Positions 1 to 64,000 of a stretch of 64,000 nucleotides of DNA are shown here, piece after piece. Origin of the DNA: an uncultured Solirubrobacterales bacterium (GTDB taxonomy: Bacteria; Actinomycetota; Thermoleophilia; Solirubrobacterales; 70-9); the NCBI GenBank assembly GCA_963849165.1, contig CAWKGJ010000003.1, forward strand, positions 252,018 to 316,017. The letters run 5' to 3'. The translations under genes were made by a program, and so were the position numbers. A model generated the notes under the pieces. That model did no database searches and was not told where the DNA came from. It saw nothing but the letters and a program-made list of their open reading frames with translations. Positions within the stretch are counted from its first letter, which is position 1. The number at the start of each line of letters is the position of its first letter.

Positions 1-260
1 CATGCGAGGGCTGGCTCGCCAGCATGCGCCACGTGGCGATCGAGTCGGGCGCCGGGCCGCTCTACGGCGAGGAGGGGATCGTCAGCGCCGACTGCGACCT
101 GCGCGAGGGCCTGCGCGCCAAGCGCTGGTTCGACTCGGTCGGCCACTACAGCCGCGCCGACGTCCTGCTGGAGAAGCTGCACGGCAGCGACGGCGCGAGC
201 GAGGCGGGGCCAAGGGAAGCCGGCGCCGGCGCCGAACCTAGTGCCGATGCGCCGCAATGA
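1..260 (+). CDS. carbon-nitrogen hydrolase (nitrilase-family) protein, C-terminal fragment; 5' end outside window
   Basis: ORF open from window edge to TGA 258-260; tail LRAKRWFDSVGHYSRADVL resembles nitrilase-family C-termini. Confidence 0.4.
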   Translation, partial: CEGWLASMRHVAIESGAGPLYGEEGIVSADCDLREGLRAKRWFDSVGHYSRADVLLEKLHGSDGASEAGPREAGAGAEPSADAPQ

Positions 261-489
261 CCTGGACAGGCTCGAGCAGCTCGCCGACACGCTGACGCTG
301 GTCTTCTACGTCCTCGTGCTCTCGGCGCTCCTGATAGCTCTCGCCAGCTCGGCGGGGTCTGGCTTCCTGTTGCTGATCATCGCCTCCTGCGCCTATGTCG
401 GGCAGGCTTCGCTCGGAGAACTCGTCGCCAGGGAGCGCAACGCGGCGCCCCGGCCGCGCCGGGCCCGCCGCGTCAGCTTCGGCGAATAG
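241..489 (+). CDS. hypothetical small membrane protein
   Basis: 82-aa ORF with long hydrophobic stretch LTLVFYVLVLSALLIALASSAGSGFLLLIIASCAYV; start uncertain (GTG 241 or ATG 247). Confidence 0.35.
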   Translation: MPMRRNDLDRLEQLADTLTLVFYVLVLSALLIALASSAGSGFLLLIIASCAYVGQASLGELVARERNAAPRPRRARRVSFGE

Positions 490-635
490 CCGAGCTTCGG
501 GCTTAAAGAACCAGCCTGTTTATCCGCTGACGCCCTTTTTCTCGCAAAGTGGGCAGGAAAAAGAGTCAAAAACTCCACCTTTCGCGAGTAGTAGATGAGT
601 CTGGCCTAAAGCAACTGGCGAAGGGGGTGACTCGG

Positions 636-695
636 ATGAAGTTTGGGGCAACGACGGACACCATGCCTGCGGTCAGCACGAGTAAGGGCGGCTAG
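636..695 (+). CDS. candidate 19-aa peptide MKFGATTDTMPAVSTSKGG (possible precursor or leader peptide)
   Basis: ATG 636 follows near-consensus SD AAGGGGGTGA (621-630); double stop TAGTAG; lies in AT-richer gap directly upstream of an RRE-ThiF-like gene. Confidence 0.3.
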   Translation: MKFGATTDTMPAVSTSKGG

Positions 696-705
696 TAGCT
701 GAGAC

Positions 706-749
706 AAGGGCGGCTTTCGCTCGCATAAGCCGAAGGGGGAGCCGCCCTT
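706..749 (+). promoter_or_regulatory. stem-loop between mini-ORF and thiF-like gene
   Basis: AAGGGCGGC (706-714) is perfectly complementary to GCCGCCCTT (741-749), with inner TTCG/CGAA pairs; the same 9-mer also occurs at 684-692. Confidence 0.45.
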
Positions 750-789
750 CCCCTGCATTGGAGAACTCGCGTATCGGGGGATTGGAGAT

Positions 790-1872
790 ATGAGGCCTCG
801 CGTAAAGAGGACTGTCGAGCAGATTGAAGCGCCGGACGGTGACCTGGTTCTCATGCGTTCCAGCGCCGCGGACGTCCGCATCGACCAACCAGACGACCAG
901 GGGAGGCAGCTGCTGGAAGCCCTGGATGGACGCAGCTCCCGGAACGAGCTCGATGCGCGTTTCGGCGCGGGACGGGTCGAGGAGACCCTTACGCAGATGC
1001 AGGAGCTGGACCTGCTCGAGGATGCCACGGACGACGAGCTGATTCCGCCGGCGGAGCGGGCTCGCTTCGACCGCCAGCTTCGCTACTTCAGCGACCTTCA
1101 CCACCGCGGGGATCCGACCCCGTCTGAATGTCAGACGAGGTTGCGGGAGGCCCGGGTTGCCGTGCTCGGCGTGGGCGGTCTGGGCGGACGGGTGGCGTGG
1201 GAGCTCGCCTGTTGCGGAATCGGCGAGCTCTGGCTGATCGACGGCGACCGCGTCGAGGAGAGCAACCTCAATCGCCAGATCCAGTACACGGAGGCCGACA
1301 TCGGTCGCTCCAAGGTGGAGGCGATGGAGGAACGGCTGCGGGCCTTCAATTCGGGGATCGAGGTGAGGACGGTCGCGCGACGCGTCGAGGCCGAGGCCGA
1401 GCTGGCGGAGCTGATCGAGGGCGCCGACCTGGTCATCGACGCGGCCGACTGGCCTGCCCATGAGATCGAGGACTGGTGCAACGCGGCGTGTTTCGAGGCC
1501 GGCATCCCCTACATAGCGATGAGCCACTACCCGCCGATCGCGAGGGTGGGCCCCCTGTACGTTCCCGGTCAGACCGGGTGCTTTGCCTGTCAGGCGATTG
1601 CCTTCCGGCGGGAGTATCCGCTCTTCGACGTCGCGATCGCCCAGCGTCGGGCCAAGCCGTCGCCGGCGGCGACCCTCGGACCTGCGTGCGGCCTTGTCGG
1701 CGGTCTGGTCGGGGCCGAAGCCATGCATTTCCTGACGCAGCTGATCCCGCCGCCGATGCTGGGAGCCGGCTACCTCTTCGACCTGCGGACGATGGAGGTC
1801 GAGCGTTTCGAGGTGTTGCCGCAGCCCGAGTGCCCGGTCTGCTCGCATCTCCAGCCGGAGGCCCGGCGATGA
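790..1872 (+). CDS. ThiF/MoeB/MccB-type E1-like adenylyltransferase with N-terminal PqqD/RRE-like peptide-binding domain
   Basis: GVGGLGGRVAWELACCGIGELWLIDGDRVEESNLNRQ nucleotide-binding signature; CFAC and C-terminal CPVC cysteine pairs; first ~95 aa read like a winged-helix RRE; SD GGAG before ATG 790. Confidence 0.85.
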   Translation: MRPRVKRTVEQIEAPDGDLVLMRSSAADVRIDQPDDQGRQLLEALDGRSSRNELDARFGAGRVEETLTQMQELDLLEDATDDELIPPAERARFDRQLRYFSDLHHRGDPTPSECQTRLREARVAVLGVGGLGGRVAWELACCGIGELWLIDGDRVEESNLNRQIQYTEADIGRSKVEAMEERLRAFNSGIEVRTVARRVEAEAELAELIEGADLVIDAADWPAHEIEDWCNAACFEAGIPYIAMSHYPPIARVGPLYVPGQTGCFACQAIAFRREYPLFDVAIAQRRAKPSPAATLGPACGLVGGLVGAEAMHFLTQLIPPPMLGAGYLFDLRTMEVERFEVLPQPECPVCSHLQPEARR

Positions 1873-1885
1873 CGCCGTTGCAGGG

Positions 1886-2293
1886 TTAGTCGACGACGAT
1901 CTTGCCGCGCATCGAGGAGTGGATCGTGCAGTGGTAGCGGAAGGTCCCCTTCTGCTTGAAGCTGACCGTGGCCGTCTTGCCGGGCCTGATGCGCCCGGTG
2001 TCGAAGCCGCCGTCGCGGGTCGCCGTGTGGGTGACGCCGCCGGTGTTGGAGAAGACGACCTTCGAGCCGGGAGCGATCTTCAGCGTCGCCGGCCTGAAGG
2101 CGAAATCCTCGATCTTGACCGTCGCCGTCTTGCTCGCCCGCGCGGTCTCGCCGCCGGCGGCGATCTCGCCGCGAGCCGCCGCCAGCGCCAGGCCGAAGGC
2201 GACGAGCGCCAGCACGGCCGCGATCGTCGCCCCCCTCCCTCGAGTCTTCAAGATCGGCGTCACCAGCCGGGGATACGGAGAGCTCCTTGCCAT
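1886..2293 (-). CDS. secreted cupredoxin (plastocyanin/amicyanin-like blue copper protein)
   Basis: C-terminal copper-ligand motif YHCTIHSSMRGKIVV; N-terminal Arg-rich signal or anchor. Confidence 0.8.
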   Translation of the reverse strand: MARSSPYPRLVTPILKTRGRGATIAAVLALVAFGLALAAARGEIAAGGETARASKTATVKIEDFAFRPATLKIAPGSKVVFSNTGGVTHTATRDGGFDTGRIRPGKTATVSFKQKGTFRYHCTIHSSMRGKIVVD

Positions 2294-2329
2294 GGTTCAA
2301 GCCTGGTTCATAATCAGGTCGAGCAGCCC

Positions 2330-2402
2330 GGGCGGTTAGCTCAGTTGGGAGAGCACTTCCCTTACAAGGAAGGGGTCACTGGTTCGAGCCCAGTACCGCC
2401 CA
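2330..2402 (+). tRNA. tRNA-Val (anticodon TAC)
   Basis: Cloverleaf read by hand: acceptor GGGCGGT/ACCGCCC, D arm GCTC..GAGC, anticodon stem CTTCC/GGAAG with loop CTTACAA, T arm ACTGG-TTCGAGC-CCAGT. Confidence 0.9.
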
Positions 2403-2487
2403 TCGTCGTCGTCGCCATCGCTCGCATTGTCGCGCGCGGTTGCCACCGGTCGGGTTTATCGATCTTTTCGCGGGGTAACTCCGGCTC

Positions 2488-2631
2488 ATGCCATTAGCAC
2501 TGCTGCTCATAATCATTGGGATCGTCCTGGCGATACTCGTCAATTACGCGCTGGGGATCATCTGCATCGTTATCGGGCTGGTACTGCTCGTCCTGCCGTG
2601 GCTGCGTGGCAGGGGAACCTCGAGGGTCTAG
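2488..2631 (+). CDS. hypothetical 47-aa hydrophobic membrane peptide
   Basis: MPLALLLIIIGIVLAILVNYALGIICIVIGLVLLVLPWLRGRGTSRV; two predicted TM stretches; below the ORF-track size cut-off. Confidence 0.35.
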   Translation: MPLALLLIIIGIVLAILVNYALGIICIVIGLVLLVLPWLRGRGTSRV

Positions 2632-2640
2632 CCGGTCGCC

Positions 2641-3399
2641 TTACTGCAGGGCGAAGACGACGTGGACCGTGGCGGTCACCGTCGAGGTGCCGGGCTTGAC
2701 CGGCGGCGCCGCGGCGGTGCACCGGGAGGCGGTGCGCTTGGTCGTCGCGACGGGTGGCGCCGCCGGGCTGGAGGTGACGCAGTCTGAGCCCGGGACCGAC
2801 TTCGCCTCGTACTGGGGAGTCAGTTCCGGGCCTTCGCCTTCGTCGATCGTCAGCGCAGGGCCGAGGCTGCCGCCGGCCCGGGTGGCGAGGGCGGTCGCCC
2901 GCGCTTTGGCCTTGTCGAAGGCGGCGGCGAGGGCGTTGGTGAAGGCCAGTTCGGAGTCGCCGACGAAGAAGTTGGGCCCTCTGACGCCGGTCGCGCCGGC
3001 GCCGATCGCGGCGCTGACCAGGTTGCCGGCTTCGTCGGGCTGGTGCAGGGTGACGCTGACCCCCGTCGCCGCCCGGTAGACGACGCGCTCGCCCCGGAAC
3101 GACTTGCGGACCGAGACCCGTCCGGTGGTGACGTCGCCCGGGCCGACGCCGGGGGTCGCCTGCGCCACGGCGATGACGCCGCGCAGGCCGCTGGAGGCGG
3201 CGCGCAGGGCGGCGCCCCTGGTGCGGCGTTCGCGACTGACCGCAAAGCCGAGGCTGGCGGTGTCGTTGGGCACCTTCAGGGTGGCGCTCGCGGTCACCGA
3301 GACCGTCCGTTCGATCGCCGCCTCGGCGCTCGCGGGTGCCAGCAGCGCCAGCGCCAGCAGGGCGGTCAGGGCCGGGGTGCGGAGGCGGGGGCCGATCAT
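2641..3399 (-). CDS. SIMPL-domain (DUF541) secreted protein
   Basis: Signal peptide MIGPRLRTPALTALLALALLAPASAEA followed by SIMPL-like sequence; the rest of the 439-aa ORF upstream is Arg/Pro-rich shadow. Confidence 0.75.
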   Translation of the reverse strand: MIGPRLRTPALTALLALALLAPASAEAAIERTVSVTASATLKVPNDTASLGFAVSRERRTRGAALRAASSGLRGVIAVAQATPGVGPGDVTTGRVSVRKSFRGERVVYRAATGVSVTLHQPDEAGNLVSAAIGAGATGVRGPNFFVGDSELAFTNALAAAFDKAKARATALATRAGGSLGPALTIDEGEGPELTPQYEAKSVPGSDCVTSSPAAPPVATTKRTASRCTAAAPPVKPGTSTVTATVHVVFALQ

Positions 3400-3428
3400 C
3401 TCTCCCAGGCTACCGGCGATCACCGCGG

Positions 3429-4322
3429 TCAGCCGCGTGCGCTCGCCTGCAGCTGCGGGGTCGGGGTGCCGCCGCGGCGGCGCTCGGCTTGGGTGACGAC
3501 GTCGAAGAAGGCGTCGTTGCGGCCGCGCCGCACTTGCCGCGGGAAGAGGTGACGGGCGCGGCGGTGGGCGGCGGTGACGGAGCGGAAGGCGCGCTCGTGC
3601 GAGCGCGTCCAGCCGATGCCGAAGATCTCCCGCACCCGCGGCGGCAGCGTCCCCTTGATGATCAGGTTCTGGGTGGCGAGGTTGGCGCGGGCCGCCGCCG
3701 GCACCGGCTGCCGGAAGGCGACCAGCGGCGCCATCTCCAGCGCGTGCGGGGTCGCGTGCAGGTCGGGTGAGGCGAGCCGCTCCTCCCACCAGGCGCGGAA
3801 CTCGCGGTAGCTGCCGGGCACCTCGGCGGCGGGCAGGCGGAAGAGCTCGCCGAACCGGACGTAGTCCTGCCAGAGCGCTTCGCGCTCGCCTTCGTTCAGC
3901 GGCCGCACCATCGCCTCGTACATCGCCCGCCCGGAGTCGGCGATCACCGCCAGCGTCCACAGCATCAGCTTCGGGTCGAAGGCCGAATAGGCGGCGCCGG
4001 CGGGGTGGGCGCCCGCCGCCTCGCGCAGCTCTCCCTTGATCCGCTCGTGCAGGCGGTCCACCGCGGCGAGGGCTTTGTCGGCTTCCTCGCGGGTGCCGAG
4101 GAAGACGGTCTCCTGGATCTTGGCGGTGCGGGCGAGGCGGGTGAACGGGTGGTCGCCGGCGTTGGTGCTGAGCATCGTGCCGGTGTAGGTGAGCGGTTCC
4201 AGGGCGCCGATCAGGAGCGCCCGCTGGCCGTAGAGGAGGCCGACCGAGCGCTCGCCGTGGACCCGCCGTGCCAGCGAACGCCCGGGCGGGAAGTAGTAGG
4301 TCTCGTCGCTCAAACTGGCCAC
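3429..4322 (-). CDS. DUF2236 / MpaB-type oxygenase family protein
   Basis: Family-typical segments (LLYGQRALLIGALEP, DPKLMLWTLAVIADS); start uncertain: GTG 4322 avoids overlap with ftsH-like gene, ORF is open to 4418. Confidence 0.7.
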   Translation of the reverse strand: MASLSDETYYFPPGRSLARRVHGERSVGLLYGQRALLIGALEPLTYTGTMLSTNAGDHPFTRLARTAKIQETVFLGTREEADKALAAVDRLHERIKGELREAAGAHPAGAAYSAFDPKLMLWTLAVIADSGRAMYEAMVRPLNEGEREALWQDYVRFGELFRLPAAEVPGSYREFRAWWEERLASPDLHATPHALEMAPLVAFRQPVPAAARANLATQNLIIKGTLPPRVREIFGIGWTRSHERAFRSVTAAHRRARHLFPRQVRRGRNDAFFDVVTQAERRRGGTPTPQLQASARG

Positions 4323-4335
4323 CTGGCCAGGAATG

Positions 4336-5880
4336 CTACTCGTGCTCCCGGGCCATCGCGACCAGGGCGGCGCCGGAACCGCGCGAATCGACCAGCTCGC
4401 GCAGCTGGTGGGCGGCAAAGATCTCGTCGAGTTCCTCGCGGGTCAGGGTCTCGCGCTCGAGCGCGTTGGCGGCGAGGGCGTCGAGGCAGTCGCGGTTGGC
4501 GGCCAGCAGCGCCCGCGCCCGCCGGTAGGCCTCGCGGGCCAGCGTCATCGAGGCCAGGTCGACGTCGCGGCGGGTCTGGTCGGAGACCGCGTAGTCGCCG
4601 GTCGGCAGCGCGATCGGCGGCGGCCCGTCGTGATCGAGCGCCACTCCCATCCCGAACTCGCCGACCATCTGCTTGCAGACCATGTGGACGCGGGAGAGGT
4701 CGTCGACGGCGCCCGAGTAGGACTCGCCCAGCACCTCCTCCTCGGCGGCGCGCCCCCCCAGCAGCGTCACCACCTCGTCGAGCAGCTCGTCGCGCGACTT
4801 CAGGTAGCTGTCCTCCCGCGGCGAGTGGCCGACGAAGCCGAGCGCGGGCCCGCGCGGGACGATGCTGAGGATCTCCGGCGGGTCGAGCCCGAGCAGCTTG
4901 CGGCAGAGCGCGTGCCCGGCCTCGTGGTAGGCGACGATCCGCCGCTCCTCCTTGCTCAGGCGCCGGGCCTGCTGGGAGCCGACCGACTGGCGCAGCAGCG
5001 CCTCGTCGAGGTCCTCGCGGGCGGTCGCGGCGCGGCCGGCGCGGCCGGCGATGATCGCCGCCTCGTTGAGCGCGTTGGCGAGCTGGGCGCCGGTCATCCC
5101 GGTCGTCTTGCGGGCGACGTCGGTGAGGTCGAGGTCGGCGGCCAGCGGCTTGCCCTTGGCGTGGCTGCGGAGGATCGCCTCGCGGCCGTGGCGGTCGGGC
5201 GGGGCGACCAGCACCTGGCGGTCGAAGCGTCCCGGCCGCAGCAGCGCCTTGTCGAGCTTGTCGACGTAGTTGGAGGCGGCGATCACGATCACCGTGCCGG
5301 GGTCGCGCTCGAAGCCGTCGAGCTCGACCAGCAGCTGGTTCAGCGCCTGCTCGCGCTCGCTCGAGCCGCCGTCGCCGCCACCGCTGCTGCGGGCGCCGCC
5401 GATCGCGTCGAGCTCGTCGATGAAGATCACCGCGCGCCCGGACTTGCGCGCCTCCTTGAAGAGGCGGCGGATCCGCGCCGCGCCGCGGCCGACGAACATC
5501 TCCACGAAGCTGGAGCCCGAGGCGGCGAAGAAGTCGACCCCGGCCTGAGCGGCTACCGCCCGCGCCAGCATCGTCTTGCCGGTGCCGGGCGGGCCGAAGA
5601 GGAGGACGCCGCGCGGCGGCGAAGCGCCGAGGGCGGCGAAGCGGTCCGGTTCGCGCAGCCACTCGGCCACGTCCATCAGCTCGTCCTTGGCGGCGTCGAC
5701 GCCCTGGACCTCCTCCCAGAGCACCGGCTCGGTCTTGCTCGCCTTGACCGTTTCCGGCTTGGTCGAGCCGACCGTGCTGCGCATCAGTTTGAGGAAGACG
5801 AACAGCAGCATCGCCATGAAGATCACCCCGAAGACGGGGTACCAGGCGAAGAAGAATTCTTGGATTTCGGTCGCGAGCAT
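4336..5880 (-). CDS. ftsH: FtsH-family AAA+ zinc metalloprotease, short form with a single N-terminal TM helix
   Basis: Walker A GPPGTGKT, Walker B IFIDELD, zinc site HEAGHAL; ATG 5880 precedes the TM helix; longer ORF upstream is shadow. Confidence 0.85.
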   Translation of the reverse strand: MLATEIQEFFFAWYPVFGVIFMAMLLFVFLKLMRSTVGSTKPETVKASKTEPVLWEEVQGVDAAKDELMDVAEWLREPDRFAALGASPPRGVLLFGPPGTGKTMLARAVAAQAGVDFFAASGSSFVEMFVGRGAARIRRLFKEARKSGRAVIFIDELDAIGGARSSGGGDGGSSEREQALNQLLVELDGFERDPGTVIVIAASNYVDKLDKALLRPGRFDRQVLVAPPDRHGREAILRSHAKGKPLAADLDLTDVARKTTGMTGAQLANALNEAAIIAGRAGRAATAREDLDEALLRQSVGSQQARRLSKEERRIVAYHEAGHALCRKLLGLDPPEILSIVPRGPALGFVGHSPREDSYLKSRDELLDEVVTLLGGRAAEEEVLGESYSGAVDDLSRVHMVCKQMVGEFGMGVALDHDGPPPIALPTGDYAVSDQTRRDVDLASMTLAREAYRRARALLAANRDCLDALAANALERETLTREELDEIFAAHQLRELVDSRGSGAALVAMAREHE

Positions 5881-5974
5881 CAGAACAGTGTGCGGCTTGG
5901 GCCCCCGGGTACCAATCGCATATCCGTCCAAATCCCCCCGCTGGGCTAAAGGCGAGCCCCTCGTGCCCCCACCA

Positions 5975-6021
5975 AACTGCATCAAATTTCCGGTCCACCA
6001 GGCGGGGAATTTGATGCAGTT
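5975..6021. promoter_or_regulatory. perfect 14-bp inverted repeat in divergent ftsH-like / FHA-LuxR intergenic region
   Basis: AACTGCATCAAATT (5975-5988) and AATTTGATGCAGTT (6008-6021), 19-nt spacer. Confidence 0.4.
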
Positions 6022-6039
6022 CGTCCTAGGATCACGGGC

Positions 6040-6711
6040 ATGAACGGGCCACGAGCGGCGAGCGCGCCGGAGCTGAAGGCGCAGATCGAGGCGGAACGGG
6101 CCGGGCGCCCCTTCCTCGTCTTCCGCGACGGCGAGGACGAGCAGCGGATCGTCGCCGTCGAGGCGGGCGCGACGGCGCTCTGGGTGGGGCGCGGCGAGTC
6201 CGCCGACGTGCGGCTCGGCTGGGACGAGGAGGTCTCGGCGCTGCACGCGCAGATCGCCGTGGTCGGCGGCGAGTGCACGCTGGTCGACGACGGCCTCTCC
6301 CGCAACGGCTCCTACGTCAACGGAGAGCGCGTCCACGGCCGCCGCCACCTGCGCGACGGCGACGCGATCCGCTTCGGCCGCACCGCCCTCGTCTACCGCC
6401 GTCCCGGCGACAGCGCTCCGGAAGCGACCGCGATCGCCACCGACGTCCCCGCCGCCGCCGCGGTCTCCCCGGCCCAACGCAAGGTGCTCCTCGCCCTCTG
6501 CCGTCCTTATAAAGACGGCGGCTCGTTCGCGACCCCGGCGACGAACCTGGAGATCGGCGCCGAGCTGCACCTCAGCGTCGACGCGGTCAAGACCCACATG
6601 CGCGCCCTCTTCGAGAAGCTCGGCGTCGGCGACCTGCCGCAGAACCAGAAGCGCGTCGCCCTGGTCGAGCGGGCGCTGCAGTCCGGCGCCGTCAAGAGCA
6701 ACGAGCTGTAG
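6040..6711 (+). CDS. FHA-domain protein with C-terminal LuxR-type HTH
   Basis: FHA core LVDDGLSRNGSYVNGERV...GDAIRFG; C-terminal LEIGAELHLSVDAVKTHMRALFEKLG HTH. Confidence 0.8.
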   Translation: MNGPRAASAPELKAQIEAERAGRPFLVFRDGEDEQRIVAVEAGATALWVGRGESADVRLGWDEEVSALHAQIAVVGGECTLVDDGLSRNGSYVNGERVHGRRHLRDGDAIRFGRTALVYRRPGDSAPEATAIATDVPAAAAVSPAQRKVLLALCRPYKDGGSFATPATNLEIGAELHLSVDAVKTHMRALFEKLGVGDLPQNQKRVALVERALQSGAVKSNEL

Positions 6712-6714
6712 GAG

Positions 6715-7461
6715 TCAGCCGCGCTCGACCTGGGAGCCGCCGACGATCGCTTCTTCGTTGCTGTCGGCGAAGACGATCCAGGCCTTGTTGCCGCCGTCGT
6801 AGTCCGGCGCCCAGAGTTTCAGCGTCGCGTCCCGGCCCCAGACGGTGACGGGCTCCTCGCCGGTCGCGTCGAGGCCGCGCCAGATCCGCACGAAGGGGTT
6901 CTGCTCCCACTCCTCGCCGATCGTCGTCGGCTCGCGGTGGCCGGGGTGGACGCGGGTCTCGGGCGGCAGCTCCATCAACCGCATCACCGAGGCTTTGAGA
7001 TCGTCGAAGCCGCTGGCGCCGGGCGCCATCGTGCCGCCGACCGTGCCCTTGAAGAGGACGTCGGCGGTGAAGAGGTCGGTGTCGTCGACGAGGAAGGCGA
7101 GGTGGCCGGCGGCGTGGCCGGGGGTGTAGAGCGCCTCGACCTCGAAGCTGCCGGCCTGCAGCTTCTCGCCGTCGGCGAGTGTCACCTCGACCTCTTCGTC
7201 GAGCTCGGCGGCGGTCGCCTCGTGGGCGACCAGCGGCGGGTTGCCGAGCGCCTTGCGGGCCTCGACGAGGCCGGCGACGTGATCGCCGTGCGGGTGGGTG
7301 ACGAGGATGTGGGTGATCCCGATCCCGTCGCGCTCGACCTGCTCCAGCAGCGGGCCGAGCTCGTCGTTGCCGTCGATCAGCACGCCGGTGCCGGCCTCCG
7401 GGTCGGCGACCAGGTAGGCGTTCGACAGCCAGGTCGGGTTCTCGGTCCTCTCGACGATCAC
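6715..7461 (-). CDS. MBL-fold metallo-hydrolase
   Basis: THPHGDH motif plus downstream His/Asp ligands; GTG 7461 overlaps upstream stop (GTGA). Confidence 0.8.
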   Translation of the reverse strand: MIVERTENPTWLSNAYLVADPEAGTGVLIDGNDELGPLLEQVERDGIGITHILVTHPHGDHVAGLVEARKALGNPPLVAHEATAAELDEEVEVTLADGEKLQAGSFEVEALYTPGHAAGHLAFLVDDTDLFTADVLFKGTVGGTMAPGASGFDDLKASVMRLMELPPETRVHPGHREPTTIGEEWEQNPFVRIWRGLDATGEEPVTVWGRDATLKLWAPDYDGGNKAWIVFADSNEEAIVGGSQVERG

Positions 7462-8246
7462 GCGGGTGAGGATATCCGCGAACTGCCCTCGAGCAACGTG
7501 CGGGCGACCAGCTCCGGGTCGTCCCAGGTCGGCGTGTGGCCAACCCCGGGGAGGACGAGGAAGCGCGAGCCGGCGGGGCGGCGCTCCGGCTTCGGCGGCC
7601 CGACGAGCCGGTCGAGCTCGGCCCAGGCGATCGTCACCGGCACCTCGGGCGGGTAGCCCGACGGGTCGAAGACGTGGTTGCGCATCGCCCGGTTGGCGCC
7701 GTCGTAGCCCTCGCCGTCGAGCCAGCCGAGGACCAGCTCGCGGGCGGCGGCCGGGGGGATCCGCTCCGGGTGCGCGGCGATCGCCCGGAAGGCCAGGCGC
7801 CGGGTCGCCGGGAGCAGGAAGGCGGGTGCCAGCAGCGGCCGCGCCAGCTTGATCCAGGGCGAGCCGCGCAGCAGCATCCGGCCGCCGCCGCCGGACGGCT
7901 CGCCCAGCGGACGCGGCCAGAGGCCGGCCGGCGAGAGGGCGGTCACCGAGGCCGCCCAGCCGCGGCGGCCCATTTCCAGCGCCACCCAGCCGCCGAGCGA
8001 GTTGCCGGCGACGTGTGGGCGCTCGATTCCGCGTTCGGCGCACCGCTCGTGCAGCGCCCGCGCCAGGTTGGCGGCGGTCGGCTCGACTCCGGGAGGCAGC
8101 GGCTCCGCCTCCCCGAACCCCGGCATGTCGATGGCGATCGCTTCGCGCTCGGGCTCGAGCAGGCCGGTCACCGGCTCCCAGATGCTGCGCGAGCCGCCGA
8201 GCCCGTGGATCAGCAGCAGCGGCTCGCCGCTCCCGGCGCCGCTCAC
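7458..8246 (-). CDS. alpha/beta hydrolase
   Basis: LLLIHGLGGS and nucleophile elbow GNSLGG; GTG 8246 overlaps cfa stop (GTGA); the 512-aa ORF is a fusion with cfa shadow. Confidence 0.8.
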   Translation of the reverse strand: MSGAGSGEPLLLIHGLGGSRSIWEPVTGLLEPEREAIAIDMPGFGEAEPLPPGVEPTAANLARALHERCAERGIERPHVAGNSLGGWVALEMGRRGWAASVTALSPAGLWPRPLGEPSGGGGRMLLRGSPWIKLARPLLAPAFLLPATRRLAFRAIAAHPERIPPAAARELVLGWLDGEGYDGANRAMRNHVFDPSGYPPEVPVTIAWAELDRLVGPPKPERRPAGSRFLVLPGVGHTPTWDDPELVARTLLEGSSRISSPA

Positions 8247-9433
8247 GACCAGCCGGGCTTTGCGAAGAGCGCCTGCACGTCGCCGATCCGGCGCTCGCGG
8301 AAGCCCGCCTCCGAGGAACAGAGGTAGAAGTCCCAGAGACGGCGGAAGCGCTCGTCGTAGCCGCGCGGGCGCAGCCGCTCCCAGGCGCCGAGGAAGCGCT
8401 CGCGCCAGGCCGCCAGGGTCGGCGGGTAGTGGGCGGTGATGTCCTCGAGCCAGACCTGGCGCAGGCTGGTGACGCGGGCGACGCAGTCGGTGATCGCCTC
8501 TTTCGAGGGCAGGCAGCCGCCGGGGAAGACGTGGGTGTTGGCGAAGCTGCGGGTGCCCTTCTCGGCCTCGTACATGGAGTCGTCGATCGTGATCGCCTGC
8601 AGCAGCATCAGCCCGTCGGGCGACAGCAGCCGGTCGCAGCGGCGGAAGAAGTCGTCGAAGTACTGCCAGCCGACCGCCTCGATCATCTCCACCGAGACCA
8701 GCCGGTCGTAGCTGCCGCGCAGGTCGCGGTAATCCTCCAGCAGCACCGTCACCCGGTCCTCCAGGCCGGCCTCGCGGACGCGGCGGCTGGCCAGCTCGTG
8801 CTGCTCGCCGGAGATCGTCGTCGTCGTCACCCGGCAGCCGTGCTCGCGGGCGGCGTGGACGGCGAGCCCGCCCCAGCCGCTGCCGATCTCCAGCAGGTGG
8901 TTGTCGCGGTCGAGCCGCAGCTGCCGGCAGATGCGGTTGAGCTTGGCGACCTGGGCTTCCTCGAGGCTGGCGCCGGGCCGGGGGAAGTAGGCGCACGAAT
9001 ACATCATCCGTTCGTCCAGGAAGGCGGCGAAGAGGTCGTTGCCGAGGTCGTAATGGGCGGAGATGTTGTTCCGAGCGCCCGTCCGCGTGTTCTCCGGCAC
9101 CAGCTGCCTCGCCCGGTGCAGGAGGCCGCGGGGGCGGGCGACGGCGCCGCGCAACCCGTCGAGATGACGCAGCTCGCGGGCGGCGATGCGGATCAGCGCG
9201 ACCAGATCGTCGGTCTCCCAGAGCCCGTCGACGTAGCCCTCGCCGAGGCCGACGCTGCCGTGCAGGGGCCCGCGCCAGGCGGCCGGGTCGTTGACGGTGA
9301 CGGTGGCGCGCAGGTCGGCGTCGGCGGGGCCGAAGGCGCGGCGGCGCCCGCCCTCGACGACCTCGATCCGGCCGTGGCGGACGCCGCGGCTCAGCACCGT
9401 CGAGACGGCGGCCCGGGCCAGAGCGTCCCTCAT
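8243..9433 (-). CDS. cfa: cyclopropane-fatty-acyl-phospholipid synthase-like SAM methyltransferase
   Basis: HYDLGNDLF, LLEIGSGWGG SAM motif, typical CFA-synthase C-terminus. Confidence 0.85.
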   Translation of the reverse strand: MRDALARAAVSTVLSRGVRHGRIEVVEGGRRRAFGPADADLRATVTVNDPAAWRGPLHGSVGLGEGYVDGLWETDDLVALIRIAARELRHLDGLRGAVARPRGLLHRARQLVPENTRTGARNNISAHYDLGNDLFAAFLDERMMYSCAYFPRPGASLEEAQVAKLNRICRQLRLDRDNHLLEIGSGWGGLAVHAAREHGCRVTTTTISGEQHELASRRVREAGLEDRVTVLLEDYRDLRGSYDRLVSVEMIEAVGWQYFDDFFRRCDRLLSPDGLMLLQAITIDDSMYEAEKGTRSFANTHVFPGGCLPSKEAITDCVARVTSLRQVWLEDITAHYPPTLAAWRERFLGAWERLRPRGYDERFRRLWDFYLCSSEAGFRERRIGDVQALFAKPGWS

Positions 9434-10209
9434 GGCGAGACGAACCCCTTGGGCTTCCTGCCCCGCGGGTGCGGGAAGTAGCGGGCGCCCTTCAGCTTCA
9501 GGCGCAGCGACTGGGCGTAGATCTTCGCGACCACCTGCAGCGACAGCGCCGGGTAGCGGGCCAGCAGCCGCGCCAGCAGCGACCGGCTCAGCTCGCGGCG
9601 GCGCAGCGAGAGGGTGGCGTCGAAGGACTTGCCGCCGCCGGCGCGCGGGCGCGACTCGATGTGGACGGCGAGGCGCTCGCCGGGCTCGCCGGCGCGGAAG
9701 GCGTAGGTCTGGTCCATCCCCATCAGCGGCGAGACGTGCAGGGCCTTGTCGAGCTCGTCGCTCAGCACCGGGCCCTCGCCGGAGCCACGGGCGAGGACGT
9801 AGGCGTGGCGCTCTCCCCAGGGGATGTTCTCGACATCGGCGACCACAGCTTCCACCCGCTCGCCGGCGCTGTCAAAGCAGTAGTAGAAGCTGACCGGGTT
9901 GAAGGAGTGGCCGAGGTAGCGCAGCCCGGCGAGCAGGCGCACCGGGCCGGCCGGGCGGCTGCCGGTCTCGGCCTCGACCGCGTCGCGAGCGCACTCGTCC
10001 AGCGGCCGAGCGGGGTCGCCCATGAAGTCCTCGCGGCGGAAGCGGGCCGGGGCCCGGCGCCGCGCCGACCACAGCGGATAGGGATCGAGGACGTCTGGCA
10101 GCTCGCCCAGGTCCAGGTACATGAGGAAGAGCCGGTAGCTGAACTCGTGCTCGACTGGCTCGAAGCGGCGGTGGCGGATCGTGCCCTCGTAGACGGCGGA
10201 GGCGGTCAC
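9430..10209 (-). CDS. DUF1365 family protein
   Basis: N-terminal HRRFEPVEHEFSYRLFLMYLDL signature; conserved partner of cfa. Confidence 0.8.
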   Translation of the reverse strand: MTASAVYEGTIRHRRFEPVEHEFSYRLFLMYLDLGELPDVLDPYPLWSARRRAPARFRREDFMGDPARPLDECARDAVEAETGSRPAGPVRLLAGLRYLGHSFNPVSFYYCFDSAGERVEAVVADVENIPWGERHAYVLARGSGEGPVLSDELDKALHVSPLMGMDQTYAFRAGEPGERLAVHIESRPRAGGGKSFDATLSLRRRELSRSLLARLLARYPALSLQVVAKIYAQSLRLKLKGARYFPHPRGRKPKGFVSP

Positions 10210-11534
10210 GCGGCCACCGCCTCCTCGTCCGCCGGGGGCGTGTCTGAGTTTGACGCCCCTATATGGCGGGCAACCTCAGACACGCCCCGGGCGGGACTGG
10301 ATCCGGGCGCGATCCCCGCGCAGGCCCGCAGGGCGCTGACGACGCCGTCCTCGTGGAAGCCCCAGCCCCAGTAGGCGCCGCAGTAGTGGGTGCGCCGCAC
10401 GCCGCTGATCTCGGCGTGGCGGGCCTGCGCGGCGACGCCCGCGGCGGTGTAGACCGGGTGCTCGTACTGGAAGCGCCGCAGCACCTTCGCCGGGTCGATC
10501 GCGTCGCCGCGGTTGAGCGTCAGCAGGTACTCGCGCTCGGCCCGCAGGCGTTGCAGGTTGTTCATCCAGTAGGTGACGGTGCTGCCGCGGGGCGGGCCAT
10601 CGGCGAGGTGGAAGTTCCAGCTCGACCAGGCGCTGCGGCGGCGCGGCAGCAGGGCGGTGTCGGTGTGGAGGACGGCCTCGTTGCGCTGGTAGGGGATCGC
10701 GCCGAGGATCTCCCGCTCCGGCTCGCTGGGATCGGCGAGCAGGGCCAGCGCCTGGTCGGAGTGGGTGGCGAGGACGACCTCGTCGAAGTCCTCGGTCTCG
10801 CAGCCCGCCGCCTCGATCCGCACCCGGTCCGGCAGCCGCTTGACCCGCCGCACCGGCGCCGCCAGCCGCACCCGCTCGCGCCAGGGCGCCGAGATCGCCT
10901 CGACGTAGCTGCGCGAGCCGCCCGCGACCGTCCGCCACTTGGGCCGATCGCGCAGGCTGTACATGCCGTGGTTGTCGAAGAACTCGGCCATGAAGCTGGC
11001 CGGGAAGCTCCACATCTGCTCCGGGTCCGCCGACCAGACCGCGGCGGCCTGCGGCACGATCAGGCGCTCGATGAAGTGCTGGGAGAAGCCCTGCTGCTCC
11101 AGCCAGTGCCCGAGCGAGGGCGCGGTCCCGTTCATCCCGATCAGCGCCCGCGCCTCGCGGTTGAAGCGGCGCCAGTCGCGCAGCATCCCCAGGAAGGAGG
11201 GGCTGACCAGGTGGGCGGGGCGGGCGAAGAGGCCCCAGGGGGTGCCGGCGTACTCGAAGCTGCCGCCGTCGGAGACCGAGAAGCCCATGTGCGAGCGCTG
11301 GCTGGCGACGCCGAGTTCCGCCAGCAGCGCTTCGAAGCGGGGGTAGTTGCGGTCGTTGAAGACGATGAAGCCGGTGTCGATCGCGTGCGTCCCGTCGTCG
11401 GCTTCGACCGCGACCGTGTTGGAGTGGCCGCCGAGCCGGGCGGCCGCCTCGTAGACGACGATCTCGTGCTCAGGGTGCAGCCTGTGGGCAGCAACCATTC
11501 CCGCCACTCCGGTTCCGACTATCGCGATTCTCAT
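10206..11534 (-). CDS. NAD(P)/FAD-dependent oxidoreductase (amine-oxidase-like)
   Basis: N-terminal dinucleotide fold MRIAIVGTGVAGMVAA; operon partner of DUF1365 and cfa. Confidence 0.8.
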   Translation of the reverse strand: MRIAIVGTGVAGMVAAHRLHPEHEIVVYEAAARLGGHSNTVAVEADDGTHAIDTGFIVFNDRNYPRFEALLAELGVASQRSHMGFSVSDGGSFEYAGTPWGLFARPAHLVSPSFLGMLRDWRRFNREARALIGMNGTAPSLGHWLEQQGFSQHFIERLIVPQAAAVWSADPEQMWSFPASFMAEFFDNHGMYSLRDRPKWRTVAGGSRSYVEAISAPWRERVRLAAPVRRVKRLPDRVRIEAAGCETEDFDEVVLATHSDQALALLADPSEPEREILGAIPYQRNEAVLHTDTALLPRRRSAWSSWNFHLADGPPRGSTVTYWMNNLQRLRAEREYLLTLNRGDAIDPAKVLRRFQYEHPVYTAAGVAAQARHAEISGVRRTHYCGAYWGWGFHEDGVVSALRACAGIAPGSSPARGVSEVARHIGASNSDTPPADEEAVAA

Positions 11535-11795
11535 CGCTGACGAGTACGAAGCTGGGCGGAGAACGGTTGCATCGGATCCCCTTACCGCTACCCGATCGGC
11601 GAGCGTCCCAGCCGTGATCCCGGAGAGGCGGTTCCGCTCGGGTACCCCGACGGCCGACGAATTCGCGCATCGCAGCGCGATCGGCGCTACGGTCTTGACT
11701 GTGATCGCGACGCTCGCGCAGTTGCCCTCCGCCGCCGCCGAAACCGGCGGGGCCGGGCGGCACCGCGCCTACGAGATCAGGCTGGGTCCCGCCCC

Positions 11796-12884
11796 TTGAG
11801 CAGGCGCCCGGCGGGGGCGCTTGCGGGCATAGCCATGATCCTTCTCCTCGCGGCCCCCGCCGCGGCGGAGACGCAGCCGCCGGAGCAGCAGCGCGCGGCC
11901 TTCGCGGTGCCGCGCCCGGCGGTGCCGCTGCGCGACGTCGTCCGCGAGGCGCCGGGGGCCGCGGGTGCGCGGATCGCCGCGCTGGCCTCGAGCCAGCGCT
12001 ACCCGCTCAACGACGGCAGCGGCGACTCGATCGTCGTCAACGTCAGCGCCGCCTGCCAGGAGGAGTGCGACGCGGCCGACCCGCAGGCGATCGCCGGCAC
12101 CATCGCCACCTTCATCCACGGGGCCGAGGTCAATCTGCTCACCGTCCAGCTCGACACCCCGTTCGAGCTCGGCTTCGACTGCGGCTTCGACGCCCAGGCC
12201 TGTTACTTCAGCGGCGACGACAAGATCGTGATCTCCGGCGACGCCGCCCTGGGGCCCGACAGCGCCAGCCGTGAGTTCGTGCTCGCCCACGAGTACGGCC
12301 ACCACGTCGCCCAGCATCGCGACATGCCCGCCCCCTTCCCGGCCGCGATCGACTGGGGGACGGAGCGCTGGTCGAGCGTCGAGAACGTCTGCGAGGGCCA
12401 GCGCGACGGCGCTCTCTTCCCCGGCGACGAGGGCGGCCACTACTACGAGGATCCGGGCGAGGCGTTCGCCGAGGCCTTCGCCTTCAACCGTTTTCCCGAG
12501 GCGGCGGTGGAGTGGGCCTGGTCGCCGGCGCTGCGGCCGGGCGGCGCCTCCCTGCGGGCCCTGCGCCGGGACACCCTGAAGCCCTGGCTGGGCCGCCACA
12601 GCTTCACGGTCTCCGGGCGGGTGCCGCGCCGGGGGACCGTCGTCAAGGAGTTCCGCACACCGCTCGACGGCAAGGTCAGCATCGGCCCGGCGGGGGACCC
12701 CGGCCTCGGCTACGAGCTGGCGATCCGCAACAGCGTCGGCAGGACGCTGCGCTCCTCGCGGGAGGGCGTCTCCCGCCGCCACCGCCTCGACTACACCGTC
12801 TGCGGCCAGTCCCGGCTGCGGGTCGCGGTGCGCGCGATCGGCCCGGCCGGCAGGCCTTACGAGCTGACGATCCAGCGGCCGTGA
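11796..12884 (+). CDS. secreted protein with HExxH zinc-peptidase-like motif
   Basis: Signal peptide LAGIAMILLLAAPAAAE; FVLAHEYGHHVAQH motif. Confidence 0.55.
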   Translation: MSRRPAGALAGIAMILLLAAPAAAETQPPEQQRAAFAVPRPAVPLRDVVREAPGAAGARIAALASSQRYPLNDGSGDSIVVNVSAACQEECDAADPQAIAGTIATFIHGAEVNLLTVQLDTPFELGFDCGFDAQACYFSGDDKIVISGDAALGPDSASREFVLAHEYGHHVAQHRDMPAPFPAAIDWGTERWSSVENVCEGQRDGALFPGDEGGHYYEDPGEAFAEAFAFNRFPEAAVEWAWSPALRPGGASLRALRRDTLKPWLGRHSFTVSGRVPRRGTVVKEFRTPLDGKVSIGPAGDPGLGYELAIRNSVGRTLRSSREGVSRRHRLDYTVCGQSRLRVAVRAIGPAGRPYELTIQRP

Positions 12885-12885
12885 G

Positions 12886-13734
12886 TCAGGCGATCTGGGT
12901 CTCGAGCCGGCCCAGGGTGGGGGACTCGATGACGATCTCGTCGCCGGGGGCGAGCCAGACGCGTGGTTGGCGGACGCTGCCGACCCCGTCGGGGGTGCCG
13001 GTGGAGACGACGTCGCCCGGCTCCAGGGTCATCAGCCGCGAGAGGTGGGAGAGCAGGGCGGGCACGCCGAAGATCAGGTCCGCGGTCGAGGCGCCCTGCA
13101 TCTGCTCGCCGTTCAGGGTCAGGCGGATCTCGATCCCGTCGTGCGGCCCGGCCTCGTCGGGGGTGACCAGCGCCGGCCCGCAGGGGGCGGAGCCGTCGAA
13201 GACCTTGCCGGACATCCACTGCGGGGTGGAGAACTGCAGGTCGCGGGCGGAGAGGTCGTTGAGCAGCGTGTAGCCGGCGAGGTAGTCGAGCGCCTCGGCC
13301 TCCTCGACGTCCTTGGCGCGGCGGCCGACGACGAAGGCGACCTCGGCCTCGTAGTCGACCTTGCGGCTGTTGGCCGGGAGCTGGACCGTGGCCCCTGGCG
13401 CGGCGAGCGCGTTGCGGTACTTGGCGAAGATCGTCGGGCTGTCGGGGACCTCCATGCCGCCCTCGGCCGCGTGCTTGCCGTAGTTGAGGCCGATGCAGAC
13501 GATCTTGTCGGGATCGGGGATGGGAGGGAGGAGCGAGACGGCGGAGCGGGGATGCGACGGCGCCCCGGTGTCCCCGAGCCGCCCTCGCAGCTCGTCGATC
13601 CGTCCGGCGGCGATCAGCTCCCGCAGCCCGGCCCGGTGTGGCTCCCCGAGCAGGGCCCAGGCGTCGACGACGCGGTCGTCCTCGAGCACCCCGGCCCGCG
13701 CCCCGTCGCCCGCCTCAAAGCTGACCAGCCTCAT
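12886..13734 (-). CDS. fumarylacetoacetate hydrolase (FAH) family protein
   Basis: IVCIGLNYGKHAAE, VDYEAEVAFVVG, GYTLLNDLSARDLQ family motifs. Confidence 0.85.
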   Translation of the reverse strand: MRLVSFEAGDGARAGVLEDDRVVDAWALLGEPHRAGLRELIAAGRIDELRGRLGDTGAPSHPRSAVSLLPPIPDPDKIVCIGLNYGKHAAEGGMEVPDSPTIFAKYRNALAAPGATVQLPANSRKVDYEAEVAFVVGRRAKDVEEAEALDYLAGYTLLNDLSARDLQFSTPQWMSGKVFDGSAPCGPALVTPDEAGPHDGIEIRLTLNGEQMQGASTADLIFGVPALLSHLSRLMTLEPGDVVSTGTPDGVGSVRQPRVWLAPGDEIVIESPTLGRLETQIA

Positions 13735-13765
13735 GGCGGGCAGCCTAGGCGATGCGGGGGGGCTC

Positions 13766-14062
13766 TCAGCGGCTGTGGAGCAGACGCCCGACCGCCCCCA
13801 TCATCTCCTCGGCCAGCTGCTCGCGGTCCTCGGGCTTCTCGGCGCCGACCACGCAGTGGCGGGAGTGGTCGCTGAGCAGGGCGAGGGAGACCTTGTCGAG
13901 CGCCGCCTGCACGGCGGCGATCTGGGTGAGGATGTCGATGCAGTAGCGCTCCTCGTCGACCATGCGCTCGAGGCCGCCGACCTGGCCCGAGATCCGCCGC
14001 AGGCGGTTCTTGACCTTGTCCTTGTCGTCTATGTAGCCGGGGTGCTGCGGGTGCTCGGCCAT
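13766..14062 (-). CDS. csoR: CsoR-family copper-sensing transcriptional repressor
   Basis: LRRISGQVGGLERMV...YCIDILTQIAAVQAAL...HSRHC with the CsoR Cys/His ligand pattern. Confidence 0.85.
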   Translation of the reverse strand: MAEHPQHPGYIDDKDKVKNRLRRISGQVGGLERMVDEERYCIDILTQIAAVQAALDKVSLALLSDHSRHCVVGAEKPEDREQLAEEMMGAVGRLLHSR

Positions 14063-14103
14063 CTGGCTCCTCTCGGGGGGTCCGGGGTCCGGTGCCAGAG
14101 ATC

Positions 14104-14156
14104 ATACCCTATAGGGGTATATGCTACTCTGACGAGAGATACCCCCTACCCGTATC
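14104..14156. promoter_or_regulatory. two CsoR-type operator pseudo-palindromes
   Basis: ATACCCTATAGGGGTAT (14104-14120) and GATACCCCCTACCCGTATC (14138-14156) between csoR and the cop genes. Confidence 0.55.
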
Positions 14157-14172
14157 GAAAGGTCGGTTCCGG

Positions 14173-15047
14173 ATGAACCCTCGGGCGCGCGTCTCCCTCT
14201 TTCTCGTCGGGCTGGCGGCCGTGCTGGTCGCCGGCTTCGGGATCGGCTCGATCGTCGAGCCGGCCGAGACCGAGTCGGGGGCACATGGCGAGGCGAGTAC
14301 CCATGGCGGGGAGGCCGAGATGTCCGCGCACGACGACCACCAGGCGGAGCCGACGCCGCCGGCCGGCCTCGCCGTCTCCGCGGGCGGCTACTCGCTGCGC
14401 CTCGAGCGGGCCTTCGCCGGCACGGGGGAAGCCGGGAAGCTGCGCTTTCGGATCGAGGACGCCCACGGCGAGTCGGTCCGCGACTACGACCGCCTGCACG
14501 AGCGCGAGATGCACCTGATCGTCGTCCGCCGCGACGGCGCCCACTTCCAGCACCTGCACCCCGAGCTCGACGCCGCCGGAACCTGGAGCACGCCGCTGAC
14601 CCTGCCCGCCGCCGGCGCCTACCGCGTCTTCGCCGACTTCGCCGCGGGCGGCGAGGACCACACCCTGGCGACCGACCTCTTCGCCGCGGGCTCCTTCCGG
14701 CCGCGGCCCTTCCCGGCGCCGGCGCCGGTCGACGCGGTCGCCGGCTACGAGGTCCGCCTCGCCGACGACGCGCCTCGGGCAGGGGAGGCCTCGCCGCTGC
14801 GCTTCGCCGTCAGCCGCGACGGCGCCGAGGTCACCGGCCTCCAGCGCTACCTCGGCGCCAAGGGCCACCTGGTCGCGCTGCGCGAGGGCGACCTCGCCTT
14901 CCTCCACGTCCACCCGGTCGAGACGGGCGCGGCGAACGTCATCCCCTTCAGCGGGCACTTTCCGACCCCCGGCCGCTACCGCCTCTACCTCCAGTTCAAG
15001 CACGAGGGCCAGGTGCGGACGGTCGAGTTCACGGTCGAGGTGGAGCG

Positions 15048-15051
<4 letters not shown>
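14173..15051 (+). CDS. membrane-anchored His-rich protein of the copper-resistance operon
   Basis: N-terminal TM helix, His-rich segment HGEASTHGGEAEMSAHDDH, two repeated beta-rich halves; stop overlaps copA start; ATG 14173 preferred over GTG 14092. Confidence 0.6.
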
Positions 15052-17291
<2,240 letters not shown>

Positions 17292-17361
17292 TCCCTCCAG
17301 CGCCTGGTACCCGCTAGATTTCGCAGCCGGGCCGCCACGACTGGCCCATCCGAGCTCTCTC

Positions 17362-17440
<79 letters not shown>

Positions 17441-17629
17441 CGCTTCTCGCTTTCTAGGGCCAAAACCCCCACCCCTGAAGCCGGGGGTCACGGCGCTGCT
17501 CCGAACGCTGTCCGAACGTTTGGGGGTCTACTGGCACCTGGCGAAGCTCGTTGATGGCGATCTGATCGAGCTCGTATGCACCAAACAGGGCCGCGGCAAT
17601 GCGGAGAAGTTCTACAGGGCGGTGCGCTC

Positions 17630-17935
17630 GTGAGCACGCTCAAGCGCAAATACGCGCTGCGCCGCCTCGAGGCGGGCGACTACCTGCTGATCGGCAACGA
17701 CGACGTGACGCTCTGGCGGATCTCCCGCTACGAGGACGGCCCGAGCCATGGCCTAAAGGATTGGCCGAGGGACCGCATGGTCTGGGGCCTGCGGAAATGG
17801 GAGACGCCTGTCGTTCTCGGCGAGACGGCGATCGAACTCGAAAACTGGGATCGGTGGGAGTTCTGGGAGGGCACGTTCGACACGCGCCAAGAAGCGATCG
17901 ACACTGCTTGTCGAGGGGCCACCGATGCCCACTAG
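17630..17935 (+). CDS. hypothetical phage protein
   Basis: ORF 17576-17935; GTG 17630 overlaps an upstream stop (GTGA); Trp-rich, no recognised domain. Confidence 0.5.
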   Translation: MSTLKRKYALRRLEAGDYLLIGNDDVTLWRISRYEDGPSHGLKDWPRDRMVWGLRKWETPVVLGETAIELENWDRWEFWEGTFDTRQEAIDTACRGATDAH

Positions 17936-18512
17936 CGTTGACGAGGGCGTGGGGAGTCGAGGCGGCAACGTCCGCACCCTGGACGAGGCCCGAGACGTAC
18001 AGGTCGAGGTCAAAGCCAAACGCGACTGGGCCGGAGCAATCGATGAGCAGATCGCCCGCACGCTCCTCGCCACCGGCGCCTTCCACGCCGATGACCTGGA
18101 CGAGCTTTGCGTCCCACCCGAGCACGCGAACACCAAAGGCCTTCGCATCGGCTCCTTCTCCCAGCGCAAGCTCATGGAATCCACGGGCGTCTACAGGACG
18201 GTCTCCCACGCTGCCGCCAATGCGAGGAAGGCGCCGGTGTATCGGATCACCAAGAAGGGACGCCGGGAGCTGTCGAAGCTCGTCGGGGTCAGTGCAGAGG
18301 GCGCCAGGGAGCCGGGGCCGATGCCCGACGTGGCTCCTGATGGTCATCGGGCCAGCGCTCGCTGCACTGATTCGGGCGATAACGGCGCAGGTGTCTCGGA
18401 GTCCGTAAGGCCCGAGGAGGTCCCGACTGTCGACCTCGAGAGCGCCAGTGCTGCTTCGCCCGAGACCCTGTCCCTACTCCCTGAGCCCGACCCGGAAGCG
18501 TGGGCGGCGTGA
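17925..18512 (+). CDS. hypothetical phage protein
   Basis: 195-aa ORF co-directional with early operon. Confidence 0.5.
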   Translation: MPTSVDEGVGSRGGNVRTLDEARDVQVEVKAKRDWAGAIDEQIARTLLATGAFHADDLDELCVPPEHANTKGLRIGSFSQRKLMESTGVYRTVSHAAANARKAPVYRITKKGRRELSKLVGVSAEGAREPGPMPDVAPDGHRASARCTDSGDNGAGVSESVRPEEVPTVDLESASAASPETLSLLPEPDPEAWAA

Positions 18513-18540
18513 GCAATCAATCCCCTACCAGGAGAGATAC

Positions 18541-19170
18541 GTGAGCACGAAAACGAAACCAAAAGCAGCAAGTGGGGAGGCGGCATCCAAACCTCCGGCC
18601 GAAGAGTTCTGGGCGCGTATCGACTCACGGTGCAAGCCCAGTAAGGCCGTGTCTCGGGATGCGATGATGTGGCCGGTTCTGACGAACGGCCACATCTCTC
18701 ATGAGAAGGGCGGCAGTTACCTCTACTGCTCCGACTCCTACATGCTCGCGGCCATCCCGATTCAGATGGACTGCCCGTCAGAGGATCGCGCGAAGCTACT
18801 CCCGGAAGGTGCCCTGATCCCAGAGGCGCTGAGATCACTCGACAAATCGCCAACCGGAAAATTCCGAGTGAGGGATGGCCTGGTTGAGGTCGACGGGGAT
18901 CGGGCTCTTTACCCCGTCGCCCCCGACGAAGGCAAGCCGCCGAAATTTCGCGAGCTGTTTCCCACGCCTAAGTCAGAACCGGACGACGGCAACGCCATCC
19001 CACAGATCGGGTTCAACCCCGACCTCCTCAAACGCCTTTGCGAAGCCTTGGGGGTGAACGGAGCCGGGGTGGCCTTGAAGTTCATCGCACCCCTCCGCCC
19101 GATCCGAGTTGAAGTTCTCAGCGGGGTGCCCGGCGAAGGCATGTTGATGCCCATCAGGCTCAACATATGA
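18541..19170 (+). CDS. sliding-clamp (DnaN beta)-like protein, two-domain size
   Basis: GTG 18541 after SD AGGAGA; CSDSYMLAAIP resembles ATDGHRLA; C-terminus FNPDLLKRLCEAL...GMLMPIRL matches the DnaN end (LLMPxRL). Confidence 0.5.
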   Translation: MSTKTKPKAASGEAASKPPAEEFWARIDSRCKPSKAVSRDAMMWPVLTNGHISHEKGGSYLYCSDSYMLAAIPIQMDCPSEDRAKLLPEGALIPEALRSLDKSPTGKFRVRDGLVEVDGDRALYPVAPDEGKPPKFRELFPTPKSEPDDGNAIPQIGFNPDLLKRLCEALGVNGAGVALKFIAPLRPIRVEVLSGVPGEGMLMPIRLNI

Positions 19171-19424
19171 GCGCCACGAAGGCAAAGGCGCCAAATCCCC
19201 GCCTGACGGGGGGGGTTCAGCTTGCCGAGGGCCAACACTGGGAGTTCGTAAACCCGGGTCGCGAGACCGGCGAGTACGTACTGAAGCGCTTCGACCGCGA
19301 GGGCCGCTACGGCTCGGCACATCTCCGCAATCTCAAAACGGACGCCGTCGCTTCGATCACGGCAGCTTGGCTGATCGAAGGCAAACGTCCCTCGGCCCGT
19401 TGCTACTGGCGGCTCGCTGACTAA
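19167..19424 (+). CDS. hypothetical phage protein
   Basis: 85-aa ORF, ATGA overlap with upstream gene. Confidence 0.5.
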   Translation: MSATKAKAPNPRLTGGVQLAEGQHWEFVNPGRETGEYVLKRFDREGRYGSAHLRNLKTDAVASITAAWLIEGKRPSARCYWRLAD

Positions 19425-19510
19425 TGCCGACGCTGTTCAACTTCGACTCCCCGAGGGCGGCGTAGGTGCCATGGCTACTCGTACACAGGACGGGACGGGT
19501 TTGATCCCCA

Positions 19511-19888
19511 ATGGTCTGGGCGAAATTCGACGACTCGTTTCACTCGCACCCGAAAGTGCGCGAAGCCTGGTACCGGTGCTCGGCTTCCATCGGCCTGCAT
19601 GTGATCGCGACGACCTATGCGGCCGATCACGAAACGGACGGTGCCGTACCTGCCTGGTTCGTCGCCGGCTTATTCCAGAAGCCCAAGGAGATGCAGGCGG
19701 CGGTGTCCGCCCTGGTCGAGCTGGGCATGTGGGAGAAGCGAGCCGACGAGTTCGTGATCCACGACTTCTTGGACTACCACCCTTCAAAGGAGGAGTTAGA
19801 CGAGAAGCGTGCCGCCGACGCGAAGCGCAAGAGAGAGGCGCGCGAAAAGAAGGAACGCGAAGAGGCCGAACTCCAGGAGGCGGCGTGA
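19511..19888 (+). CDS. hypothetical phage protein with Lys/Glu-rich tail
   Basis: 125-aa ORF; globular N-part, charged C-terminus. Confidence 0.55.
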   Translation: MVWAKFDDSFHSHPKVREAWYRCSASIGLHVIATTYAADHETDGAVPAWFVAGLFQKPKEMQAAVSALVELGMWEKRADEFVIHDFLDYHPSKEELDEKRAADAKRKREAREKKEREEAELQEAA

Positions 19889-20343
19889 TGTCCGCAGTGT
19901 GTCCGCCCGGACAAACCACGGACACCGACCGGACGGCGTTCGGACTCTGTCTGGAGTCCGTGCGGACCCTAGACCCGACCCGACCCGACCCGACCCGAGA
20001 CCGCTCCGAAGAAGGGTCAGGGCTGTCGAATTCTACTCGGATTGATCTGGATAGCCCTAACCCTTTCCCCGCGCAGCGTGAGGTCTGGCACCACCTGACC
20101 GCCGGCCTGCGGATGCTCTCGCCGAACGATCACGGTCGCGATTGGCCGAACCCGAAACGCTCTGCGATCTGCGCCGCCCTTGCCGAGCACCCCGACGACC
20201 TCTGCATTTCCGCCGCTCGAGAAGCCCGAGAGATCGTCCAGTCCCAGGGCCGCGCGCCGAACATCACGGCGCTGTTCGAGAAGAAGCTCGCAGAGCTAGT
20301 CGAGGTGCGCAATGTGGTTCGCGGTTCGTTGGAGGCAGCGTGA
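19888..20343 (+). CDS. hypothetical phage protein (contains pentanucleotide repeat)
   Basis: ATG 19888 overlaps upstream stop; (GACCC)x5 at 19972-19996 encodes PTRPDPTR. Confidence 0.45.
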   Translation: MSAVCPPGQTTDTDRTAFGLCLESVRTLDPTRPDPTRDRSEEGSGLSNSTRIDLDSPNPFPAQREVWHHLTAGLRMLSPNDHGRDWPNPKRSAICAALAEHPDDLCISAAREAREIVQSQGRAPNITALFEKKLAELVEVRNVVRGSLEAA

Positions 20344-20687
20344 ATCCAGCCACCCTCGAAGCCCAGCGCTCCGCCAGCCTGCGCGAAGCCAACGAGGTCC
20401 GCACTCGCCGCGCAGTGCTGAAGGCAGCCATCGCCTCGGGTTGCATCACCCTCGCCGAGGCCCTGACCGCCGACCACGACTGGACCCGAACGATGCGGGT
20501 CGTGGACCTCCTGCGGGCCACCCCCGGGTTGGGGCCGGACCGAGTCAGACGCGCCAGGGTCGCCGGCAAGTTCGGCCCTTCACTGACCCTGGAGAACTTC
20601 TGCCATCGCCGCCGGCAGGAGCTACTTGCCTGGCTCTCAGTGAACTGTCCTTCGGCCCCGATCTACCCGAAGGGGGCTGGGGAGTGA
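20340..20687 (+). CDS. mIHF-like (actinobacterial integration host factor-like) DNA-binding protein
   Basis: GTG 20340 (GTGA overlap); pattern EAQRSASLREANEVRTRRAVLKAAI...MRVVDLLRATPGLGPDRV...RRRQELLAWL parallels mycobacterial mIHF. Confidence 0.55.
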   Translation: MNPATLEAQRSASLREANEVRTRRAVLKAAIASGCITLAEALTADHDWTRTMRVVDLLRATPGLGPDRVRRARVAGKFGPSLTLENFCHRRRQELLAWLSVNCPSAPIYPKGAGE

Positions 20688-20884
20688 GTCGCCGGGAGCC
20701 AATCGAGGACCACTACGGGACGCAGATCGAGGTCAACTGTGCCTTCAAGTCCGGTGGTCCGACCGTTTATTTGGAACGCCAGGGCGGCTTTGTGGAGGAA
20801 TTTGATCGTTTCACGCCCGGCCAGGCCCGAGACCTAGCCAAGCGGTTAACGGATGCAGCGGATGAGATCGAGGGGCGTTCGTGA
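20684..20884 (+). CDS. hypothetical phage protein
   Basis: 66-aa ORF, GTGA overlaps at both ends. Confidence 0.4.
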   Translation: MSRREPIEDHYGTQIEVNCAFKSGGPTVYLERQGGFVEEFDRFTPGQARDLAKRLTDAADEIEGRS

Positions 20885-21459
20885 CCAAGTTTCTCACCCG
20901 CGACTGCTCCTGCACCCACCGGACCTATAACGGCCAGAAGCGACCGGATGAATGCCCGCATGGCAACCGCTATCTGACGGAGGCCGAAGCCAAGCCGAAG
21001 GTCCGCAAACCGTTGGCCAGGAAGTCACCCCGGCGTCAGGCAGAAGAGGAGGCCGGGACCCGACCTCGCCGGCGATCAACGCTGAAGCAGGGCAAGGGCT
21101 TTCAAGCAAGTCGCGCCCAGCGCGACAAGGTCCGGGGGCTGCCCTGCCTGGGTTGCCGCCAGGAGATCCCCGTCGACCCCGCCCACATCTGGCCCCAGGG
21201 GAAAGGCGGCTGCGACCACTCCGACTGCGTCATCCCCCTCTGTCGTACCTGCCATCGGTCGTTTGACGAAGGCAAGCTCGAACTCCTCGAGCGCCTAGCC
21301 GGAACCGAGGCATGGGCCGAGGAGCAGGCACACCCGATCCTCGTCCACGGTGTGAGCCCGGTCGAACTGGTCCGGCGCCTCAGCGGTGGCGCGTACGAAT
21401 TTGTCAAGCGATCCGATCTTCCTCTTTCAAACCACAACGAAAGGAACAGAGATGCCTAG
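20881..21459 (+). CDS. Cys-rich HNH/zinc-finger nuclease-like protein
   Basis: LPCLGCR...VDPAHIWPQGKGGCDHSDCVIPLCRTCHRSFDEG. Confidence 0.5.
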   Translation: MTKFLTRDCSCTHRTYNGQKRPDECPHGNRYLTEAEAKPKVRKPLARKSPRRQAEEEAGTRPRRRSTLKQGKGFQASRAQRDKVRGLPCLGCRQEIPVDPAHIWPQGKGGCDHSDCVIPLCRTCHRSFDEGKLELLERLAGTEAWAEEQAHPILVHGVSPVELVRRLSGGAYEFVKRSDLPLSNHNERNRDA

Positions 21460-21898
21460 GCGTGCTCCCGGCTTTATGACCCGCGTGGCGACCACTTCGC
21501 ACGGATGCTGGGAGTGGATCGGTCCTCGGGATCGCTTGGGCTACGGGCGCCATGGCTCGGTGCTTGGCATTCGACTATTCGGGACCTCGCTTGCCCACCG
21601 GATCATGTACGCCATCGCAACGGGAGACCTGCCGCCGGTCCTCGACCACCTCTGCCGCAATCGCGCCTGCGTCAACCCGGCGCATCTTGAGCCGGTTGCC
21701 CAAGCCGAGAACGTTAGGCGGGGCATCTCAGGAACCGTCAACGGAGCGCGGCAACGGGCAAGGGCCCATTGCAAACGGGGCCACGAGTTTACCCCAGATA
21801 ACACCTACATCTACCCCAATGGTGATCGCGCGTGCCGAGAGTGCGCCCGCATGCACCGTCAACGACGGGAATCCCGTCAGAAGGAGACACGACGATGA
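21452..21898 (+). CDS. HNH homing-type endonuclease
   Basis: CWEWIGPRDRLGYG...VLDHLCRNRACVNPAHLE motif typical of phage HNH_3 proteins; C-terminal zinc ribbon CKRGH...CRECAR. Confidence 0.8.
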   Translation: MPRRAPGFMTRVATTSHGCWEWIGPRDRLGYGRHGSVLGIRLFGTSLAHRIMYAIATGDLPPVLDHLCRNRACVNPAHLEPVAQAENVRRGISGTVNGARQRARAHCKRGHEFTPDNTYIYPNGDRACRECARMHRQRRESRQKETRR

Positions 21899-22248
21899 AC
21901 GTAGGACAGCTCAGACAGGGAGATATTCTGCTCGTGCCGGTCAAGGATCTGCCGGATGGGCTCAAAGAGGTACCCCGCCAGAAAGGCCGGATCGTCCTCG
22001 CAGAGGGCGAGATTACGGGCCACTTCCACGCAATCGAGGACGAGGCCGCCACGTTCCTTGTCAAGAACCTGGAGGAGGTCGAGGGTCGGTTCCTCGTTAT
22101 CGAGGCAGAGGCCATTACGGCCGAGGCTGCCGGAGTAGACCTGGTCCACCCGGAGCACGACACGATCACCCTGGCCCCAGGCAACTACGAGGTTCGCAGG
22201 CAGCGCGAGTACAGCGAGGCGGGCGGAATCAATCTGGTAGCCGACTGA
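21895..22248 (+). CDS. hypothetical phage protein
   Basis: 117-aa ORF (MNVGQLRQGDILLVP...GEITGHFHAI), ATGA couplings. Confidence 0.5.
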   Translation: MNVGQLRQGDILLVPVKDLPDGLKEVPRQKGRIVLAEGEITGHFHAIEDEAATFLVKNLEEVEGRFLVIEAEAITAEAAGVDLVHPEHDTITLAPGNYEVRRQREYSEAGGINLVAD

Positions 22249-23609
22249 TGGCGACGGCCACCAAGAAGAAGGTCCGCACCGACCCCCTTACCGCTACCGA
22301 GCAGCGAGCCCTAGAGGCCGCTCGTTCGGAGTGGTTGGGCCACGGACTCTCCACTGAGCCGGCCGATAGGCAACAGGCGGAGGCGGGAGCCAAAGCGCTG
22401 TACGCGGTCATGGGTCTCAAGGAGCCGATGATCATCTGGATGGAGTCACCGCTAGGCGGCGCTTGCGCTGCCGCATGGTTCGAGGAGGTGATGAAGAACC
22501 GCGACTTCCGGGATCTGATCGGGGATCAGATCGGGGGTCAGATCCGGGGTCAGATCGGGGGTCAGATCCGGGGTCAGATCGGGGGTCAGATCGGGGATCA
22601 GATCGGGGATCAGATCCGGGATCAGATCCGGGGTCAGATCTGGGGTCAGATCTGGGGTCAGATCGGGGGTCAGATCGGGGATCAGATCGGGGATCAGATC
22701 GGGGATCAGATCCGGGGTCAGATCTGGGATCAGATCGGGGATCAGATCTGGGGTCAGATCCGGGGTCAGATCCGGGGTCAGATCCGGGGTCAGATCCGGG
22801 GTCAGATCTGGGATCAGATCGGGGGTCAGATCGGGGGTCAGATCGGGGGTCAGATCCGGGGTCAGATCCGGGGTCAGATCGGGGGTCAGATCGGGGGTCA
22901 GATCCGAAACGCTTGGTGGGGCCAGCACGAAGCCGGCTGGATCGCTTGGGCGCGTTTCGCTCGGGAGGTAGGGGCCACCTACGACAAGCACCTCGACCGT
23001 GGCCTAGAGGCGATGTCACTCATTGCCCGTTCCAGCGGATGGTGGTGGCCCCGGGAGGGTGTTGTCATCCTCACTGAGCGCCCACAGCACGTTCACCGCG
23101 ACCCAGCCAGTCGCCTTCATAGCGATGAGGGACCGGCAATCATCTACCCAGATGGTTGGGGCGTTTGGGCCTGGCATGGAGTCCGTGTCGAGCAAGAGAT
23201 CATCGAGGACCCAAAGGCCCTCACGGTCGAGCGGATCACCAAGGAGTCAAACACCGAGCTCCGGCGCTGCTACATGGAGATCTTCGGGGCGGCGGACTAC
23301 ATGGCTGCTGCCGGCGGCGAGCTGATCGACAAGGTCCGCGAGCCGGACTTTCCGGGTCTGATTGATGCCGAGTTGTGGCGGATGCCCAACCCTGAAGGCG
23401 GAGAGCCATTCGTCTGCGTCAAGTGCCGGAACTCGACCCCGGAGCCAGACGGCTCGCACAAGAATTACCACCTCTGGGTCCACCCGCAACTGCGTCCGCT
23501 ATTGCCAGACGACACGCTAGGCGATCCGCAGGAGCTCACTGCACACAACGCCCTCGCCAGCACTTACGGCGAACGCGGCGAGACCTACAGGCCGCTGGTC
23601 GAGTCGTGA
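22248..23609 (+). CDS. repeat-containing phage protein: N-domain, 32 x [G/R/W][G/D]QI, conserved C-terminal domain of unknown function
   Basis: ATG 22248 overlaps upstream TGA; C-terminal [15 protein letters not shown]...[23 protein letters not shown]...NTELRR resembles a widespread DUF (recalled as DUF6745-like, low certainty). Confidence 0.7.
22521..22904 (+). repeat. 32 perfect tandem copies of the 12-nt unit [G/C/T]GGG[G/A]TCAGATC
   Basis: Counted unit by unit; only nt 1 and nt 5 of the unit vary; 42 GATC sites. Confidence 0.95.
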
Positions 23610-23842
23610 TCTCACCAGCCATGAAAGCGGCAGAGCGGGCTAGGAAGAAATTCCAGCCCGCCTCTGCCCCGCAGCGCAGGACACTGGCAAGGCTCTCGAA
23701 GAGGGCCGGCATTGAGCTACCCCAGGTCCGCACCAAGAAGCAGGCCGGCAAGGCCCTTGATGGTCTTGAAGCCTTTCTCTCCTCTCCACCGCAGTTGGAG
23801 GGGTTCAGCAGCTCTACAGATCCAACCGGGGGTGGGAAGTGA
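23606..23842 (+). CDS. hypothetical phage protein
   Basis: GTG 23606 (GTGA overlap) or ATG 23621; basic 73-78 aa. Confidence 0.4.
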   Translation: MISPAMKAAERARKKFQPASAPQRRTLARLSKRAGIELPQVRTKKQAGKALDGLEAFLSSPPQLEGFSSSTDPTGGGK

Positions 23843-25554
23843 GCTGGGAGATCCGCCAAGGCGACGCGCTCGATCGACTACGCGAAATGCCCGACGAATC
23901 GGTCCAGTGCTGCGTCACCAGCCCGCCCTACTGGGGGTTGAGGGACTACGGGGTCGACGGACAGATGGGCCTCGAGGCGACGCCCGAGGAGTTCGTGGCG
24001 CAGCTGATTGAAGTCTTCGCTGAGGTGCGGCGTGTCCTGCGGAGCGATGGCACGCTCTGGCTGAACATCGGGGACAGTTACGCAGGGTCTTGGGGCGCGC
24101 AGAGCCGAGAGCACGCTGGCATGCATGCGCCGAATGTCTCGGCTATCTCGGCCAATCAGACCAAGGCGGCCCGCCGTCAGACGCACACCGGCGCCATTCC
24201 CCCGGGCACTGGCCTCAAGCCGAAGGATCTCGTCGGCATCCCGTGGAGGTCGGCTCTAGCCCTATGCGCCGACGGCTGGTATCTGCGCAGCGACACGATT
24301 GAGGAGGTCGAGCTCTACTGCCCATGTGGATGCGGCCACGTCATGGAGGAGCGGATCTGGCGGCACTCACCCGATCGGGAGATCATATGGAGCAAGCCGA
24401 ACCCGATGCCGGAGAGCGTCACCGACCGACCGACGCGGGCCCACGAGTACCTTTTCCTGTTCACGAAGTCGCGGCGCTACTTCTACGACGCCGACGCGAT
24501 CCGAGAGCCTGCGACCTTCGCCGGACCCAACGGCGCTCAGAAGAGTCCGCATAGTCAGGGCTTCGGTCGACGGAGTCCCGAGGAGGAGAAGGTCCGCCAA
24601 GACAAGCAGCGTGGTCACGGTCGACGCCATGACGGCTTCAACGACCGCTGGGACGCGATGACGAAGGACGAGCAGCAGGCGCTGGGCCGCAACAAACGTT
24701 CCGTCTGGACGATCGCCAAGAAGCCGTTCAGCGGCTGGCGACTAGGCGACCGTCGGGTCCGTGTTCCTGCGGATGCCGCCGACGGTGACACGGAGCGCAT
24801 AACGTCAGCAGATTGTCCAGTGCATGGGGATCATCCTGCCCTGGCTCCCACGGCGTCAGGTGGTGGACATGGAGACGATCCGTCGCGTCGCAGTCCTGGC
24901 AGCGATGACCGTCCCGTTCCAGCGCCGCGAGGCGAGCGCGCTCCCACTGACCGGCGCCCCGCGCCGAGCTCTGGGCCTGAAAGTTCGGGTTCGCCTGACC
25001 CTTCGTGTTCTCCCGCTGCCACGCCCCATAGCAGTCGAAGCCGCAAAACGGACCGCGATCCTGGGACCAGGCAGCCATATACGCCTTTCGCTCGAACTGC
25101 GTGCCGCACTGGCGACACGTCAGGGTCACCCGCGTCCGCTGCGCCGCATCGCGGCACGCCCGAGAGCAGAACCGAGCAGGACGATTCGCCCGATCCTCGC
25201 GAGTCTGAAAGTCCGAACCGCACTGTTCACACGTCTTCGTCTTCAGGCGCCCCGGCATGTACTTGCGAGTTCTACAAGGTCAGCCGGATTGACCACTTCG
25301 CCACTTTCCCGCCCGACCTAGTCGAGCCCTGCATCCTCGCCGGCAGCGCCGAGGGCGACACGGTCCTCGACCCCTTCGCCGGCGCGTCAACCACGGGTCT
25401 CGTTGCCCTCCGCCACAACCGCTCCTTCATCGGTATCGAGCTGAACCCGGACTACGTCGAACTCGGACGGCGCCGCATCCTCGACGACGCACCGCTGCTC
25501 AACACGCCAGCGGAGATCTCTGAGCCCCCCATACTGAGAGCGGTCGGCCAGTGA
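23839..25554 (+). CDS. DNA methyltransferase (beta-class N4/N6, SPPY type) carrying a ~180-aa low-complexity insertion
   Basis: CVTSPPYWGLRDYG catalytic motif; KRSVWTIAKKPFSG; C-terminal HFATFPPDLVEPCI...VLDPFAGASTTG AdoMet motif; continuous 571-aa ORF. Confidence 0.75.
   Translation: MSWEIRQGDALDRLREMPDESVQCCVTSPPYWGLRDYGVDGQMGLEATPEEFVAQLIEVFAEVRRVLRSDGTLWLNIGDSYAGSWGAQSREHAGMHAPNVSAISANQTKAARRQTHTGAIPPGTGLKPKDLVGIPWRSALALCADGWYLRSDTIEEVELYCPCGCGHVMEERIWRHSPDREIIWSKPNPMPESVTDRPTRAHEYLFLFTKSRRYFYDADAIREPATFAGPNGAQKSPHSQGFGRRSPEEEKVRQDKQRGHGRRHDGFNDRWDAMTKDEQQALGRNKRSVWTIAKKPFSGWRLGDRRVRVPADAADGDTERITSADCPVHGDHPALAPTASGGGHGDDPSRRSPGSDDRPVPAPRGERAPTDRRPAPSSGPESSGSPDPSCSPAATPHSSRSRKTDRDPGTRQPYTPFARTACRTGDTSGSPASAAPHRGTPESRTEQDDSPDPRESESPNRTVHTSSSSGAPACTCEFYKVSRIDHFATFPPDLVEPCILAGSAEGDTVLDPFAGASTTGLVALRHNRSFIGIELNPDYVELGRRRILDDAPLLNTPAEISEPPILRAVGQ
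24728..25258 (-). CDS. HNH endonuclease nested antisense inside the methyltransferase ORF
   Basis: RDGHRCQDCDATDRLHVHHLTPW...NLLTLCAPCHRRRH plus N-terminal CxxC zinc-ribbon pairs. Confidence 0.7.
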   Translation of the reverse strand: MPGRLKTKTCEQCGSDFQTREDRANRPARFCSRACRDAAQRTRVTLTCRQCGTQFERKAYMAAWSQDRGPFCGFDCYGAWQRENTKGQANPNFQAQSSARGAGQWERARLAALERDGHRCQDCDATDRLHVHHLTPWEPGQDDPHALDNLLTLCAPCHRRRHPQEHGPDGRLVASR

Positions 25555-26231
25555 AGCCGCGCCTCCTCGACCTCTTCTGCGGCGCCGGCGGCTGCACCAA
25601 GGGCTATCAGGAAGCCGGCTTCTACGTGGTCGGAGTGGACATCGAGCCGCAGCCGAACTACTGCGGGGACGAGTTCCACCAAGACGATGCACTCTTTCGT
25701 CTCCGACACGACCTCCGCTGGCACAAGAGCAACGACTTCCGTTCATTCGACGCTATCCACGCTTCACCGCCCTGTCAGGCCAGCACGTCGCTTCGCAGTC
25801 TCCACCCTGACCGTGAGCACCCCGAACTGATTCCGGAGACCCGCGAGCTGCTGAGCGCGACCGGCCTTTCCTACGTCATCGAGAATGTCCCTGGTGCAGC
25901 CCTCCGTGACCCCGTCCTGCTTGAGGGTCAGATGTTCCAGGGACTGAGGACGCGCAGACCGCGTTACTTCGAGACGAACTGGCCGTTAGAGGTGCCGTTC
26001 TTCCGGGAACCCTGCTCCACGCCGCATGCTCCGCTCGGAGTCAAGCCAAAGCATTACGAGTGGATGCACGTAGTTGGCCACGTGAACCTGCCCGAGGCTC
26101 GCGAGGCGATGGGAATCGACTGGATGGGCCAGAAAGAAATCGCCCAAGCGATTCCGCCCGCCTACACCCGTTTCATCGGCGAGCAGCTTCTTGAGCACGT
26201 TCAGACCCGCGCCCTGGAGCAAGCAGCGTGA
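25551..26231 (+). CDS. DNA (cytosine-5)-methyltransferase, compact form
   Basis: Motif I DLFCGAGG, motif IV SPPCQ, motif VI ENVPG, RTRRPRYFE, motif X AIPPAYTRFIG. Confidence 0.85.
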   Translation: MKPRLLDLFCGAGGCTKGYQEAGFYVVGVDIEPQPNYCGDEFHQDDALFRLRHDLRWHKSNDFRSFDAIHASPPCQASTSLRSLHPDREHPELIPETRELLSATGLSYVIENVPGAALRDPVLLEGQMFQGLRTRRPRYFETNWPLEVPFFREPCSTPHAPLGVKPKHYEWMHVVGHVNLPEAREAMGIDWMGQKEIAQAIPPAYTRFIGEQLLEHVQTRALEQAA

Positions 26232-26473
26232 CCCCCCCCGTACTCGACGCCTCCGGCAACCAGCTAGAGGCCGGGATGCGAGCGAACCTCCACGGCCGAA
26301 GAGGAACCGTAGGCGAAACGGTGCTCGGGGTGCTCGGAGACGACGGCGGTCGCTTCGTCTACTTCCTCCCCGACCTCGTCCCCGACCCGGTGCCCTGCTG
26401 GGTCAGTCCTGGGACGAATCGAGCCCTTGACCTGAAAGCAGTACTTACCCCTGACCCTGAGGAGAAGCGATGA
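26228..26473 (+). CDS. hypothetical phage protein
   Basis: 81-aa ORF, GTGA/ATGA couplings. Confidence 0.45.
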   Translation: MTPPVLDASGNQLEAGMRANLHGRRGTVGETVLGVLGDDGGRFVYFLPDLVPDPVPCWVSPGTNRALDLKAVLTPDPEEKR

Positions 26474-27375
26474 AAACGGCCACCCCCCTCCACACCGTAG
26501 TCACCGCCCTAGAGCAGATGTCCTGTCGGGATCTCGTCAATGCAGGCTTGACGAAGCAGCAGATTGCCGAGGCCCGGGGGGCACTCTCTGGGCCAGCCCA
26601 GGATGGCGTAGAGCGGCTACGAGAGAAGCTGGGCGACGCGATCGAAGACGCCTATTGCGCCCCGGTGCGGCCGCCCGTCGAGGGCGAGGACCCGGCGACC
26701 GTTCGCGGCCTCGCCCGGAGCGCCGTCGTCGCTGACCCCGACCGGATGCGTCACCTCGCTGGGATCACGAAGGCGGCCTGGGAGATCGTCGCCCCCGCCC
26801 CAGACGTAGAGCGTCTAGGTGGGGAGGAGGGGCAGTGCCCCTGTCACGCGGGGCGAGAGGCCGCGATGGTCGAGGCGTCCCCCGGCGCCTGGTGTGACCC
26901 CTTTCCTGGCGATCTCGCGCAGCCGTATAAACGCAGCGGCTACGAGGTCCGCGGTTACCTGCCGCGTCCGACCGCCGAGAACCAGCCCGCTTCCCCTTCC
27001 GAGGAGGGGCTGACCAGCGGCGATATCGGCGGCCTGCTCGAAGCCATCGACTGCCGTCTGGGCGGCCCGGACCCCCTGAAGAATGGGCAGGTGCGGCGAT
27101 ACGGCGAGATCAGGGCGAAGCTCTCCGCTGCCGTGGCGAGCCGCCAACTCGACGCACTTCTTACCGATGAGCCCGCTTCCCCTTCACCAGTAGAGGAGGG
27201 TGACTGGCCGGAGATCACGCTGGTTAGGGCGGTCCCTCGGAGCGCGTCGAACTACACGCGGGCCTACATCGACGAGGAGCCGCCCCTCAGGGAGCGCTTT
27301 GACCCAGAGCTTTACGAGGTCCGCCGCTACGTCCCCGCCACTTCAGATCAAGAGGCTGGAGAGGTGGAGGGATGA
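26470..27375 (+). CDS. hypothetical phage protein with internal duplication
   Basis: 301 aa; YEVRGYLPRP...PASPSEEG repeated as YEVRRYVPAT / PASPSPVEEG. Confidence 0.5.
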   Translation: MKTATPLHTVVTALEQMSCRDLVNAGLTKQQIAEARGALSGPAQDGVERLREKLGDAIEDAYCAPVRPPVEGEDPATVRGLARSAVVADPDRMRHLAGITKAAWEIVAPAPDVERLGGEEGQCPCHAGREAAMVEASPGAWCDPFPGDLAQPYKRSGYEVRGYLPRPTAENQPASPSEEGLTSGDIGGLLEAIDCRLGGPDPLKNGQVRRYGEIRAKLSAAVASRQLDALLTDEPASPSPVEEGDWPEITLVRAVPRSASNYTRAYIDEEPPLRERFDPELYEVRRYVPATSDQEAGEVEG

Positions 27376-27767
27376 AGGGACGGTCGAACTACGACACGGA
27401 CCAGCCCTGGGTCGTCTACCACTACGGCTTGACCCATGACCGCTACTGGCCGCCGTGGCGCTCGACGCGAGTCCTGGGCGTCGCCAAGGTCAAATGTGAG
27501 TGCGCTGTCTGCGGTGAGGTGCGTGTTGTCAAGGCTCAAATCCCCCGGTTCGGTGATCCGAACCCGAGCGGCGCGCATCACCCCGAACGCCTCCGCTTCC
27601 TGCTTGACCACCTTCACAGCGACCGCCCATCGCCGATGGCGTGGGCAAAGCCCCTGCTGAATCCTGCGGCGCACCCCGGGGGCCGGATTGACCTTGATGC
27701 GCTCGCCCTTCGACTCGAAGCCGACCTAGCCGCCGCCACCCTCGACTCCTCAGGGGAGAAGGACTGA
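27372..27767 (+). CDS. hypothetical phage protein
   Basis: 131 aa; CECAVCG motif. Confidence 0.5.
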   Translation: MKGRSNYDTDQPWVVYHYGLTHDRYWPPWRSTRVLGVAKVKCECAVCGEVRVVKAQIPRFGDPNPSGAHHPERLRFLLDHLHSDRPSPMAWAKPLLNPAAHPGGRIDLDALALRLEADLAAATLDSSGEKD

Positions 27768-28138
27768 TGGCGATCCCGAAATCCCTCGGCGAGGTCCCTT
27801 GGGGAGAGCCGGAGCAATGCCCCACCTGCACCGGCGAGGTCCGCCGCCGCGAATACGAAGGCACCACCGAGTTCGACCCGATTCGACTCGACCCGACCGA
27901 TATCGAGGAGTGCCTACGCGTCGCCGAGATTTTCGTCGGGTTCGTCCGCGACAGCGTCAACACGCTCAACAGCTTGGACGACGAGGGCGCGGATGTGCTC
28001 GGCGCCGACGCCAAGCGCCTGCTGATTCTCTGGACCCGGTTCTCCACGATCGCCCAAGCGCGGGTAGAACGAGCTCGGGCCGCAGCTGAGGGGCGGACAC
28101 AGGAAGAGCCTCCTGCTGGCGAGGAGCGTGCCCGATGA
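27767..28138 (+). CDS. hypothetical acidic phage protein
   Basis: 123 aa; CPTC motif; ATGA couplings. Confidence 0.5.
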   Translation: MAIPKSLGEVPWGEPEQCPTCTGEVRRREYEGTTEFDPIRLDPTDIEECLRVAEIFVGFVRDSVNTLNSLDDEGADVLGADAKRLLILWTRFSTIAQARVERARAAAEGRTQEEPPAGEERAR

Positions 28139-28293
28139 ACGGGATTAAGGAGGTCACCGCCGTCCCAGATAAGCAGTGCGACGGCAACGGCACGATCTGG
28201 GTCCCGGTGCTCAAGCTCGGTCGCATCGCATCCGACCCGATTCGCTGCCCCGGGTGTCCTGCGTGTCGGTCGAAGCAGGAGAAGGCACAGTGA
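28135..28293 (+). CDS. hypothetical 52-aa Cys-rich protein
   Basis: ATG 28135 overlaps upstream TGA; CPGCPAC motif. Confidence 0.35.
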   Translation: MNGIKEVTAVPDKQCDGNGTIWVPVLKLGRIASDPIRCPGCPACRSKQEKAQ

Positions 28294-28505
28294 TCCGCCT
28301 GCTCTTCACGATCACCATCACCCTCCTCCTCGCAGGCTGTATAGCCAGCTACCTGGACTCCCCAGAGCGCCAGGTCTATAGGAAGGCCGTAGAGAAATGC
28401 GGCTCTGAGGAAGTGCTGAAGATCTTCTGGCTGGGCTCGAGGAAGAAGCGGGCCTTGGTGATCTGCTCGGGGTTGAACGACGGCGGGGTGGTGGGGGTTC
28501 GGTGA
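28290..28505 (+). CDS. putative lipoprotein
   Basis: GTG 28290 (GTGA overlap); signal plus lipobox ITLLLAGC. Confidence 0.5.
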   Translation: MIRLLFTITITLLLAGCIASYLDSPERQVYRKAVEKCGSEEVLKIFWLGSRKKRALVICSGLNDGGVVGVR

Positions 28506-28624
28506 GCGACTTGAGGAAGTACACCCTGGCTCAAGGCGGCGGCAGCGTCATCCTCCACGTCGCGGAGTCCGTGCATGAACTACGCGCTGCGCTAGCCCCC
28601 TTCGATAGCGAGGAGGAGAAATGA
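28502..28624 (+). CDS. hypothetical 40-aa protein
   Basis: GTGA and ATGA couplings only. Confidence 0.25.
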   Translation: MSDLRKYTLAQGGGSVILHVAESVHELRAALAPFDSEEEK

Positions 28625-28794
28625 GTGGCACCCCGATTCCCAAACTCGCCGAATTGATGATGCTCAAAGAGTCCATCACCTCTGTCTCGCTCTCCCACGA
28701 CCAGGGCTGCGACTGCGATACCTGCAAGGCGGCTCAGGGTGATGAGGAAGCCTTCGCTCGGGTGGTCGACCGGCTGGAAGCGAGCCGCCCATGA
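28621..28794 (+). CDS. hypothetical 57-aa protein
   Basis: ATGA couplings; CDCDTC motif. Confidence 0.3.
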   Translation: MSGTPIPKLAELMMLKESITSVSLSHDQGCDCDTCKAAQGDEEAFARVVDRLEASRP

Positions 28795-29045
28795 CCACCC
28801 TCAGACCTTCACAGATAGAGACGCTGAAGCTGGTCGATTCGTTCCCGGACAAGCAGGTCATCGCCTCGGATCTCGCCCACGCCTTCGACACCACGATCCG
28901 CTCCGGCGAGAGTCGCCTCGCTCGCTTAGAGGCATGTGGGTCACTCGACTACGTCCGAATCCCTTGGCTCAACGGCCGGTGGATCTTCGTCTATCGCCTC
29001 GCCAATAAGGGTCGATCAGAGCTACCGAGCGGGGGAGAGCAGTGA
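28791..29045 (+). CDS. winged-helix DNA-binding protein
   Basis: 84 aa; MarR-like wHTH pattern (VIASDLAHAFDTTIRSGESRLARLEACG). Confidence 0.5.
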   Translation: MTTLRPSQIETLKLVDSFPDKQVIASDLAHAFDTTIRSGESRLARLEACGSLDYVRIPWLNGRWIFVYRLANKGRSELPSGGEQ

Positions 29046-29230
29046 AGCGCTGTAAGGCATCGGGGAAGCGCAAGTTCAGGATGAAGACCGACGCGTTGAT
29101 CACGTCCCTGCACGTCTCTGCCAGCCCAGTCGGTGCAACTACTGGCGGGGCTTATGTCTGTCCGCATTGCGGGTTCTGGCACCTGACCAGCAAGGTGAAG
29201 GCCCTCTCCGAGACCGGCGGTGGGTCGTGA
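29042..29230 (+). CDS. small zinc-ribbon protein (paralog of 59648-59902)
   Basis: K-x-F/Y...YVCPHCGFWHLTS, compare VYRCNSCNRFHITS. Confidence 0.45.
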   Translation: MKRCKASGKRKFRMKTDALITSLHVSASPVGATTGGAYVCPHCGFWHLTSKVKALSETGGGS

Positions 29231-29379
29231 GCGGCTGCGTTCCGAACTGCATCGCGTGCCGCTGTGACGCCGATTGGCCGATTCGGCTCCCGGACCTTTC
29301 GGGCGTTGATGCGCTCGCGGCCAAGTGGGAACGCCTGCGCCGCGAGCTCGCAGACCCATACCTAAAGGAGCAGGGATGA
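29227..29379 (+). CDS. hypothetical 50-aa Cys-rich protein
   Basis: GTG 29227 (GTGA overlap). Confidence 0.3.
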   Translation: MSGCVPNCIACRCDADWPIRLPDLSGVDALAAKWERLRRELADPYLKEQG

Positions 29380-29888
29380 AGCTGAACAAGAACACCCGCA
29401 AGGCCCTATACGAGGCAGCACCGAAGACCACCGAAATCACCTGGCCTCAGGACGCTCCAGAGCCAAGCTGGGGCCATCGCTACCCGGTCTACACCGAAGA
29501 GGGCAACTACGCCTTCACGGTCCGTCTGGAAGGCTCCCACAAAGGTCCCTACGAGACGAAGGCCACGGTGAGGATCGACTCCGACCCGACGCGAGTGCTG
29601 CCAGGGCTGAAGGGCGTGAGGACCGACGCCGGCGACTACGAGACTGAGCCGGAGCGCGTCGACCGGGCGTTTGAAGACGAACTCGCGATGACGGCGCGGT
29701 ACGGGTCACGGGTTAGGCGGGCTGAAAGGCGCCCGGTTGAACGCCAAGTCGAGCTTGAAGGCGAACTCCAAGAAGCGCGCAGCAGCGGCCAGTCAGGGCG
29801 AACCCGAAAGCTGGAAGCGAAGCTCTCCCAGCACCACCGACGCACCGAAGACACGCAGGCTGTTTTGCCGCCTCAGCAAGCGGCATAA
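29376..29888 (+). CDS. hypothetical phage protein
   Basis: 170 aa, ATG 29376 overlaps upstream TGA. Confidence 0.5.
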   Translation: MKLNKNTRKALYEAAPKTTEITWPQDAPEPSWGHRYPVYTEEGNYAFTVRLEGSHKGPYETKATVRIDSDPTRVLPGLKGVRTDAGDYETEPERVDRAFEDELAMTARYGSRVRRAERRPVERQVELEGELQEARSSGQSGRTRKLEAKLSQHHRRTEDTQAVLPPQQAA

Positions 29889-29993
29889 TGGCGACGATCT
29901 CTGTATCACGTGGCTGGTCAGCGGCTCTTGGCGGAGAGGCAAAGGAGTTCGCCGTGCCGGAAACAGCAGCGCGCAACACTCGCACCTGGCGTC

Positions 29994-30149
29994 GTGAAAT
30001 GTCGCCTTCAGCGGCTCGGCTTCGCGGACTACAGCGAATACCTGCGCTCCCCGGCTTGGATCGACAAGCGCAACGAATACTGGTCGGCACCGGAGACCCA
30101 GAAGGCATGTGAGGTCTGCGGAAGCCCTGAGCGTCCGCTGGTTCTGCAC
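29994..30149 (+). pseudogene. HNH endonuclease, N-terminal half (interrupted)
   Basis: YLRSPAWIDKRNEYW...CEVCGSPERPLVLH ends at the first His of the expected HH dipeptide; downstream reading is junk. Confidence 0.5.
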
Positions 30150-30268
30150 GGCAATTGTGTAGCCGCGACACGTACCGCTCTGCGCCGCCCCCCGCCTAGC
30201 CTTCCCGCCATCAGAAAATCAATGGCCCCGGCGGCGGTGGAACGCCCCGGGGCCGTGGCACCGAAAGG

Positions 30269-30535
30269 TTGGGCCTCTCGATGCATCACAAGGCTATTCC
30301 GCGCCCTGAGGGCGGCGCTATCGAACTCGAGGACGTGCAGCGCGTCGTGCTCGGCCTGGTCCTCGCTGAACACCCTTGTCAGATGACCGTCTCGGAGATC
30401 GGGAGGGAGATCGACAACCGCCCCGCTGTTGATCAGGCCGTTGACGATCTTGGGCGCGCCGGCCTACTTAGACGGGTCGGTGCATCGGTCCTCCCGACCC
30501 GTGCCGCGCTCCACTTCGACCGGCTTGCGGCATGA
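30269..30535 (+). CDS. winged-helix protein (cassette gene 1)
   Basis: VVLGLVLAEHPCQMTVSEIGREI...AVDDLGRAGLLRRVG pattern; start TTG 30269 or ATG 30281. Confidence 0.45.
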   Translation: MGLSMHHKAIPRPEGGAIELEDVQRVVLGLVLAEHPCQMTVSEIGREIDNRPAVDQAVDDLGRAGLLRRVGASVLPTRAALHFDRLAA

Positions 30536-30807
30536 TCGACGTAGCCGGTCGTTTTGGCGACAACCTCGCCCGCGTTCGTCGCGAAGCCGACCTCTCTCAG
30601 GACGAGACCAGCATCCGCGCCTCGGTCCACAGGACCGAGATCAGCCAGATCGAGAGAGGTCTGCGGATTCCCCGGATCGACACGCTCGTGAAGCTCATGG
30701 GGGCGCTTGAAGCCACCGCCGGTGAGCTGCCGGAGGGGATCGCGTGGACGCCCGGTGAGTCTCGACGCGGCTCCTTCAAACCCGAGGATGAGAGCACCCG
30801 CCCCTAA
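30532..30807 (+). CDS. XRE-family HTH regulator (cassette gene 2)
   Basis: NLARVRREADLSQDETSIRASVHRTEISQIERGLRIPRIDTLVKL; ATGA overlap with gene 1. Confidence 0.7.
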   Translation: MIDVAGRFGDNLARVRREADLSQDETSIRASVHRTEISQIERGLRIPRIDTLVKLMGALEATAGELPEGIAWTPGESRRGSFKPEDESTRP

Positions 30808-30930
30808 GAAGGGGTCAACAGGGAAACGCCGGGATGCGTTGTATAGTCCTAAGCAGGAAAGGGCTTCCGGGCCGGCCAAACTGGACGGCCGACCCGGGTC
30901 GACACCCTGTTAGTCAGTGACCCAGGTACC

Positions 30931-31308
30931 TTAGGTATGACCCTCCTGGGAACGCGTGGCCATTGACAGTGGCTCGCCATTCCCATTCTCTGGAGCCCCC
31001 GGCAGCGCGGCCTGACCGGCCTCGCTTTCGGAAGCAAGTTCGTAGTAGCCCTTGGCGGGCCTGGAAAGCTTGTTCTCCTTGACCAGGGTTGAAGCCATCA
31101 TCTGAAGACGATGGTGGTCTTTCTTGGAGTCGGTCAGCCAGCCCCGCTCCTGAAGATCCTTGTTCAACTCGGTCAGTCTGATCCCCAATCCCTGCGGCTT
31201 CTCGGTCATGACGGACAGGACCGCCTTCCGAAGCGGGGGGATCTCCTTGCCGGGGGTGCCGTTGGTCGCCTGGCCGTTCGTGGGCATCTCGCCAAGCTGA
31301 CGCGTCAA
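30931..31308 (-). CDS. winged-helix / HARE-HTH-like protein (cassette gene 3)
   Basis: LRKAVLSVMTEKPQGLGIRLTELNKDL...KLSRPAKGYYELA; lower-GC codons. Confidence 0.45.
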   Translation of the reverse strand: MTRQLGEMPTNGQATNGTPGKEIPPLRKAVLSVMTEKPQGLGIRLTELNKDLQERGWLTDSKKDHHRLQMMASTLVKENKLSRPAKGYYELASESEAGQAALPGAPENGNGEPLSMATRSQEGHT

Positions 31309-31348
31309 GCCATAAAGAGTCCGCCAAGTGCTCTGCTCTTCCCTGCAC

Positions 31349-31687
31349 CACCGAACTTACGATCGAGTAGGCGAAGAGGAGTTCGCGGAATTGGCGGCGC
31401 TCTGTCCCGGCTGCCACGAACTAGTCCACATTCTGGAGCGCCGAGGCGATCTTGACGGCATAGACGCCGACCTGTCCTCCCTGGCCGATCCTTCACGGTC
31501 CGTCAAGTTTCCAGAACTGACGCTTGACCTCGCGACCAAACGAGGGCTTCTGGCAATCGAAAGCCGCCTCCGCAACCAGTACAAGCGCCTCTCTGGGGAT
31601 CATCAAGTGCGGACCAAGAAGACCATCGTCCGCAACATCATCTCGCTGGAGAAGAAGCGGGAATCGCTATTGGAGACTTCGCCATGA
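31349..31687 (+). pseudogene. HNH endonuclease, C-terminal half (interrupted); open as ORF from GTG 31328
   Basis: HRTYDRVGEEEFAELAALCPGCHELVH is the core HNH/CxxCH motif without its upstream CxxC. Confidence 0.5.
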
Positions 31688-31848
31688 CCAACCAGGCAAT
31701 CGCAGAGAAGCTGAAGCCCCGACCAACGATCTGGTGCAACGAAGGCAAGCACGACGAATGCAAAGGCTGGGGCGAAACGATTTTTGACCCTCCCCGCGTC
31801 GTCGTCCAGTGCAATTGCCCATGTCACGAGCAGAACCGCCATGACTGA
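31684..31848 (+). CDS. hypothetical 54-aa Cys/His-rich protein
   Basis: ATGA overlap; WCNEGKHDECKGWG...CNCPCHE. Confidence 0.35.
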   Translation: MTNQAIAEKLKPRPTIWCNEGKHDECKGWGETIFDPPRVVVQCNCPCHEQNRHD

Positions 31849-32383
31849 CCTAGCCGAGAGGCCGAAGAAGAAGCAGATCCACAAGAGCTACGGCACCGAA
31901 GAAATCAGCCGCGGACTCGTAGCGATCGCCTACGCCAACGGGAACACCCGGCAGGCCGAGCGCGACTTAGCCGAGGACGGTCTAAGGATTGACCACAACA
32001 CGCTCCACTACTGGAAGACCAAGAACCACGCCCAGGAGTACGAGCGCATCAGAGCCGAAGTCCTCCCCAAAGTCAGGGAGGAAGCAGGCGATCAACACCT
32101 AGCCCTCGCCCGCCGGCAGATGGAAGCCTCAGCTATGGCCACTGACGAGTGGATCAAGCGCCGTCACGAGCTAGACCCCAAGGACCTCTCCACGGCAGCC
32201 CGCAACTTCGACGTAGGTTCAGGCATCCACTCCCAGCACGCCCAGGTCTTCCACGACCAGCCCACCAGCCGAGTAGCAGTGGACCTCTCAGGCACGCTCA
32301 AAGAGCTGAAGAGCATGGGCGTAGATCCTGCGGTGGTTTTAGAGGCCGAGGTTGTCAGCGAGGAAGACGTCTCGGATGAGTGA
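31841..32383 (+). CDS. putative terminase small subunit
   Basis: HTH-like N-part (ISRGLVAIAYANGNTRQAERDL), size, and position ahead of the packaging/structural genes. Confidence 0.5.
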   Translation: MTDLAERPKKKQIHKSYGTEEISRGLVAIAYANGNTRQAERDLAEDGLRIDHNTLHYWKTKNHAQEYERIRAEVLPKVREEAGDQHLALARRQMEASAMATDEWIKRRHELDPKDLSTAARNFDVGSGIHSQHAQVFHDQPTSRVAVDLSGTLKELKSMGVDPAVVLEAEVVSEEDVSDE

Positions 32384-32778
32384 GGCCAGCGCCCATATGA
32401 AGAGAGAAGGCCGGTGCGCGACGCTCAGCCTACGTGGTGTCCCTTGCGGTCGTGAGGCAGGCCATACAGGCTCCCACGCTCACGGACTGGCCAGCCTCGG
32501 ACGTACAAACGCGCGTGACCCATCCTGACCCCCAGCTAGTCAGGCTTGCAGTCAAGGCAAGCCCCTTTCGGCTCTCGCAAGCCAGGTCTCCTAGGTCTCA
32601 ATCATTAGACAAGGCGCGACTCCGAACACTCTCCGAACATCGGAGTCCGGATCACGTATAAGGGGGAGGGGGAAGGGGCAAGCGGCTGCGCGTGGGCTAT
32701 ATAGAAATTAGACCCCCGACTGACATTTCCCAGACAAACGGCCTTTGTAGTGTCAATACAGTCTGGTACTGTCAATAC

Positions 32779-32880
32779 ATGGCTAGAGAGCGGGCAATCC
32801 AGATCCGAGTCTTCGATCACGAGTACGCAGTGATCGGCGCCGAAGCGCAAGAGCGCGCTCGCCGCCAACTCGGCCTGTAG
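32779..32880 (+). CDS. possible 33-aa ribbon-helix-helix-like peptide
   Basis: MARERAIQIRVFDHEYAVIGAEAQERA; ATG abuts the second TGTCAATACA repeat. Confidence 0.25.
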   Translation: MARERAIQIRVFDHEYAVIGAEAQERARRQLGL

Positions 32881-32939
32881 TTCCCACCGCCTTCCGATTC
32901 TCCTGGCCCACTTGGGCCATCTCTACGTGAAAGGACTCC

Positions 32940-33173
32940 ATGAGCACCAAGACCACGAAAAAGCCTGCTGCCAAAAAGCCCTCAGCCCCGGCCAAGAAGG
33001 CGGCTCGGGTCAAGGACATCGTCACCTATTGCCTTCCCAGCGGTGGTGGGGATGTCCCGGCGATCGTCACCGCTGTCGACGGGAACGAGGCATGCCTGAC
33101 CGTCTTTGCAACCGTCGGTCCCTACGTTGCCCACGACGTCACTCACGGCACCAAGGCCGGGTGCTGGCGTTGA
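32940..33173 (+). CDS. hypothetical phage protein with Lys/Ala-rich N-terminus
   Basis: 77-aa ORF. Confidence 0.45.
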   Translation: MSTKTTKKPAAKKPSAPAKKAARVKDIVTYCLPSGGGDVPAIVTAVDGNEACLTVFATVGPYVAHDVTHGTKAGCWR

Positions 33174-33346
33174 ATCGCCGACAGATCACTCAGACTGCGA
33201 TGAAGCAGGCGCCATTCACCCAAGGTCCCCGATTCGGCGGACCAAGTAAAGGTCGTCCCGCTAAGCCGCTGAAACCCATCAAGGGCTCAAGGGTCCGGGG
33301 CATCCCTGGGGCGCAGTACCTCGCAGGGATGAAGCGCGGGCGCTAG

Positions 33347-35155
33347 ATGCCTCGTCGCGGGCCTGGATCGGAAAGCGCCGGCTACCACTACGACGCAACC
33401 CCAAAGCGTCCCGCGCCTACGAAGACGCCCGTAGTCGCCCCCAAGCCTTCAGAAGCCGCCAGGGGCCCGGCTGGGGATTACGTAGGCGCGGGAGCCGACT
33501 ACGCCCAAGCAGTGCGTACGCTGCCACCCAAAGCGCGAGCGGTCACCGAGGCGGCTACCAGACGTTCCAGACAGGCCGCCCGGGATAAGAGACAGCGAGT
33601 TCGTGCGGTCGCCCAGACTCGCCAGAACGCCACTAAGCGACAACGCTTAGCTACGAGATCCGAGAAGCGAGTTCGACAGACCGAAAAGGCAGTCAAGGCC
33701 AAGCGCTTCGAGCCCAACCCGGCGAAGGCGATCATCTCCTCGAAACTGAACCCCGTAGCGAAACCTCCGACCTTCAAGGGCAGGCCCACGGCCGGAACTC
33801 CGACTCGTCAGGAACTTCGGAAAGCAGCGAGTGCAGGGACGCTCAAGGTGAACCGAAAGGGCTCTGTCACCACCCCCGCCGTGCGCGAAGCGTCACGGAC
33901 TTTGAAACAGGCCAAGAAGGCAGCTCGCAAGGCAGCGCCGCGAGTAGAGGGACCGCTGACCAGAGGCCAGAAAGTTTTTGCCCGGCGTCTCGCTAGGAAG
34001 ACTCCTCTCTCACCGCGCGTTATCGCCGCTCAGGAGCTTGCCGAGCAGAGTGGAGAAGCTGCGGCCCGGCGAGAGGCGGAGGGCAACCACAACTGGTTGA
34101 ACATCGGCTACTTCGACTCTGGGCCGGGACAGCTCACCGCGGATCAGACCTGGAGCAATCCCAAGAGCGCCGCCGACGCTACCGCCCGTTTCCTCGAGGG
34201 CAGGCAGTTCGGTGCGAGCGAGGGCATCAAGGCCATCCTCCCGGCGGCGAAGGGAAAGCCGGATCGGGAGCAAATCGCGGCGATAGCGCGCTCCGGGTGG
34301 GCGACGAATCCCGAGTACCAGTCCTTGATCGAAGGGACTCACGATCTTGTCAGCGCCAAGCCGGGGAATCCAAAAGCGGCCAAACGCCTGAAACGAGCCC
34401 AAGTGAATGCGGCCAAACTTGGGTTGCGTGCCGCCCAGCCCAAAGGAACCTTGGGACCGCCGCCCAAAAAGGTCATCACCCGTTTCAAGGCCGCTCGGGT
34501 CGCGGCCAAGGAACTGGAGAAGGCGAAGCTGCCCTACGTCTGGGGCGGCGGCCACAACACCGGAGACGTTGATCTCGGTTCTGGCGTCGACTGCTCAGGC
34601 GCGGTCTCCTACGTGCTCCAGAAAATGGGGGTCAAGCTTCCCGGCGGCGTCGTCTCGGGGGAGATGGGCAGCTACGTCAAGCCCGGTCCCGGCGCCGTGA
34701 CGGTCTTCTACAACCCGACGCATACCTTCATGCGGATCGGGAACGAGTACTTCGGAACCTCCGCTTCCAACCCAGGCGGTGGCGCAGGGTTCATCCCGAC
34801 CTCTGTGGCTGAGCCTGAGGCGCTGAGCGGCTCCTACTCCGTGGGCCACATTCCCGGTCTCGGCAAGAAGGTCGCCCTGCAACTCGGCGTCTCAGCTTCT
34901 GCTGGCGGCGTCCCCTCTTTCCCCGGCATGACCCTCTCGTCAAGCGGCACGACGGCCACTATTGATCAAGGTGCCGGCGCGACGCAGAGCAAGCCGGGAT
35001 TCTCCAAGGTACCGATCAAGCTCACTCGCCAGCAGAAATACAGGCGCGCCACCCGCAAGCTCAGAGAAGCGGGGGTAGGCGGCGATACGCAGGAGCCGGA
35101 AGTCAGCGAGACGATCAAGGCGTTGGAGGAGAAATACGGCGCCAGGGCGGCATGA
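33347..35155 (+). CDS. two-domain peptidoglycan hydrolase (glucosaminidase-like plus NlpC/P60 endopeptidase) with basic N-terminal region
   Basis: NHNWLNIGYF...IARSGWATNPEY (glucosaminidase-like); LPYVWGGGH...GVDCSGAVSYVL...HTFMRIG (NlpC/P60 Cys-His). Confidence 0.75.
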   Translation: MPRRGPGSESAGYHYDATPKRPAPTKTPVVAPKPSEAARGPAGDYVGAGADYAQAVRTLPPKARAVTEAATRRSRQAARDKRQRVRAVAQTRQNATKRQRLATRSEKRVRQTEKAVKAKRFEPNPAKAIISSKLNPVAKPPTFKGRPTAGTPTRQELRKAASAGTLKVNRKGSVTTPAVREASRTLKQAKKAARKAAPRVEGPLTRGQKVFARRLARKTPLSPRVIAAQELAEQSGEAAARREAEGNHNWLNIGYFDSGPGQLTADQTWSNPKSAADATARFLEGRQFGASEGIKAILPAAKGKPDREQIAAIARSGWATNPEYQSLIEGTHDLVSAKPGNPKAAKRLKRAQVNAAKLGLRAAQPKGTLGPPPKKVITRFKAARVAAKELEKAKLPYVWGGGHNTGDVDLGSGVDCSGAVSYVLQKMGVKLPGGVVSGEMGSYVKPGPGAVTVFYNPTHTFMRIGNEYFGTSASNPGGGAGFIPTSVAEPEALSGSYSVGHIPGLGKKVALQLGVSASAGGVPSFPGMTLSSSGTTATIDQGAGATQSKPGFSKVPIKLTRQQKYRRATRKLREAGVGGDTQEPEVSETIKALEEKYGARAA

Positions 35156-36708
35156 ACAGGTTTCGTGTTCCGAGCCATCTACAGGGGAACAAGCAGCTAG
35201 AAGCCAAGCTCCGAGATGTGGTCGAGGCGGTGAGGATCAACCCGCTTTACGCGTACAACAACCCCGACCTCTCTTCCAAGGTCAACCTCAAGCAGCTCGC
35301 CTTCAATCGCGTCAAAGCCCCGGTCCTCGGAACGAAGGCGATGATCGCGGGAAATCGCTCGGGCAAGACCTACTGCTGCAAGGCAGACGACGTGATCCAG
35401 GTCGTGCCCCGCGAGGAAGTCCCCCCACACCTGATCGATTGCAAGAAGTTCGAAGTCCCCTGTCATATCTGGATGGGCGCACCGAAGTATTCCAAGCACG
35501 AGGACACCACGATCCCGACCCTTCGGCGGCTGATCCCGAAGAACCAGCTTCGCAACGGCAACTTCGACAAGTCTTATAGCTCCCAGTCGCGCCAGATCCG
35601 ATTGGAGTGCGGATCGACCATCGGGCTGAAGACCTACGACCAGGACATCGACGCCTGGGCCTCAGCGGAGATCCACCGCATTGACTGGGACGAGGAGCCC
35701 AACGGCGCCAACGGGCGGCGGATGCGTTCGGAGGCCCGAGCACGACTGATCTCCACGGGTGGCGACGAGATCATTGGCATGACTCCGGTCCTAGGGATTT
35801 CCACCTGGGTCTATGACGATGTCTTCGAGCGCCGCCACGAGCTAGGGATCACCGTCCACCAGATGGACATGCAGGACAACCCTTGGAACACGCCTGAGGC
35901 AATCGAGGAGTACCTGTCGGGCCTGAGCGATGAGGAACGCCGGGCTCGGGAAACCGGGGAATTCGTCCACTTCGGGGGCCTCTTCTTCGAAGAGTTCCGA
36001 GAAGCCCTACATGTGGTCGACATCCCGCCGGTCGAAGCCCTTCGCCAGCAAGACATCGTCGTCTCGATTGATCCCGGCCTCCGCCATACGGGCGTGACCT
36101 GGAGTGGATGGGACTCCGACAACAATGGACTCTTCTTCGCCGAGTACTTCCCGCCGACGACGAACGTGCCAGACATTGCCAGGGAAATTCACCGCCGCAA
36201 CAAGATGTGGAGCCTGAGAGAACCGACCTTCGTCATCGACCCGTCCTATCGAAATCTGACGACCGAAATCCATGCTGACGCGGTGCAGGCTAATTACGCC
36301 CGCGAGGAGATCTACGCGCAGCCCGGCAATAACGACCGCCGCGCTGGCATCCTTGAGATCAAGAAGCGGTTGCAGGCAAAGGACGCTCAGGGCAATCCCC
36401 ACCCCACCTTGCTCTACGCCAAGCCCGACCCAGATCGCCCAGACCTCGGTGTGCCGCAGTTGATCAAGCAGACCGAACGCTACCGGCGCAATCCCGATGC
36501 GGCCGATGAATGGCAGGCGGTTCCGCAGGATGAGCACACCCGCTTCGACCTTGTTGACAGCAAGCGCTACGGCGTGATGAGCCGGACCTGGGAGATCCCT
36601 GATGGCCCTGCCGAACGCCCTCCCCCTTCCCCCGAATACGGGTACGAGCCTCCGCTCGACCTAAGCGAGTTCCAAACCGAGGCTCCGCCCCTCGGGGACA
36701 TGTCCTAG
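35152..36708 (+). CDS. terminase large subunit
   Basis: Walker A-like IAGNRSGKTY, acidic Walker B region, C-terminal nuclease-like half, size and position. Confidence 0.85.
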   Translation: MNRFRVPSHLQGNKQLEAKLRDVVEAVRINPLYAYNNPDLSSKVNLKQLAFNRVKAPVLGTKAMIAGNRSGKTYCCKADDVIQVVPREEVPPHLIDCKKFEVPCHIWMGAPKYSKHEDTTIPTLRRLIPKNQLRNGNFDKSYSSQSRQIRLECGSTIGLKTYDQDIDAWASAEIHRIDWDEEPNGANGRRMRSEARARLISTGGDEIIGMTPVLGISTWVYDDVFERRHELGITVHQMDMQDNPWNTPEAIEEYLSGLSDEERRARETGEFVHFGGLFFEEFREALHVVDIPPVEALRQQDIVVSIDPGLRHTGVTWSGWDSDNNGLFFAEYFPPTTNVPDIAREIHRRNKMWSLREPTFVIDPSYRNLTTEIHADAVQANYAREEIYAQPGNNDRRAGILEIKKRLQAKDAQGNPHPTLLYAKPDPDRPDLGVPQLIKQTERYRRNPDAADEWQAVPQDEHTRFDLVDSKRYGVMSRTWEIPDGPAERPPPSPEYGYEPPLDLSEFQTEAPPLGDMS

Positions 36709-36721
36709 ACAGGAGACGAGA

Positions 36722-37477
36722 ATGCCCAACGAAAACGACAACTTCACGGTTGGTAAAACCACCGCGAGACTTATCAATGCAAGCCCCACCGCTCCGGCCA
36801 GAATCTTCAACGGCTTCGGTGGAACCCTCTACTACAAGACCACCCCTGCGGTTACGACCTCCGACACCGCAGTCACGGTCGGCAACTCGGTCACGGTTGA
36901 ACAGATCGTCTGGGTTATCTCTGCCACCCAGTCCAAGATCTCGGTCGAACACCAGACGGTCGATACTCCCAGCGGCGGCCAGGCGTCCTCAAGCGCCGTA
37001 CCGGGTTTCTACACCTGGCAGCCGGTAGCCGCCACCAGTGGCACCGATACGACCCCGGCCGAAAAAAAGCTGTTCGTTGCCAGTCTCTTCCTGCCGGTCA
37101 ACAAGACCATCAAAGGCATCGGCTACCTGGTTGGCTCAGTGGGCGGGACCAATAAAGTTGTTGCGGGGCTGTTCAGCTCGACGGGCGTTCTGCTCGCCGG
37201 TTCCTCCCAGACCACCGAAGGCGCGACCGTCGGGACCGCCGCAGAAATTCAGGAGTTGGACCTGACCTCGACCTACAAGGCCACGGGACCGGGTGTCTAC
37301 TTCATCGGGATCACGATGAATGGGAACACCGCCCGCCTGCGGACGATTCCCAAAAACACCGCCGGCGCGAATGTGTTCTCAAAAGAAATCACGATCGCAA
37401 CCAAAAATACGTTGGCCAACATCACTGCCCCGTCTGCGATCGAAGTGGACAAGGGACCGATTGCGTGGGTGTATTGA
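36722..37477 (+). CDS. hypothetical beta-rich phage protein
   Basis: 251-aa Thr/Gly/Ser-rich ORF between terL and portal. Confidence 0.5.
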   Translation: MPNENDNFTVGKTTARLINASPTAPARIFNGFGGTLYYKTTPAVTTSDTAVTVGNSVTVEQIVWVISATQSKISVEHQTVDTPSGGQASSSAVPGFYTWQPVAATSGTDTTPAEKKLFVASLFLPVNKTIKGIGYLVGSVGGTNKVVAGLFSSTGVLLAGSSQTTEGATVGTAAEIQELDLTSTYKATGPGVYFIGITMNGNTARLRTIPKNTAGANVFSKEITIATKNTLANITAPSAIEVDKGPIAWVY

Positions 37478-37797
37478 TGGTCCCGCATCTCGTAGACGAC
37501 GCCAAGAAACGGCCAGGCAAGTGCCTGGTCTCTCGAGATATCGAGGGGCCGTTCATTGATACCGGCTGTTGGGCGCGGGAGCACGATCCCTACCTCTATC
37601 TCTCAGTCCGCTGGGTAGAAGAGCAGGCCGTGAACTTGCTCGGCATGGTCCCCGCCAAAGAGGTTGAAGAGCGCTTCGCCGGCCTGGAGGCCCAGCTTAA
37701 GGAGCAGGGCGAAAAGCTGGCGGCGCTTGAGTGCTTTGAGGAGGCGGTGGCCGAGTACGCCGAGGCACGAGACAAGGTTCTCGAGGTGGTCTCATGA
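37465..37797 (+). CDS. hypothetical phage protein
   Basis: 110-aa ORF, coiled-coil-like C-terminus. Confidence 0.45.
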   Translation: MGVLMVPHLVDDAKKRPGKCLVSRDIEGPFIDTGCWAREHDPYLYLSVRWVEEQAVNLLGMVPAKEVEERFAGLEAQLKEQGEKLAALECFEEAVAEYAEARDKVLEVVS

Positions 37798-38099
37798 GCC
37801 TCAACGCCAATCCTGCTGGCGCACTTGGCAATGGCCGCAAGGCCGTCACGGAAAAAGAAAAACCGGAGGCGCTTGCCCCTACGACCGCCTGTCTTTGGGT
37901 CAGCATCGAAGCCGAGACGGACAACACTGGAGAAATTGTCGTCGGCGGCAAAGGTCTTGTCGGCAAACTTGCTGAACGGACCGGCCGCACGCTCGACAAA
38001 GGTGAGTCGATCACGCTAGCGGTTGGGGATCTCGCCCAAGTCTGGCTTGACGCGACGGTCAACGGCGACGGCGTGACTTACGTGTACGGGACCGCATGA
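37794..38099 (+). CDS. hypothetical phage protein
   Basis: 101-aa ORF, ATGA couplings. Confidence 0.45.
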   Translation: MSLNANPAGALGNGRKAVTEKEKPEALAPTTACLWVSIEAETDNTGEIVVGGKGLVGKLAERTGRTLDKGESITLAVGDLAQVWLDATVNGDGVTYVYGTA

Positions 38100-38404
38100 C
38101 TTACCTCGCATGTTTCTGTGTTGCTCTCCTAGTTGCCTTTGTGTTGCAGCAGTGGAGCCACAGGGCCGAACGGAAGGCAGAGCGTGCGGCTTTTGCTGAG
38201 GAGCGCCAGCAGTGGGTCCGCGAGCGCCGAGACCTGAACAACCGGATTCAGATGCCAGAGGCGGCACCCTTCCTACTGGAAGACCAAGAACCATCGGATG
38301 ACGACATGCCAGTGATGCCCGACTTCGCGTTGGATGAGGCCGAGCTAGAGAAGGCACGACAGGCTTTGACTGAGGCTGGCTACGAAGAGGGGCCGGCGCT
38401 CTAG
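38096..38404 (+). CDS. hypothetical membrane protein
   Basis: N-terminal TM LACFCVALLVAFVLQQW, acidic tail. Confidence 0.45.
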   Translation: MTYLACFCVALLVAFVLQQWSHRAERKAERAAFAEERQQWVRERRDLNNRIQMPEAAPFLLEDQEPSDDDMPVMPDFALDEAELEKARQALTEAGYEEGPAL

Positions 38405-40452
38405 TGCCAACTCTCGCAGCCAAAGTTAAAAAAGCCGTCATGCAGACGGTGGCCGAGGAACTGAAAGCCCCGGCTGAGGTCGACGCTCGGGTCAAGCGCG
38501 GCAAGGAGGCGATGTCCGAAGGGGCGCCCAAACGGAACGAGTGTCTGCGCTTCGCCCGAGGCCGCCAGTACTCCTGGGTCGACTCCCAGAACACGATCCG
38601 CGAGCAGGAGACGACCTCGGACTACGAGCGCCGCGGCGGCAAGGCTCGCCATCGCGTCCGCAGCGTCCGCAACTACATCTTCGATCATGTCGAGGTCGAG
38701 GTCGCCGGGGCCACCCAGCGCGTCCCCGGCTATGACATCGCCCCGACTTCCACCGAGCCCCGCCGTATCTCCGCCGCCCGTCTAGCTCGCAAGGCCATCT
38801 ACTACGGCTATGAACAGTGGAGCCTCGATCAGGCCACCGAGCGCACGGTGCGCTATGCCGTAGTAGCCAACGAAGGATTCGCTTGGCCCTACTTCGACAA
38901 CACGGTCGGCCCCTACATCGAGACCGATGTGCTGGATGAGAAAGGTGAACCCACCGGCGAGAAGAAGACGGTCGGGCAGGGCGAGATCAAGGTCCTGGTC
39001 TACGGACCCAACGAAGTCTTCTGGGAGCCGGGGCTGCGCTTTGACGAGTCGCGCTGGCACGCGATCGAGCAGGCCCGTGACATCGATTCGGTAATGGAAA
39101 CCGATGGCTATGTGGGCGGGAAGCTTGATGCCGACGCCCAAAAGGCCGAAACCTCAGACCCCGACGCCTCACAGGAGCGCTTGGTCCTCGTCACCGAGTA
39201 CTTGGAGCGTCCCACGCGCAAGCGCCCGAACGGCCGCTGGATCACCTTGGCGAACAACCGCGTGATCATCCCCGAGCGCGCCTACCCTTGCCGCGACGGC
39301 GAGGGCAAGGTTCTGGATGAGCCGGTCTTGCACGAGCTGCACTACGCCGAAGACCCCGACACGGGTCGCAACATTGGCCCTGTCCAGTTCGCCATCGACC
39401 CCCAGCGTCAGCTGAACCATGCGGTCTCCAAGATCGCCGAGTGGGTAAACCTGATGCTGAACCCGCAGTTGATCATCCAGAACGGGAAGGTGCTCTCGGG
39501 AAAGCTGAACGACGCGCCGGGCGCAGTGGTGCGTATCGCTGGAGCGGGGGAAATCAAAGTCCGGGAGATCCCTCAGATTCCACCCGAGCTATTCCGCCAG
39601 AAGGAAGAGGCGATAGCTGACATGGGGAGGATCTTCGCCCAAAACGACATCCCCAATCAGGTCGAATCGGCCAAAGGTATTCAGTTTGTCTTAGAAAAAG
39701 ACTCGTCCCGACGCGCGACCTTCTATAAGAACCTCGCCAAATTTCACGCCCGCCTAGCTCGCCACTGCCTCTACCTGGTCCAGCGCCATTACACCGAGCC
39801 GCGCTTGCTGAAGATCAGGGGTGAGGAAGGCGCCTTGGAACCGATCCAAGACTTCCTTGGTGCGGAACTGCTTGGCGAGGTCGATGTGAGGGTCACCGCC
39901 GACTCGCTCGAACCTCGCACCCGCGAGTCGATTGAAGCCAAGATCCTGGCCTTTGCAGATCGAGGCTGGGTCTCTCCCCACGAAGCCATGGCTGCGATCA
40001 ACAGCGGCACCGCAGAAGCCCTCGTCCAGTCCTACGAAAAAGATATTGCCCGAGCGAATCTGATCATCCAGAAGGTCAAGGAAGGCCCGAAGGTCTTGTT
40101 CGGCACGGCACCAAGGCGCCCGTTCTCTGACGAGGACCCGGGCATTGACGAGGAGACGCAGCTTCCTCGCGAATTCATCCCTGGTTGGATGCCGCGTTCC
40201 TTCGACAACATCGCGGTCCAGAAAGCGGTGATTGCCGACTGGATGAAAGGTACGGAGTACGACGACTTGGAGCCGCCGGCCCAAGAGGCAATGAACGCTG
40301 TCTACGACTCCTTCCTGCAACTGGAAGCTAAGCAGCAGGCCCAAGCCGCCGCTGCACAGATGGAGCAGGCCGAATCGCTGGGCACGGCCAACGCCGCCCG
40401 CCCACAGACGCCGCCCCCGACTCCAGACCAAGCCGCGCTGAGTCCTGCGTAA
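38404..40452 (+). CDS. putative portal protein
   Basis: 682 aa; assigned by size and position (before scaffold and capsid); no motif checked. Confidence 0.6.
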   Translation: MPTLAAKVKKAVMQTVAEELKAPAEVDARVKRGKEAMSEGAPKRNECLRFARGRQYSWVDSQNTIREQETTSDYERRGGKARHRVRSVRNYIFDHVEVEVAGATQRVPGYDIAPTSTEPRRISAARLARKAIYYGYEQWSLDQATERTVRYAVVANEGFAWPYFDNTVGPYIETDVLDEKGEPTGEKKTVGQGEIKVLVYGPNEVFWEPGLRFDESRWHAIEQARDIDSVMETDGYVGGKLDADAQKAETSDPDASQERLVLVTEYLERPTRKRPNGRWITLANNRVIIPERAYPCRDGEGKVLDEPVLHELHYAEDPDTGRNIGPVQFAIDPQRQLNHAVSKIAEWVNLMLNPQLIIQNGKVLSGKLNDAPGAVVRIAGAGEIKVREIPQIPPELFRQKEEAIADMGRIFAQNDIPNQVESAKGIQFVLEKDSSRRATFYKNLAKFHARLARHCLYLVQRHYTEPRLLKIRGEEGALEPIQDFLGAELLGEVDVRVTADSLEPRTRESIEAKILAFADRGWVSPHEAMAAINSGTAEALVQSYEKDIARANLIIQKVKEGPKVLFGTAPRRPFSDEDPGIDEETQLPREFIPGWMPRSFDNIAVQKAVIADWMKGTEYDDLEPPAQEAMNAVYDSFLQLEAKQQAQAAAAQMEQAESLGTANAARPQTPPPTPDQAALSPA

Positions 40453-40715
40453 AAAGCGGACCTGGTGTTGATGGTCTCTCGTTTTTCCAGCGCCTTGCCT
40501 TAGAGCTGCTTCGCAAGGATTACCCACGGCGAGAACCCGGTGGGGCAGTCGCGCCCAGATCACCGCACGATCTGCCCCGGGCCATCAACTTCGCCTTGCA
40601 CTTTACACCGACCTTCGGCCCAAGTCCGGCCAAGAGCAGGCACCCGCTCAAAGCGGCCCTGTAACCACGAATCGCCAGAACGCCTTTCCGTGGCCCTGGC
40701 AGAACAGGAGCACCC

Positions 40716-41453
40716 ATGCCCGACGAGGCAGCAGTACCCGAGGCCCCAGAGACCTCTAAATCTGGCACGCCTCCCGAGACCCCAGCGGCCCACACCCCCG
40801 AGGCACCCGCGAACGGTCAGACCGAATCACCCGAAAACATCGACTGGAAACAGCGTGCCGAGGAGATGGAGAAGCGCTACAACGATCTCCGTCCCGAGGC
40901 GGACCGCCGAGCGAGTCTCCTGGCTGATATCGAAGGGCGCAATGGCCCCGAGAGACAGGCCCAGGCGCTTGCAGAGCACGCGCGTATCGAGCTAGAGGAA
41001 GAAGAGGCGGAAGAACCCGACGACGAGTTCGACCTTCCCCCCGACCCCTCGGACGAAATAGCGGCGATCAAACAGGAGCTAGCCGAGGAACGTGAGGCCA
41101 AGCAGGCCGAGGAGTTCGATCGGATGGAGACCGAGTACACCGAATCGACGGTGGAAGACCTCGCTGACAAGGCGAATCTGAAACTGAACGACGAGGAGTA
41201 CGAAGTGATCGTCAACCATGGTTTCGCGAATCGCGACCCCCACAACGGCAAGCCCGACCTAGAGGGCGGTATTGCCAAGCTGAAAGCGATTCAGGAGGCC
41301 GCACGCAAGAGCTACGCCAAGTCGAAGGACGACTCGGTGCTGGCGCCAGTCGGAGCTACGGGTGAACCAAAAATTGACCTCCGCAACAAAGAGCAGCGGC
41401 AAAAACTCGGCCGCGAAGTCTTCGAAGCTGCGGAGCGTCAGAAGACCCCATAG
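40716..41453 (+). CDS. putative scaffolding protein
   Basis: Acidic, helical, Glu/Ala/Lys-rich 245 aa directly before the capsid gene; SD AGGAG. Confidence 0.55.
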   Translation: MPDEAAVPEAPETSKSGTPPETPAAHTPEAPANGQTESPENIDWKQRAEEMEKRYNDLRPEADRRASLLADIEGRNGPERQAQALAEHARIELEEEEAEEPDDEFDLPPDPSDEIAAIKQELAEEREAKQAEEFDRMETEYTESTVEDLADKANLKLNDEEYEVIVNHGFANRDPHNGKPDLEGGIAKLKAIQEAARKSYAKSKDDSVLAPVGATGEPKIDLRNKEQRQKLGREVFEAAERQKTP

Positions 41454-41465
41454 GAGGACAGCCTT

Positions 41466-42677
41466 ATGGCTGCCACGGAAAGTTCGCTTGAAGCTGCCCT
41501 AGACGTTATCTGGACGGCTCGTCGGTTCAAAGAGCAGCTGTTCGAAGAAAACCGTTTCCTCGACAAACTCAAAAAGACCGACAAATACACGCAGGGCAAG
41601 GAAGCAAAGGTTCCGCTTCACGTCTCCCGCAACGGCGGCTTCACGTCTCTCCCTTCAGGGGGCGGCAATCTGAACGAAGCTGGCAACCAGGGCTACAACG
41701 AAGCGAACTTCAAACTCACCCACCACCACCAGCAGGTAGCTCTGCAGGGCGACATTCTGGATATCTCCGCAGACAAAGCCGGGTCTATTGTTTCGGCCGC
41801 GGACGAGGAGGTCACTCGGGCACTGAACGACATGAATCGCCAGTTCACCCGCATGAGCTACATGGATGGCACGGCACGAATCGCCCAGTGTCGCACCTCG
41901 AACACCAACAACGTCGATCTCAACACGACCTCTGGCCGTGTCGCAATCGAACGAGGTTGGATCTTCGAGGGCCAGCCAGTCGATGTTGGCACCAAAACCG
42001 AAGAGGCCACGATCGTCAACGGCTCCGTCGTTACGGCCGTCGATGACGCTAACTGGGCCTTCACGGTTGCCGCTGGCAACATCACTGGAGAGGGCACCAC
42101 GCACTATGTCTCCCAGAAGAACGCTCGCACGGGGGAAACCTCTTTCGAGATGAACGGGATTCAGAACGTGACCAGCGAAACGGCTGAACTCGGTGGCCTC
42201 TCGCCGTCAACGGAGCGTCAGTGGAAATCGACGGTCAACACCACGACCACGTCGCTGACCATCGCAGCTCTCCTGACGGCACAGCGGAAGATCAGGCAGA
42301 AGCGGGGCAAATCCCCGACCTTCCTGAACACCGGCTTGCTCCAGCAGCAGAAGTTCTACGAACTGCTCGAGCAGCAGGTCCAGTTCGGCTCCGACAAAGG
42401 TCTGACGGCCGGCGCAGACGATTCCACCACCTGGAACGGGATGGAAATCTTCGCCGACCCCGACTGTCCGGACGAACTGCTGATGATGGGCCACTGGGAG
42501 CACCTGTTCATGCTCCACCTCAAGGACCCCTACTGGCAGAACGCGGTGACCGGCGGGCAGAAGCTCGACTGGATTCAGGGCACCGACTCGTACGGAGGCA
42601 AGTTGACCTACCGCGCGAATATCGGCTGCGACAGGCGCAACGACATGTACCTGTTCAACGCCCTCGCCACCTCGTAA
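41466..42677 (+). CDS. putative major capsid protein
   Basis: 403 aa after scaffold, followed by a strong terminator hairpin. Confidence 0.65.
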   Translation: MAATESSLEAALDVIWTARRFKEQLFEENRFLDKLKKTDKYTQGKEAKVPLHVSRNGGFTSLPSGGGNLNEAGNQGYNEANFKLTHHHQQVALQGDILDISADKAGSIVSAADEEVTRALNDMNRQFTRMSYMDGTARIAQCRTSNTNNVDLNTTSGRVAIERGWIFEGQPVDVGTKTEEATIVNGSVVTAVDDANWAFTVAAGNITGEGTTHYVSQKNARTGETSFEMNGIQNVTSETAELGGLSPSTERQWKSTVNTTTTSLTIAALLTAQRKIRQKRGKSPTFLNTGLLQQQKFYELLEQQVQFGSDKGLTAGADDSTTWNGMEIFADPDCPDELLMMGHWEHLFMLHLKDPYWQNAVTGGQKLDWIQGTDSYGGKLTYRANIGCDRRNDMYLFNALATS

Positions 42678-42681
42678 TCCC

Positions 42682-42713
42682 AAGCGCTCCAGGAGTCAAT
42701 CCCTGGAGCGCTT
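42682..42713 (+). terminator. hairpin after capsid gene
   Basis: AAGCGCTCCAGG (42682-42693) and CCTGGAGCGCTT (42702-42713), perfect 12-bp stem, 8-nt loop; no clear U-tract. Confidence 0.6.
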
Positions 42714-42749
42714 CTCCTCAGCTCCTCAACGGAAAACGGAAGGATCAAC

Positions 42750-43064
42750 ATGGCGATCGCCAACGCTCTAGACGTTCCCTATCGAATCGTAGGCAACCAA
42801 AAGGAGGTTGTCTACGACTGCACCTTCCCAACTAAATACACGACCGGGGGCATGTCAGTCACCCCGGCCGAAACTGGACTCTCCAATTTTGAGCGTGTGG
42901 ACTGCTCAATCCAGGGGATTGGTGAAGGCACGGTAAATATCGCCAACGCGATCTATGACGAGAGCACGAAAAAGATTCTGCTCTACGATGAGACGCCCGG
43001 TCAGGTCGCAAGCGAAGCCGAAATCAAAGCGCCTGTCGTTCGCATTACCGCTCGAGGCGTCTAG
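42750..43064 (+). CDS. hypothetical virion-associated protein
   Basis: 104-aa ORF with SD GGAAGGA. Confidence 0.5.
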   Translation: MAIANALDVPYRIVGNQKEVVYDCTFPTKYTTGGMSVTPAETGLSNFERVDCSIQGIGEGTVNIANAIYDESTKKILLYDETPGQVASEAEIKAPVVRITARGV

Positions 43065-43573
43065 TGAAGGACCCCCTCGGCCTGGTGCCTCCAGACATCA
43101 AGGCGAAGTATGAGCGCGCCGAATGGGTCGACCGATCGGCGACGGCTGGACGGGCTCTGGAAAGGGAACTCAAATCCGCATTCGGGCGAGAGATGGAAGT
43201 CGTACTCGTTCGCCATGACATCAGCCCCGAAGCACTCCCGGTCAGCGCGGTAGCTGGCCGCTGGCACGTTCGTCGCAACAACCCGGCGCCGGAGTTGCCG
43301 ACCTACATCCCGATCCTTGCAGAGGACGGAGGCTACCGTGACCCCGACGCCCAGGTAATTGCAGAACTCGCTGCTCGGGATCTGCGTCGTCCAGGAGTCC
43401 TTAAGAAGTTGATCGACCGCACGAGGACCGACCAGCCGCACTTGCAAGCAGAGCGCGACCTGAAGAAAGAACAGCGACGGGACATCATGCACGAAGATTT
43501 CAGGGCCGCGAAGCGGGTCCGGGGCGAGGGTGGCCTGCGTAAGGACTTCTCCAAGAAAAGGGCTAAGGCGTGA
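43064..43573 (+). CDS. hypothetical phage protein
   Basis: 169 aa, GTG start abutting upstream stop. Confidence 0.45.
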   Translation: MKDPLGLVPPDIKAKYERAEWVDRSATAGRALERELKSAFGREMEVVLVRHDISPEALPVSAVAGRWHVRRNNPAPELPTYIPILAEDGGYRDPDAQVIAELAARDLRRPGVLKKLIDRTRTDQPHLQAERDLKKEQRRDIMHEDFRAAKRVRGEGGLRKDFSKKRAKA

Positions 43574-44175
43574 ATACGGAAGCCCTGGTCGCCAGCCTGA
43601 AAGCCCAAGGCTTCGACTACCTGAGCACTACGGAATGCATCCAGTTCTTGAATGACGCCTACCTCCTCGACATTTGCGAGGACGAAGACTGGCCTTTCCT
43701 CGAAGGCGTTGCAGAAGGTCCAGCACCGCTTGAAATAGCCGACCTCCGAGCGATTGAGTACGTGACCAACACGGCTCAGGTCACCAAGCTCGACCCGCTA
43801 CTGCGCGCGCGCATCACCGATGACTTGAACCCGGACCTAACGCAGGAAGGGACGCCCTCTCTCTACTACGTGACCAAAGGAACGACGGTCAACGTCTTCC
43901 CGGTCTCAACTGACGAAATCGCGGTGCGTTACTGGAAGGTGCCCGAAGAACTGAGCGGGTCTGTTACCCCCCTTCTTCCGACTCGCTACCACTCGCTAAT
44001 CGTTGACGGCGCGCGTGCGCGAGGCTACGAGAATTCTGACGATTGGGAACTGGCCGGCGCTGCTGCCAGCCGCTTTGAATCGCGCCTCGAAAAGATGAAG
44101 GAGTCGTTGGGAATGCTCCAGCATGATGCGCCGGATGACTACATAGTTGTCGAAGACCCGGCCGCCCTGCGATGA
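43570..44175 (+). CDS. putative head-tail adaptor / tail accessory protein
   Basis: Assigned by position only (P22 gp4-like slot). Confidence 0.4.
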   Translation: MNTEALVASLKAQGFDYLSTTECIQFLNDAYLLDICEDEDWPFLEGVAEGPAPLEIADLRAIEYVTNTAQVTKLDPLLRARITDDLNPDLTQEGTPSLYYVTKGTTVNVFPVSTDEIAVRYWKVPEELSGSVTPLLPTRYHSLIVDGARARGYENSDDWELAGAAASRFESRLEKMKESLGMLQHDAPDDYIVVEDPAALR

Positions 44176-45755
44176 GCGTTCGCGGGATGGTCTCCTATCC
44201 GTTCCAGGGATTCGGCAAAGGGCTCAACCTGAGGGACAAGCCCGATGCGGTCGACCCGGCCGAGGCAATCGACGCCCGCAACGTCGCTTTCTCAGACCGA
44301 GGTGCGATCGAGCAGCGTCCTGGTTACGACAACCTCACCGCCGCTCTGACGAACCGAGTGGCGAGCCTTGAACCTTTCTACACGTCTTCGGGCACCAAGC
44401 AGCTTCTTGCGGGATGCGGGACGAGGCTGGAGGCTCTGAGCACCGCCGGCGCAGTCGTCAAATCCCTAACCGGCCTAACCAACGCCGTCTGGGACTTCAC
44501 GCGCTTTGGCAAACCCAACGCCGAGGTCGCTTACGCAGGCAACGGGACGGACACCCTGCGCAAATGGAACGGTGCCGAATGGACCGTCCCTACCGCCACT
44601 GTCAACGGCGAAGCCTCAAAAGCGATGCCAAAGGCCGGCTCGCTCTGCGTCTGGCCGGCGGCCGGGAACCGGCTGGTGGCAACTCGCTTCTCGACCACGA
44701 CCGGTGGGCCGAACGGATCGACGTCTTCCCCCGATCATGTCTGGTTCTCAGACCCCGGAGATCCAGAGGCTTGGCACACGACCGGGACCGAAGAAAACCA
44801 GGTCCAGCTGATGCCAGGCAACGGGGAGCCAATCATGGCGGCGATTACCTGGAAGGAATTCGTCTTCGTCTTCAAGGAAACGAGCTTCTTCGTCTTCACC
44901 CACCAAGCCACCGACAGCGAAGGTGGCCCTGATTTCGTCTTTCGCCCAGTGGAGGCTGGGGTCGGCTTAGCTTCGCCACGGGCTGTCTGCATCCACCCCA
45001 CCGGCGTCTACTTCATGGCCCGCAACGGCGTCTACCGGACGACGGGCCAAGAGCCGGAACTGATCTCCAACCTCGTCGGTCCGATCTGGTCAGGGGAGAC
45101 CTCTCCCTTCTACACCGGGGGCGCTCTTGCTCATGGCTCGATTACCAACTGCGCGATGGGCACGTGGGAAGACAGGATCTACCTAGCCTTTCCTACCTCG
45201 GAAACGAACAACCGCATCCTCGTCTTCGACCCGCGCTATGAGTGGTGGAGCCTCTATGGGATTCTCGCAAGCTGCTTGGCCAGTTTTCGGGTGGGGGGTA
45301 CGGAGGAGCTTGTCTTCGGCTACGCTTCCGGCGAAAACAAAGTCGGCCGCCACTCAACGGCCTACACGAACGATGACGGTGCGGCCATCGAATCCTATTG
45401 GCGCTCGGGTTGGCCTGATCTTGGGAACCCAGACGTAAAGACGATTCGGGCCTCGAAGGTCTGGGGCACCGGCAAGGTCTTCGCAGGACTTGGTTATGAC
45501 TTCCGCCAAGCCACTGGATCACTGGACCTCCTCGATTTCTCCGACCCATCCACGCCGACCTGGGGCGATTCGACCTGGGGCGATTCGACCTGGGGCGAAC
45601 CCCGTGGGCTACTAGCGACCCATCGCCGCAGGGCAGTGCGCGGCACGACCTTTTCTCTCTATCTCGTCAACTCAACCCTCGATCAGGAGTGGTCAGTCCA
45701 TCGCGTAGACCACTTGCTCCGAGAGGTTGCCAAGCCATCGAAGGTGAACGCATGA
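44172..45755 (+). CDS. putative tail hub/nozzle protein
   Basis: 527 aa, assigned by position (P22 gp10-like slot); C-terminal TWGDS repeats. Confidence 0.45.
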   Translation: MSVRGMVSYPFQGFGKGLNLRDKPDAVDPAEAIDARNVAFSDRGAIEQRPGYDNLTAALTNRVASLEPFYTSSGTKQLLAGCGTRLEALSTAGAVVKSLTGLTNAVWDFTRFGKPNAEVAYAGNGTDTLRKWNGAEWTVPTATVNGEASKAMPKAGSLCVWPAAGNRLVATRFSTTTGGPNGSTSSPDHVWFSDPGDPEAWHTTGTEENQVQLMPGNGEPIMAAITWKEFVFVFKETSFFVFTHQATDSEGGPDFVFRPVEAGVGLASPRAVCIHPTGVYFMARNGVYRTTGQEPELISNLVGPIWSGETSPFYTGGALAHGSITNCAMGTWEDRIYLAFPTSETNNRILVFDPRYEWWSLYGILASCLASFRVGGTEELVFGYASGENKVGRHSTAYTNDDGAAIESYWRSGWPDLGNPDVKTIRASKVWGTGKVFAGLGYDFRQATGSLDLLDFSDPSTPTWGDSTWGDSTWGEPRGLLATHRRRAVRGTTFSLYLVNSTLDQEWSVHRVDHLLREVAKPSKVNA

Positions 45756-46189
45756 CCCAGATCGTCTTGCCAAAGCTCAACCAGACCGGCGTCAACGAAT
45801 GGGCCGACGTTCAGGACAACGACGAAGCGATCAAAAAAGTCGTGAACGGGGAACTCGATAACGGCAACATTGCCGCTGGGGCGGGCATTGCCCTCTCCAA
45901 GCTTGCCGCGTCAGTCACGCAGTACGTGACCGGCAGCAAAACCGTGAAAATGAACTTCGGGATCACGAATGTCACCAGCGGAGCGGCGGATGGGTCCCAG
46001 AACGTGTCCCACGAACTCGGCGAAGAAGCCGACTTCGCAATTGCCTGTTGCGCCAATGGCGCCTTCCAGGTGAATGTCTCGGTAGTTCGAAATGAAAGCG
46101 CGACGGCCCTGCGCCTATACGCCTATCGCACGGACGGTGCCAATCTCGGCACCGTCCCGGTTGCCTGGCTGGCAATTGCGGTGAACTAG
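45752..46189 (+). CDS. small fibre/receptor-binding-like protein
   Basis: C-terminal domain resembles the C-terminus of the 535-aa fibre (NFG...HxLG...WxAI). Confidence 0.5.
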   Translation: MTQIVLPKLNQTGVNEWADVQDNDEAIKKVVNGELDNGNIAAGAGIALSKLAASVTQYVTGSKTVKMNFGITNVTSGAADGSQNVSHELGEEADFAIACCANGAFQVNVSVVRNESATALRLYAYRTDGANLGTVPVAWLAIAVN

Positions 46190-46193
46190 CTAG

Positions 46194-47801
46194 ATGGCAC
46201 TTTCCCTTCAAGCCGTCCCTGATGCGGCGACGGATCAGAACTTCCGGCAGATCGCCAAGCAGTTCCCGATCACTGGAGAGCTAATCCGCAATGAAGTGAT
46301 CGTCACCAAACACATCGTCCCGGAAACCATCACGGGCAATCTCCTAGTGAAAGGGACGATCACCGGAGACCGGATCGAAGCGGGAACGATTACGGGGAGT
46401 CTGATCGCCGGAGAAACCATCGAAGGCACCCATATCAAAGCCGGGACTATCGAAACCGGCTCCCTGAAAGCGGGCTCGATAACGACCGAACTACTTGCGG
46501 CCGAAGCGGTGACGGCCGCCAAAATCAAAGCCAACACCATCGAAGCAGGGCAGATAAAAGCAGAAACGATCACGGCCAGCAAACTCAGTGTCACCGAACT
46601 CTCTGCGATCACGTCGAACCTTGGCGCAGTCACCGCCGGCTCCATTGACAGCGCGACGATCACCGGCACCACGATCACGGGGGGGTTGATCCGCACCGCT
46701 TCTGCGGGCGCCCGGGTCGAAATGGACTCCTCGGGCATCCGTGGGATCAACTCCGGGGGAATCACGAAGTTCGTCTTCGACACGACCTCCGGCATCCTCA
46801 CTGCCACCGCCGTGATCTCCTCCGAAGAAGGTTCGGTCATCCCGACCAAACACCTGGCGGGGCAGATCACCGAAACGCAGATCGAAGAAGAAGCGATTGC
46901 CACGCCGCTGCTCGCGGCCAACGCGGTGACGGCGGGGAAAATCTCGGTCGCCAATCTTGCGGCCGTTAACGTCGATGCCGGCAAAATCACGGCTGGCGAA
47001 ATTCAGGCCGGAGCACTCGATGTCACGACGCTCTCGGCGATCACTGCCGACCTCGGGACGGTCACGGCGGGCAGCATCAAAGGCGTCGAAATCGAAGCGC
47101 TCAAACGCTTTCAGCTAGAAGAGAAGGAACTCGAAGGGTCCAACGAGACTCGCCTAGTCTGGGTCGAAGGTGCTTCCGAAAAGGAGGTGATCGCTGGTCA
47201 CCGCAGCGGCAACGTCAACAAGCTGTCGCTAACCTCGATCAACCCCAAAGGTAAAAACGCAAAGCTCATGCTCGAAACCAATAAAGCAAGTGAAGTCGGG
47301 GTTGTCTGGCTACAGGTAGGCACCGAGCAACCCATCCTCACGGATAGCACTGGGGTCTCCTCTTTTCCGCGATTGGCCGCCAATGCAAAACGGGTTCTCA
47401 CGATGTCTGGGGACGTGACTCTAATGGGGGAATCCAACGTCTCACAGTTCCCCCAACTCGCCGCAACGGCGAAACGGGTTCTCACCATGAGCAAAGATGT
47501 AACCCTGATGGGGGCCTCCGATGTCTCAAACTTTTTGCAGTTGGCCGGGGCCGCAGCAAAACGAAACATCAACTTCGGCTCCGTGACCATGAACTACCCC
47601 GGCGGCTCTCCGAACATCACGGGGAAAGAAGTCGAACACGGACTTGGCACGACCCCCACTTACGCCTCCGCTATTGCGGACGGGTACACCAATATCGGTG
47701 TCGAAGCCGTGTCCTCCACCAAAATTACTCTCGGTGGCGCTCGGATCGACGGCGCCTCCGTCAGCGGCAACCGCACTGTCTACTGGATCGCAATCGGATA
47801 G
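46194..47801 (+). CDS. tail fibre protein
   Basis: Long run of G/A-T-I-T/E-G-x-L/I-x-A type beta-helix repeats, then 28-aa tandem repeats. Confidence 0.7.
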   Translation: MALSLQAVPDAATDQNFRQIAKQFPITGELIRNEVIVTKHIVPETITGNLLVKGTITGDRIEAGTITGSLIAGETIEGTHIKAGTIETGSLKAGSITTELLAAEAVTAAKIKANTIEAGQIKAETITASKLSVTELSAITSNLGAVTAGSIDSATITGTTITGGLIRTASAGARVEMDSSGIRGINSGGITKFVFDTTSGILTATAVISSEEGSVIPTKHLAGQITETQIEEEAIATPLLAANAVTAGKISVANLAAVNVDAGKITAGEIQAGALDVTTLSAITADLGTVTAGSIKGVEIEALKRFQLEEKELEGSNETRLVWVEGASEKEVIAGHRSGNVNKLSLTSINPKGKNAKLMLETNKASEVGVVWLQVGTEQPILTDSTGVSSFPRLAANAKRVLTMSGDVTLMGESNVSQFPQLAATAKRVLTMSKDVTLMGASDVSNFLQLAGAAAKRNINFGSVTMNYPGGSPNITGKEVEHGLGTTPTYASAIADGYTNIGVEAVSSTKITLGGARIDGASVSGNRTVYWIAIG

Positions 47802-47808
47802 AAGAACT

Positions 47809-48039
47809 ATGTCCACCGGCAAGAAACGCACCCGCCGCAAACCGGCACCTAAGCCGAAGACCCCCGCCGAGGATGCTGCCCAGCAGCCCGTGGACGGCAT
47901 CCTCGTCCGACTCATCCCGGTCGAGGGCGGGGACCGCCAGATCACCGCGACCGCCATGGGTGACACCAGACTGACCGAGGCCCCGACCATCCTGCGGATG
48001 GCAGCCAAGAACGTCGAAACGCAGCTCGGCATCGACTGA
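47809..48039 (+). CDS. hypothetical phage protein
   Basis: 76 aa, basic N-terminus. Confidence 0.4.
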   Translation: MSTGKKRTRRKPAPKPKTPAEDAAQQPVDGILVRLIPVEGGDRQITATAMGDTRLTEAPTILRMAAKNVETQLGID

Positions 48040-48049
48040 GAGGACGCCC

Positions 48050-48826
48050 TTGCCCCGCCGCAACTCCACCCGCCGCCGCCAAATCGTCGCCCGCGCCGTT
48101 CAGGCCCGCAAGCCCCGTGCCACTGGGGGGACGACTGCTCCGCGTTCGGCCGCGAGGGGAGGGACGACGGGGCTGGGCCGAAGCGGCGTAGCTCCGAACC
48201 CCGGCCGGGTCGGCAACGCCAGAGGTTTTGGTCCCGGCACTCCCGGCGTAGCCCCTCCCCCTGCGAATGTCGCCCCAACGCCGTGGAACTCCAAAGCCGA
48301 GCAGATCGTTGCCGGCGCCCGCAAAAGCTACCTCGACGCGTCAGGCAACTTCGACCTCAACGAACAGGCAGCCAAACAGGACTTCGGCTTGGACGCTGGC
48401 TTCAACGACTACAAGTCCAACCCGAACTCCCGAGCCGCTCTGCTCGAGCAGAGCTACCAGACGGCAAATCGGGGGACGATGAACTCGGCGGGGTTGCAGC
48501 TCTACTCAGGCTCGACCTCCAATCGGCTCGAAGGCAATCGACGCACCAACTCCATCAACCGAGACGAGCTGGCCAAGGCATATCGTGATGCCCTCGGTGA
48601 AATCAGCGCCGGGCGTACGAAGGCGGCTGAAGAGAAGGCCGAAAGGGAACGCGAAGCCGAGTGGGAACGAATCGCCGCAGCCGAAGGCGTGGAGCCGGAG
48701 GCAGAAGCTTCACCGGCCGCTAGCGGTGGCGGAGGCCCCAAGCCCAAGAAGCCAACTCGCAAGAAGATGACCAACCAGGCAATCGCAAACAATCGGCCCG
48801 CCCCGGCCCCGAAGAGGAGAAGGTAG
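48050..48826 (+). CDS. putative internal virion/ejection protein
   Basis: Basic termini, assigned by position; TTG start. Confidence 0.4.
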   Translation: MPRRNSTRRRQIVARAVQARKPRATGGTTAPRSAARGGTTGLGRSGVAPNPGRVGNARGFGPGTPGVAPPPANVAPTPWNSKAEQIVAGARKSYLDASGNFDLNEQAAKQDFGLDAGFNDYKSNPNSRAALLEQSYQTANRGTMNSAGLQLYSGSTSNRLEGNRRTNSINRDELAKAYRDALGEISAGRTKAAEEKAEREREAEWERIAAAEGVEPEAEASPAASGGGGPKPKKPTRKKMTNQAIANNRPAPAPKRRR

Positions 48827-49987
48827 ATGCCGCGCACGCAGAATAAGCCGCGCCAGCAGGACCGCTCTTACCTTGCTCCCAAGAATGAGCGTCGTGCCAA
48901 GAAACCTAAGGGCGCGGGCCAAGCACAACAGCGAACCCGCCAGGAAGAACAGCATCGGGTCACTGAACCGCTCACTCCGAAAGGCGTGCGGCAGGAGACC
49001 CGCGCCTCGACCAACCTGCGTTTCAAGCCTCTCGAAAAGGCGATTGCTGGAGACCTACGTGCCTCTGAACGCCGTGTCGACGACGAGGGCGATTGGTGGC
49101 AGGAGTACCTCGACACGGTCAACGCCGGTCAGGCCGACACCTCGGCCGCTTACGCTCAGGCCGCACAGACGGGTCAGGCTCAGATTGCACAGTCCTCTGC
49201 GATCGATACGGCCAACACCGACCGCCTTCAGGGCGAAGCTGCCAAATCGGCGGAGCTGCGGGGCGTGGCTCCAACCACGGCCCCAGCAGAGCGCGAGGCC
49301 GCGATGCAGGCCCAACGCAACTACCTCGCTTCAGCTCAGGGTGGAGCCACCGCCCAGATGGGAGCCAATCAGCGCGGCTATCTGAACCAGCAGAAGGTGA
49401 TCGGCGTCGGTCAGAAAATTGCCGCCCGTAAAGAAGAGCAGCGCCGAGGCCGATCGATTCGTAAAGACATGCAGGACGTGCGCAAGGAACGGGGCGACTA
49501 CGCAGCCACGCAACGCGGAGAGCTGCGTGGCCAGGAGCGCGACTATCTGATCCAGCGCCAGGCATTTGGCCTCGACAAGAAAAAGGCCAACCAGGAAGCG
49601 CGCGAAGGCGCTGCGTCGCTAGCGGCGGATGCTGGCAAGCGAGCGGAAGATCGCCGCCAGCAGAAGATCGACAATCGCTTCAAGCAGCGTGAACTCAACG
49701 AAGACAAGAATGTCGGGAAAGGGAAAGACGGGCTGACCCCCAGCGAACAGCGGACGGTCCGCAACGAAAAGCAGGACTCCAAGCGGGAACGGAACTCCGC
49801 TGCTTCTGCCGCCGTAGATCTCTACAACAGCTACAAAGAGGCGGGGAAGGCGCCGCGCTCTGAGACTGAATGGGCCGGGCTGACGAAACTGGTGGTTGAA
49901 CAAACCGGCTGCGACTACGCCGTCGCTAAAGCGACCGTCTCTCGCTTGCGGCGCAAGGTCTTTCATCCCCCACTGGTCGCTCCCTGA
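48827..49987 (+). CDS. putative internal virion/ejection protein
   Basis: 386-aa charged helical protein, assigned by position. Confidence 0.45.
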   Translation: MPRTQNKPRQQDRSYLAPKNERRAKKPKGAGQAQQRTRQEEQHRVTEPLTPKGVRQETRASTNLRFKPLEKAIAGDLRASERRVDDEGDWWQEYLDTVNAGQADTSAAYAQAAQTGQAQIAQSSAIDTANTDRLQGEAAKSAELRGVAPTTAPAEREAAMQAQRNYLASAQGGATAQMGANQRGYLNQQKVIGVGQKIAARKEEQRRGRSIRKDMQDVRKERGDYAATQRGELRGQERDYLIQRQAFGLDKKKANQEAREGAASLAADAGKRAEDRRQQKIDNRFKQRELNEDKNVGKGKDGLTPSEQRTVRNEKQDSKRERNSAASAAVDLYNSYKEAGKAPRSETEWAGLTKLVVEQTGCDYAVAKATVSRLRRKVFHPPLVAP

Positions 49988-52900
49988 TGCTGCGCGGCGG
50001 CGGTTCTCCCGAGCCCAAGAAGCGCAAGGCAAAGCGCAAAGAAGTCGCCGGGCCCTATCGGGATCAGTCTTCCGTCCCCTCAATCCGCAAGAAGGCGACG
50101 AAGCGCGAACATCGCACCGAACCGACGACGGTTGCGGGGGTTGAACGGCAGACCAAGAGACGGGCCAGGCGAACTAGTGCAGCTAAAAAGCGTGTTACGT
50201 CGCAGCGCCGGGATAGCGCGCGTGAGGTCAAGCGCTTGGAAAAGAAGGCGCTGAAGACGCTCCGCACTCTCAAGGCGCCGCCAGCCCCCCAGACTGCATA
50301 CAAGCAAGCCCGCTACGCGGGTATTGCCCCACCGGCCGAGCTGCGCAAAACCAACCCACGCGCCGCCAAGAAATCAGAACGCGCCTACCTCCAGAACATT
50401 GCTAGGAAAGAGGGGATTCACGCAGACCCCCTCGCTGAATTCATCATCTCCACGGCGGCCACCGCAGGAGTGGGGGCCGCGGCAAAGGGTGCTGCCACGC
50501 TCGCCAAGAGCGCACTTGCCGGTCGAGCCGGGTCAGAGCTGGCATCCGCCGGGACTACGGCGGCTGAGAAGGCGGCCGAATCCGGGACCAAGGGAATCGT
50601 TGCCCGGACTGCCTCAAAGGCGGGCAAGAGCGTCAAGGCCCGGGCGACCAGCAAAGCCGAGCGTATTCGTACTGCCCCTAAGCGCACCGTCAAACGTGTC
50701 CGTGAGACTCCGAAACGGATCAAGTCCGCGCCGAAGAAGGCCAAGCGCGCGGCCGCGACCAAGGAGGGGCGTAGGGCTGCGGCAAAAGGCGCTGGAAGGA
50801 GGGCGCGACGGCACCCAGTCCGTACTGGCTATGGGGCCACCGCCGCCTCCCCTGTCCCACTCCCCGGAGACGCCGGCGAACGTGCTCGAGCGGCGGCCGA
50901 GGGAACGTTCGACGCGATCACCGGGCACCCCGGCGAGACCGCCAAGACGACGCTGCGTTCGCTCCCCGCCGCGATTACGGCGCCAGCTGCGCTATTGGCA
51001 TCGGGAGTCGAGTCGGCCGCCCACGGTACCCCCGATCCGCTGATAAACGAGGCGAAGGGTCAGGCGGCGGGAATGGCCGAGATCGCGAGCAATGTTTTCT
51101 CTGGAGATCCCAAGAAGGCGGAAATGGCTGCGCGGAAAGAAGGCTCCCTGGCCTTTCTCGCCCCGATTCCGGCAGTCTCCCGCCTGCGCCCATATAAGCT
51201 GGCCCGGAGGCGGGCGCGAGAGGGCGCCGCGACGGTGCGGCGGAAGATCGCGGCTAAAGGTGAGACGCCCAACCGTTCAATTCGCCATGCTCCGAAGGAC
51301 GTGGAGCAGAACGTCTTTGCGTCAACCGCACGCCGGGAGGCCCGCAAGAGAACTGCTCTGGTCAAGCAGCGGGCCGACAACCCCCAGCGCGTTGCAGCGG
51401 CTCACCATGAGCGCCAAGTCACCCAGAACATCGCCAAGGCCCCGAAGGGGTCAGAGGTCGCATTGCAGACCCTCGCTGAGTACGGAATTCGCGACACGCG
51501 ACACGCGGCCTTGGTCCGCGAGAAAGGACCAGGCGATGCCCAACTCGCCAAGGCCCTCGATTATGTCGAGGCGCACCCCGAGGTATTCCAGAGCAAGTCG
51601 TTTGCGAAAGCGCTGGAGGCTGTGGGAGAGGCTTCGAGAACCGCGCCAGCCGCCTTGGTGGGGAAGGGGGAGCGCGCCCGGCTGATGCAGCAGGGAGACC
51701 TCTTCGGCCACACTCGCCCTGAGCACATGGTTCCCCCGAAGGCACGTGATCTGACCACCGCCAAGACGCGGGAGGGAGCTTGGGCCGAGCTCGCCGCTGC
51801 CGACCAACGGCTGACCCAACTCCGGCGAGATGGCCGGGCTAAGTTCGATCAGGCCAAGGTCGTGAAAGGATCCGAGGAGGCGCGGCTGAAGACCGAGGGC
51901 AAAGCTCTCTACGCGCAGGCGCGGGAGCTGCGCGCTCAGAACAAAAAACTCTACGACGCCCTCGATCCCTACACGCGCCCCGGCCAGAGCATCGACGCCA
52001 GCAAACGGACGGCCTACGACTCCCGCCAACTGGCGGAGTACAAGCAGGCGGTGGAGGCCTCCCGAGTCGCCGCCGGGATGGCGCCGGCGATCTGGACGCA
52101 TCACGCCGAGGCGAACACGGCCGGACGGGGCACTGGTATGGAGAACCGCTTCCCGACCAACCCCGGCCGGGTCGAGCACATGCGAGAGGGCAACCTGGCC
52201 AAAGCCGACAATCTCGACCGCTCTCTCCAAGGGCTCCTACGGGGAACCGTCCAGATGCCTCGCCTCCGTGCCGCTGGCAAGCAGTTCGGGCGAGACTTCG
52301 TCCAGGAGTTCAAGACCCCGTTCACCATCGACGGCAAGCAGAAAGTCGTGGGGCAAGGGTCGAAGGACTGGACCTCGATTACCGCTCCGAAGTCCAGAGA
52401 GAATCCCAACGGCGGCCAGTTCGATCCGAAGGCCTGGGCGCGTTTCCCGCTGCGTGAGTGGAAGAACGCGGTCAGAGACCCCTTCACCCAGGACAGCCGC
52501 CTGATCGAGCTTCTGACCGAGGCCGAGAACGGACAGATCAGGGGTTCCGAGCCCTGGGTGTTGATGCCTAGAGAGGCGATCAGGGAGGCCCGCGCCCAGA
52601 TCAGCCCGGAACACAACGTCATAACCCAGACGGCCAACCGCGCCTCTCGCGTCTCCAGCCGCCTCTTGCTCGGAACGAATCCGGCGTGGGCCATCGCTCA
52701 GATCCCCGCCGAGGGCATTCCCTTGTTGATGGCAAAGCCGAGTCTGCTGAACCCGGTGAAGTTCGTCCGCCTCGAGCGCGATATCCAGCGCTTCAAGAAG
52801 ACCCATCCCGAGGAGGCGCTTGCGCTTCAGGCAACGGCCGGCGCCTCGCCGATCAACGCTGCGGTCAATCGCACGCCGCTGGACATGCAAGAGACCTACA

Positions 52901-54186
52901 CGCCGGCTCTCTTCGACAAGGGAGCAAGGGCGCTGACCCGAGGGAAAGCAGCCCGCTCCGTTGTCAGCTTCGCCAAGCTCCGAGCGCTTGGCGTCTTCGA
53001 CGTGAAGCGCCAGAACGAGTACCGCACGCTCCTGGCGGCCGCCGAGGCCGACAAGCGTTTCCGGTCCTGGCACGGCAGCCTCACGGGCCTCTTCGACTCT
53101 CAGGCCCGCCTCTCCAATCGCTTCAAAGGGAAGTCTCGCGACGAGCTTTGGACCTGGCTGACCAAAGATCCAAAGGGCAAAAAAGAGCTGGAGAAGATCA
53201 CCGACTACGTTGACAACATCCAGGGCAACTGGACGGCCTTCACGCGTTACGAGCGCTCCCTAGCTCCGCTCGCGATCTTCTATCCCTTCCTGCGCTACTC
53301 GCTGCGCTGGTCGCTCTGGACGTTCCCTAAAACGCATCCGGTGACCGCCACCCTCGCCTACACGCTGGGCCAAGCCAACGCGAATCAGCTAGAGAAAGTA
53401 GCTGGGGGTCCACTCCAGAACCCGATCGCTTACGCCTTCCCCGCCTACGAGAATGCCAAGGGCGAAACGGACGTTCTTCCCGGTGGATCTCGGATCTCTC
53501 CCGGCCAGTCGTCTTTGACGCAGGCCCTCGCGACGGGGAACACGGCGCAGATCCTCAGCTCCGCCAACCCCTTCATCGGATCGGCGCTGACCGGCATAAC
53601 GGGCATCGAGCCCTTCACCGGAGAGAAAACCGAGGAGAAGGGCTGGGCGGCACTCAATCAGCTTCTCTCCCTGCCCGCCCCCCTGCGCCTGGCCGGCGTG
53701 AAAGTCAGCGACGAACAGTCAGTGGCCTCCAAAGCCTTCGAGCAGTTCGACAAGAACAAGAAGGCACGCTCAATCGGCTTCCCCTTCATCCCCCAGAGCG
53801 GCAAAGACTTCGCCTCCTCCGAGCGGCTCGCCAAAGCCTTCGATGAGAAGTACTCCAACCCTGTTCCGAGTCTCCCAGCCGAGATTTGGGAAGCGGCCTA
53901 TAACAAGGACTGGAAGCTAGCTCGCAAGCTGCGAGCCAAGCGCCTCAAGGCCGAAAAGGCTGGCGACACCGTTAAGGCTGCCGAGTCCCCGTTCTTCCGG
54001 GGCTCGGACAAGCCATTCGATAAAGAGGCCGGAGAGATCCTCAAATACATCACCGGAGTCATTCAGATCCCGGTGGAGGAGGAATCCAAGGGCGGCCTGC
54101 CAGATCTCGGCTCCCTCGGTGCGGGCGGAGACGAACTGCCTGACCTGAACAAGCTCGGCAGCACCGAGTTGCCCAGCCTCAAATAG
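49987..54186 (+). CDS. large (1399-aa) virion protein, ejection-protein-like
   Basis: Largest phage ORF, very basic Lys/Arg/Ala-rich N-terminal 300 aa; ATGA-type overlap with upstream gene. Confidence 0.6.
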   Translation: MLRGGGSPEPKKRKAKRKEVAGPYRDQSSVPSIRKKATKREHRTEPTTVAGVERQTKRRARRTSAAKKRVTSQRRDSAREVKRLEKKALKTLRTLKAPPAPQTAYKQARYAGIAPPAELRKTNPRAAKKSERAYLQNIARKEGIHADPLAEFIISTAATAGVGAAAKGAATLAKSALAGRAGSELASAGTTAAEKAAESGTKGIVARTASKAGKSVKARATSKAERIRTAPKRTVKRVRETPKRIKSAPKKAKRAAATKEGRRAAAKGAGRRARRHPVRTGYGATAASPVPLPGDAGERARAAAEGTFDAITGHPGETAKTTLRSLPAAITAPAALLASGVESAAHGTPDPLINEAKGQAAGMAEIASNVFSGDPKKAEMAARKEGSLAFLAPIPAVSRLRPYKLARRRAREGAATVRRKIAAKGETPNRSIRHAPKDVEQNVFASTARREARKRTALVKQRADNPQRVAAAHHERQVTQNIAKAPKGSEVALQTLAEYGIRDTRHAALVREKGPGDAQLAKALDYVEAHPEVFQSKSFAKALEAVGEASRTAPAALVGKGERARLMQQGDLFGHTRPEHMVPPKARDLTTAKTREGAWAELAAADQRLTQLRRDGRAKFDQAKVVKGSEEARLKTEGKALYAQARELRAQNKKLYDALDPYTRPGQSIDASKRTAYDSRQLAEYKQAVEASRVAAGMAPAIWTHHAEANTAGRGTGMENRFPTNPGRVEHMREGNLAKADNLDRSLQGLLRGTVQMPRLRAAGKQFGRDFVQEFKTPFTIDGKQKVVGQGSKDWTSITAPKSRENPNGGQFDPKAWARFPLREWKNAVRDPFTQDSRLIELLTEAENGQIRGSEPWVLMPREAIREARAQISPEHNVITQTANRASRVSSRLLLGTNPAWAIAQIPAEGIPLLMAKPSLLNPVKFVRLERDIQRFKKTHPEEALALQATAGASPINAAVNRTPLDMQETYTPALFDKGARALTRGKAARSVVSFAKLRALGVFDVKRQNEYRTLLAAAEADKRFRSWHGSLTGLFDSQARLSNRFKGKSRDELWTWLTKDPKGKKELEKITDYVDNIQGNWTAFTRYERSLAPLAIFYPFLRYSLRWSLWTFPKTHPVTATLAYTLGQANANQLEKVAGGPLQNPIAYAFPAYENAKGETDVLPGGSRISPGQSSLTQALATGNTAQILSSANPFIGSALTGITGIEPFTGEKTEEKGWAALNQLLSLPAPLRLAGVKVSDEQSVASKAFEQFDKNKKARSIGFPFIPQSGKDFASSERLAKAFDEKYSNPVPSLPAEIWEAAYNKDWKLARKLRAKRLKAEKAGDTVKAAESPFFRGSDKPFDKEAGEILKYITGVIQIPVEEESKGGLPDLGSLGAGGDELPDLNKLGSTELPSLK

Positions 54187-54210
54187 ATAAGGCCCGCAAG
54201 GGCAGGGACA

Positions 54211-54234
54211 GGGGCGGCGCCGAAACGCCGCCCC
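54211..54234 (+). terminator. hairpin after the large virion gene
   Basis: GGGGCGGCG (54211-54219) and CGCCGCCCC (54226-54234), 6-nt loop. Confidence 0.55.
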
Positions 54235-54309
54235 CTAGACATCGGAGATCGGGCCTCCAATGCCTCACTCGACTCTAAAACCAGCTTCGCCTAGAAAGCA
54301 ACGGATCTA

Positions 54310-54618
54310 GTGGAGGCATCTAGCGCCATTGAGGTCCGCTTGCGCAACCACGAAGCGCGGATCGACGCCAACCACAATTCGGTCTCACGTCTCCGCGACG
54401 CCTCCGCCAACCATGAGACCCGGCTATCTGTCGTCACCACTGAGCTTCGGGAAACCCGCGAAGACATCGCCGAGATGAAAAGGGACCTCGCCGACGCTCG
54501 CTCTGAACAGAAGGAAGAAATGACCTGGGTGCGTAGAGGACTTTGGCTGGCGGCCGGCACTTTCATGATGTTCTTCGTCGCGGCCGCGACCCTCCTCGTT
54601 CAAGTGGCCGGCAGCTGA
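54310..54618 (+). CDS. coiled-coil protein with C-terminal TM helix (lysis-cassette membrane protein)
   Basis: GTG start; C-terminal LWLAAGTFMMFFVAAATLLVQVA. Confidence 0.45.
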   Translation: MEASSAIEVRLRNHEARIDANHNSVSRLRDASANHETRLSVVTTELRETREDIAEMKRDLADARSEQKEEMTWVRRGLWLAAGTFMMFFVAAATLLVQVAGS

Positions 54619-54619
54619 C

Positions 54620-54931
54620 ATGGATCAGATTGAGATCCGACGAGTCAAAGGGCTGCGCATCGCCGTGGCGGCCTTTGCCCTGAGCGTCTTTTTGTTCGTC
54701 GCCGGTATCGGCGGTGCTGTCTGGTTGCTCACTGTCAAAAGCAGCGAAGGGGTCGAAACCCACGAAGCGATCTGTGCCCTGAGCGCCGACCTGGAGGCTC
54801 GCACCGAAAGCTCACGCCGCTTCCTCGAGGAACACCCCCACGGAGCTTTCGGCATCCCCGCGGCCACGATCCGCGAAAGCGTCGAGAACCAAGAACGCTC
54901 GATTGACGCTCTGAGCGTCGTCGACTGCTGA
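54620..54931 (+). CDS. membrane protein with N-terminal TM helix
   Basis: IAVAAFALSVFLFVAGIGGAVWLL. Confidence 0.45.
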   Translation: MDQIEIRRVKGLRIAVAAFALSVFLFVAGIGGAVWLLTVKSSEGVETHEAICALSADLEARTESSRRFLEEHPHGAFGIPAATIRESVENQERSIDALSVVDC

Positions 54932-54977
54932 TTCAGACCTAGCCGCCCAGCGGCTTCCATAACCGAAAGGAGCCTCA

Positions 54978-55790
54978 ATGGCTCGCATCCGAGGGCTGCT
55001 CAAGCAGCTCGCAGAAAAGCTCGGCCTCGGCCAGGCGCAACTAGCCCGCGCACGCCGCCGTTACGCAGCTAATCGCAGGCGCGCATTCAAGGCCCACAAC
55101 CAACAGGTGATGGCCCAGGAAAAGGCCGACAAGCTGCGCTCGGAAGGAGGATATAACGCAACCGCTGCCCCTTTTGAAGACAAGCGCGCCTTGCGCAGGG
55201 GCCATGTCGCCTTCAAGAATCACCAGCGAGCGCAGTTCTGGCTCGGACGGATTAAGGCGCTGACGCAGCAGATCCACAATCTGGAGACCAAGCAGGCCGG
55301 CCTCGAGGCCGAGCGTCAGAAGCTCAGCAAGGTCACGATCAAGGGGGATCAGGCGACTGGCGGAAGTCGCCGCGGCCGACTCAAAGCCGTTGCGCTCGCC
55401 TCGGCTGCTGCGTGTGCCTCGGGCAAGCGGCCTAACTTCTATTCGCAGGTTGGCTCCTTTGACGCCAATCATTGCATCACCGGCCCCGCTTACGGCCACC
55501 GGGATGACTGTTCAAGTTGGTTTGCCTCCGCCTACCGCTCGGCCGGACTCGCCGACCCGAGTGGTCAGCGCTACACCGCTGGCTACACGGGGACCCTCGT
55601 CGCCAACGGAAGGCAGATTTCAGAGCCGGAGGTTGGCTGTGCAGTCATCTACGGCTCTGGCGCAGGCCATCACGTCGAGATGTATGTCGGGCCGGACAGC
55701 AAAACCATCGGCCACGGCTCTGCTCCGGTCGACACTGGCGTCATCAACCTCTTCGGCGATGGCGACTACCGCTTCTTCAAATACATCTAA
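54978..55790 (+). CDS. endolysin-like cysteine peptidase (NlpC/P60 or CHAP type) with coiled-coil N-terminus
   Basis: HRDDCSSWFASAYRSAG...GAGHHVEMYVG Cys-His arrangement; lysis-cassette position. Confidence 0.65.
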   Translation: MARIRGLLKQLAEKLGLGQAQLARARRRYAANRRRAFKAHNQQVMAQEKADKLRSEGGYNATAAPFEDKRALRRGHVAFKNHQRAQFWLGRIKALTQQIHNLETKQAGLEAERQKLSKVTIKGDQATGGSRRGRLKAVALASAAACASGKRPNFYSQVGSFDANHCITGPAYGHRDDCSSWFASAYRSAGLADPSGQRYTAGYTGTLVANGRQISEPEVGCAVIYGSGAGHHVEMYVGPDSKTIGHGSAPVDTGVINLFGDGDYRFFKYI

Positions 55791-55802
55791 CGAAAGGCAC
55801 CA

Positions 55803-55973
55803 ATGAACACCGAGCCCGTAGCTCTCTTTGCAGCCATCGCAGTAGTCGTCGTCTGGGGCGCCAGCCTCTTCGGCATCGTGCTCGATACCGGGGCTATTGA
55901 AAACGCTCTGATCAGCGGCGTCTTCATCGTGACGGCAATCCTTCAGCGTGCCAAGGTCACGCCGACCGGATGA
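55803..55973 (+). CDS. holin-like 56-aa membrane protein
   Basis: Two hydrophobic helices (ALFAAIAVVVVWGASLFGIVL; ISGVFIVTAIL). Confidence 0.45.
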   Translation: MNTEPVALFAAIAVVVVWGASLFGIVLDTGAIENALISGVFIVTAILQRAKVTPTG

Positions 55974-56041
55974 GCCTCGTCACGGTGCTCATCGTCATCA
56001 TCCTGCTGCTGGTCATCCTGCGGGTCCTCGGAGTCATTTAG
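55970..56041 (+). CDS. 23-aa hydrophobic micro-ORF
   Basis: MSLVTVLIVIILLLVILRVLGVI; ATGA overlap. Confidence 0.25.
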   Translation: MSLVTVLIVIILLLVILRVLGVI

Positions 56042-56044
56042 ACC

Positions 56045-56437
56045 GTGCCCGACCCGGTCCCTCTGCGCGAGTATGTGGAGGCGCTTTTCGCTGAGCGCGA
56101 GAAGGCCGTCGAAGCTGCGCTTGCCTCCCAGGAGAAGGCCGTCACGGCTGCTCTCGACGCGTCGGACAAAGCCATCAGCAAGGCCGAGACCAACGCGGAG
56201 AAATGGCGGGAGAACGCGAATGAGTGGCGCGGGGCAATGTCAGACCGCGACCGCGAGCTCCCATCCCGTCGTGAGGTCGAGCAAACCACGGCAAGTCTCG
56301 GCGATCGGATCACCAAGATTGAGAACTCCGTCTCCAACACGGGCGGTCGGCAGGAAGGCCTTAACGCTTTCTGGGGCTATCTCGTCGGCGCGGTCGGCGT
56401 CCTCGCCGCTGTCGCCGCCATCCTCACAAACACCTGA
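56045..56437 (+). CDS. coiled-coil protein with C-terminal TM anchor
   Basis: REYVEALFAEREKAVEAAL...C-terminal GYLVGAVGVLAAVAAIL. Confidence 0.5.
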   Translation: MPDPVPLREYVEALFAEREKAVEAALASQEKAVTAALDASDKAISKAETNAEKWRENANEWRGAMSDRDRELPSRREVEQTTASLGDRITKIENSVSNTGGRQEGLNAFWGYLVGAVGVLAAVAAILTNT

Positions 56438-56748
56438 TGAACACCGCTCGCAAAGGCAACGAAGCCGAGCGCTTCGTTGCCAAGGACCTCGAGCGCCGCG
56501 GCTTCCTCGTCGGCTCGAGGAGGCATGTTGGCGGCGCCGGCGACCATATCGCGGTCCATCCCAGCGGCGAAGTCTGGCTGGTCGAGGTCAAGGCAACCAA
56601 AGGCCGCTTCTCTGGCTTCAAGAGAGGCGACCGCCTAGCGATGAAAGAAACGCAGCTCCCTCTCGCCAGTGTCCGCTACCTGGCCCACGTCACGGGCTCA
56701 GATGAGCGAATGTCCGTCGAATACGTTCACGAACGAGACTGGCCCTAG
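56437..56748 (+). CDS. PD-(D/E)xK nuclease, Hjc/Holliday-junction-resolvase-like
   Basis: GNEAERFVAKDLERRGFLV...GDHIAVHPSGEVWLVEVKAT (E...D...EVK motif). Confidence 0.6.
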   Translation: MNTARKGNEAERFVAKDLERRGFLVGSRRHVGGAGDHIAVHPSGEVWLVEVKATKGRFSGFKRGDRLAMKETQLPLASVRYLAHVTGSDERMSVEYVHERDWP

Positions 56749-56868
56749 CTCCAAGCCAATTCCAAGTTGCTCCAAGATTGGGAGTTAGCCCTGATACTTA
56801 ATAAGTAGCAATAGAATCATCGACCCCGTCGTCTCTTCGCTGAGGCGGCGGGGTTTCGTCGTTCTAGG

Positions 56869-57207
56869 CTAGATCGAAAAGCAATACGGTTCCCCGGCAT
56901 TTTTCAACTGGACTCGCCCCGAGTAACTGACTCCCCAGTGAAGGACGGTGTTGCACTCAATTTCTTCTCCCGGTTCGACGCCGGGATAAAAGCGCCCGAC
57001 GGTGCAATCGAAGCGGCTGCTGCTCTGCCGGTAACACTGGCCTACGGCGTAGGCGACGCATTCCGCGATTTCGCGGCAGCCTTCCTTGGCGTATTCTTTG
57101 CTCGCGTGCTTCGCCTGCCCGTAGCGCATGTGCCATTGGAACGCCTCAGCACTACCCGCCAGGGCGAAGAACGCCGCCATCGCTATCACTGCCAGCCTGA
57201 CCTGCAT
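56869..57207 (-). CDS. secreted Cys-rich protein (moron)
   Basis: Signal peptide MQVRLAVIAMAAFFALAGSAEA; Cys-rich mature part; SD GAGGGGAGG; opposite strand to late genes. Confidence 0.55.
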   Translation of the reverse strand: MQVRLAVIAMAAFFALAGSAEAFQWHMRYGQAKHASKEYAKEGCREIAECVAYAVGQCYRQSSSRFDCTVGRFYPGVEPGEEIECNTVLHWGVSYSGRVQLKNAGEPYCFSI

Positions 57208-57384
57208 TACGGCCTCCCCTCAGTGGACGACCGCGAGGATACCTAAAGCGGGCCGACCGGTCATCCCGTTCGGCCCGCCCGCTCACTCGCGAATCCGCTA
57301 GGGCTGATTGTCCTCTCTCGCGACGAGGCGTGGATTAAGCCGCAGACCCCCCAGCGTACCGAGATCAAGGCCGCCTAAAAGTAA

Positions 57385-57410
57385 GCGGGCCGGCTCTTGA
57401 GCCGGCCCGC
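57385..57410 (-). terminator. intrinsic terminator (minus-strand sense)
   Basis: GCGGGCCGGC / GCCGGCCCGC 10-bp stem; on the minus strand followed by TTACTTTTA. Confidence 0.6.
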
Positions 57411-57417
57411 TGGGCTG

Positions 57418-57477
57418 TTAAGCCCCCTTGTGAACCTGCTTGTTCGGCACGATCGCGCTTTGCGTCGAGATCTTCAT
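57418..57477 (-). CDS. candidate 19-aa peptide MKISTQSAIVPNKQVHKGA
   Basis: SD GGAAGGGGGT 8 nt upstream of ATG 57477; stop is 7 nt from the terminator. Confidence 0.25.
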   Translation of the reverse strand: MKISTQSAIVPNKQVHKGA

Positions 57478-57606
57478 CCCTGCTCACCCCCTTCCGGTCG
57501 GTCTCTACTTGGAGACCTGTCCACCGGTGAAGCAGGTTCCTAGTGAAGCGAGGGGATGCTAGGGGCTATCTTGAGGAGCGCAGGGTTTCGGAGGAGAGAC
57601 GAGCGA

Positions 57607-58218
57607 ATGCCTGAGTCAAAACATGCCGCTGGCATCAACGCAGCGCTTTTCAAAGCGCTGAGCCATCCCCTCCAAGGTCGGATCATGGTCTTGCTGACTG
57701 AGTCAGAAGCGTCCCCGAAACAGATGGCGGATCGTCTTGGCGAGCCCCTAGACAAGGTCGCCTACCACGTACGCAGCATGGCCAAGGCCGACCCTCCTCT
57801 TCTTGAGCTGGTTCGCATCGATCCCGCGAAGCGGGGCACCCAGAAGGTTTACAAAGCTATTGCCAGACCTATTCTCGAGGTCGATTCATGGGAGCGCTTA
57901 CCCCGCCTCCTCCGTGAAGTCAACTCAGTATGGGTGGCTCAGCTCGTGGTCGAAGATCTGCGTGAAGCGATCGAGGCTCAGACCTTCGACGCCCGAGTCG
58001 GGCGGACGCTACTTCGCGTTCCGCGAGTGCTTGACGAGCAAGCTTGGGAGGAACTTGAGCCGGCCGCCATGCGGTATCTGGAGGAGGTTGATGCAATCGC
58101 CGGCCAGGCCGCCGACCGACTGGCCGAGTCGGGGGAGAAAGGGTTCAATGTCTCGACGGTCACGTTCGCCATCGAGATGCCGCCCGCGCCGGAAGGCCAG
58201 GCCGGCGGTTCAGCTTGA
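57607..58218 (+). CDS. ArsR-type winged-helix regulator with C-terminal extension
   Basis: LFKALSHPLQGRIMVLLTESEASPKQMADRLGEPLDKVAYHVRSM; ORF open from 57556. Confidence 0.6.
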   Translation: MPESKHAAGINAALFKALSHPLQGRIMVLLTESEASPKQMADRLGEPLDKVAYHVRSMAKADPPLLELVRIDPAKRGTQKVYKAIARPILEVDSWERLPRLLREVNSVWVAQLVVEDLREAIEAQTFDARVGRTLLRVPRVLDEQAWEELEPAAMRYLEEVDAIAGQAADRLAESGEKGFNVSTVTFAIEMPPAPEGQAGGSA

Positions 58219-58373
58219 CCAGGTTTCACCGGTGGGGGCAATTCGCATTGACAGATGCCTCGTCCTTCAGAAAGACTCTTGACCGGTCTGGAGGACTCGA
58301 ACAACGGAGCTGAGGCGTCTAATGGCAGGACAATCGTTTAGGGCATTGAGATCAGGCGTGGGTACCGCTACGT

Positions 58374-58592
58374 TTGTCTCGGGCTGGGAGGCGCCGGGAG
58401 AGGGGCTATGTGTCGAACCCGTTGCCACGTTTGAGAACGATCCGCAAGCTGGAATCCAAGGCCGAGAAGCTGAAGAAAGAGCGCGACCGCTTGGTTCGCG
58501 AAGCCGGCGCCAACTACACCGAGGGCCAGATCGCGAAGGCGTCCGGGCTCTCGCAGACGAGGGTTCACGAAATCCTCAACGGCGACCAATGA
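58374..58592 (+). CDS. small HTH protein
   Basis: C-terminal YTEGQIAKASGLSQTRVHEIL; start uncertain. Confidence 0.45.
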   Translation: MSRAGRRRERGYVSNPLPRLRTIRKLESKAEKLKKERDRLVREAGANYTEGQIAKASGLSQTRVHEILNGDQ

Positions 58593-58714
58593 CTTATTCC
58601 TTGCCTTCTCATCAAAACTGGGTACCGTGCCACGGATGCCCGTAGAGGAGACTGCCCCAACTCGCGACGAAGTAGAGCTTCTAGCGGACGCCTTACTGAG
58701 CCTTCGACGCGCCG

Positions 58715-59128
58715 CTAAGTGCCAGTCCCTGCCCCGCCATGCTCGAGGCGCTCTATCCGCTTCAGCATCTCTTCTTGAGCTTTTCGTACCTCGACCAGCT
58801 CTGCGGATTGTTCCGTCAAGGCACCGACCGTCTCGCCCAGCGCCTTCCGTAATTGATCAGCCTCTCCTGGCTCCGGTTCGCTGAGGCCGAAAAGGTCGCG
58901 GCGACCAGTCGCCTCAGCGACAAGGATCGCGATTGCACGGCGCTTCGCGGGAGTGTCTCCAAGGCTTGCTTCCTCACCAGCCTCCCACCGGCCAACGGTC
59001 TTCTTGTCGCGCCCTAACCACTCGCCGAGCGCCTGCTGGCTCATTGGGCCGCGAGCTTCTTTGATGGCTCGGGCGAGAGCGTCTTTGTCGTCGTAAACCG
59101 GTGCCACGTGCTGCACCATACGTCCCAC
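58715..59128 (-). CDS. CI-like prophage repressor (HTH plus coiled-coil)
   Basis: MSQQALGEWLGRDKKTVGRWEAG HTH; divergent from cro-like gene; start GTG 59128 or ATG 59119. Confidence 0.65.
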   Translation of the reverse strand: MGRMVQHVAPVYDDKDALARAIKEARGPMSQQALGEWLGRDKKTVGRWEAGEEASLGDTPAKRRAIAILVAEATGRRDLFGLSEPEPGEADQLRKALGETVGALTEQSAELVEVRKAQEEMLKRIERLEHGGAGTGT

Positions 59129-59131
59129 TGC

Positions 59132-59187
59132 GTCTCATTGAGGAGACTCCTTGACACTGCTGGAGACTCTGTGGTACAAATAGAGAC
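59132..59187. promoter_or_regulatory. immunity switch: operator palindrome, phased half-sites and Pcro-like promoter
   Basis: GTCTC-ATTGAG-GAGAC (59132-59147); GAGAC again at 59163 and 59183 (20-bp phasing); TTGACA (59151-59156), 18 nt, TACAAA (59175-59180); ATG at 59188. Confidence 0.5.
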
Positions 59188-59445
59188 ATGGCGGGGACGA
59201 AAGCGACTCTGCGGTACCAGCCCAATCGCAAGCTTCAAGCTCTGCGGATCAACGCGGGCATGTCTCCCAATGACCTTGGCTACCAGGCTGGGGTCTCGGG
59301 AAAGACCATCCGCATGGTCGAGGCAGGGCATACGCCTAGCCCTCGGGTGCAGTTCGCCATCGCTGGCGTCTTCAACCTTCTTCCGCTCGATATCTGGCCG
59401 CTCCATGAGCGCCGGCATCTCGACCGTCGGCCGGTGCCCGCATGA
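59188..59445 (+). CDS. Cro-like XRE HTH protein
   Basis: LQALRINAGMSPNDLGYQAGVSGKTIRMVEAG. Confidence 0.6.
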   Translation: MAGTKATLRYQPNRKLQALRINAGMSPNDLGYQAGVSGKTIRMVEAGHTPSPRVQFAIAGVFNLLPLDIWPLHERRHLDRRPVPA

Positions 59446-59651
59446 GTGTCGACCTCAAAGCCGAGCGCCTGAATCGCGGACTCAGTCTGGATGCACTGGC
59501 AGCCGAGACGGGAGTTCCGAAAAGCACCTTGGCTCGCGCTGAGAACGGCGGCCCGCAGCCAACTGCCAGTAATGCCTTCGCCATCGCAGACTTCTACGGC
59601 TTCAAGGTCACCGATATCTGGCCCCTCCCCGAGAAGGCGAGTGCGGCGTGA
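59442..59651 (+). CDS. XRE-family HTH protein
   Basis: LKAERLNRGLSLDALAAETGVPKSTLARAENG. Confidence 0.65.
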   Translation: MSVDLKAERLNRGLSLDALAAETGVPKSTLARAENGGPQPTASNAFAIADFYGFKVTDIWPLPEKASAA

Positions 59652-59902
59652 AGCTCAACGAGACCCCAGCCGGCCCGATGCCAGCACGGTCGGTCCTCCG
59701 TTACTCCCGCCGGGCCAAACTCTGCAACGCCCACGGCAAGTTGGGCTATCGCACCCGCCGCAAGGCACTAAGAGCCGCTGAGCGATCGCGGGGAGACAAA
59801 GGCCCTCCTCTCGCCGTCTATCGCTGCAACTCCTGCAACCGCTTTCACATCACGTCTGACGTAGAGCGCGCCAAAGCAACGCGAGCGAGGGAAGTCGCCT
59901 GA
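59648..59902 (+). CDS. small zinc-ribbon protein (paralog of 29042-29230)
   Basis: VYRCNSCNRFHITS. Confidence 0.45.
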   Translation: MKLNETPAGPMPARSVLRYSRRAKLCNAHGKLGYRTRRKALRAAERSRGDKGPPLAVYRCNSCNRFHITSDVERAKATRAREVA

Positions 59903-60030
59903 TGCCGACTTGGGTCTACCTTCTCACCGCCCTCGTCTTGATCGCAGGGCTGATCTTCGTCGGCCTCGGGATCTGCGCAGCAGCAGGACACGCAGACGAA
60001 GACATGGGTGCCAAGGAGCGACAACGCTGA
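59902..60030 (+). CDS. 42-aa membrane peptide
   Basis: WVYLLTALVLIAGLIFVGLGICAAA; overlaps upstream stop (TGATG) and downstream start (ATGA-type). Confidence 0.3.
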   Translation: MPTWVYLLTALVLIAGLIFVGLGICAAAGHADEDMGAKERQR

Positions 60031-60206
60031 TGCTAGTCGCCGTTTTCCTCCTCGCCGCTATCGCTGCGGTCCTAATCATTGCCGAGGCCCGCAAAGAGCG
60101 CACCGAGCCGACCCGGGTTGAGGTCGAAGAGCAGATCGAGAACTGGTCCTGGCCAGAGCGCAACGTAGGCCCGGTTGGCCGCACCCATCTTGGGAGACGC
60201 TCGTGA
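60030..60206 (+). CDS. 58-aa membrane protein
   Basis: MLVAVFLLAAIAAVLIIA. Confidence 0.35.
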   Translation: MLVAVFLLAAIAAVLIIAEARKERTEPTRVEVEEQIENWSWPERNVGPVGRTHLGRRS

Positions 60207-60430
60207 GCTTTACCGCCAAGGACATGGCCTGGCTGGCCTCCCAGGAGAAGCAGACCCAGATGGTCCACAACTCCATCGAGCTGGCCCATCTTGAAGCCCG
60301 ATTGACCCGTCATCTCAAGGAGGCCGAACAGATCAAGGCCAAGATGATGGAGCTCCACGAGGACGAAGCGGCCAACTGCATGGAAACGGCCGCCTGCGCG
60401 ATCGAGGACTCCAAGGCTGCGCTGCGATGA
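60203..60430 (+). CDS. hypothetical phage protein
   Basis: 75-aa helical ORF. Confidence 0.45.
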   Translation: MSFTAKDMAWLASQEKQTQMVHNSIELAHLEARLTRHLKEAEQIKAKMMELHEDEAANCMETAACAIEDSKAALR

Positions 60431-61245
60431 CCGAGACGGTGACGGTCAAGTCCTTCGGCAATCCGAAGGCCTGGGATCACGGGATCACCTACTGGGACGT
60501 GGTCTTCGACCGCAACGGCACTGACTTCTCCTGCACCTGGGGCAAGAAAGACACGGAACCCTCCGTGGGCGAAACGGTCGAGGGCGAATTCTTTGAGAAG
60601 AACGGGGACTGGCGTTTCCGAAAGGCATCCAAACCTCAGAGCGGCACTCCCTCCAGCGAAGTCCGCACCGGCTCTGCCGGGTCTTCAAACTCCGGGAAGC
60701 GCGAATGGAAACCCGAGTCCCAGTACGACCCCGAGAAAACGGCTCGCATTGGCCGCGCCCACGCTCAGCACATGGGCATCCTCACCTGTGACGCGATGGG
60801 CCTCTTTGAGAGCGTCAGCGCCTCCCAGATCGAGAGCAAGCTGAAAGACTGGATCGACTTCTACGAGAAGGACGTAAACCAGGCCGGTGAGGCTGCGAGG
60901 CAGACGCCGGGTAATGCCACCCCCGGGGTACGGGAGAGCGCGGCTACCTCCCTGGCCAGCGCCCCCCCGGCGTCTGCCTCGCAGCCTGCCGACCCCACGC
61001 TGACTGAGATAGAGCAGGCGCTTGATTCGGCCGGGCTGATGGGTCCTGCGCGCTCCCAGGTCGCCTCTTACATGCTCTCCCAGCTTTCAACCGAGCAGCA
61101 AGTCAACACGATTCGCAAATTGACGGGCTCGAACCCGGAAGCCCAGTCGAGCGCGCTGGGTTCGCTGAAGACCCTGACCGAGAAATGGTCTGGCAAACCC
61201 TTGCCGATCGGTGACCTTGCCGATGGATCGGACCTACCGTTTTGA
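60427..61245 (+). CDS. hypothetical phage protein (two domains joined by a Ser/Gly linker)
   Basis: 272-aa ORF. Confidence 0.5.
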   Translation: MTETVTVKSFGNPKAWDHGITYWDVVFDRNGTDFSCTWGKKDTEPSVGETVEGEFFEKNGDWRFRKASKPQSGTPSSEVRTGSAGSSNSGKREWKPESQYDPEKTARIGRAHAQHMGILTCDAMGLFESVSASQIESKLKDWIDFYEKDVNQAGEAARQTPGNATPGVRESAATSLASAPPASASQPADPTLTEIEQALDSAGLMGPARSQVASYMLSQLSTEQQVNTIRKLTGSNPEAQSSALGSLKTLTEKWSGKPLPIGDLADGSDLPF

Positions 61246-61528
61246 CGCGCATTCGGATCTGGGGCAAGTCCTGATGTTCTATTCGCCCGACCGATACATC
61301 AACGGCGTCCAGGTCGATGCGACCTACGAGCAGGAGATCCGGGAGTTCATCTCGACTCCATCCACCGAGGAACGTGCCCTAGCTGCTTACGAGAAACGGA
61401 GCGAGTTCCTGCCTTCCGGCTCCCGTGCTGAAGACCGCCGCGAACGGGCATACACGCGCATGGAATCCGACGTGGACCTCCATGAGAAGCTCCTTCACCC
61501 TCCGAGCAAGCCGGAGCAGATCTGGTGA
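61211..61528 (+). CDS. hypothetical phage protein
   Basis: ORF; true start may be further downstream. Confidence 0.4.
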   Translation: MTLPMDRTYRFDAHSDLGQVLMFYSPDRYINGVQVDATYEQEIREFISTPSTEERALAAYEKRSEFLPSGSRAEDRRERAYTRMESDVDLHEKLLHPPSKPEQIW

Positions 61529-61595
61529 GCCGCGAATACTCGACCCACCGCCCGCCCCTTAAGTTGCTCCGTCGCCTCTTCGCCGCTGCTCTGAA

Positions 61596-62003
61596 GTGGA
61601 GGCGACGATGAGAGCCGGCGGCGAAATCCTTGAGGCTCTAGACGAGGCGAGCAAGGGCGTTCAAGCTGCCTCCACTGAACTCTCCAAGCTCTCCGAGGAC
61701 TTCCATTCAGCCAAGGTCGATGACGGCGGAGAGATCAGCAACGGACTCGGACTGGCCTACAAAGTTGCCGTAGACGAAGAGGTCGTGGCCATCTTCGAGC
61801 TCGCCCTCGCCGAGGATCGCCGACCGCCACCAACAGACGTACGCGCCGCAATGGCCGAGCGCGCGGTCCGGGTCAAGCGCCCCGATCTCTGGGCCGAATA
61901 CAACGCGACCAAGTCGCGCATCAACGCCCTGAAGCTCTGGGTTTCAAATCAAAAGTCGGTCATCAGCGCCAATCAGTCGATCAGACGAGGAGAGGCGTCA
62001 TGA
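61596..62003 (+). CDS. hypothetical phage protein
   Basis: 135-aa ORF. Confidence 0.45.
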   Translation: MEATMRAGGEILEALDEASKGVQAASTELSKLSEDFHSAKVDDGGEISNGLGLAYKVAVDEEVVAIFELALAEDRRPPPTDVRAAMAERAVRVKRPDLWAEYNATKSRINALKLWVSNQKSVISANQSIRRGEAS

Positions 62004-62281
62004 ACTGGGACGACGCCCCAGACCTCCTCAAGGTCGATGAGGCCGCCATGCTCTTGCGCTGCCACGTCGCCACTTGCTATCGGCGCCTTGAGGACGGACG
62101 CTGGGACGCCTTCGCCTGGAAACTTGGCAATGACTGGCGGATCGAAAAGGTGCCCCTCAAAGAACACCTGCGCGACCGGCCGGTCCACTCTCGCGAATCC
62201 TCGCCTGACCCCATGCCCAAGCCAAGCCGCGTTAGGTTCCGCGAAAGGTTGGCAAACGAGCGTAGGAGGGCAATGGCATGA
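62000..62281 (+). CDS. xis: excisionase-type HTH protein
   Basis: LLKVDEAAMLLRCHVATCYRRLEDGR, immediately upstream of and overlapping int. Confidence 0.6.
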   Translation: MNWDDAPDLLKVDEAAMLLRCHVATCYRRLEDGRWDAFAWKLGNDWRIEKVPLKEHLRDRPVHSRESSPDPMPKPSRVRFRERLANERRRAMA

Positions 62282-63549
62282 GCGTTCACACGAGGCGGGA
62301 AATCACTTGGAAGGCGCAACGGACCCGATACGAGGCGACCACGGACGAGGTCGTCGTCACGTCTTCGGAGAAACGCTACGAAGAGCTTCTAGCGAAATAT
62401 CCCGACATCAAGGTCAAGATTCTCGGCCACGAGACGCGCTGGCGGGAAGGCTCGCGCAACAGGTCCCGGAGCTTTGATCGCAAGGGAGACGCCCAGGCCT
62501 TTGATGCAAACGCCAAGCGCAAATCCCAACTAGGCGAACCTATACCGACCCGGAGCGGCGGAGGCACCCTGGAGGAAGACTTCCCTCACTGGCTTGCCAA
62601 TCGCCACTCTCTTGCCCCTCGCACCAAAAAGCTCTACGAGGAACTCTTCGAAGTCCACCTGGTCGAGCAGCTCGGGTATGTCCCCACCGCGCAGATTGAT
62701 GCTGAGCGAATCGAGGAGTGGCAGGCTGCGCGCATCGCATCGGGGGCCGGGGCAGAGCGGGTCATCAAGGCGGCCAAGCTCCTGAGCCAGTTCTACAACT
62801 ACGCCGTCAAACGCGGCAAGGCCCCCCGGAACCCAGTCGACGGCCTAGAGACGCCCGCCCGCGAACGGCAGGCCATCGTCCCGGCGTCGCCCGAGAGAGT
62901 CGAGGCCATTCGGACCTACCTGCTTACCGAGGAGCGGATGGGAGACGCCACGTTGGTCTCCCTCATGGCTTATGGCGGCCTGAGGATGGGCGAGGCTTTG
63001 GCCCTTCAGTGGCCCGACCTCTCACAGGGCTACCGCCTCTGGATCTCCCATTCGCTCGAGGACGACGGGTCGATGCGTCAGACGAAGACGGGCAAAGATA
63101 GACTGGTCGAGCTACCCGAGTCCGCGGCGGAAGACCTGTTGGCTTGGCGGCGGGAAACGGGTCCCCTTGGCCTCGTCTTCCCTCGCGCCAAGGATGGCAA
63201 CGGCTGGACGAAAGTCGATCGCAACAACTGGCGGCGACGCTACTTCGCGCCAGCGGCCAAAGCGGCAGGCTGGCCCTACCCGCCGAAGAACCTCCGGCAC
63301 TCTGCTGCCTCCTTGATGATCGCTGCGGGGATGCGACCGACCGAAGTGGCCGAGCGCCTAGGCCACACGCTCGCGGTCTCCGTGAACGTCTACCAGCGCC
63401 TTATGAGGGAGTTCGAGGGCCAGCCAGCGAGGCCGATGGATGAGGTCATTCGAGAGGCACGTTTCCGAACGTCCTCCGAACAAGCAAATGCCAAAAAGGG
63501 TTCAAGCCAGCCCAAAGTACTAACCCTGAGACGGGAGAATCCCGCATGA
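62278..63549 (+). CDS. int: tyrosine integrase
   Basis: YGGLRMGEALAL (Arg I), NLRHSAASLMIAAG...ERLGHT...VYQRL (R-H-R-Y pattern); ends 47 bp before attR. Confidence 0.9.
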   Translation: MSVHTRREITWKAQRTRYEATTDEVVVTSSEKRYEELLAKYPDIKVKILGHETRWREGSRNRSRSFDRKGDAQAFDANAKRKSQLGEPIPTRSGGGTLEEDFPHWLANRHSLAPRTKKLYEELFEVHLVEQLGYVPTAQIDAERIEEWQAARIASGAGAERVIKAAKLLSQFYNYAVKRGKAPRNPVDGLETPARERQAIVPASPERVEAIRTYLLTEERMGDATLVSLMAYGGLRMGEALALQWPDLSQGYRLWISHSLEDDGSMRQTKTGKDRLVELPESAAEDLLAWRRETGPLGLVFPRAKDGNGWTKVDRNNWRRRYFAPAAKAAGWPYPPKNLRHSAASLMIAAGMRPTEVAERLGHTLAVSVNVYQRLMREFEGQPARPMDEVIREARFRTSSEQANAKKGSSQPKVLTLRRENPA

Positions 63550-63595
63550 ACAGCGGCGATTTGGTCGAAGCTTTGAGCGTGCCTTCGCCACGCCT

Positions 63596-63646
63596 CGGCC
63601 TGTCACGCCGGAGGTCGCGGGTTCGAGTCCCGTCGCTCCCGCTCCC
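63596..63646 (+). repeat. attR core: 51-bp copy of the tRNA-Asp 3' part
   Basis: Identical to 17390-17440. Confidence 0.9.
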
Positions 63647-63665
63647 GCGCGGGTAGCCTTCGGCC

Positions 63666-64000
63666 GTGGCCGCCGAGATCCCGATTCCGCCGGTGGACCT
63701 GACCGCTCGCCTGACGCAGGCGCCCAGGACCTGGGCGGAGCGCGAGGCCTATCTGGAGAGGGGACGGCAGAGCGCTCGTGCTGTGGAAGCGGCCCTGCCC
63801 GAGGATTGGGACTGGGACGGCAAGCGTATGCTCGACTTCGGCTGTGGGGCCGGGCGGGTTCTGCGGCACTTTGCCCCTCGGGCGTCAGGGTGCGAGCTCT
63901 GGGGCAGCGACATCAGCGCCCCCTGCATCGAGTGGGATCGCCGGCACCTGAGCCCGCCCGCTTCGTTCGAGCTGCACGGCGAGGCGCCGCCGCTGCCCTT
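63666..64000 (+). CDS. class I SAM-dependent methyltransferase, N-terminal part (3' end outside window)
   Basis: In-frame stop at 63654; GTG 63666 or 63693; motif I MLDFGCGAGR. Confidence 0.6.
   Translation, partial: MAAEIPIPPVDLTARLTQAPRTWAEREAYLERGRQSARAVEAALPEDWDWDGKRMLDFGCGAGRVLRHFAPRASGCELWGSDISAPCIEWDRRHLSPPASFELHGEAPPLP

Follow-up and report, generated by a model that had tools for sequence, protein, structure and literature searches.

What is an adenylating enzyme of the ThiF/E1 type doing behind a 19-codon open reading frame that ends in Gly-Gly? Such a pair occurs in the genome of an uncultured Solirubrobacterales bacterium, near one end of the 64,000-nucleotide stretch of DNA analysed here (the window). 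A sequence-only reading of the window had proposed that the enzyme holds a peptide and adenylates a carboxylate, that the short frame may encode this peptide, that two mutually exclusive hairpins can form in front of the enzyme gene and that the pair fits no known class. To answer the question, the window locus was studied within a set of 81 related enzyme loci of Solirubrobacterales, actinobacteria from soil, to which more distant loci (L081-L086) were added.

Conservation of the peptide gene

The Shine-Dalgarno-like sequence and the 19-codon frame were both found where the sequence-only reading had placed them (Table 1). They lie in a gap that is indeed richer in AT than its surroundings, with a GC content of 54-62% over about 450-900 versus 67-75% in the flanks. 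The peptide gene is absent from the public annotation. Neither Pfam nor NCBIfam contains a model for the peptide, and no transcript evidence for the window sequence was found, the public runs containing the sequence being soil DNA contigs only. When orthologous loci were searched for an upstream mini-ORF, as had been suggested, the ORF was found to recur with its length and motif kept in dozens of loci, which is more than would be expected by chance. Peptides of 18-21 residues with a common layout adjoin 39 of the 81 enzyme genes. A precursor gene is also associated with the enzyme in the distant relatives L081-L083 and L086, and the peptide layout is unchanged in distant relatives (~40-50% identity).

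Diversity at the three codon positions of the peptide family was 0.255, 0.197 and 0.466, third positions being about twice as variable as the others, and the serine codon switches from AGT to TCN among the family genes. This conservation at the amino-acid level, accompanied by synonymous turnover, counts against a purely regulatory ORF. Considering the 18-21-residue homologues in 39 of 81 loci together with the coding signature, it can be concluded that the mini-ORF is a real, conserved coding gene. The Shine-Dalgarno-like element, in the form (A)AGGGGGTGA/GGAGGTGA, was also found at equal spacing before the peptide ORFs of the type A relatives and before a second peptide ORF of the window.

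Within the family, Pro occupies position -9 in every peptide except that of L047 (-8), and Lys occupies position -3 in every peptide except that of L027 (Arg). Ser at -6 is missing from about 15% of the peptides. The last residue is small, mostly Gly and at times Asn, Ala or Cys; the ten Asn-ended peptides are those of L003a, L005a, L017, L028, L047, L078, L082, L083 and L086 and one further copy. The residue before the last is variable in most relatives, and Gly-Gly is confined to the closest subgroup. The analogy with E1 substrates that had been drawn from the Gly-Gly end therefore holds for this subgroup but not family-wide. The window peptide encoded at 636-695 contains no Cys, no Trp and few Ser or Thr residues.

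Extra tandem copies of the peptide gene were found in L002, L003 and L005. Some copies, including one in the window, are remote from the enzyme gene and have their own promoter motif and terminator. There was no peptide within 4 kb in 42 of the 81 enzyme loci; therefore, the pairing is not obligatory in cis. A degenerate peptide in the 95-nt spacer of these peptide-less loci was considered and rejected, the conserved bases there being a promoter-like motif. Both the peptide family and its product are as yet unstudied.

Table 1. Features of the window discussed in the text (positions counted from the first letter of the window)
Feature	Position	Strand	Details
Shine-Dalgarno-like sequence AAGGGGGTGA	621..630	+	spacing to the ATG of the mini-ORF, 5 nt
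Precursor-peptide gene	636..695	+	19 aa, MKFGATTDTMPAVSTSKGG; ATG at 636, stop TAG at 693-695
Lys-Gly-Gly codons AAGGGCGGC	684..692	+	second copy of the 5' arm of the stem; could pair with 741-749
GC-rich stem-loop	706..749	+	5' arm AAGGGCGGC..., 3' arm ...GCCGCCCTT; no U-tract
RRE-like domain, enzyme residues 1-95	790..1074	+	four short strands, then three helices (predicted fold)
ThiF/E1-type adenylation domain, residues 93-360	1066..1872	+	Pfam ThiF, E = 2.8e-52
Intrinsic-terminator-like hairpin past the second peptide gene	57384..57411	-	12-bp stem, tail TACTTTTAGG, z = -3.6
Second family peptide gene, no adjacent enzyme	57418..57477	-	MKISTQSAIVPNKQVHKGA
ECF-sigma-like promoter motif GGAAC-N18-GGTCT	57513..57540	-	upstream of the second peptide gene
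ArsR/HTH_20-type regulator	57556..58218	+	Pfam PF12840, 27.3 bits vs cut-off 27

Domains and family placement of the enzyme

The 360-residue ORF at 790-1872 was confirmed to contain the GVGGLGG, NLNRQ, CFAC and CPVC motifs reported for it. Public annotation starts this enzyme 21 residues too late. The ATP/Mg site of the adenylation domain is intact, and the domain has a zinc site of four cysteines, those of CFAC and CPVC. Among the invariant positions are G127, G129, G130, G132, D151, D153, N159, R162, Q163, K175 and D220 and the cysteines C264, C267, C348 and C351, and the GxGxxG, DxD and NLNRQ motifs, the following Lys and the DAAD motif are invariant across 15 diverse members. Judging by these residues, everything needed for ATP and Mg binding is present in the C-terminal domain, and the adenylation signature is complete, as had been stated.

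The N-terminal domain was predicted by AlphaFold2 with a pLDDT of 90-97 over residues 1-95. When this domain alone was compared with the PDB by Foldseek, the top matches were all RiPP recognition elements (RREs: LynD, TruD, ThcOx, PbtF, TbiB1, PaaA, McbB and MccB). The predicted fold and these matches agree that the N-terminal ~95 residues are RRE-like, with the fold by which other RiPP enzymes hold their precursors. By sequence, the domain had no match in Pfam, and neither Pfam nor NCBIfam holds a model for it. It is equally conserved in loci with and without an adjacent peptide.

Profile comparison of the enzyme gave 167 bits for MccB, 128 for PaaA (aligned from residue 2), 119 for ThiF and 112 for MoeB, and the best PDB relatives were MccB and PaaA, in this order. 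MccB and PaaA also gave full-length fold matches, with a TMq of about 0.75 over about 350 aligned columns; the ThiF and MoeB fold alignments spanned only about 268 columns. The scores with the NCBIfam ThiF/MoeB equivalogs were far under the cut-offs (TIGR02356, 128.8 vs 275; MoeB models, 111-122 vs 266-449). Since profile scores, equivalog cut-offs and fold alignments agree, the enzyme is placed with MccB and PaaA and not with ThiF or MoeB. No ThiS/MoaD partner was found among the annotated neighbours in the window and in L001-L086, and a 79-aa candidate for such a partner (cluster c9) was rejected as the antisense shadow of an MMPL gene.

In public databases, the protein is named 'TOMM precursor leader peptide-binding protein', 'bacteriocin biosynthesis cyclodehydratase domain' or MoeB. 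The public name is explained by a match to the NCBIfam model TIGR03882 (52.1 bits vs cut-off 36.9), which is limited to residues 244-356; these belong to the C-terminal portion of the ThiF fold and lie outside the RRE. The best reading places the enzyme in an uncharacterised branch of RRE-ThiF-like RiPP enzymes, a known group (TLATs: MccB, PaaA, GrcB, EnfB, IndF), with which it shares the RRE-ThiF fusion (in its predicted fold), the intact ATP/Mg residues and an associated, conserved short precursor gene. The statement that the pair fits no known class can no longer be maintained because ThiF-like RiPP enzymes that activate the C-terminal carboxylate of short precursors, namely EnfB and IndF, have now been described (PMC12250964, PMC12596934, PMC12150305); neither precursor has a Gly terminus.

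The stem-loop between the two genes

The stem-loop begins 10 nt past the peptide stop codon. The tight hairpin at 703-752 has a predicted energy of -28.4 kcal/mol (z = -4.4), and none of 500 mononucleotide shuffles was as stable; as a 70-nt stretch compared with dinucleotide shuffles, the same hairpin gave a z of only -1.6. The fold of the whole 621-790 region was indistinguishable from shuffles (z = -0.64), so that only the local hairpin stands out. Wherever the gap is at least 69 nt, the peptide stop is followed by an equivalent stem-loop whose sequence is unrelated (z < -2 in 22 of 29 loci, median -3.4), and no hairpin is present where the stop lies 5-17 nt before the enzyme start. The stem-loop is thus conserved as a structure, not as a sequence, wherever an intergenic gap exists. 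A scan of 400-2000 for the consensus of sigma-70 promoters and U-tract terminators found none, and an Rfam scan of 1-3000 (E up to 10) gave no match in the 490-790 gap. The mccA-mccB terminator is a direct precedent for a stem-loop between a peptide gene and an enzyme gene (PMC4231749).

The repeat on which the proposed switch was based was confirmed: AAGGGCGGC is present at 684-692 and 706-714, and its exact complement, GCCGCCCTT, at 741-749. The alternative fold was predicted at -22 to -23 kcal/mol versus -33.5 to -39 kcal/mol for the proximal hairpin, the pairing with the ORF end being about 17 kcal/mol weaker. Among 25 relatives, the alternative pairing is absent in 16 and not above shuffles in most of the remainder. 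Therefore, two exclusive hairpins do exist in the window sequence, but the alternative one is far weaker and is not conserved, and the proposed switch pairing is peculiar to the window locus.

Locus context and a second peptide module

No transporter or tailoring gene adjoins the pair, in line with the original description; the neighbours are an 82-aa ORF, a cupredoxin, tRNA-Val, SIMPL, an MpaB-like oxygenase and FtsH. Neither a peptidase nor an exporter was found near the window locus, and the absence of both is unusual among secreted RiPPs. The chromosomal position of the enzyme locus is conserved across the order. L082 alone has an adjacent MFS transporter; in this locus, the enzyme and its Asn-ended peptide are also accompanied by a methyltransferase. 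ORF clustering was contaminated with antisense shadow ORFs of the GC-rich DNA: small plus-strand genes that looked like an operon (clusters c2, c7 and c9) were a shadow of the MMPL transporter gene. What had looked like an upstream ThiF paralogue was a uracil-DNA glycosylase that read-through ORFs had merged into the cluster.

A second regulator and peptide module of the window (57.4-58.2 kb) and a recurrent ECF-sigma-like promoter motif are newly recognised here. The match of the second peptide to the peptide HMM is weak when taken alone (E = 1). Its Shine-Dalgarno sequence and length are as in the first peptide, it has Pro at -9 and Lys at -3, and it lies in the usual family context; it ends in Ala. 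A loose form of the motif, [GAT][GA]AA[CT]-N15-19-[GC][GAC]TC[TA], which is expected 0.12 times per 400 nt, was found upstream of the peptide or the enzyme in 61 of 81 loci, and L082 and L086 each have an adjacent ECF sigma gene. The regulator gene is divergent from the second peptide gene. Its homologues adjoin the peptide gene in 39 of 81 sources, which coincide almost completely with those bearing a peptide, and are also present in L081-L084 and L086. The ArsR-type regulator is the usual third partner of the family, a partner not noticed before. A PDB sequence search with the regulator returned nothing. No prophage was called around the second module (54-61 kb), where PHROG searches gave two weak matches only.

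Proposed mechanism and alternative explanations

Considering the conserved peptide gene, the intact adenylation site, the grouping with MccB and PaaA and the RRE fold, the best reading, with a probability of about 0.68, is that the peptide gene and the enzyme gene form a ribosomal-peptide modification module with a peptide-holding, carboxylate-adenylating enzyme. The RRE would grip the N-terminal half of the peptide (M-K/T-hydrophobic...), and the nine residues beginning with the near-invariant Pro, a stretch of fixed length, would thread the small last residue into the active site, where the C-terminal carboxylate would be adenylated. The acyl-adenylate might then be captured by an amine or a hydroxyl. 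The likeliest nucleophile may be the near-invariant Lys at -3, which would give a small C-terminal lactam; otherwise, the Ser at -6 might give a six-residue lactone, or an external amine might react. Because of the Arg in L027 and the peptides lacking Ser at -6, neither candidate nucleophile is strictly invariant. The most probable role of the stem-loop is to end or stabilise a transcript of the peptide gene that is short and abundant, and the peptide would then be in excess over the enzyme, as for mccA-mccB. Elsewhere in the family, the module would be driven by the ECF-sigma-type promoter, paired with the ArsR-type regulator; this promoter and regulator speak for a regulated function in physiology or signalling more than for a classic exported antibiotic.

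It is unlikely that the peptide is instead a micro ubiquitin-like or sulfur-carrier tag, the C-terminal Gly of which is adenylated and then thiocarboxylated or conjugated to a protein lysine or a small-molecule amine, with the RRE replacing the beta-grasp fold in recognition. In the window peptide and the relatives closest to it, the Lys-Gly-Gly tail does resemble the Arg-Gly-Gly of ubiquitin, the conserved position across the order and the absence of an exporter and a peptidase would suit a tag, and EnfB is able to amidate an activated C-terminus with outside amines (PMC12250964). However, most relatives have no penultimate Gly, and they may end in Asn, Ala or Cys; no gene for a rhodanese, an E2, a JAMM protein or a cysteine desulfurase was found in the loci with annotated neighbours; and the enzyme is nearer to MccB and PaaA than to ThiF and MoeB. 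A further point against a tag is that, in a by-eye alignment, the crossover loop has no cysteine at what we take to be the position of ThiF Cys184. It is just as doubtful that the window encodes a stress-induced (ECF sigma) 19-residue carrier or tag, a minimal counterpart of ubiquitin or ThiS, conserved across this actinobacterial order. Attachment of a nucleotide to the C-terminal residue via a phosphoramidate, as by MccB, appears quite unlikely. In its favour are MccB as the best match in both sequence and fold, the ten Asn-ended family peptides and the gene set of L082, in which such a peptide occurs with a methyltransferase and an MFS transporter beside the enzyme. However, Gly is the last residue of most family peptides and of the first window peptide, the second ending in Ala, and no MccC/D/E/F-type genes were found in the first 9 kb of the window, the part tested. 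In the MccB route, succinimide formation depends on the side-chain amide of Asn (PMC12596934).

That the upstream ORF is purely regulatory, its translation toggling hairpins that control the enzyme gene and its peptide being functionless, is very unlikely and is largely refuted already by the comparative data. The 9-mer repeat and its complement permit two competing pairings in the window, and a precedent exists in the mccA-mccB terminator, which is under ribosome-dependent control (PMC4231749); against this stand the amino-acid-level conservation with synonymous turnover, the peptide genes found in tandem and far from any enzyme gene, the lack of a hairpin at gaps of 5-17 nt, the absence of the alternative pairing in 16 of 25 loci and the predicted peptide-binding domain of the enzyme. 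It is highly improbable that the enzyme is a TOMM/azoline docking protein, that is, a catalytically dead ThiF-like scaffold presenting the precursor to a YcaO cyclodehydratase. Such a function would match the public names and the above-cut-off TIGR03882 hit, but the ATP-binding motifs are intact and invariant, no YcaO was found in the first 9 kb of the window or in the gene tables of L081-L086, and the peptide has no Cys and few Ser or Thr residues.

Relation to known systems

The window pair, read as a peptide-modification module, is most readily compared with microcin C7 of E. coli. MccB, which has about 25% sequence identity to the window enzyme, likewise combines an RRE ('peptide clamp') and a ThiF-type adenylation domain in one protein; its precursor MccA is also very short and encoded directly upstream, and the stem-loop between mccA and mccB sets the peptide:enzyme ratio (PMC4231749). 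Unlike the window peptide with its 19 residues and terminal Gly, MccA has 7 residues and must end in Asn, and neither an MccC-type exporter gene nor MccD/E/F or immunity genes were found in the first 9 kb of the window. PaaA, which acts on PaaP in the pantocin A system, is the second-best solved relative; its profile covers the N-domain, and the N-domain fold matches. However, PaaA activates mid-peptide Glu side chains of a 30-residue precursor and is partnered with the oxidase PaaB.

EnfB uses one ATP to adenylate its 21-residue precursor at the C-terminal carboxylate; the adenylate is then captured by the nitrogen of an amide or amine, and the precursor is cyclised, or amidated with amines (PMC12250964). 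By description, EnfB/EnfA (enterofaecin, Enterococcus) resembles the window pair in its short precursor and the lack of a dedicated peptidase, but EnfA carries the motif WWIVI at its C-terminus, with Ile as the last residue, and this Firmicutes system includes four transporters. IndF/IndA of Streptococcus pneumoniae is similar in the RRE-ThiF enzyme, the minimal cluster and the activation of the C-terminal carboxylate (PMC12150305). There, the indole nitrogen of Trp is the nucleophile for macrocyclisation (PMC12150305), whereas the window peptide has no Trp; the Ind cluster also has a peptidase and a transporter. ThiF/MoeB with ThiS/MoaD, and E1 with ubiquitin-like proteins, share with the window enzyme the adenylation fold and the zinc site, and a C-terminal Gly carboxylate would be the activated group in each case, Lys-Gly-Gly resembling Arg-Gly-Gly. 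They differ in that the window substrate is a candidate 19-mer and not a beta-grasp protein and that an RRE is present; moreover, the ThiF/MoeB equivalog models do not fit the enzyme, and Gly-Gly is not kept family-wide.

ThiF-like RiPP enzymes are a young field, in which each new precursor type has so far given new chemistry (phosphoramidate, indolizidone, thiolactone, macrocyclic imide and indolylamide). The precursor layout of the present family, with 18-21 residues, Pro and Lys at -9 and -3 and a small C-terminal residue, differs from all of these types. The pair is small (60 nt and 1.1 kb) and directly testable by co-expression and mass spectrometry. If the peptide were a tag after all, an E1-type enzyme would recognise its substrate through an RRE instead of a beta-grasp interface, and the C-terminus would then be handed over as a thiocarboxylate or become joined to a protein or metabolite by an amide bond. 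The host class, Thermoleophilia, has hardly been cultured. For these bacteria, the precursor layout, the usual lack of an exporter and a peptidase, the conserved chromosomal position, and the ArsR-type regulator and ECF-type promoter suggest a physiological or signalling peptide, not an antibiotic.

Family and fold of the enzyme

All of the features listed in the sequence-only reading, namely the Shine-Dalgarno-like element, the mini-ORF, the 9-mer repeat with its complement and the enzyme motifs, were found in the window (see table). Among Pfam models, ThiF alone matched the enzyme (residues 94-350, E = 2.8e-52), and its scores against the NCBIfam ThiF, MoeB and related equivalog models were far under the cut-offs. 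TIGR03882 ("TOMM precursor leader peptide-binding") was above its cut-off on residues 244-356, which explains the TOMM-type names given to the enzyme in public records. When a profile of the enzyme family was compared with all PDB sequences, the best match was MccB (167 bits), against 128 bits for PaaA (alignment from residue 2), 119 for ThiF and 112 for MoeB. The AlphaFold2 model of the full-length enzyme (pLDDT 89.5) shared about 350 aligned columns with MccB and PaaA and only about 268 with ThiF and MoeB. The proposed MccB-like assignment was thus upheld. The ATP-, Mg- and zinc-site residues were invariant in an alignment of 15 homologues.

Residues 1-97, modelled separately (pLDDT 86.9), formed four short strands followed by three helices. 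The best PDB fold matches of this domain were RiPP recognition elements (RREs) only (LynD, TruD, ThcOx, PbtF, TigE, TbiB1, PaaA, McbB and MccB), in agreement with the RRE-like domain that had been suggested. No sequence relatives of the domain were detected outside the lineage, and only 62 matches were obtained in 1.84 billion representative proteins. The public gene call P0001 (339 aa) begins at Met22. Residues 1-21 (MRPRVKRTVEQIEAPDGDLVL; window 790-852) are conserved in the whole family and belong to the RRE sheet, so this call is too short.

Features of the two modules and of distant relatives (L-numbers, compared enzyme loci)
Feature	Location	Strand	Basis or remark
Shine-Dalgarno-like element AAGGGGGTGA	window 621-630	+	sequence inspection
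Mini-ORF, 19 codons, product MKFGATTDTMPAVSTSKGG	window 636-695	+	sequence inspection
9-mer AAGGGCGGC	window 684-692 and 706-714	+	exact complement at 741-749
Enzyme ORF, 360 residues	window 790-1872	+	sequence inspection; motifs GVGGLGG, NLNRQ, CFAC, CPVC
ECF-like promoter motif, second module	window 57540-57513	-	motif match
Second peptide gene, 19 codons, product MKISTQSAIVPNKQVHKGA	window 57477-57418	-	family peptide
Terminator-like hairpin, second module	window 57411-57384	-	3' of second peptide gene
ArsR/HTH_20 regulator	window 57556-58218	+	divergent from second peptide gene
ECF sigma-factor gene	L082 1481-1987		within module
ECF sigma-factor gene	L086 2150-2656		within module
Class I SAM methyltransferase	L082 2055-3000; L086 2671-3600; L081 2023-2930

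A family of short peptides encoded beside the enzyme

The 15-homologue alignment was used to retrieve 80 related loci, all from Solirubrobacterales or Thermoleophilia metagenome-assembled genomes. Motif and profile scans revealed that, in 39 of the 81 sources, the enzyme gene has a homologous 18-19-codon ORF beside it, which confirmed that the mini-ORF is a gene. The peptides share their total length and an M-K/T-hydrophobic N-terminus. Counted from the C-terminal end, Pro is at -9 in all but one (L047, Pro at -8) and Lys at -3, replaced once by Arg; the last residue is always small (Gly in about 32 peptides, Asn in 6, Ala in 2, Cys in 1). The larger group ends in ...[IV]-P-x-x-S-[IV]-H-K-x-G and the group of the window peptide in ...P-x-x-S-T-S-K-G-G. 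The Cys-ended peptide, MKISATSSAIPMVLIHKSC (L066 3930-3989), is without the usual Ser at -6. Second copies in tandem were found in L002, L003 and L005; in the latter two pairs, one copy encodes a Gly-Asn end and the other a Gly-Gly end. Neither Pfam nor NCBIfam contained a model matching the peptide.

Among 14 close copies of the peptide gene, nucleotide diversity at the three codon positions was 0.255/0.197/0.466, and one serine position alternated between AGT and TCN codons, indicating that selection acts on the peptide rather than on the RNA.

Distant relatives (about 40-50% identity, still Thermoleophilia) keep the same peptide layout. The modules of L082 and L086 run from the regulator through an ECF sigma factor and a class I methyltransferase to the peptide (...IVPAVA[VI]TK[AS]N) and the enzyme. 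The methyltransferase preceding an Asn-ended peptide recalls methyltransferase-bearing variants of microcin C. An MFS transporter is also encoded in L082, and an ABC-2 exporter in L081. In L081, L004, L009, L021 and L069 as well, the peptide or enzyme gene is directly preceded by a class I SAM methyltransferase gene. The peptide ORF of L081 (2860-2929) is seemingly split by a frameshift (VLKLEAARAP, then VMPALDILKTG in the next frame), which could reflect an assembly indel or a pseudogene.

Regulator, promoter motif and locus layout

In 39 of the 81 sources, the peptide gene was adjoined by a gene, usually divergent, for an ArsR/HTH_20-type regulator (about 215-270 residues). These sources were almost exactly the peptide-bearing ones, and in the 42 loci without the peptide the regulator was missing in all but one. 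A motif resembling an ECF-sigma promoter, usually G[GA]AAC-N17/18-GGTCT, recurred 5' of the peptide or enzyme gene; its looser form occurred there in 61 of 81 loci (expectation, 0.12 per 400 nt). No clean copy was found at the window's first module.

The RRE domain was equally conserved in loci with and without the peptide, which argues that in peptide-less loci the substrate gene probably lies at another place in the genome. The window's second module shows such a peptide encoded away from the enzyme: no enzyme gene lies near it, its Shine-Dalgarno context is the same as that of the first, and its product resembles the ...HKxG subgroup, not the peptide beside the window's enzyme. Small genes without family matches surround this module (window 54300-61300), including a repressor-like protein (58715-59128; weak PHROG match) and a hemolysin/holin-like protein (54310-54618; weak match); the region may, on this thin evidence, be a mobile or phage-derived island.

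Synteny is conserved in the larger subgroup (about 35 loci besides L014, L016, L032 and L044) from -1400 to +2100 relative to the enzyme start: genes for a CDP-alcohol phosphatidyltransferase-like protein, an MMPL transporter, a small secreted protein and uracil-DNA glycosylase precede the enzyme gene, and those for a Cys-rich lipoprotein and a DUF1211-like membrane protein follow it. The regulator-plus-peptide unit is either between the glycosylase and enzyme genes or absent.

In the window, the enzyme gene faces a convergent cupredoxin gene (plastocyanin/amicyanin-like; 1886-2293, minus strand; signal-peptide-like N-terminus), which is not conserved beside it in other loci. A tRNA-Val gene (2330-2402) lies just 3' of the enzyme, and tyrosine-integrase-like genes occur 3' of the enzyme gene, at about +1500 to +3900, in L015, L037, L055, L061 and L068, which suggests an integration hot spot nearby.

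Stem-loop after the peptide gene

GC content was 54-62% over about 450-900 of the window vs 67-75% in the flanks. The hairpin at 703-752 (-28.4 kcal/mol) was matched in stability by 0 of 500 shuffles; the fold of the whole 621-790 stretch was not unusual. A GC-rich stem-loop (-24 to -43 kcal/mol) starting 1-27 nt past the peptide stop was present in every locus with a remote peptide gene or with 69 nt or more between the peptide stop and the enzyme start. Compared with dinucleotide shuffles, 22 of 29 cases had z below -2; the stem-loop sequences were unrelated between loci, and a few carried a U-tract. Loci with the stop 5-17 nt from the enzyme start had no hairpin.

Of the two-hairpin switch proposed earlier, the competing pairing between the last codons of the ORF and the 3' arm of the hairpin does exist in the window (11 pairs). 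However, it falls ~17 kcal/mol short of the proximal hairpin in stability, was not predicted in 16 of 25 relatives and did not exceed shuffled controls in most others. What is conserved is therefore a stem-loop past the ORF rather than a two-state switch. The nearest precedent for it is the terminator between mccA and mccB, from which a short peptide mRNA arises that is very stable, ribosome-bound and in about 20-fold excess (PMC4231749); the stem-loop would putatively act likewise. The only runs that contained this sequence were of DNA.

Proposed reaction and relation to known systems

Sequence and predicted-fold comparisons show a conserved peptide family associated with an RRE-bearing MccB/PaaA-family enzyme predicted to be catalytically intact. 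The RRE would hold the peptide by its N-terminal part, the constant distance from Pro to the C-terminus would bring the small last residue into the active site, and the C-terminal carboxylate would be adenylated. The Gly-Gly end of the window peptide had been likened to the ends that E1 enzymes activate on ubiquitin-like proteins; a ubiquitin-like system is an unlikely reading. Gly, Asn, Ala and Cys termini were all paired with highly similar enzymes. This variety makes it unlikely that the terminal side chain takes part in the reaction, which disfavours an MccB-like route in the case of the window peptide. For the adenylated terminus, the best candidate nucleophile may be the near-invariant Lys at -3, giving a lactam, followed by Ser at -6, giving a lactone; alternatively, an external amine might capture it, as has precedent in EnfB (PMC12250964).

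RRE-ThiF enzymes with short precursors as substrates are already an established type (MccB, PaaA, GrcB, EnfB and IndF; PMC12596934, PMC12250964, PMC12150305). Literature searches returned nothing on this Thermoleophilia family or on a Gly-terminated substrate. The type of enzyme is familiar; what is new is the substrate class, its regulatory partners and the retention of the locus at one chromosomal position throughout the order.

Follow-up and report, generated by a model that had tools for sequence, protein, structure and literature searches.

The window, that is, the whole analysed stretch of DNA with its 64,000 nucleotides, contains a 46-kb prophage in tRNA-Asp with a tyrosine integrase (62278-63549) and an HNH endonuclease gene, downstream of which lie the genes of the large terminase (35152-36708), portal (38404-40452) and major head protein (41466-42677). 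The HNH gene is interrupted by a 1,193-bp one-ended insertion sequence (IS) fragment flanked by CTGCAC. The features of the locus are the following:

17390-17440, no strand: left attachment site (attL) of the prophage, formed by the 3' portion of tRNA-Asp, an exact 51-bp repeat of attR (63596-63646)
29994-30149, plus strand: 5' half of the HNH gene (CxxC and first His), assigned by the Pfam HNH match of the joined ORF and its colinearity with uninterrupted relatives
30142-30149, no strand: TTCTGCAC, left copy of the 8-bp target-site duplication that is expected here, with CTGCAC as its last 6 bp; in all nine full copies of the element perfect 8-bp duplications abut the repeat tip
30150-30177, plus strand: terminal inverted repeat IR-B, GGCAATTGTGTAGCCGCGACACGTACCG, with the repeat pattern of the ends of full-length elements
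30269-30535, plus strand: passenger gene of 88 aa without family match, coding-type GC3 pattern
30532-30807, plus strand: passenger gene of an XRE-family helix-turn-helix regulator of 91 aa (Pfam HTH_31 9e-10, HTH_3 5e-9)
30867-30898, minus strand: G+C-rich hairpin followed by a U-rich tract, a probable terminator, with compensatory changes at five stem pairs in a 10-copy alignment
30931-31342, minus strand: 5'-truncated copy of a 174-aa gene (codons 39-174), whose homologues are 171-175 aa long in 14 of 14 cases
31343-31348, no strand: probable right remnant of the target duplication, CTGCAC (6 of 8 bp), the proposed deletion endpoint lying 2 bp inside the duplication
31349-31687, plus strand: 3' half of the HNH gene (second His, CxxCH and C-terminal tail), assigned by the joined-ORF Pfam match, the alignment of relatives and a half-by-half scan
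31352-31365, no strand: SOS-box-like palindrome CGAACTTACGATCG, formed by the HNH codons R-T-Y-D-R, a presumed targeting signal parted from the duplication by the 3 bp of CAC (second His codon)

The interrupted HNH gene

The start codon of the HNH gene is ambiguous (GTG at 29994 or GTG at 29910). In-silico removal of 30150-31348 (1,199 bp) fuses CTG-CAC to CAC-CGA with the frame kept and gives, counted from GTG 29994, an HNH protein of 164 aa, which reproduces the observation of the earlier note. The joined product matched Pfam PF01844 with 21.6 bits (cut-off 21.4) over profile positions 1-45 of 47, the match spanning the junction. This threshold was reached by the joined ORF only, in which the CxxC...H(H/N)...CxxCH beta-beta-alpha-metal motif is contiguous; in the Pfam scan the left half alone had no HNH match and the right half alone scored 12.6 bits, below the cut-off. 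Nine uninterrupted relatives (P0002-P0010) with 36-48% identity are colinear with the joined HNH through the conserved LHHRTYERVG, and the alignment with HNH genes of Streptomyces phages also runs across the junction. Chance accounts neither for the restored frame nor for the colinear homology. Sequence comparison supports one HNH gene, interrupted between its two His codons, while a reading as two independent genes is unsupported.

The earlier note had placed the split exactly within the His-His pair and had looked to uninterrupted relatives and to the HNH profile for evidence, and at the protein level both bore it out. The search for an uninterrupted phage allele that it had suggested at the nucleotide level was unsuccessful: positions 27000-36000, compared by megablast with 50,697 phage records, had no match, and neither an empty nor a full-length allele of the prophage was found; no relatives were found in viral contigs scanned with the HNH alignment.

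HK97 gp74 represents the type of terminase-associated phage HNH endonucleases. As in this type, the window gene encodes a small CxxC...HH...CxxCH HNH just upstream of a tailed-prophage packaging module; unlike it, the gene is interrupted, and the relatives with 36-48% identity are hypothetical proteins. The interrupted HNH is presumably an inactive pseudogene, and the insert would inactivate the nuclease and probably also the terminase-associated packaging function. With this pseudogene beside its packaging genes, the 46-kb tRNA-Asp prophage, complete in other respects, probably has a packaging defect.

The insert and its full-length IS1595-family relatives

Over its first 26 bases (30150-30175) IR-B shares every position with the IR-B core of locus L004, and the IR-B sequence fits the repeat pattern at both ends of full-length elements. 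At up to three mismatches this pattern has a single match in 64 kb, where none is expected by chance, so that no second inverted repeat was detected in the window at this threshold, and when the insert was searched for paired inverted repeats, chance-level pairs alone came up. Examination of ORFs together with a Pfam scan revealed no transposase in the insert. The earlier note had reported neither inverted repeats nor a recombinase, which is correct for the insert in that it holds no repeat pair and no such gene; however, its left end is a genuine IS terminal repeat, and the full-length relatives of the element carry a transposase.

The 88-aa passenger had no Pfam, PHROG or NCBIfam match; its gene overlaps the XRE gene by ATGA, and the two are fused as one protein in relatives P0026, P0027 and P0108. 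XRE genes are found at the corresponding position in six other loci (L001, L002, L004, L009, L013 and L014). A reading of the insert as a defence system was examined with PADLOC, which gave generic control-protein matches to the XRE gene only. The hairpin sits in a conserved intergenic region (30808-30930) and is read in the orientation of the 174-aa gene. A guide RNA was considered for this strongly conserved region and was rejected, the sole covarying structure being the terminator-like hairpin.

The truncated 174-aa copy is a probable pseudogene, because its start codon and promoter are missing. Its closest intact homologue (P0011) is 99% identical over the remaining part, and the sole database homologue outside the range of 171-175 aa (P0146, 118 aa) is the window's own truncated ORF, lying on the same contig of 479,663 bp. 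The picture of a self-contained cassette finds no support: at its right edge the insert breaks off inside a gene whose product has 171-175 aa in 14 of 14 relatives. At the DNA level, window positions 30434-31347 correspond to L001 8234-7318 with 85% identity, and 30146-31341 aligns with L004 7295-6115 with conserved gene order and intergenic region; the homology of the insert to both loci ends at about 31342, and homology to bona fide full-length elements covers the whole insert. The window copy is short of about 1.47 kb, which in full-length elements hold the second repeat, the transposase and the first 38 codons of the 174-aa gene.

Nine full-length copies of 2.5-3.5 kb were recovered from Solirubrobacterales-type metagenome and MAG contigs; they represent, with the window, about six loci plus one of independent insertion, L002/L013 and L009/L014 having orthologous flanks. 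Scanning with the 174-aa protein gave one locus only in the genomes and two loci only in the metagenomes. The full-length copies end in 26-29-bp terminal inverted repeats starting with GG(C/G)AA(T/G)TGTGTA, which can be written as GGCAATTGTGTA for the element ends and as GGSAAKTRKGTA-N5-RRCACGTAC for the repeat pattern. The gene order from IR-A is a small ORF, the IS1595 transposase, the divergent 174-aa gene, the terminator, the passenger block and IR-B, the passenger block being variable among full-length copies and usually made of XRE regulators. Wherever a recovered contig extends far enough to include the neighbouring gene, a transposase of 293-313 aa adjoins the 174-aa gene. PF12760 (Zn-ribbon) and PF12762 (DDE) are on record for the transposase of every full-length relative, and the scanned L004 transposase matched PF12760, PF12762 and NCBIfam NF033547 (178 bits, cut-off 75). 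According to a structure model and fold search the 174-aa protein is predicted to be a conserved coiled-coil plus winged-helix protein.

Siguier, Gagnevin and Chandler in 2009 (reference 22 of PMC12561309) reportedly described the ISNwi1 and ISNha5 groups as IS1595-family ISs with passenger genes. The present element resembles such ISs in the Zn-ribbon and ISXO2-like DDE transposase, in repeats starting with GG, in 8-bp duplications and in the presence of extra genes, while it differs in the divergent 174-aa gene without family assignment, in the XRE-rich variable block and in the fixed 3-bp distance to a 14-bp palindrome; in addition, the window copy is a one-ended fragment. Judged by these sequence features, the IS1595 lineage described here is a previously unannotated element with a conserved accessory gene for a predicted DNA-binding protein. 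The window copy is a derivative and no autonomous IS1595 member, because the insert lacks the transposase which the full-length relatives have. It does not correspond to a MITE or other non-autonomous derivative either, having one end and no other truncated copy among the database homologues.

All nine full-length copies are flanked by perfect 8-bp target duplications, every one of a different sequence, which agrees with the 8-bp repeats reported for the IS1595 family (PMC12561309). A/T-rich 8-mers are reported to be favoured by one IS, ISApl4 (PMC12561309).

Proposed history and competing explanations

The insert is very probably an immobile relic of an IS1595-family IS of about 2.6 kb, produced by insertion and later deletion. 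CTGCAC is present at both junctions (30144-30149 and 31343-31348), as had been stated before; taken alone, this 6-mer carries little weight, with 21 occurrences on the plus strand of the window. Given that nine of nine full copies have 8-bp and not 6-bp duplications, CTGCAC is probably the 6 of 8 bp remaining from TTCTGCAC, which is present on the left, while on the right CTGCAC only is found. Of the two origins proposed earlier for the flanking repeat, a target-site duplication gains support from these copies, whereas a microhomology crossover finds none, the left breakpoint being the IS repeat tip to the base.

We infer the order of insertion followed by deletion. The IS would have transposed into the prophage HNH gene, where CAC-CGA-ACT-TAC-GAT-CGA (H-R-T-Y-D-R) imitated the palindrome, and the 8-bp duplication TTCTGCAC would thereby have ended on the first His codon. 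A later deletion of about 1.47 kb would have removed IR-A together with 2 bp of the right duplication copy, the whole transposase gene, and from the 174-aa gene its promoter and first 38 codons. This deletion may, speculatively, have begun with a transposase cut at IR-A followed by end-joining repair, an idea suggested by the deletion endpoint being only 2 bp from the IS tip. The resulting one-ended fragment would be unable to move or to excise precisely.

Copies of 78-85% identity, together with the P0011 protein, served to reconstruct the parental sequence at the junction. The right junction displays neither microhomology nor a recognisable footprint. Microhomology deletion models (CTTC, CTTCC and TGCA) were tried and discarded, as the observed junction needs an extra event in each. 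A random deletion ending 2 bp from an IS tip is improbable.

The most serious rival, which is nevertheless considered improbable, is a one-step aberrant transposition, in which the transposase of a full-length copy acted in trans, used IR-B and a cryptic end within the 174-aa gene as a pair and inserted the 1,193-bp unit directly, so that CTGCAC would be a true, atypically short 6-bp duplication. Such an event would account for the perfect 6-bp repeat and for a left junction that is canonical relative to the palindrome, but has to be set against the 8-bp duplications made by nine of nine full-length copies. The right end read inward from 31343, GGGAAGAG, agrees with seven of eight bases of the repeat tip GGGAAGTG, a score reached at 2 of 949 positions; past the tip, however, only 11 of 26 bases are like the repeat (rank 41 of 949), and the third G of GGGAAG is the HNH-side base, while native copies have CAGGA(A/G)G. 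A cryptic IS end at the right boundary was thus rejected, because its likeness to the tip hinges on this HNH-side base. Nor was any other copy of such a mini-element found among the database homologues, which are full length except P0146, the window's own ORF.

Transposase-independent capture, by which a random IS-bearing fragment was pasted at CTGCAC by illegitimate or microhomology-mediated recombination, is very unlikely. The lack of a transposase and of a second end in the window, as well as a 6-bp repeat that could act as microhomology, would be in line with it; against it, the left breakpoint falls on the very first base of the repeat tip, CTGCAC is absent from the donor IS where the break occurred (CC-TGCAG or CT-TGCAG in native copies), and the site has the signature geometry of palindrome, 3 bp and duplication, for which chance offers about 2 sites with 2 sides each among 64,000 positions. 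The exact restoration of the frame upon removal of the insert is what a programmed intervening element restoring HNH, such as a group I/II intron, an intein or a developmentally excised cassette, would be expected to give, and yet the probability of such an element is close to negligible: Rfam had no match at E <= 1 over 29000-32500, no recombinase is present, the content of the insert is explained by IS homology, and an intein is contradicted by the three distinct genes of the insert, which occupy both strands and differ in frame. With an IS relic formed by insertion and deletion as the preferred reading, the seemingly end-less and recombinase-less cassette of the window becomes an ordinary decayed IS.

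The palindrome beside the insertion site

The palindrome CGAAC-N4-GTTCG is located exactly 3 bp from the 8-bp duplication in eight of the nine full copies and in the window, and nine of the ten insertion sites fit it with 0 or 1 mismatches. The window's box has one mismatch and lies within coding sequence. Only two boxes (up to one mismatch) occur in the 64-kb window; in the window together with loci L001-L012 (172,651 bp) there are 14, of which seven flank insertions, and L013 and L014 contribute two further insertion-flanking boxes. The palindrome is absent at the full-length L007, so targeting is not absolute. On this evidence the palindrome is presumed to be the targeting signal of the element. 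The break would fall between two His codons because the element inserts 3 bp from a palindrome mimicked by HNH codons, which may explain the position without any special biology of the HNH gene.

IS1397 and ISKpn1 of the IS3 family insert in repeated extragenic REP/BIME palindromes. In common with them, insertion of the present element is tied to a short palindrome and not to a random site, but the target is LexA-box-like, and insertion takes place beside the palindrome at a fixed offset and not within it. DDE elements with a specific target are rare; they are useful for modelling how targets are selected and may serve as tools. The wider interest of the locus lies in an IS1595 lineage that inserts almost without exception at a constant distance of 3 bp from an SOS-box-like palindrome.

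Among the LexA operators (SOS boxes) of Gram-positive bacteria and actinobacteria, that of M. tuberculosis reads TCGAAC(N4)GTTCGA and resembles the box of B. subtilis (PMC3381160). The core of this consensus is matched by the flanking motif CGAAC(A/G)TATGTTCG; the box of the window, unlike an operator, is inside coding sequence and has one mismatch. At several loci the box is just upstream of genes, namely a DUF1508 gene and a radical-SAM gene adjoining a DNA ligase gene. Tentatively, and with the balance of probability rather against it, the element may have LexA operators as its specific homing sites, in most cases turning its transposase-proximal end towards the box, and if so the conserved 174-aa protein or operator-bound LexA could serve as guide. 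No literature report of an IS targeting SOS boxes was found, and this absence is no proof of novelty. If such homing were true, transposition would be linked to the DNA-damage regulon by a site-directed IS rewiring or riding on the SOS regulon, and the HNH insertion would represent an off-target hit on coding sequence that mimics the operator. A candidate box sequence for binding of LexA or of the 174-aa protein would be ACGAACATATGTTCGCAT.

The split HNH gene and its prophage

The hexamer CTGCAC lies at two sites of the window, 30144-30149 and 31343-31348, exactly where the earlier note placed it, and removal of the 1,199 bp at 30150-31348 joins CTG CAC to CAC CGA in frame, restoring an HNH protein of 164 aa (start GTG 29994, stop at 31687; alternative start GTG 29910). 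The joined protein matches the Pfam HNH profile over positions 1-45 of 47, across the junction, scoring 21.6 bits where the cut-off is 21.4 bits, and also matches several PHROG HNH families, while neither half alone qualifies as Pfam HNH. Nine uninterrupted database relatives (P0002-P0010) are colinear with it; in this alignment C39, C42, H52, H53, Y56, R58, and G60 are near-invariant and C71, C74, H75, and H79 are invariant. Streptomyces phage HNH genes align over residues 12-83, also across the junction. Because the joined protein matches the profile, the halves fail, and the uninterrupted relatives are colinear, the two halves are one interrupted gene. The observation of a gene split at its His-His pair between CTGCAC flanks is thus confirmed by coordinates, frame, and Pfam match, and the counter-reading of two independent genes is contradicted by the halves failing alone and the nine relatives aligning through the junction.

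The gene sits within a 46-kb prophage ended by an exact 51-bp direct repeat (17390-17440 and 63596-63646), which is the 3' part of tRNA-Asp, with a tyrosine integrase (62278-63549) adjoining the right copy; these repeats are the att sites of the integrated prophage that holds the HNH gene and the insert. Downstream of the HNH gene are the tail genes and the following:

35152-36708, large terminase
38404-40452, P22-like portal
41466-42677, major head protein

HNH proteins at such a position are commonly terminase helpers, and for this reason the interruption probably disables packaging. A 602-aa protein (33347-35155) with NlpC/P60 and weak glucosaminidase matches occupies an unusual location for a cell-wall hydrolase, between the small genes following HNH and the large terminase. 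The early prophage region encodes a 685-aa DUF6745 protein (21552-23609) and a 571-aa N6/N4 DNA methylase (23839-25554).

The insert as a probable IS1595-family relic

Three genes in the insert are backed by codon-position GC:

30269-30535, plus strand, 88-aa gene without family match
30532-30807, plus strand, 91-aa XRE helix-turn-helix gene, overlapping the 88-aa gene by ATGA
30931-31308, minus strand, 125-aa ORF, supported by codon-position GC

In several relatives (P0026, P0027, P0108, and P0060) the first two form a single fused protein of about 170-190 aa, and the source names of the XRE relatives point to Solirubrobacterales and Actinomycetota. No intron RNA model matched the insert. All homologues of the 125-aa ORF are 171-175 aa long with full query coverage, the best being 99% identical, and the minus-strand frame extends upstream as ...EEQSTWRTLYGLTRQ, which matches the homologue P0011 from residue 39, then into HNH sequence and a stop. 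Since the homologues have this length and the upstream frame follows P0011, the right boundary of the insert is, on protein alignment, a cut inside a gene whose first 38 codons are gone.

In all contigs long enough to show the neighbours, the intact 174-aa gene is flanked on one side by a divergent transposase of 293-313 aa and on the other by a variable block of small genes, mostly XRE regulators. The contig records list PF12760 (Zn_ribbon_IS1595) and PF12762 (DDE_Tnp_IS1595) on the transposase genes, and a scan of the transposase of locus L004 confirmed both and gave 178 bits with NCBIfam NF033547 "IS1595 family transposase" (cut-off 75 bits). At the DNA level, the part of the window at 30434-31347 shares 85% identity with L001 (8234-7318), and 30146-31341 aligns with L004 (7295-6115). 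The 174-aa protein has a single genome-collection match, in an uncultured Solirubrobacterales MAG. Over its left 160 bp the insert is L004-like, whereas its XRE region is L001-like; therefore the passenger block is mosaic.

The nine copies with both ends carry perfect 8-bp target duplications, all different in sequence, and 8-bp repeats are reported as the norm of the IS1595 family (PMC12561309).

Full-length copies, their target duplications, and the adjacent palindrome CGAAC-N4-GTTCG (box)
L001: 5853-8480; CCGCGATT; box 5828-5841
L002: 6607-9332; TCGATCCG; box 6582-6595
L003: 4609-7123; CCGCCCTT; box 7135-7148
L004: 4646-7291; ATGCCTCA; box 4621-4634
L007: 2752-6286; AAAAAGTA; no box nearby
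L009: 3646-6688; CCCGTTCA; box about 3621-3634
L010: 3607-6334; AGAATGCC; box about 3582-3595
L013: 3126-5704; GCCCGGCG; box 3101-3114
L014: 137-3612; CAATTCCA; box 112-125
Window: relic; box 31352-31365, CGAACTTACGATCG, where the transposase-side end would have been

L007 is a divergent copy of 3.5 kb with the longer, 313-aa transposase and an extra 253-aa passenger ORF between the transposase-side terminal repeat (IR-A) and the transposase.

The insert opens at 30150 with 26-28 bases (GGCAATTGTGTAGCCGCGACACGTACCG) that match, in inverted orientation, the two ends of the full-length elements. The earlier note had found neither terminal inverted repeats nor a recombinase; the window indeed has no inverted-repeat pair, no second copy of the 30150 repeat with up to 3 mismatches, and no transposase, but its left end is a genuine IS repeat. 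This junction is canonical, with the target 8-mer TTCTGCAC at 30142-30149 and the tip of the opposite repeat, IR-B, at 30150. On the right, IS homology ends at 31342 (...GCTCTGCTCTTCC), where native copies continue with TGCAG or TGCAA and the window reads CTGCAC-CAC-CGA. Compared with L004, about 1,469 bp are absent, comprising codons 1-38 of the 174-aa gene, the divergent promoter region, the transposase, a small ORF, and IR-A, together with 2 bp (TT) of the right duplication copy. By alignment, CTGCAC at 31343-31348 corresponds to the final 6 bp that a right copy should have, and HNH sequence follows. Of the two origins proposed for the hexamer, target duplication is supported, with 6 of the expected 8 bp present, and a microhomology crossover is not supported; the right junction has no microhomology.

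Thus the insert is very probably an IS1595-family relic, which would have arisen by normal insertion into the HNH gene and a later internal deletion; the earlier interpretation is partly supported. The deletion endpoint is a mere 2 bp away from where the IS tip used to be, which hints at a break cut by the transposase at IR-A and sealed by end-joining. The main rival, of low probability, is one aberrant event in which an internal cryptic end was used with a stagger of 6 bp. It would account for the hexamer directly, but each of the nine full copies has a duplication of 8 bp, the apparent tip, GGGAAG, takes one base from the HNH side, and no further mini-element of this kind turned up in the databases. 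With a single end and no transposase, the relic cannot transpose, and it lacks any way to excise precisely. The truncated winged-helix gene has lost start codon and promoter, whereas expression of the XRE operon may continue.

Target geometry beside a LexA-like palindrome

In eight of nine full-length copies (L007 being the exception), exactly 3 bp separate the duplication from the box, which mostly has the extended form ACGAACATATGTTCGCAT. Seven of these copies have the box on the IR-A side, and L003 has it on the IR-B side. The window shows the identical geometry: duplication, CAC, then CGAACTTACGATCG. In the HNH gene the box encodes R-T-Y-D-R of the conserved HHRTYxRVG motif, the 3-bp spacer supplies the second His codon, and the first His codon closes the duplication; that the break falls exactly between the histidines thus follows from the way the element is placed at its targets.

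With up to one mismatch, only two boxes occur in the 64-kb window, and 14 in 172,651 bp (window plus L001-L012), of which 7 flank insertions; L013 and L014 add one insertion-flanking box each. Flanks are orthologous between L002 and L013 and between L009 and L014, so that the independent loci number about six, with the window in addition. The second window box (CGAAGAGGAGTTCG, 31372-31385, 1 mismatch) is 6 bp downstream of the first, within the HNH CDS.

The box agrees with the core of the LexA operator of actinobacteria and Gram-positives, TCGAAC(N4)GTTCGA (PMC3381160), and at several loci is directly upstream of genes, including DUF1508 and a radical-SAM gene adjoining a DNA ligase gene. The DUF1508 gene, which may be SOS-regulated in these bacteria, adjoins the IS in three copies (L001 8494-8736, L002 6320-6556, and L013 2842-3078); in L001 the IS is between box and gene, in L002 and L013 beyond the box. 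The fixed 3-bp distance from a LexA-box-like sequence suggests site-directed transposition to SOS operators. The box is a candidate operator, and the candidate targeting factors are the accessory 174-aa protein or LexA.

The answer to the original puzzle is ordinary, and the interest lies in this target specificity. The relic, a decayed IS, belongs to a known family; its source lineage appears unannotated and differs from the described IS1595 groups in the conserved coiled-coil and winged-helix accessory gene and in insertion at a fixed offset beside an SOS-box-like palindrome. A full-text literature search returned no report of an IS with this targeting, which does not itself prove novelty.

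The accessory protein and the intergenic region

The 174-aa protein is modelled (mean pLDDT 74) with a long N-terminal helix (4-55), a disordered linker, and a winged helix (75-146). A fold search gave weak top matches, every one a winged helix that binds DNA: the Rok DNA-binding domain, linker histone H1, and Z-alpha.

Between the convergent XRE and 174-aa genes, the region 30808-30930 is as conserved as coding sequence among ten aligned copies, an alignment giving no evidence of a guide RNA. A G+C-rich hairpin with compensatory changes (30867-30898) precedes a U-rich tract and is terminator-like. Invariant blocks also occur, for example ACTATACA, which is TGTATAGT on the window plus strand.
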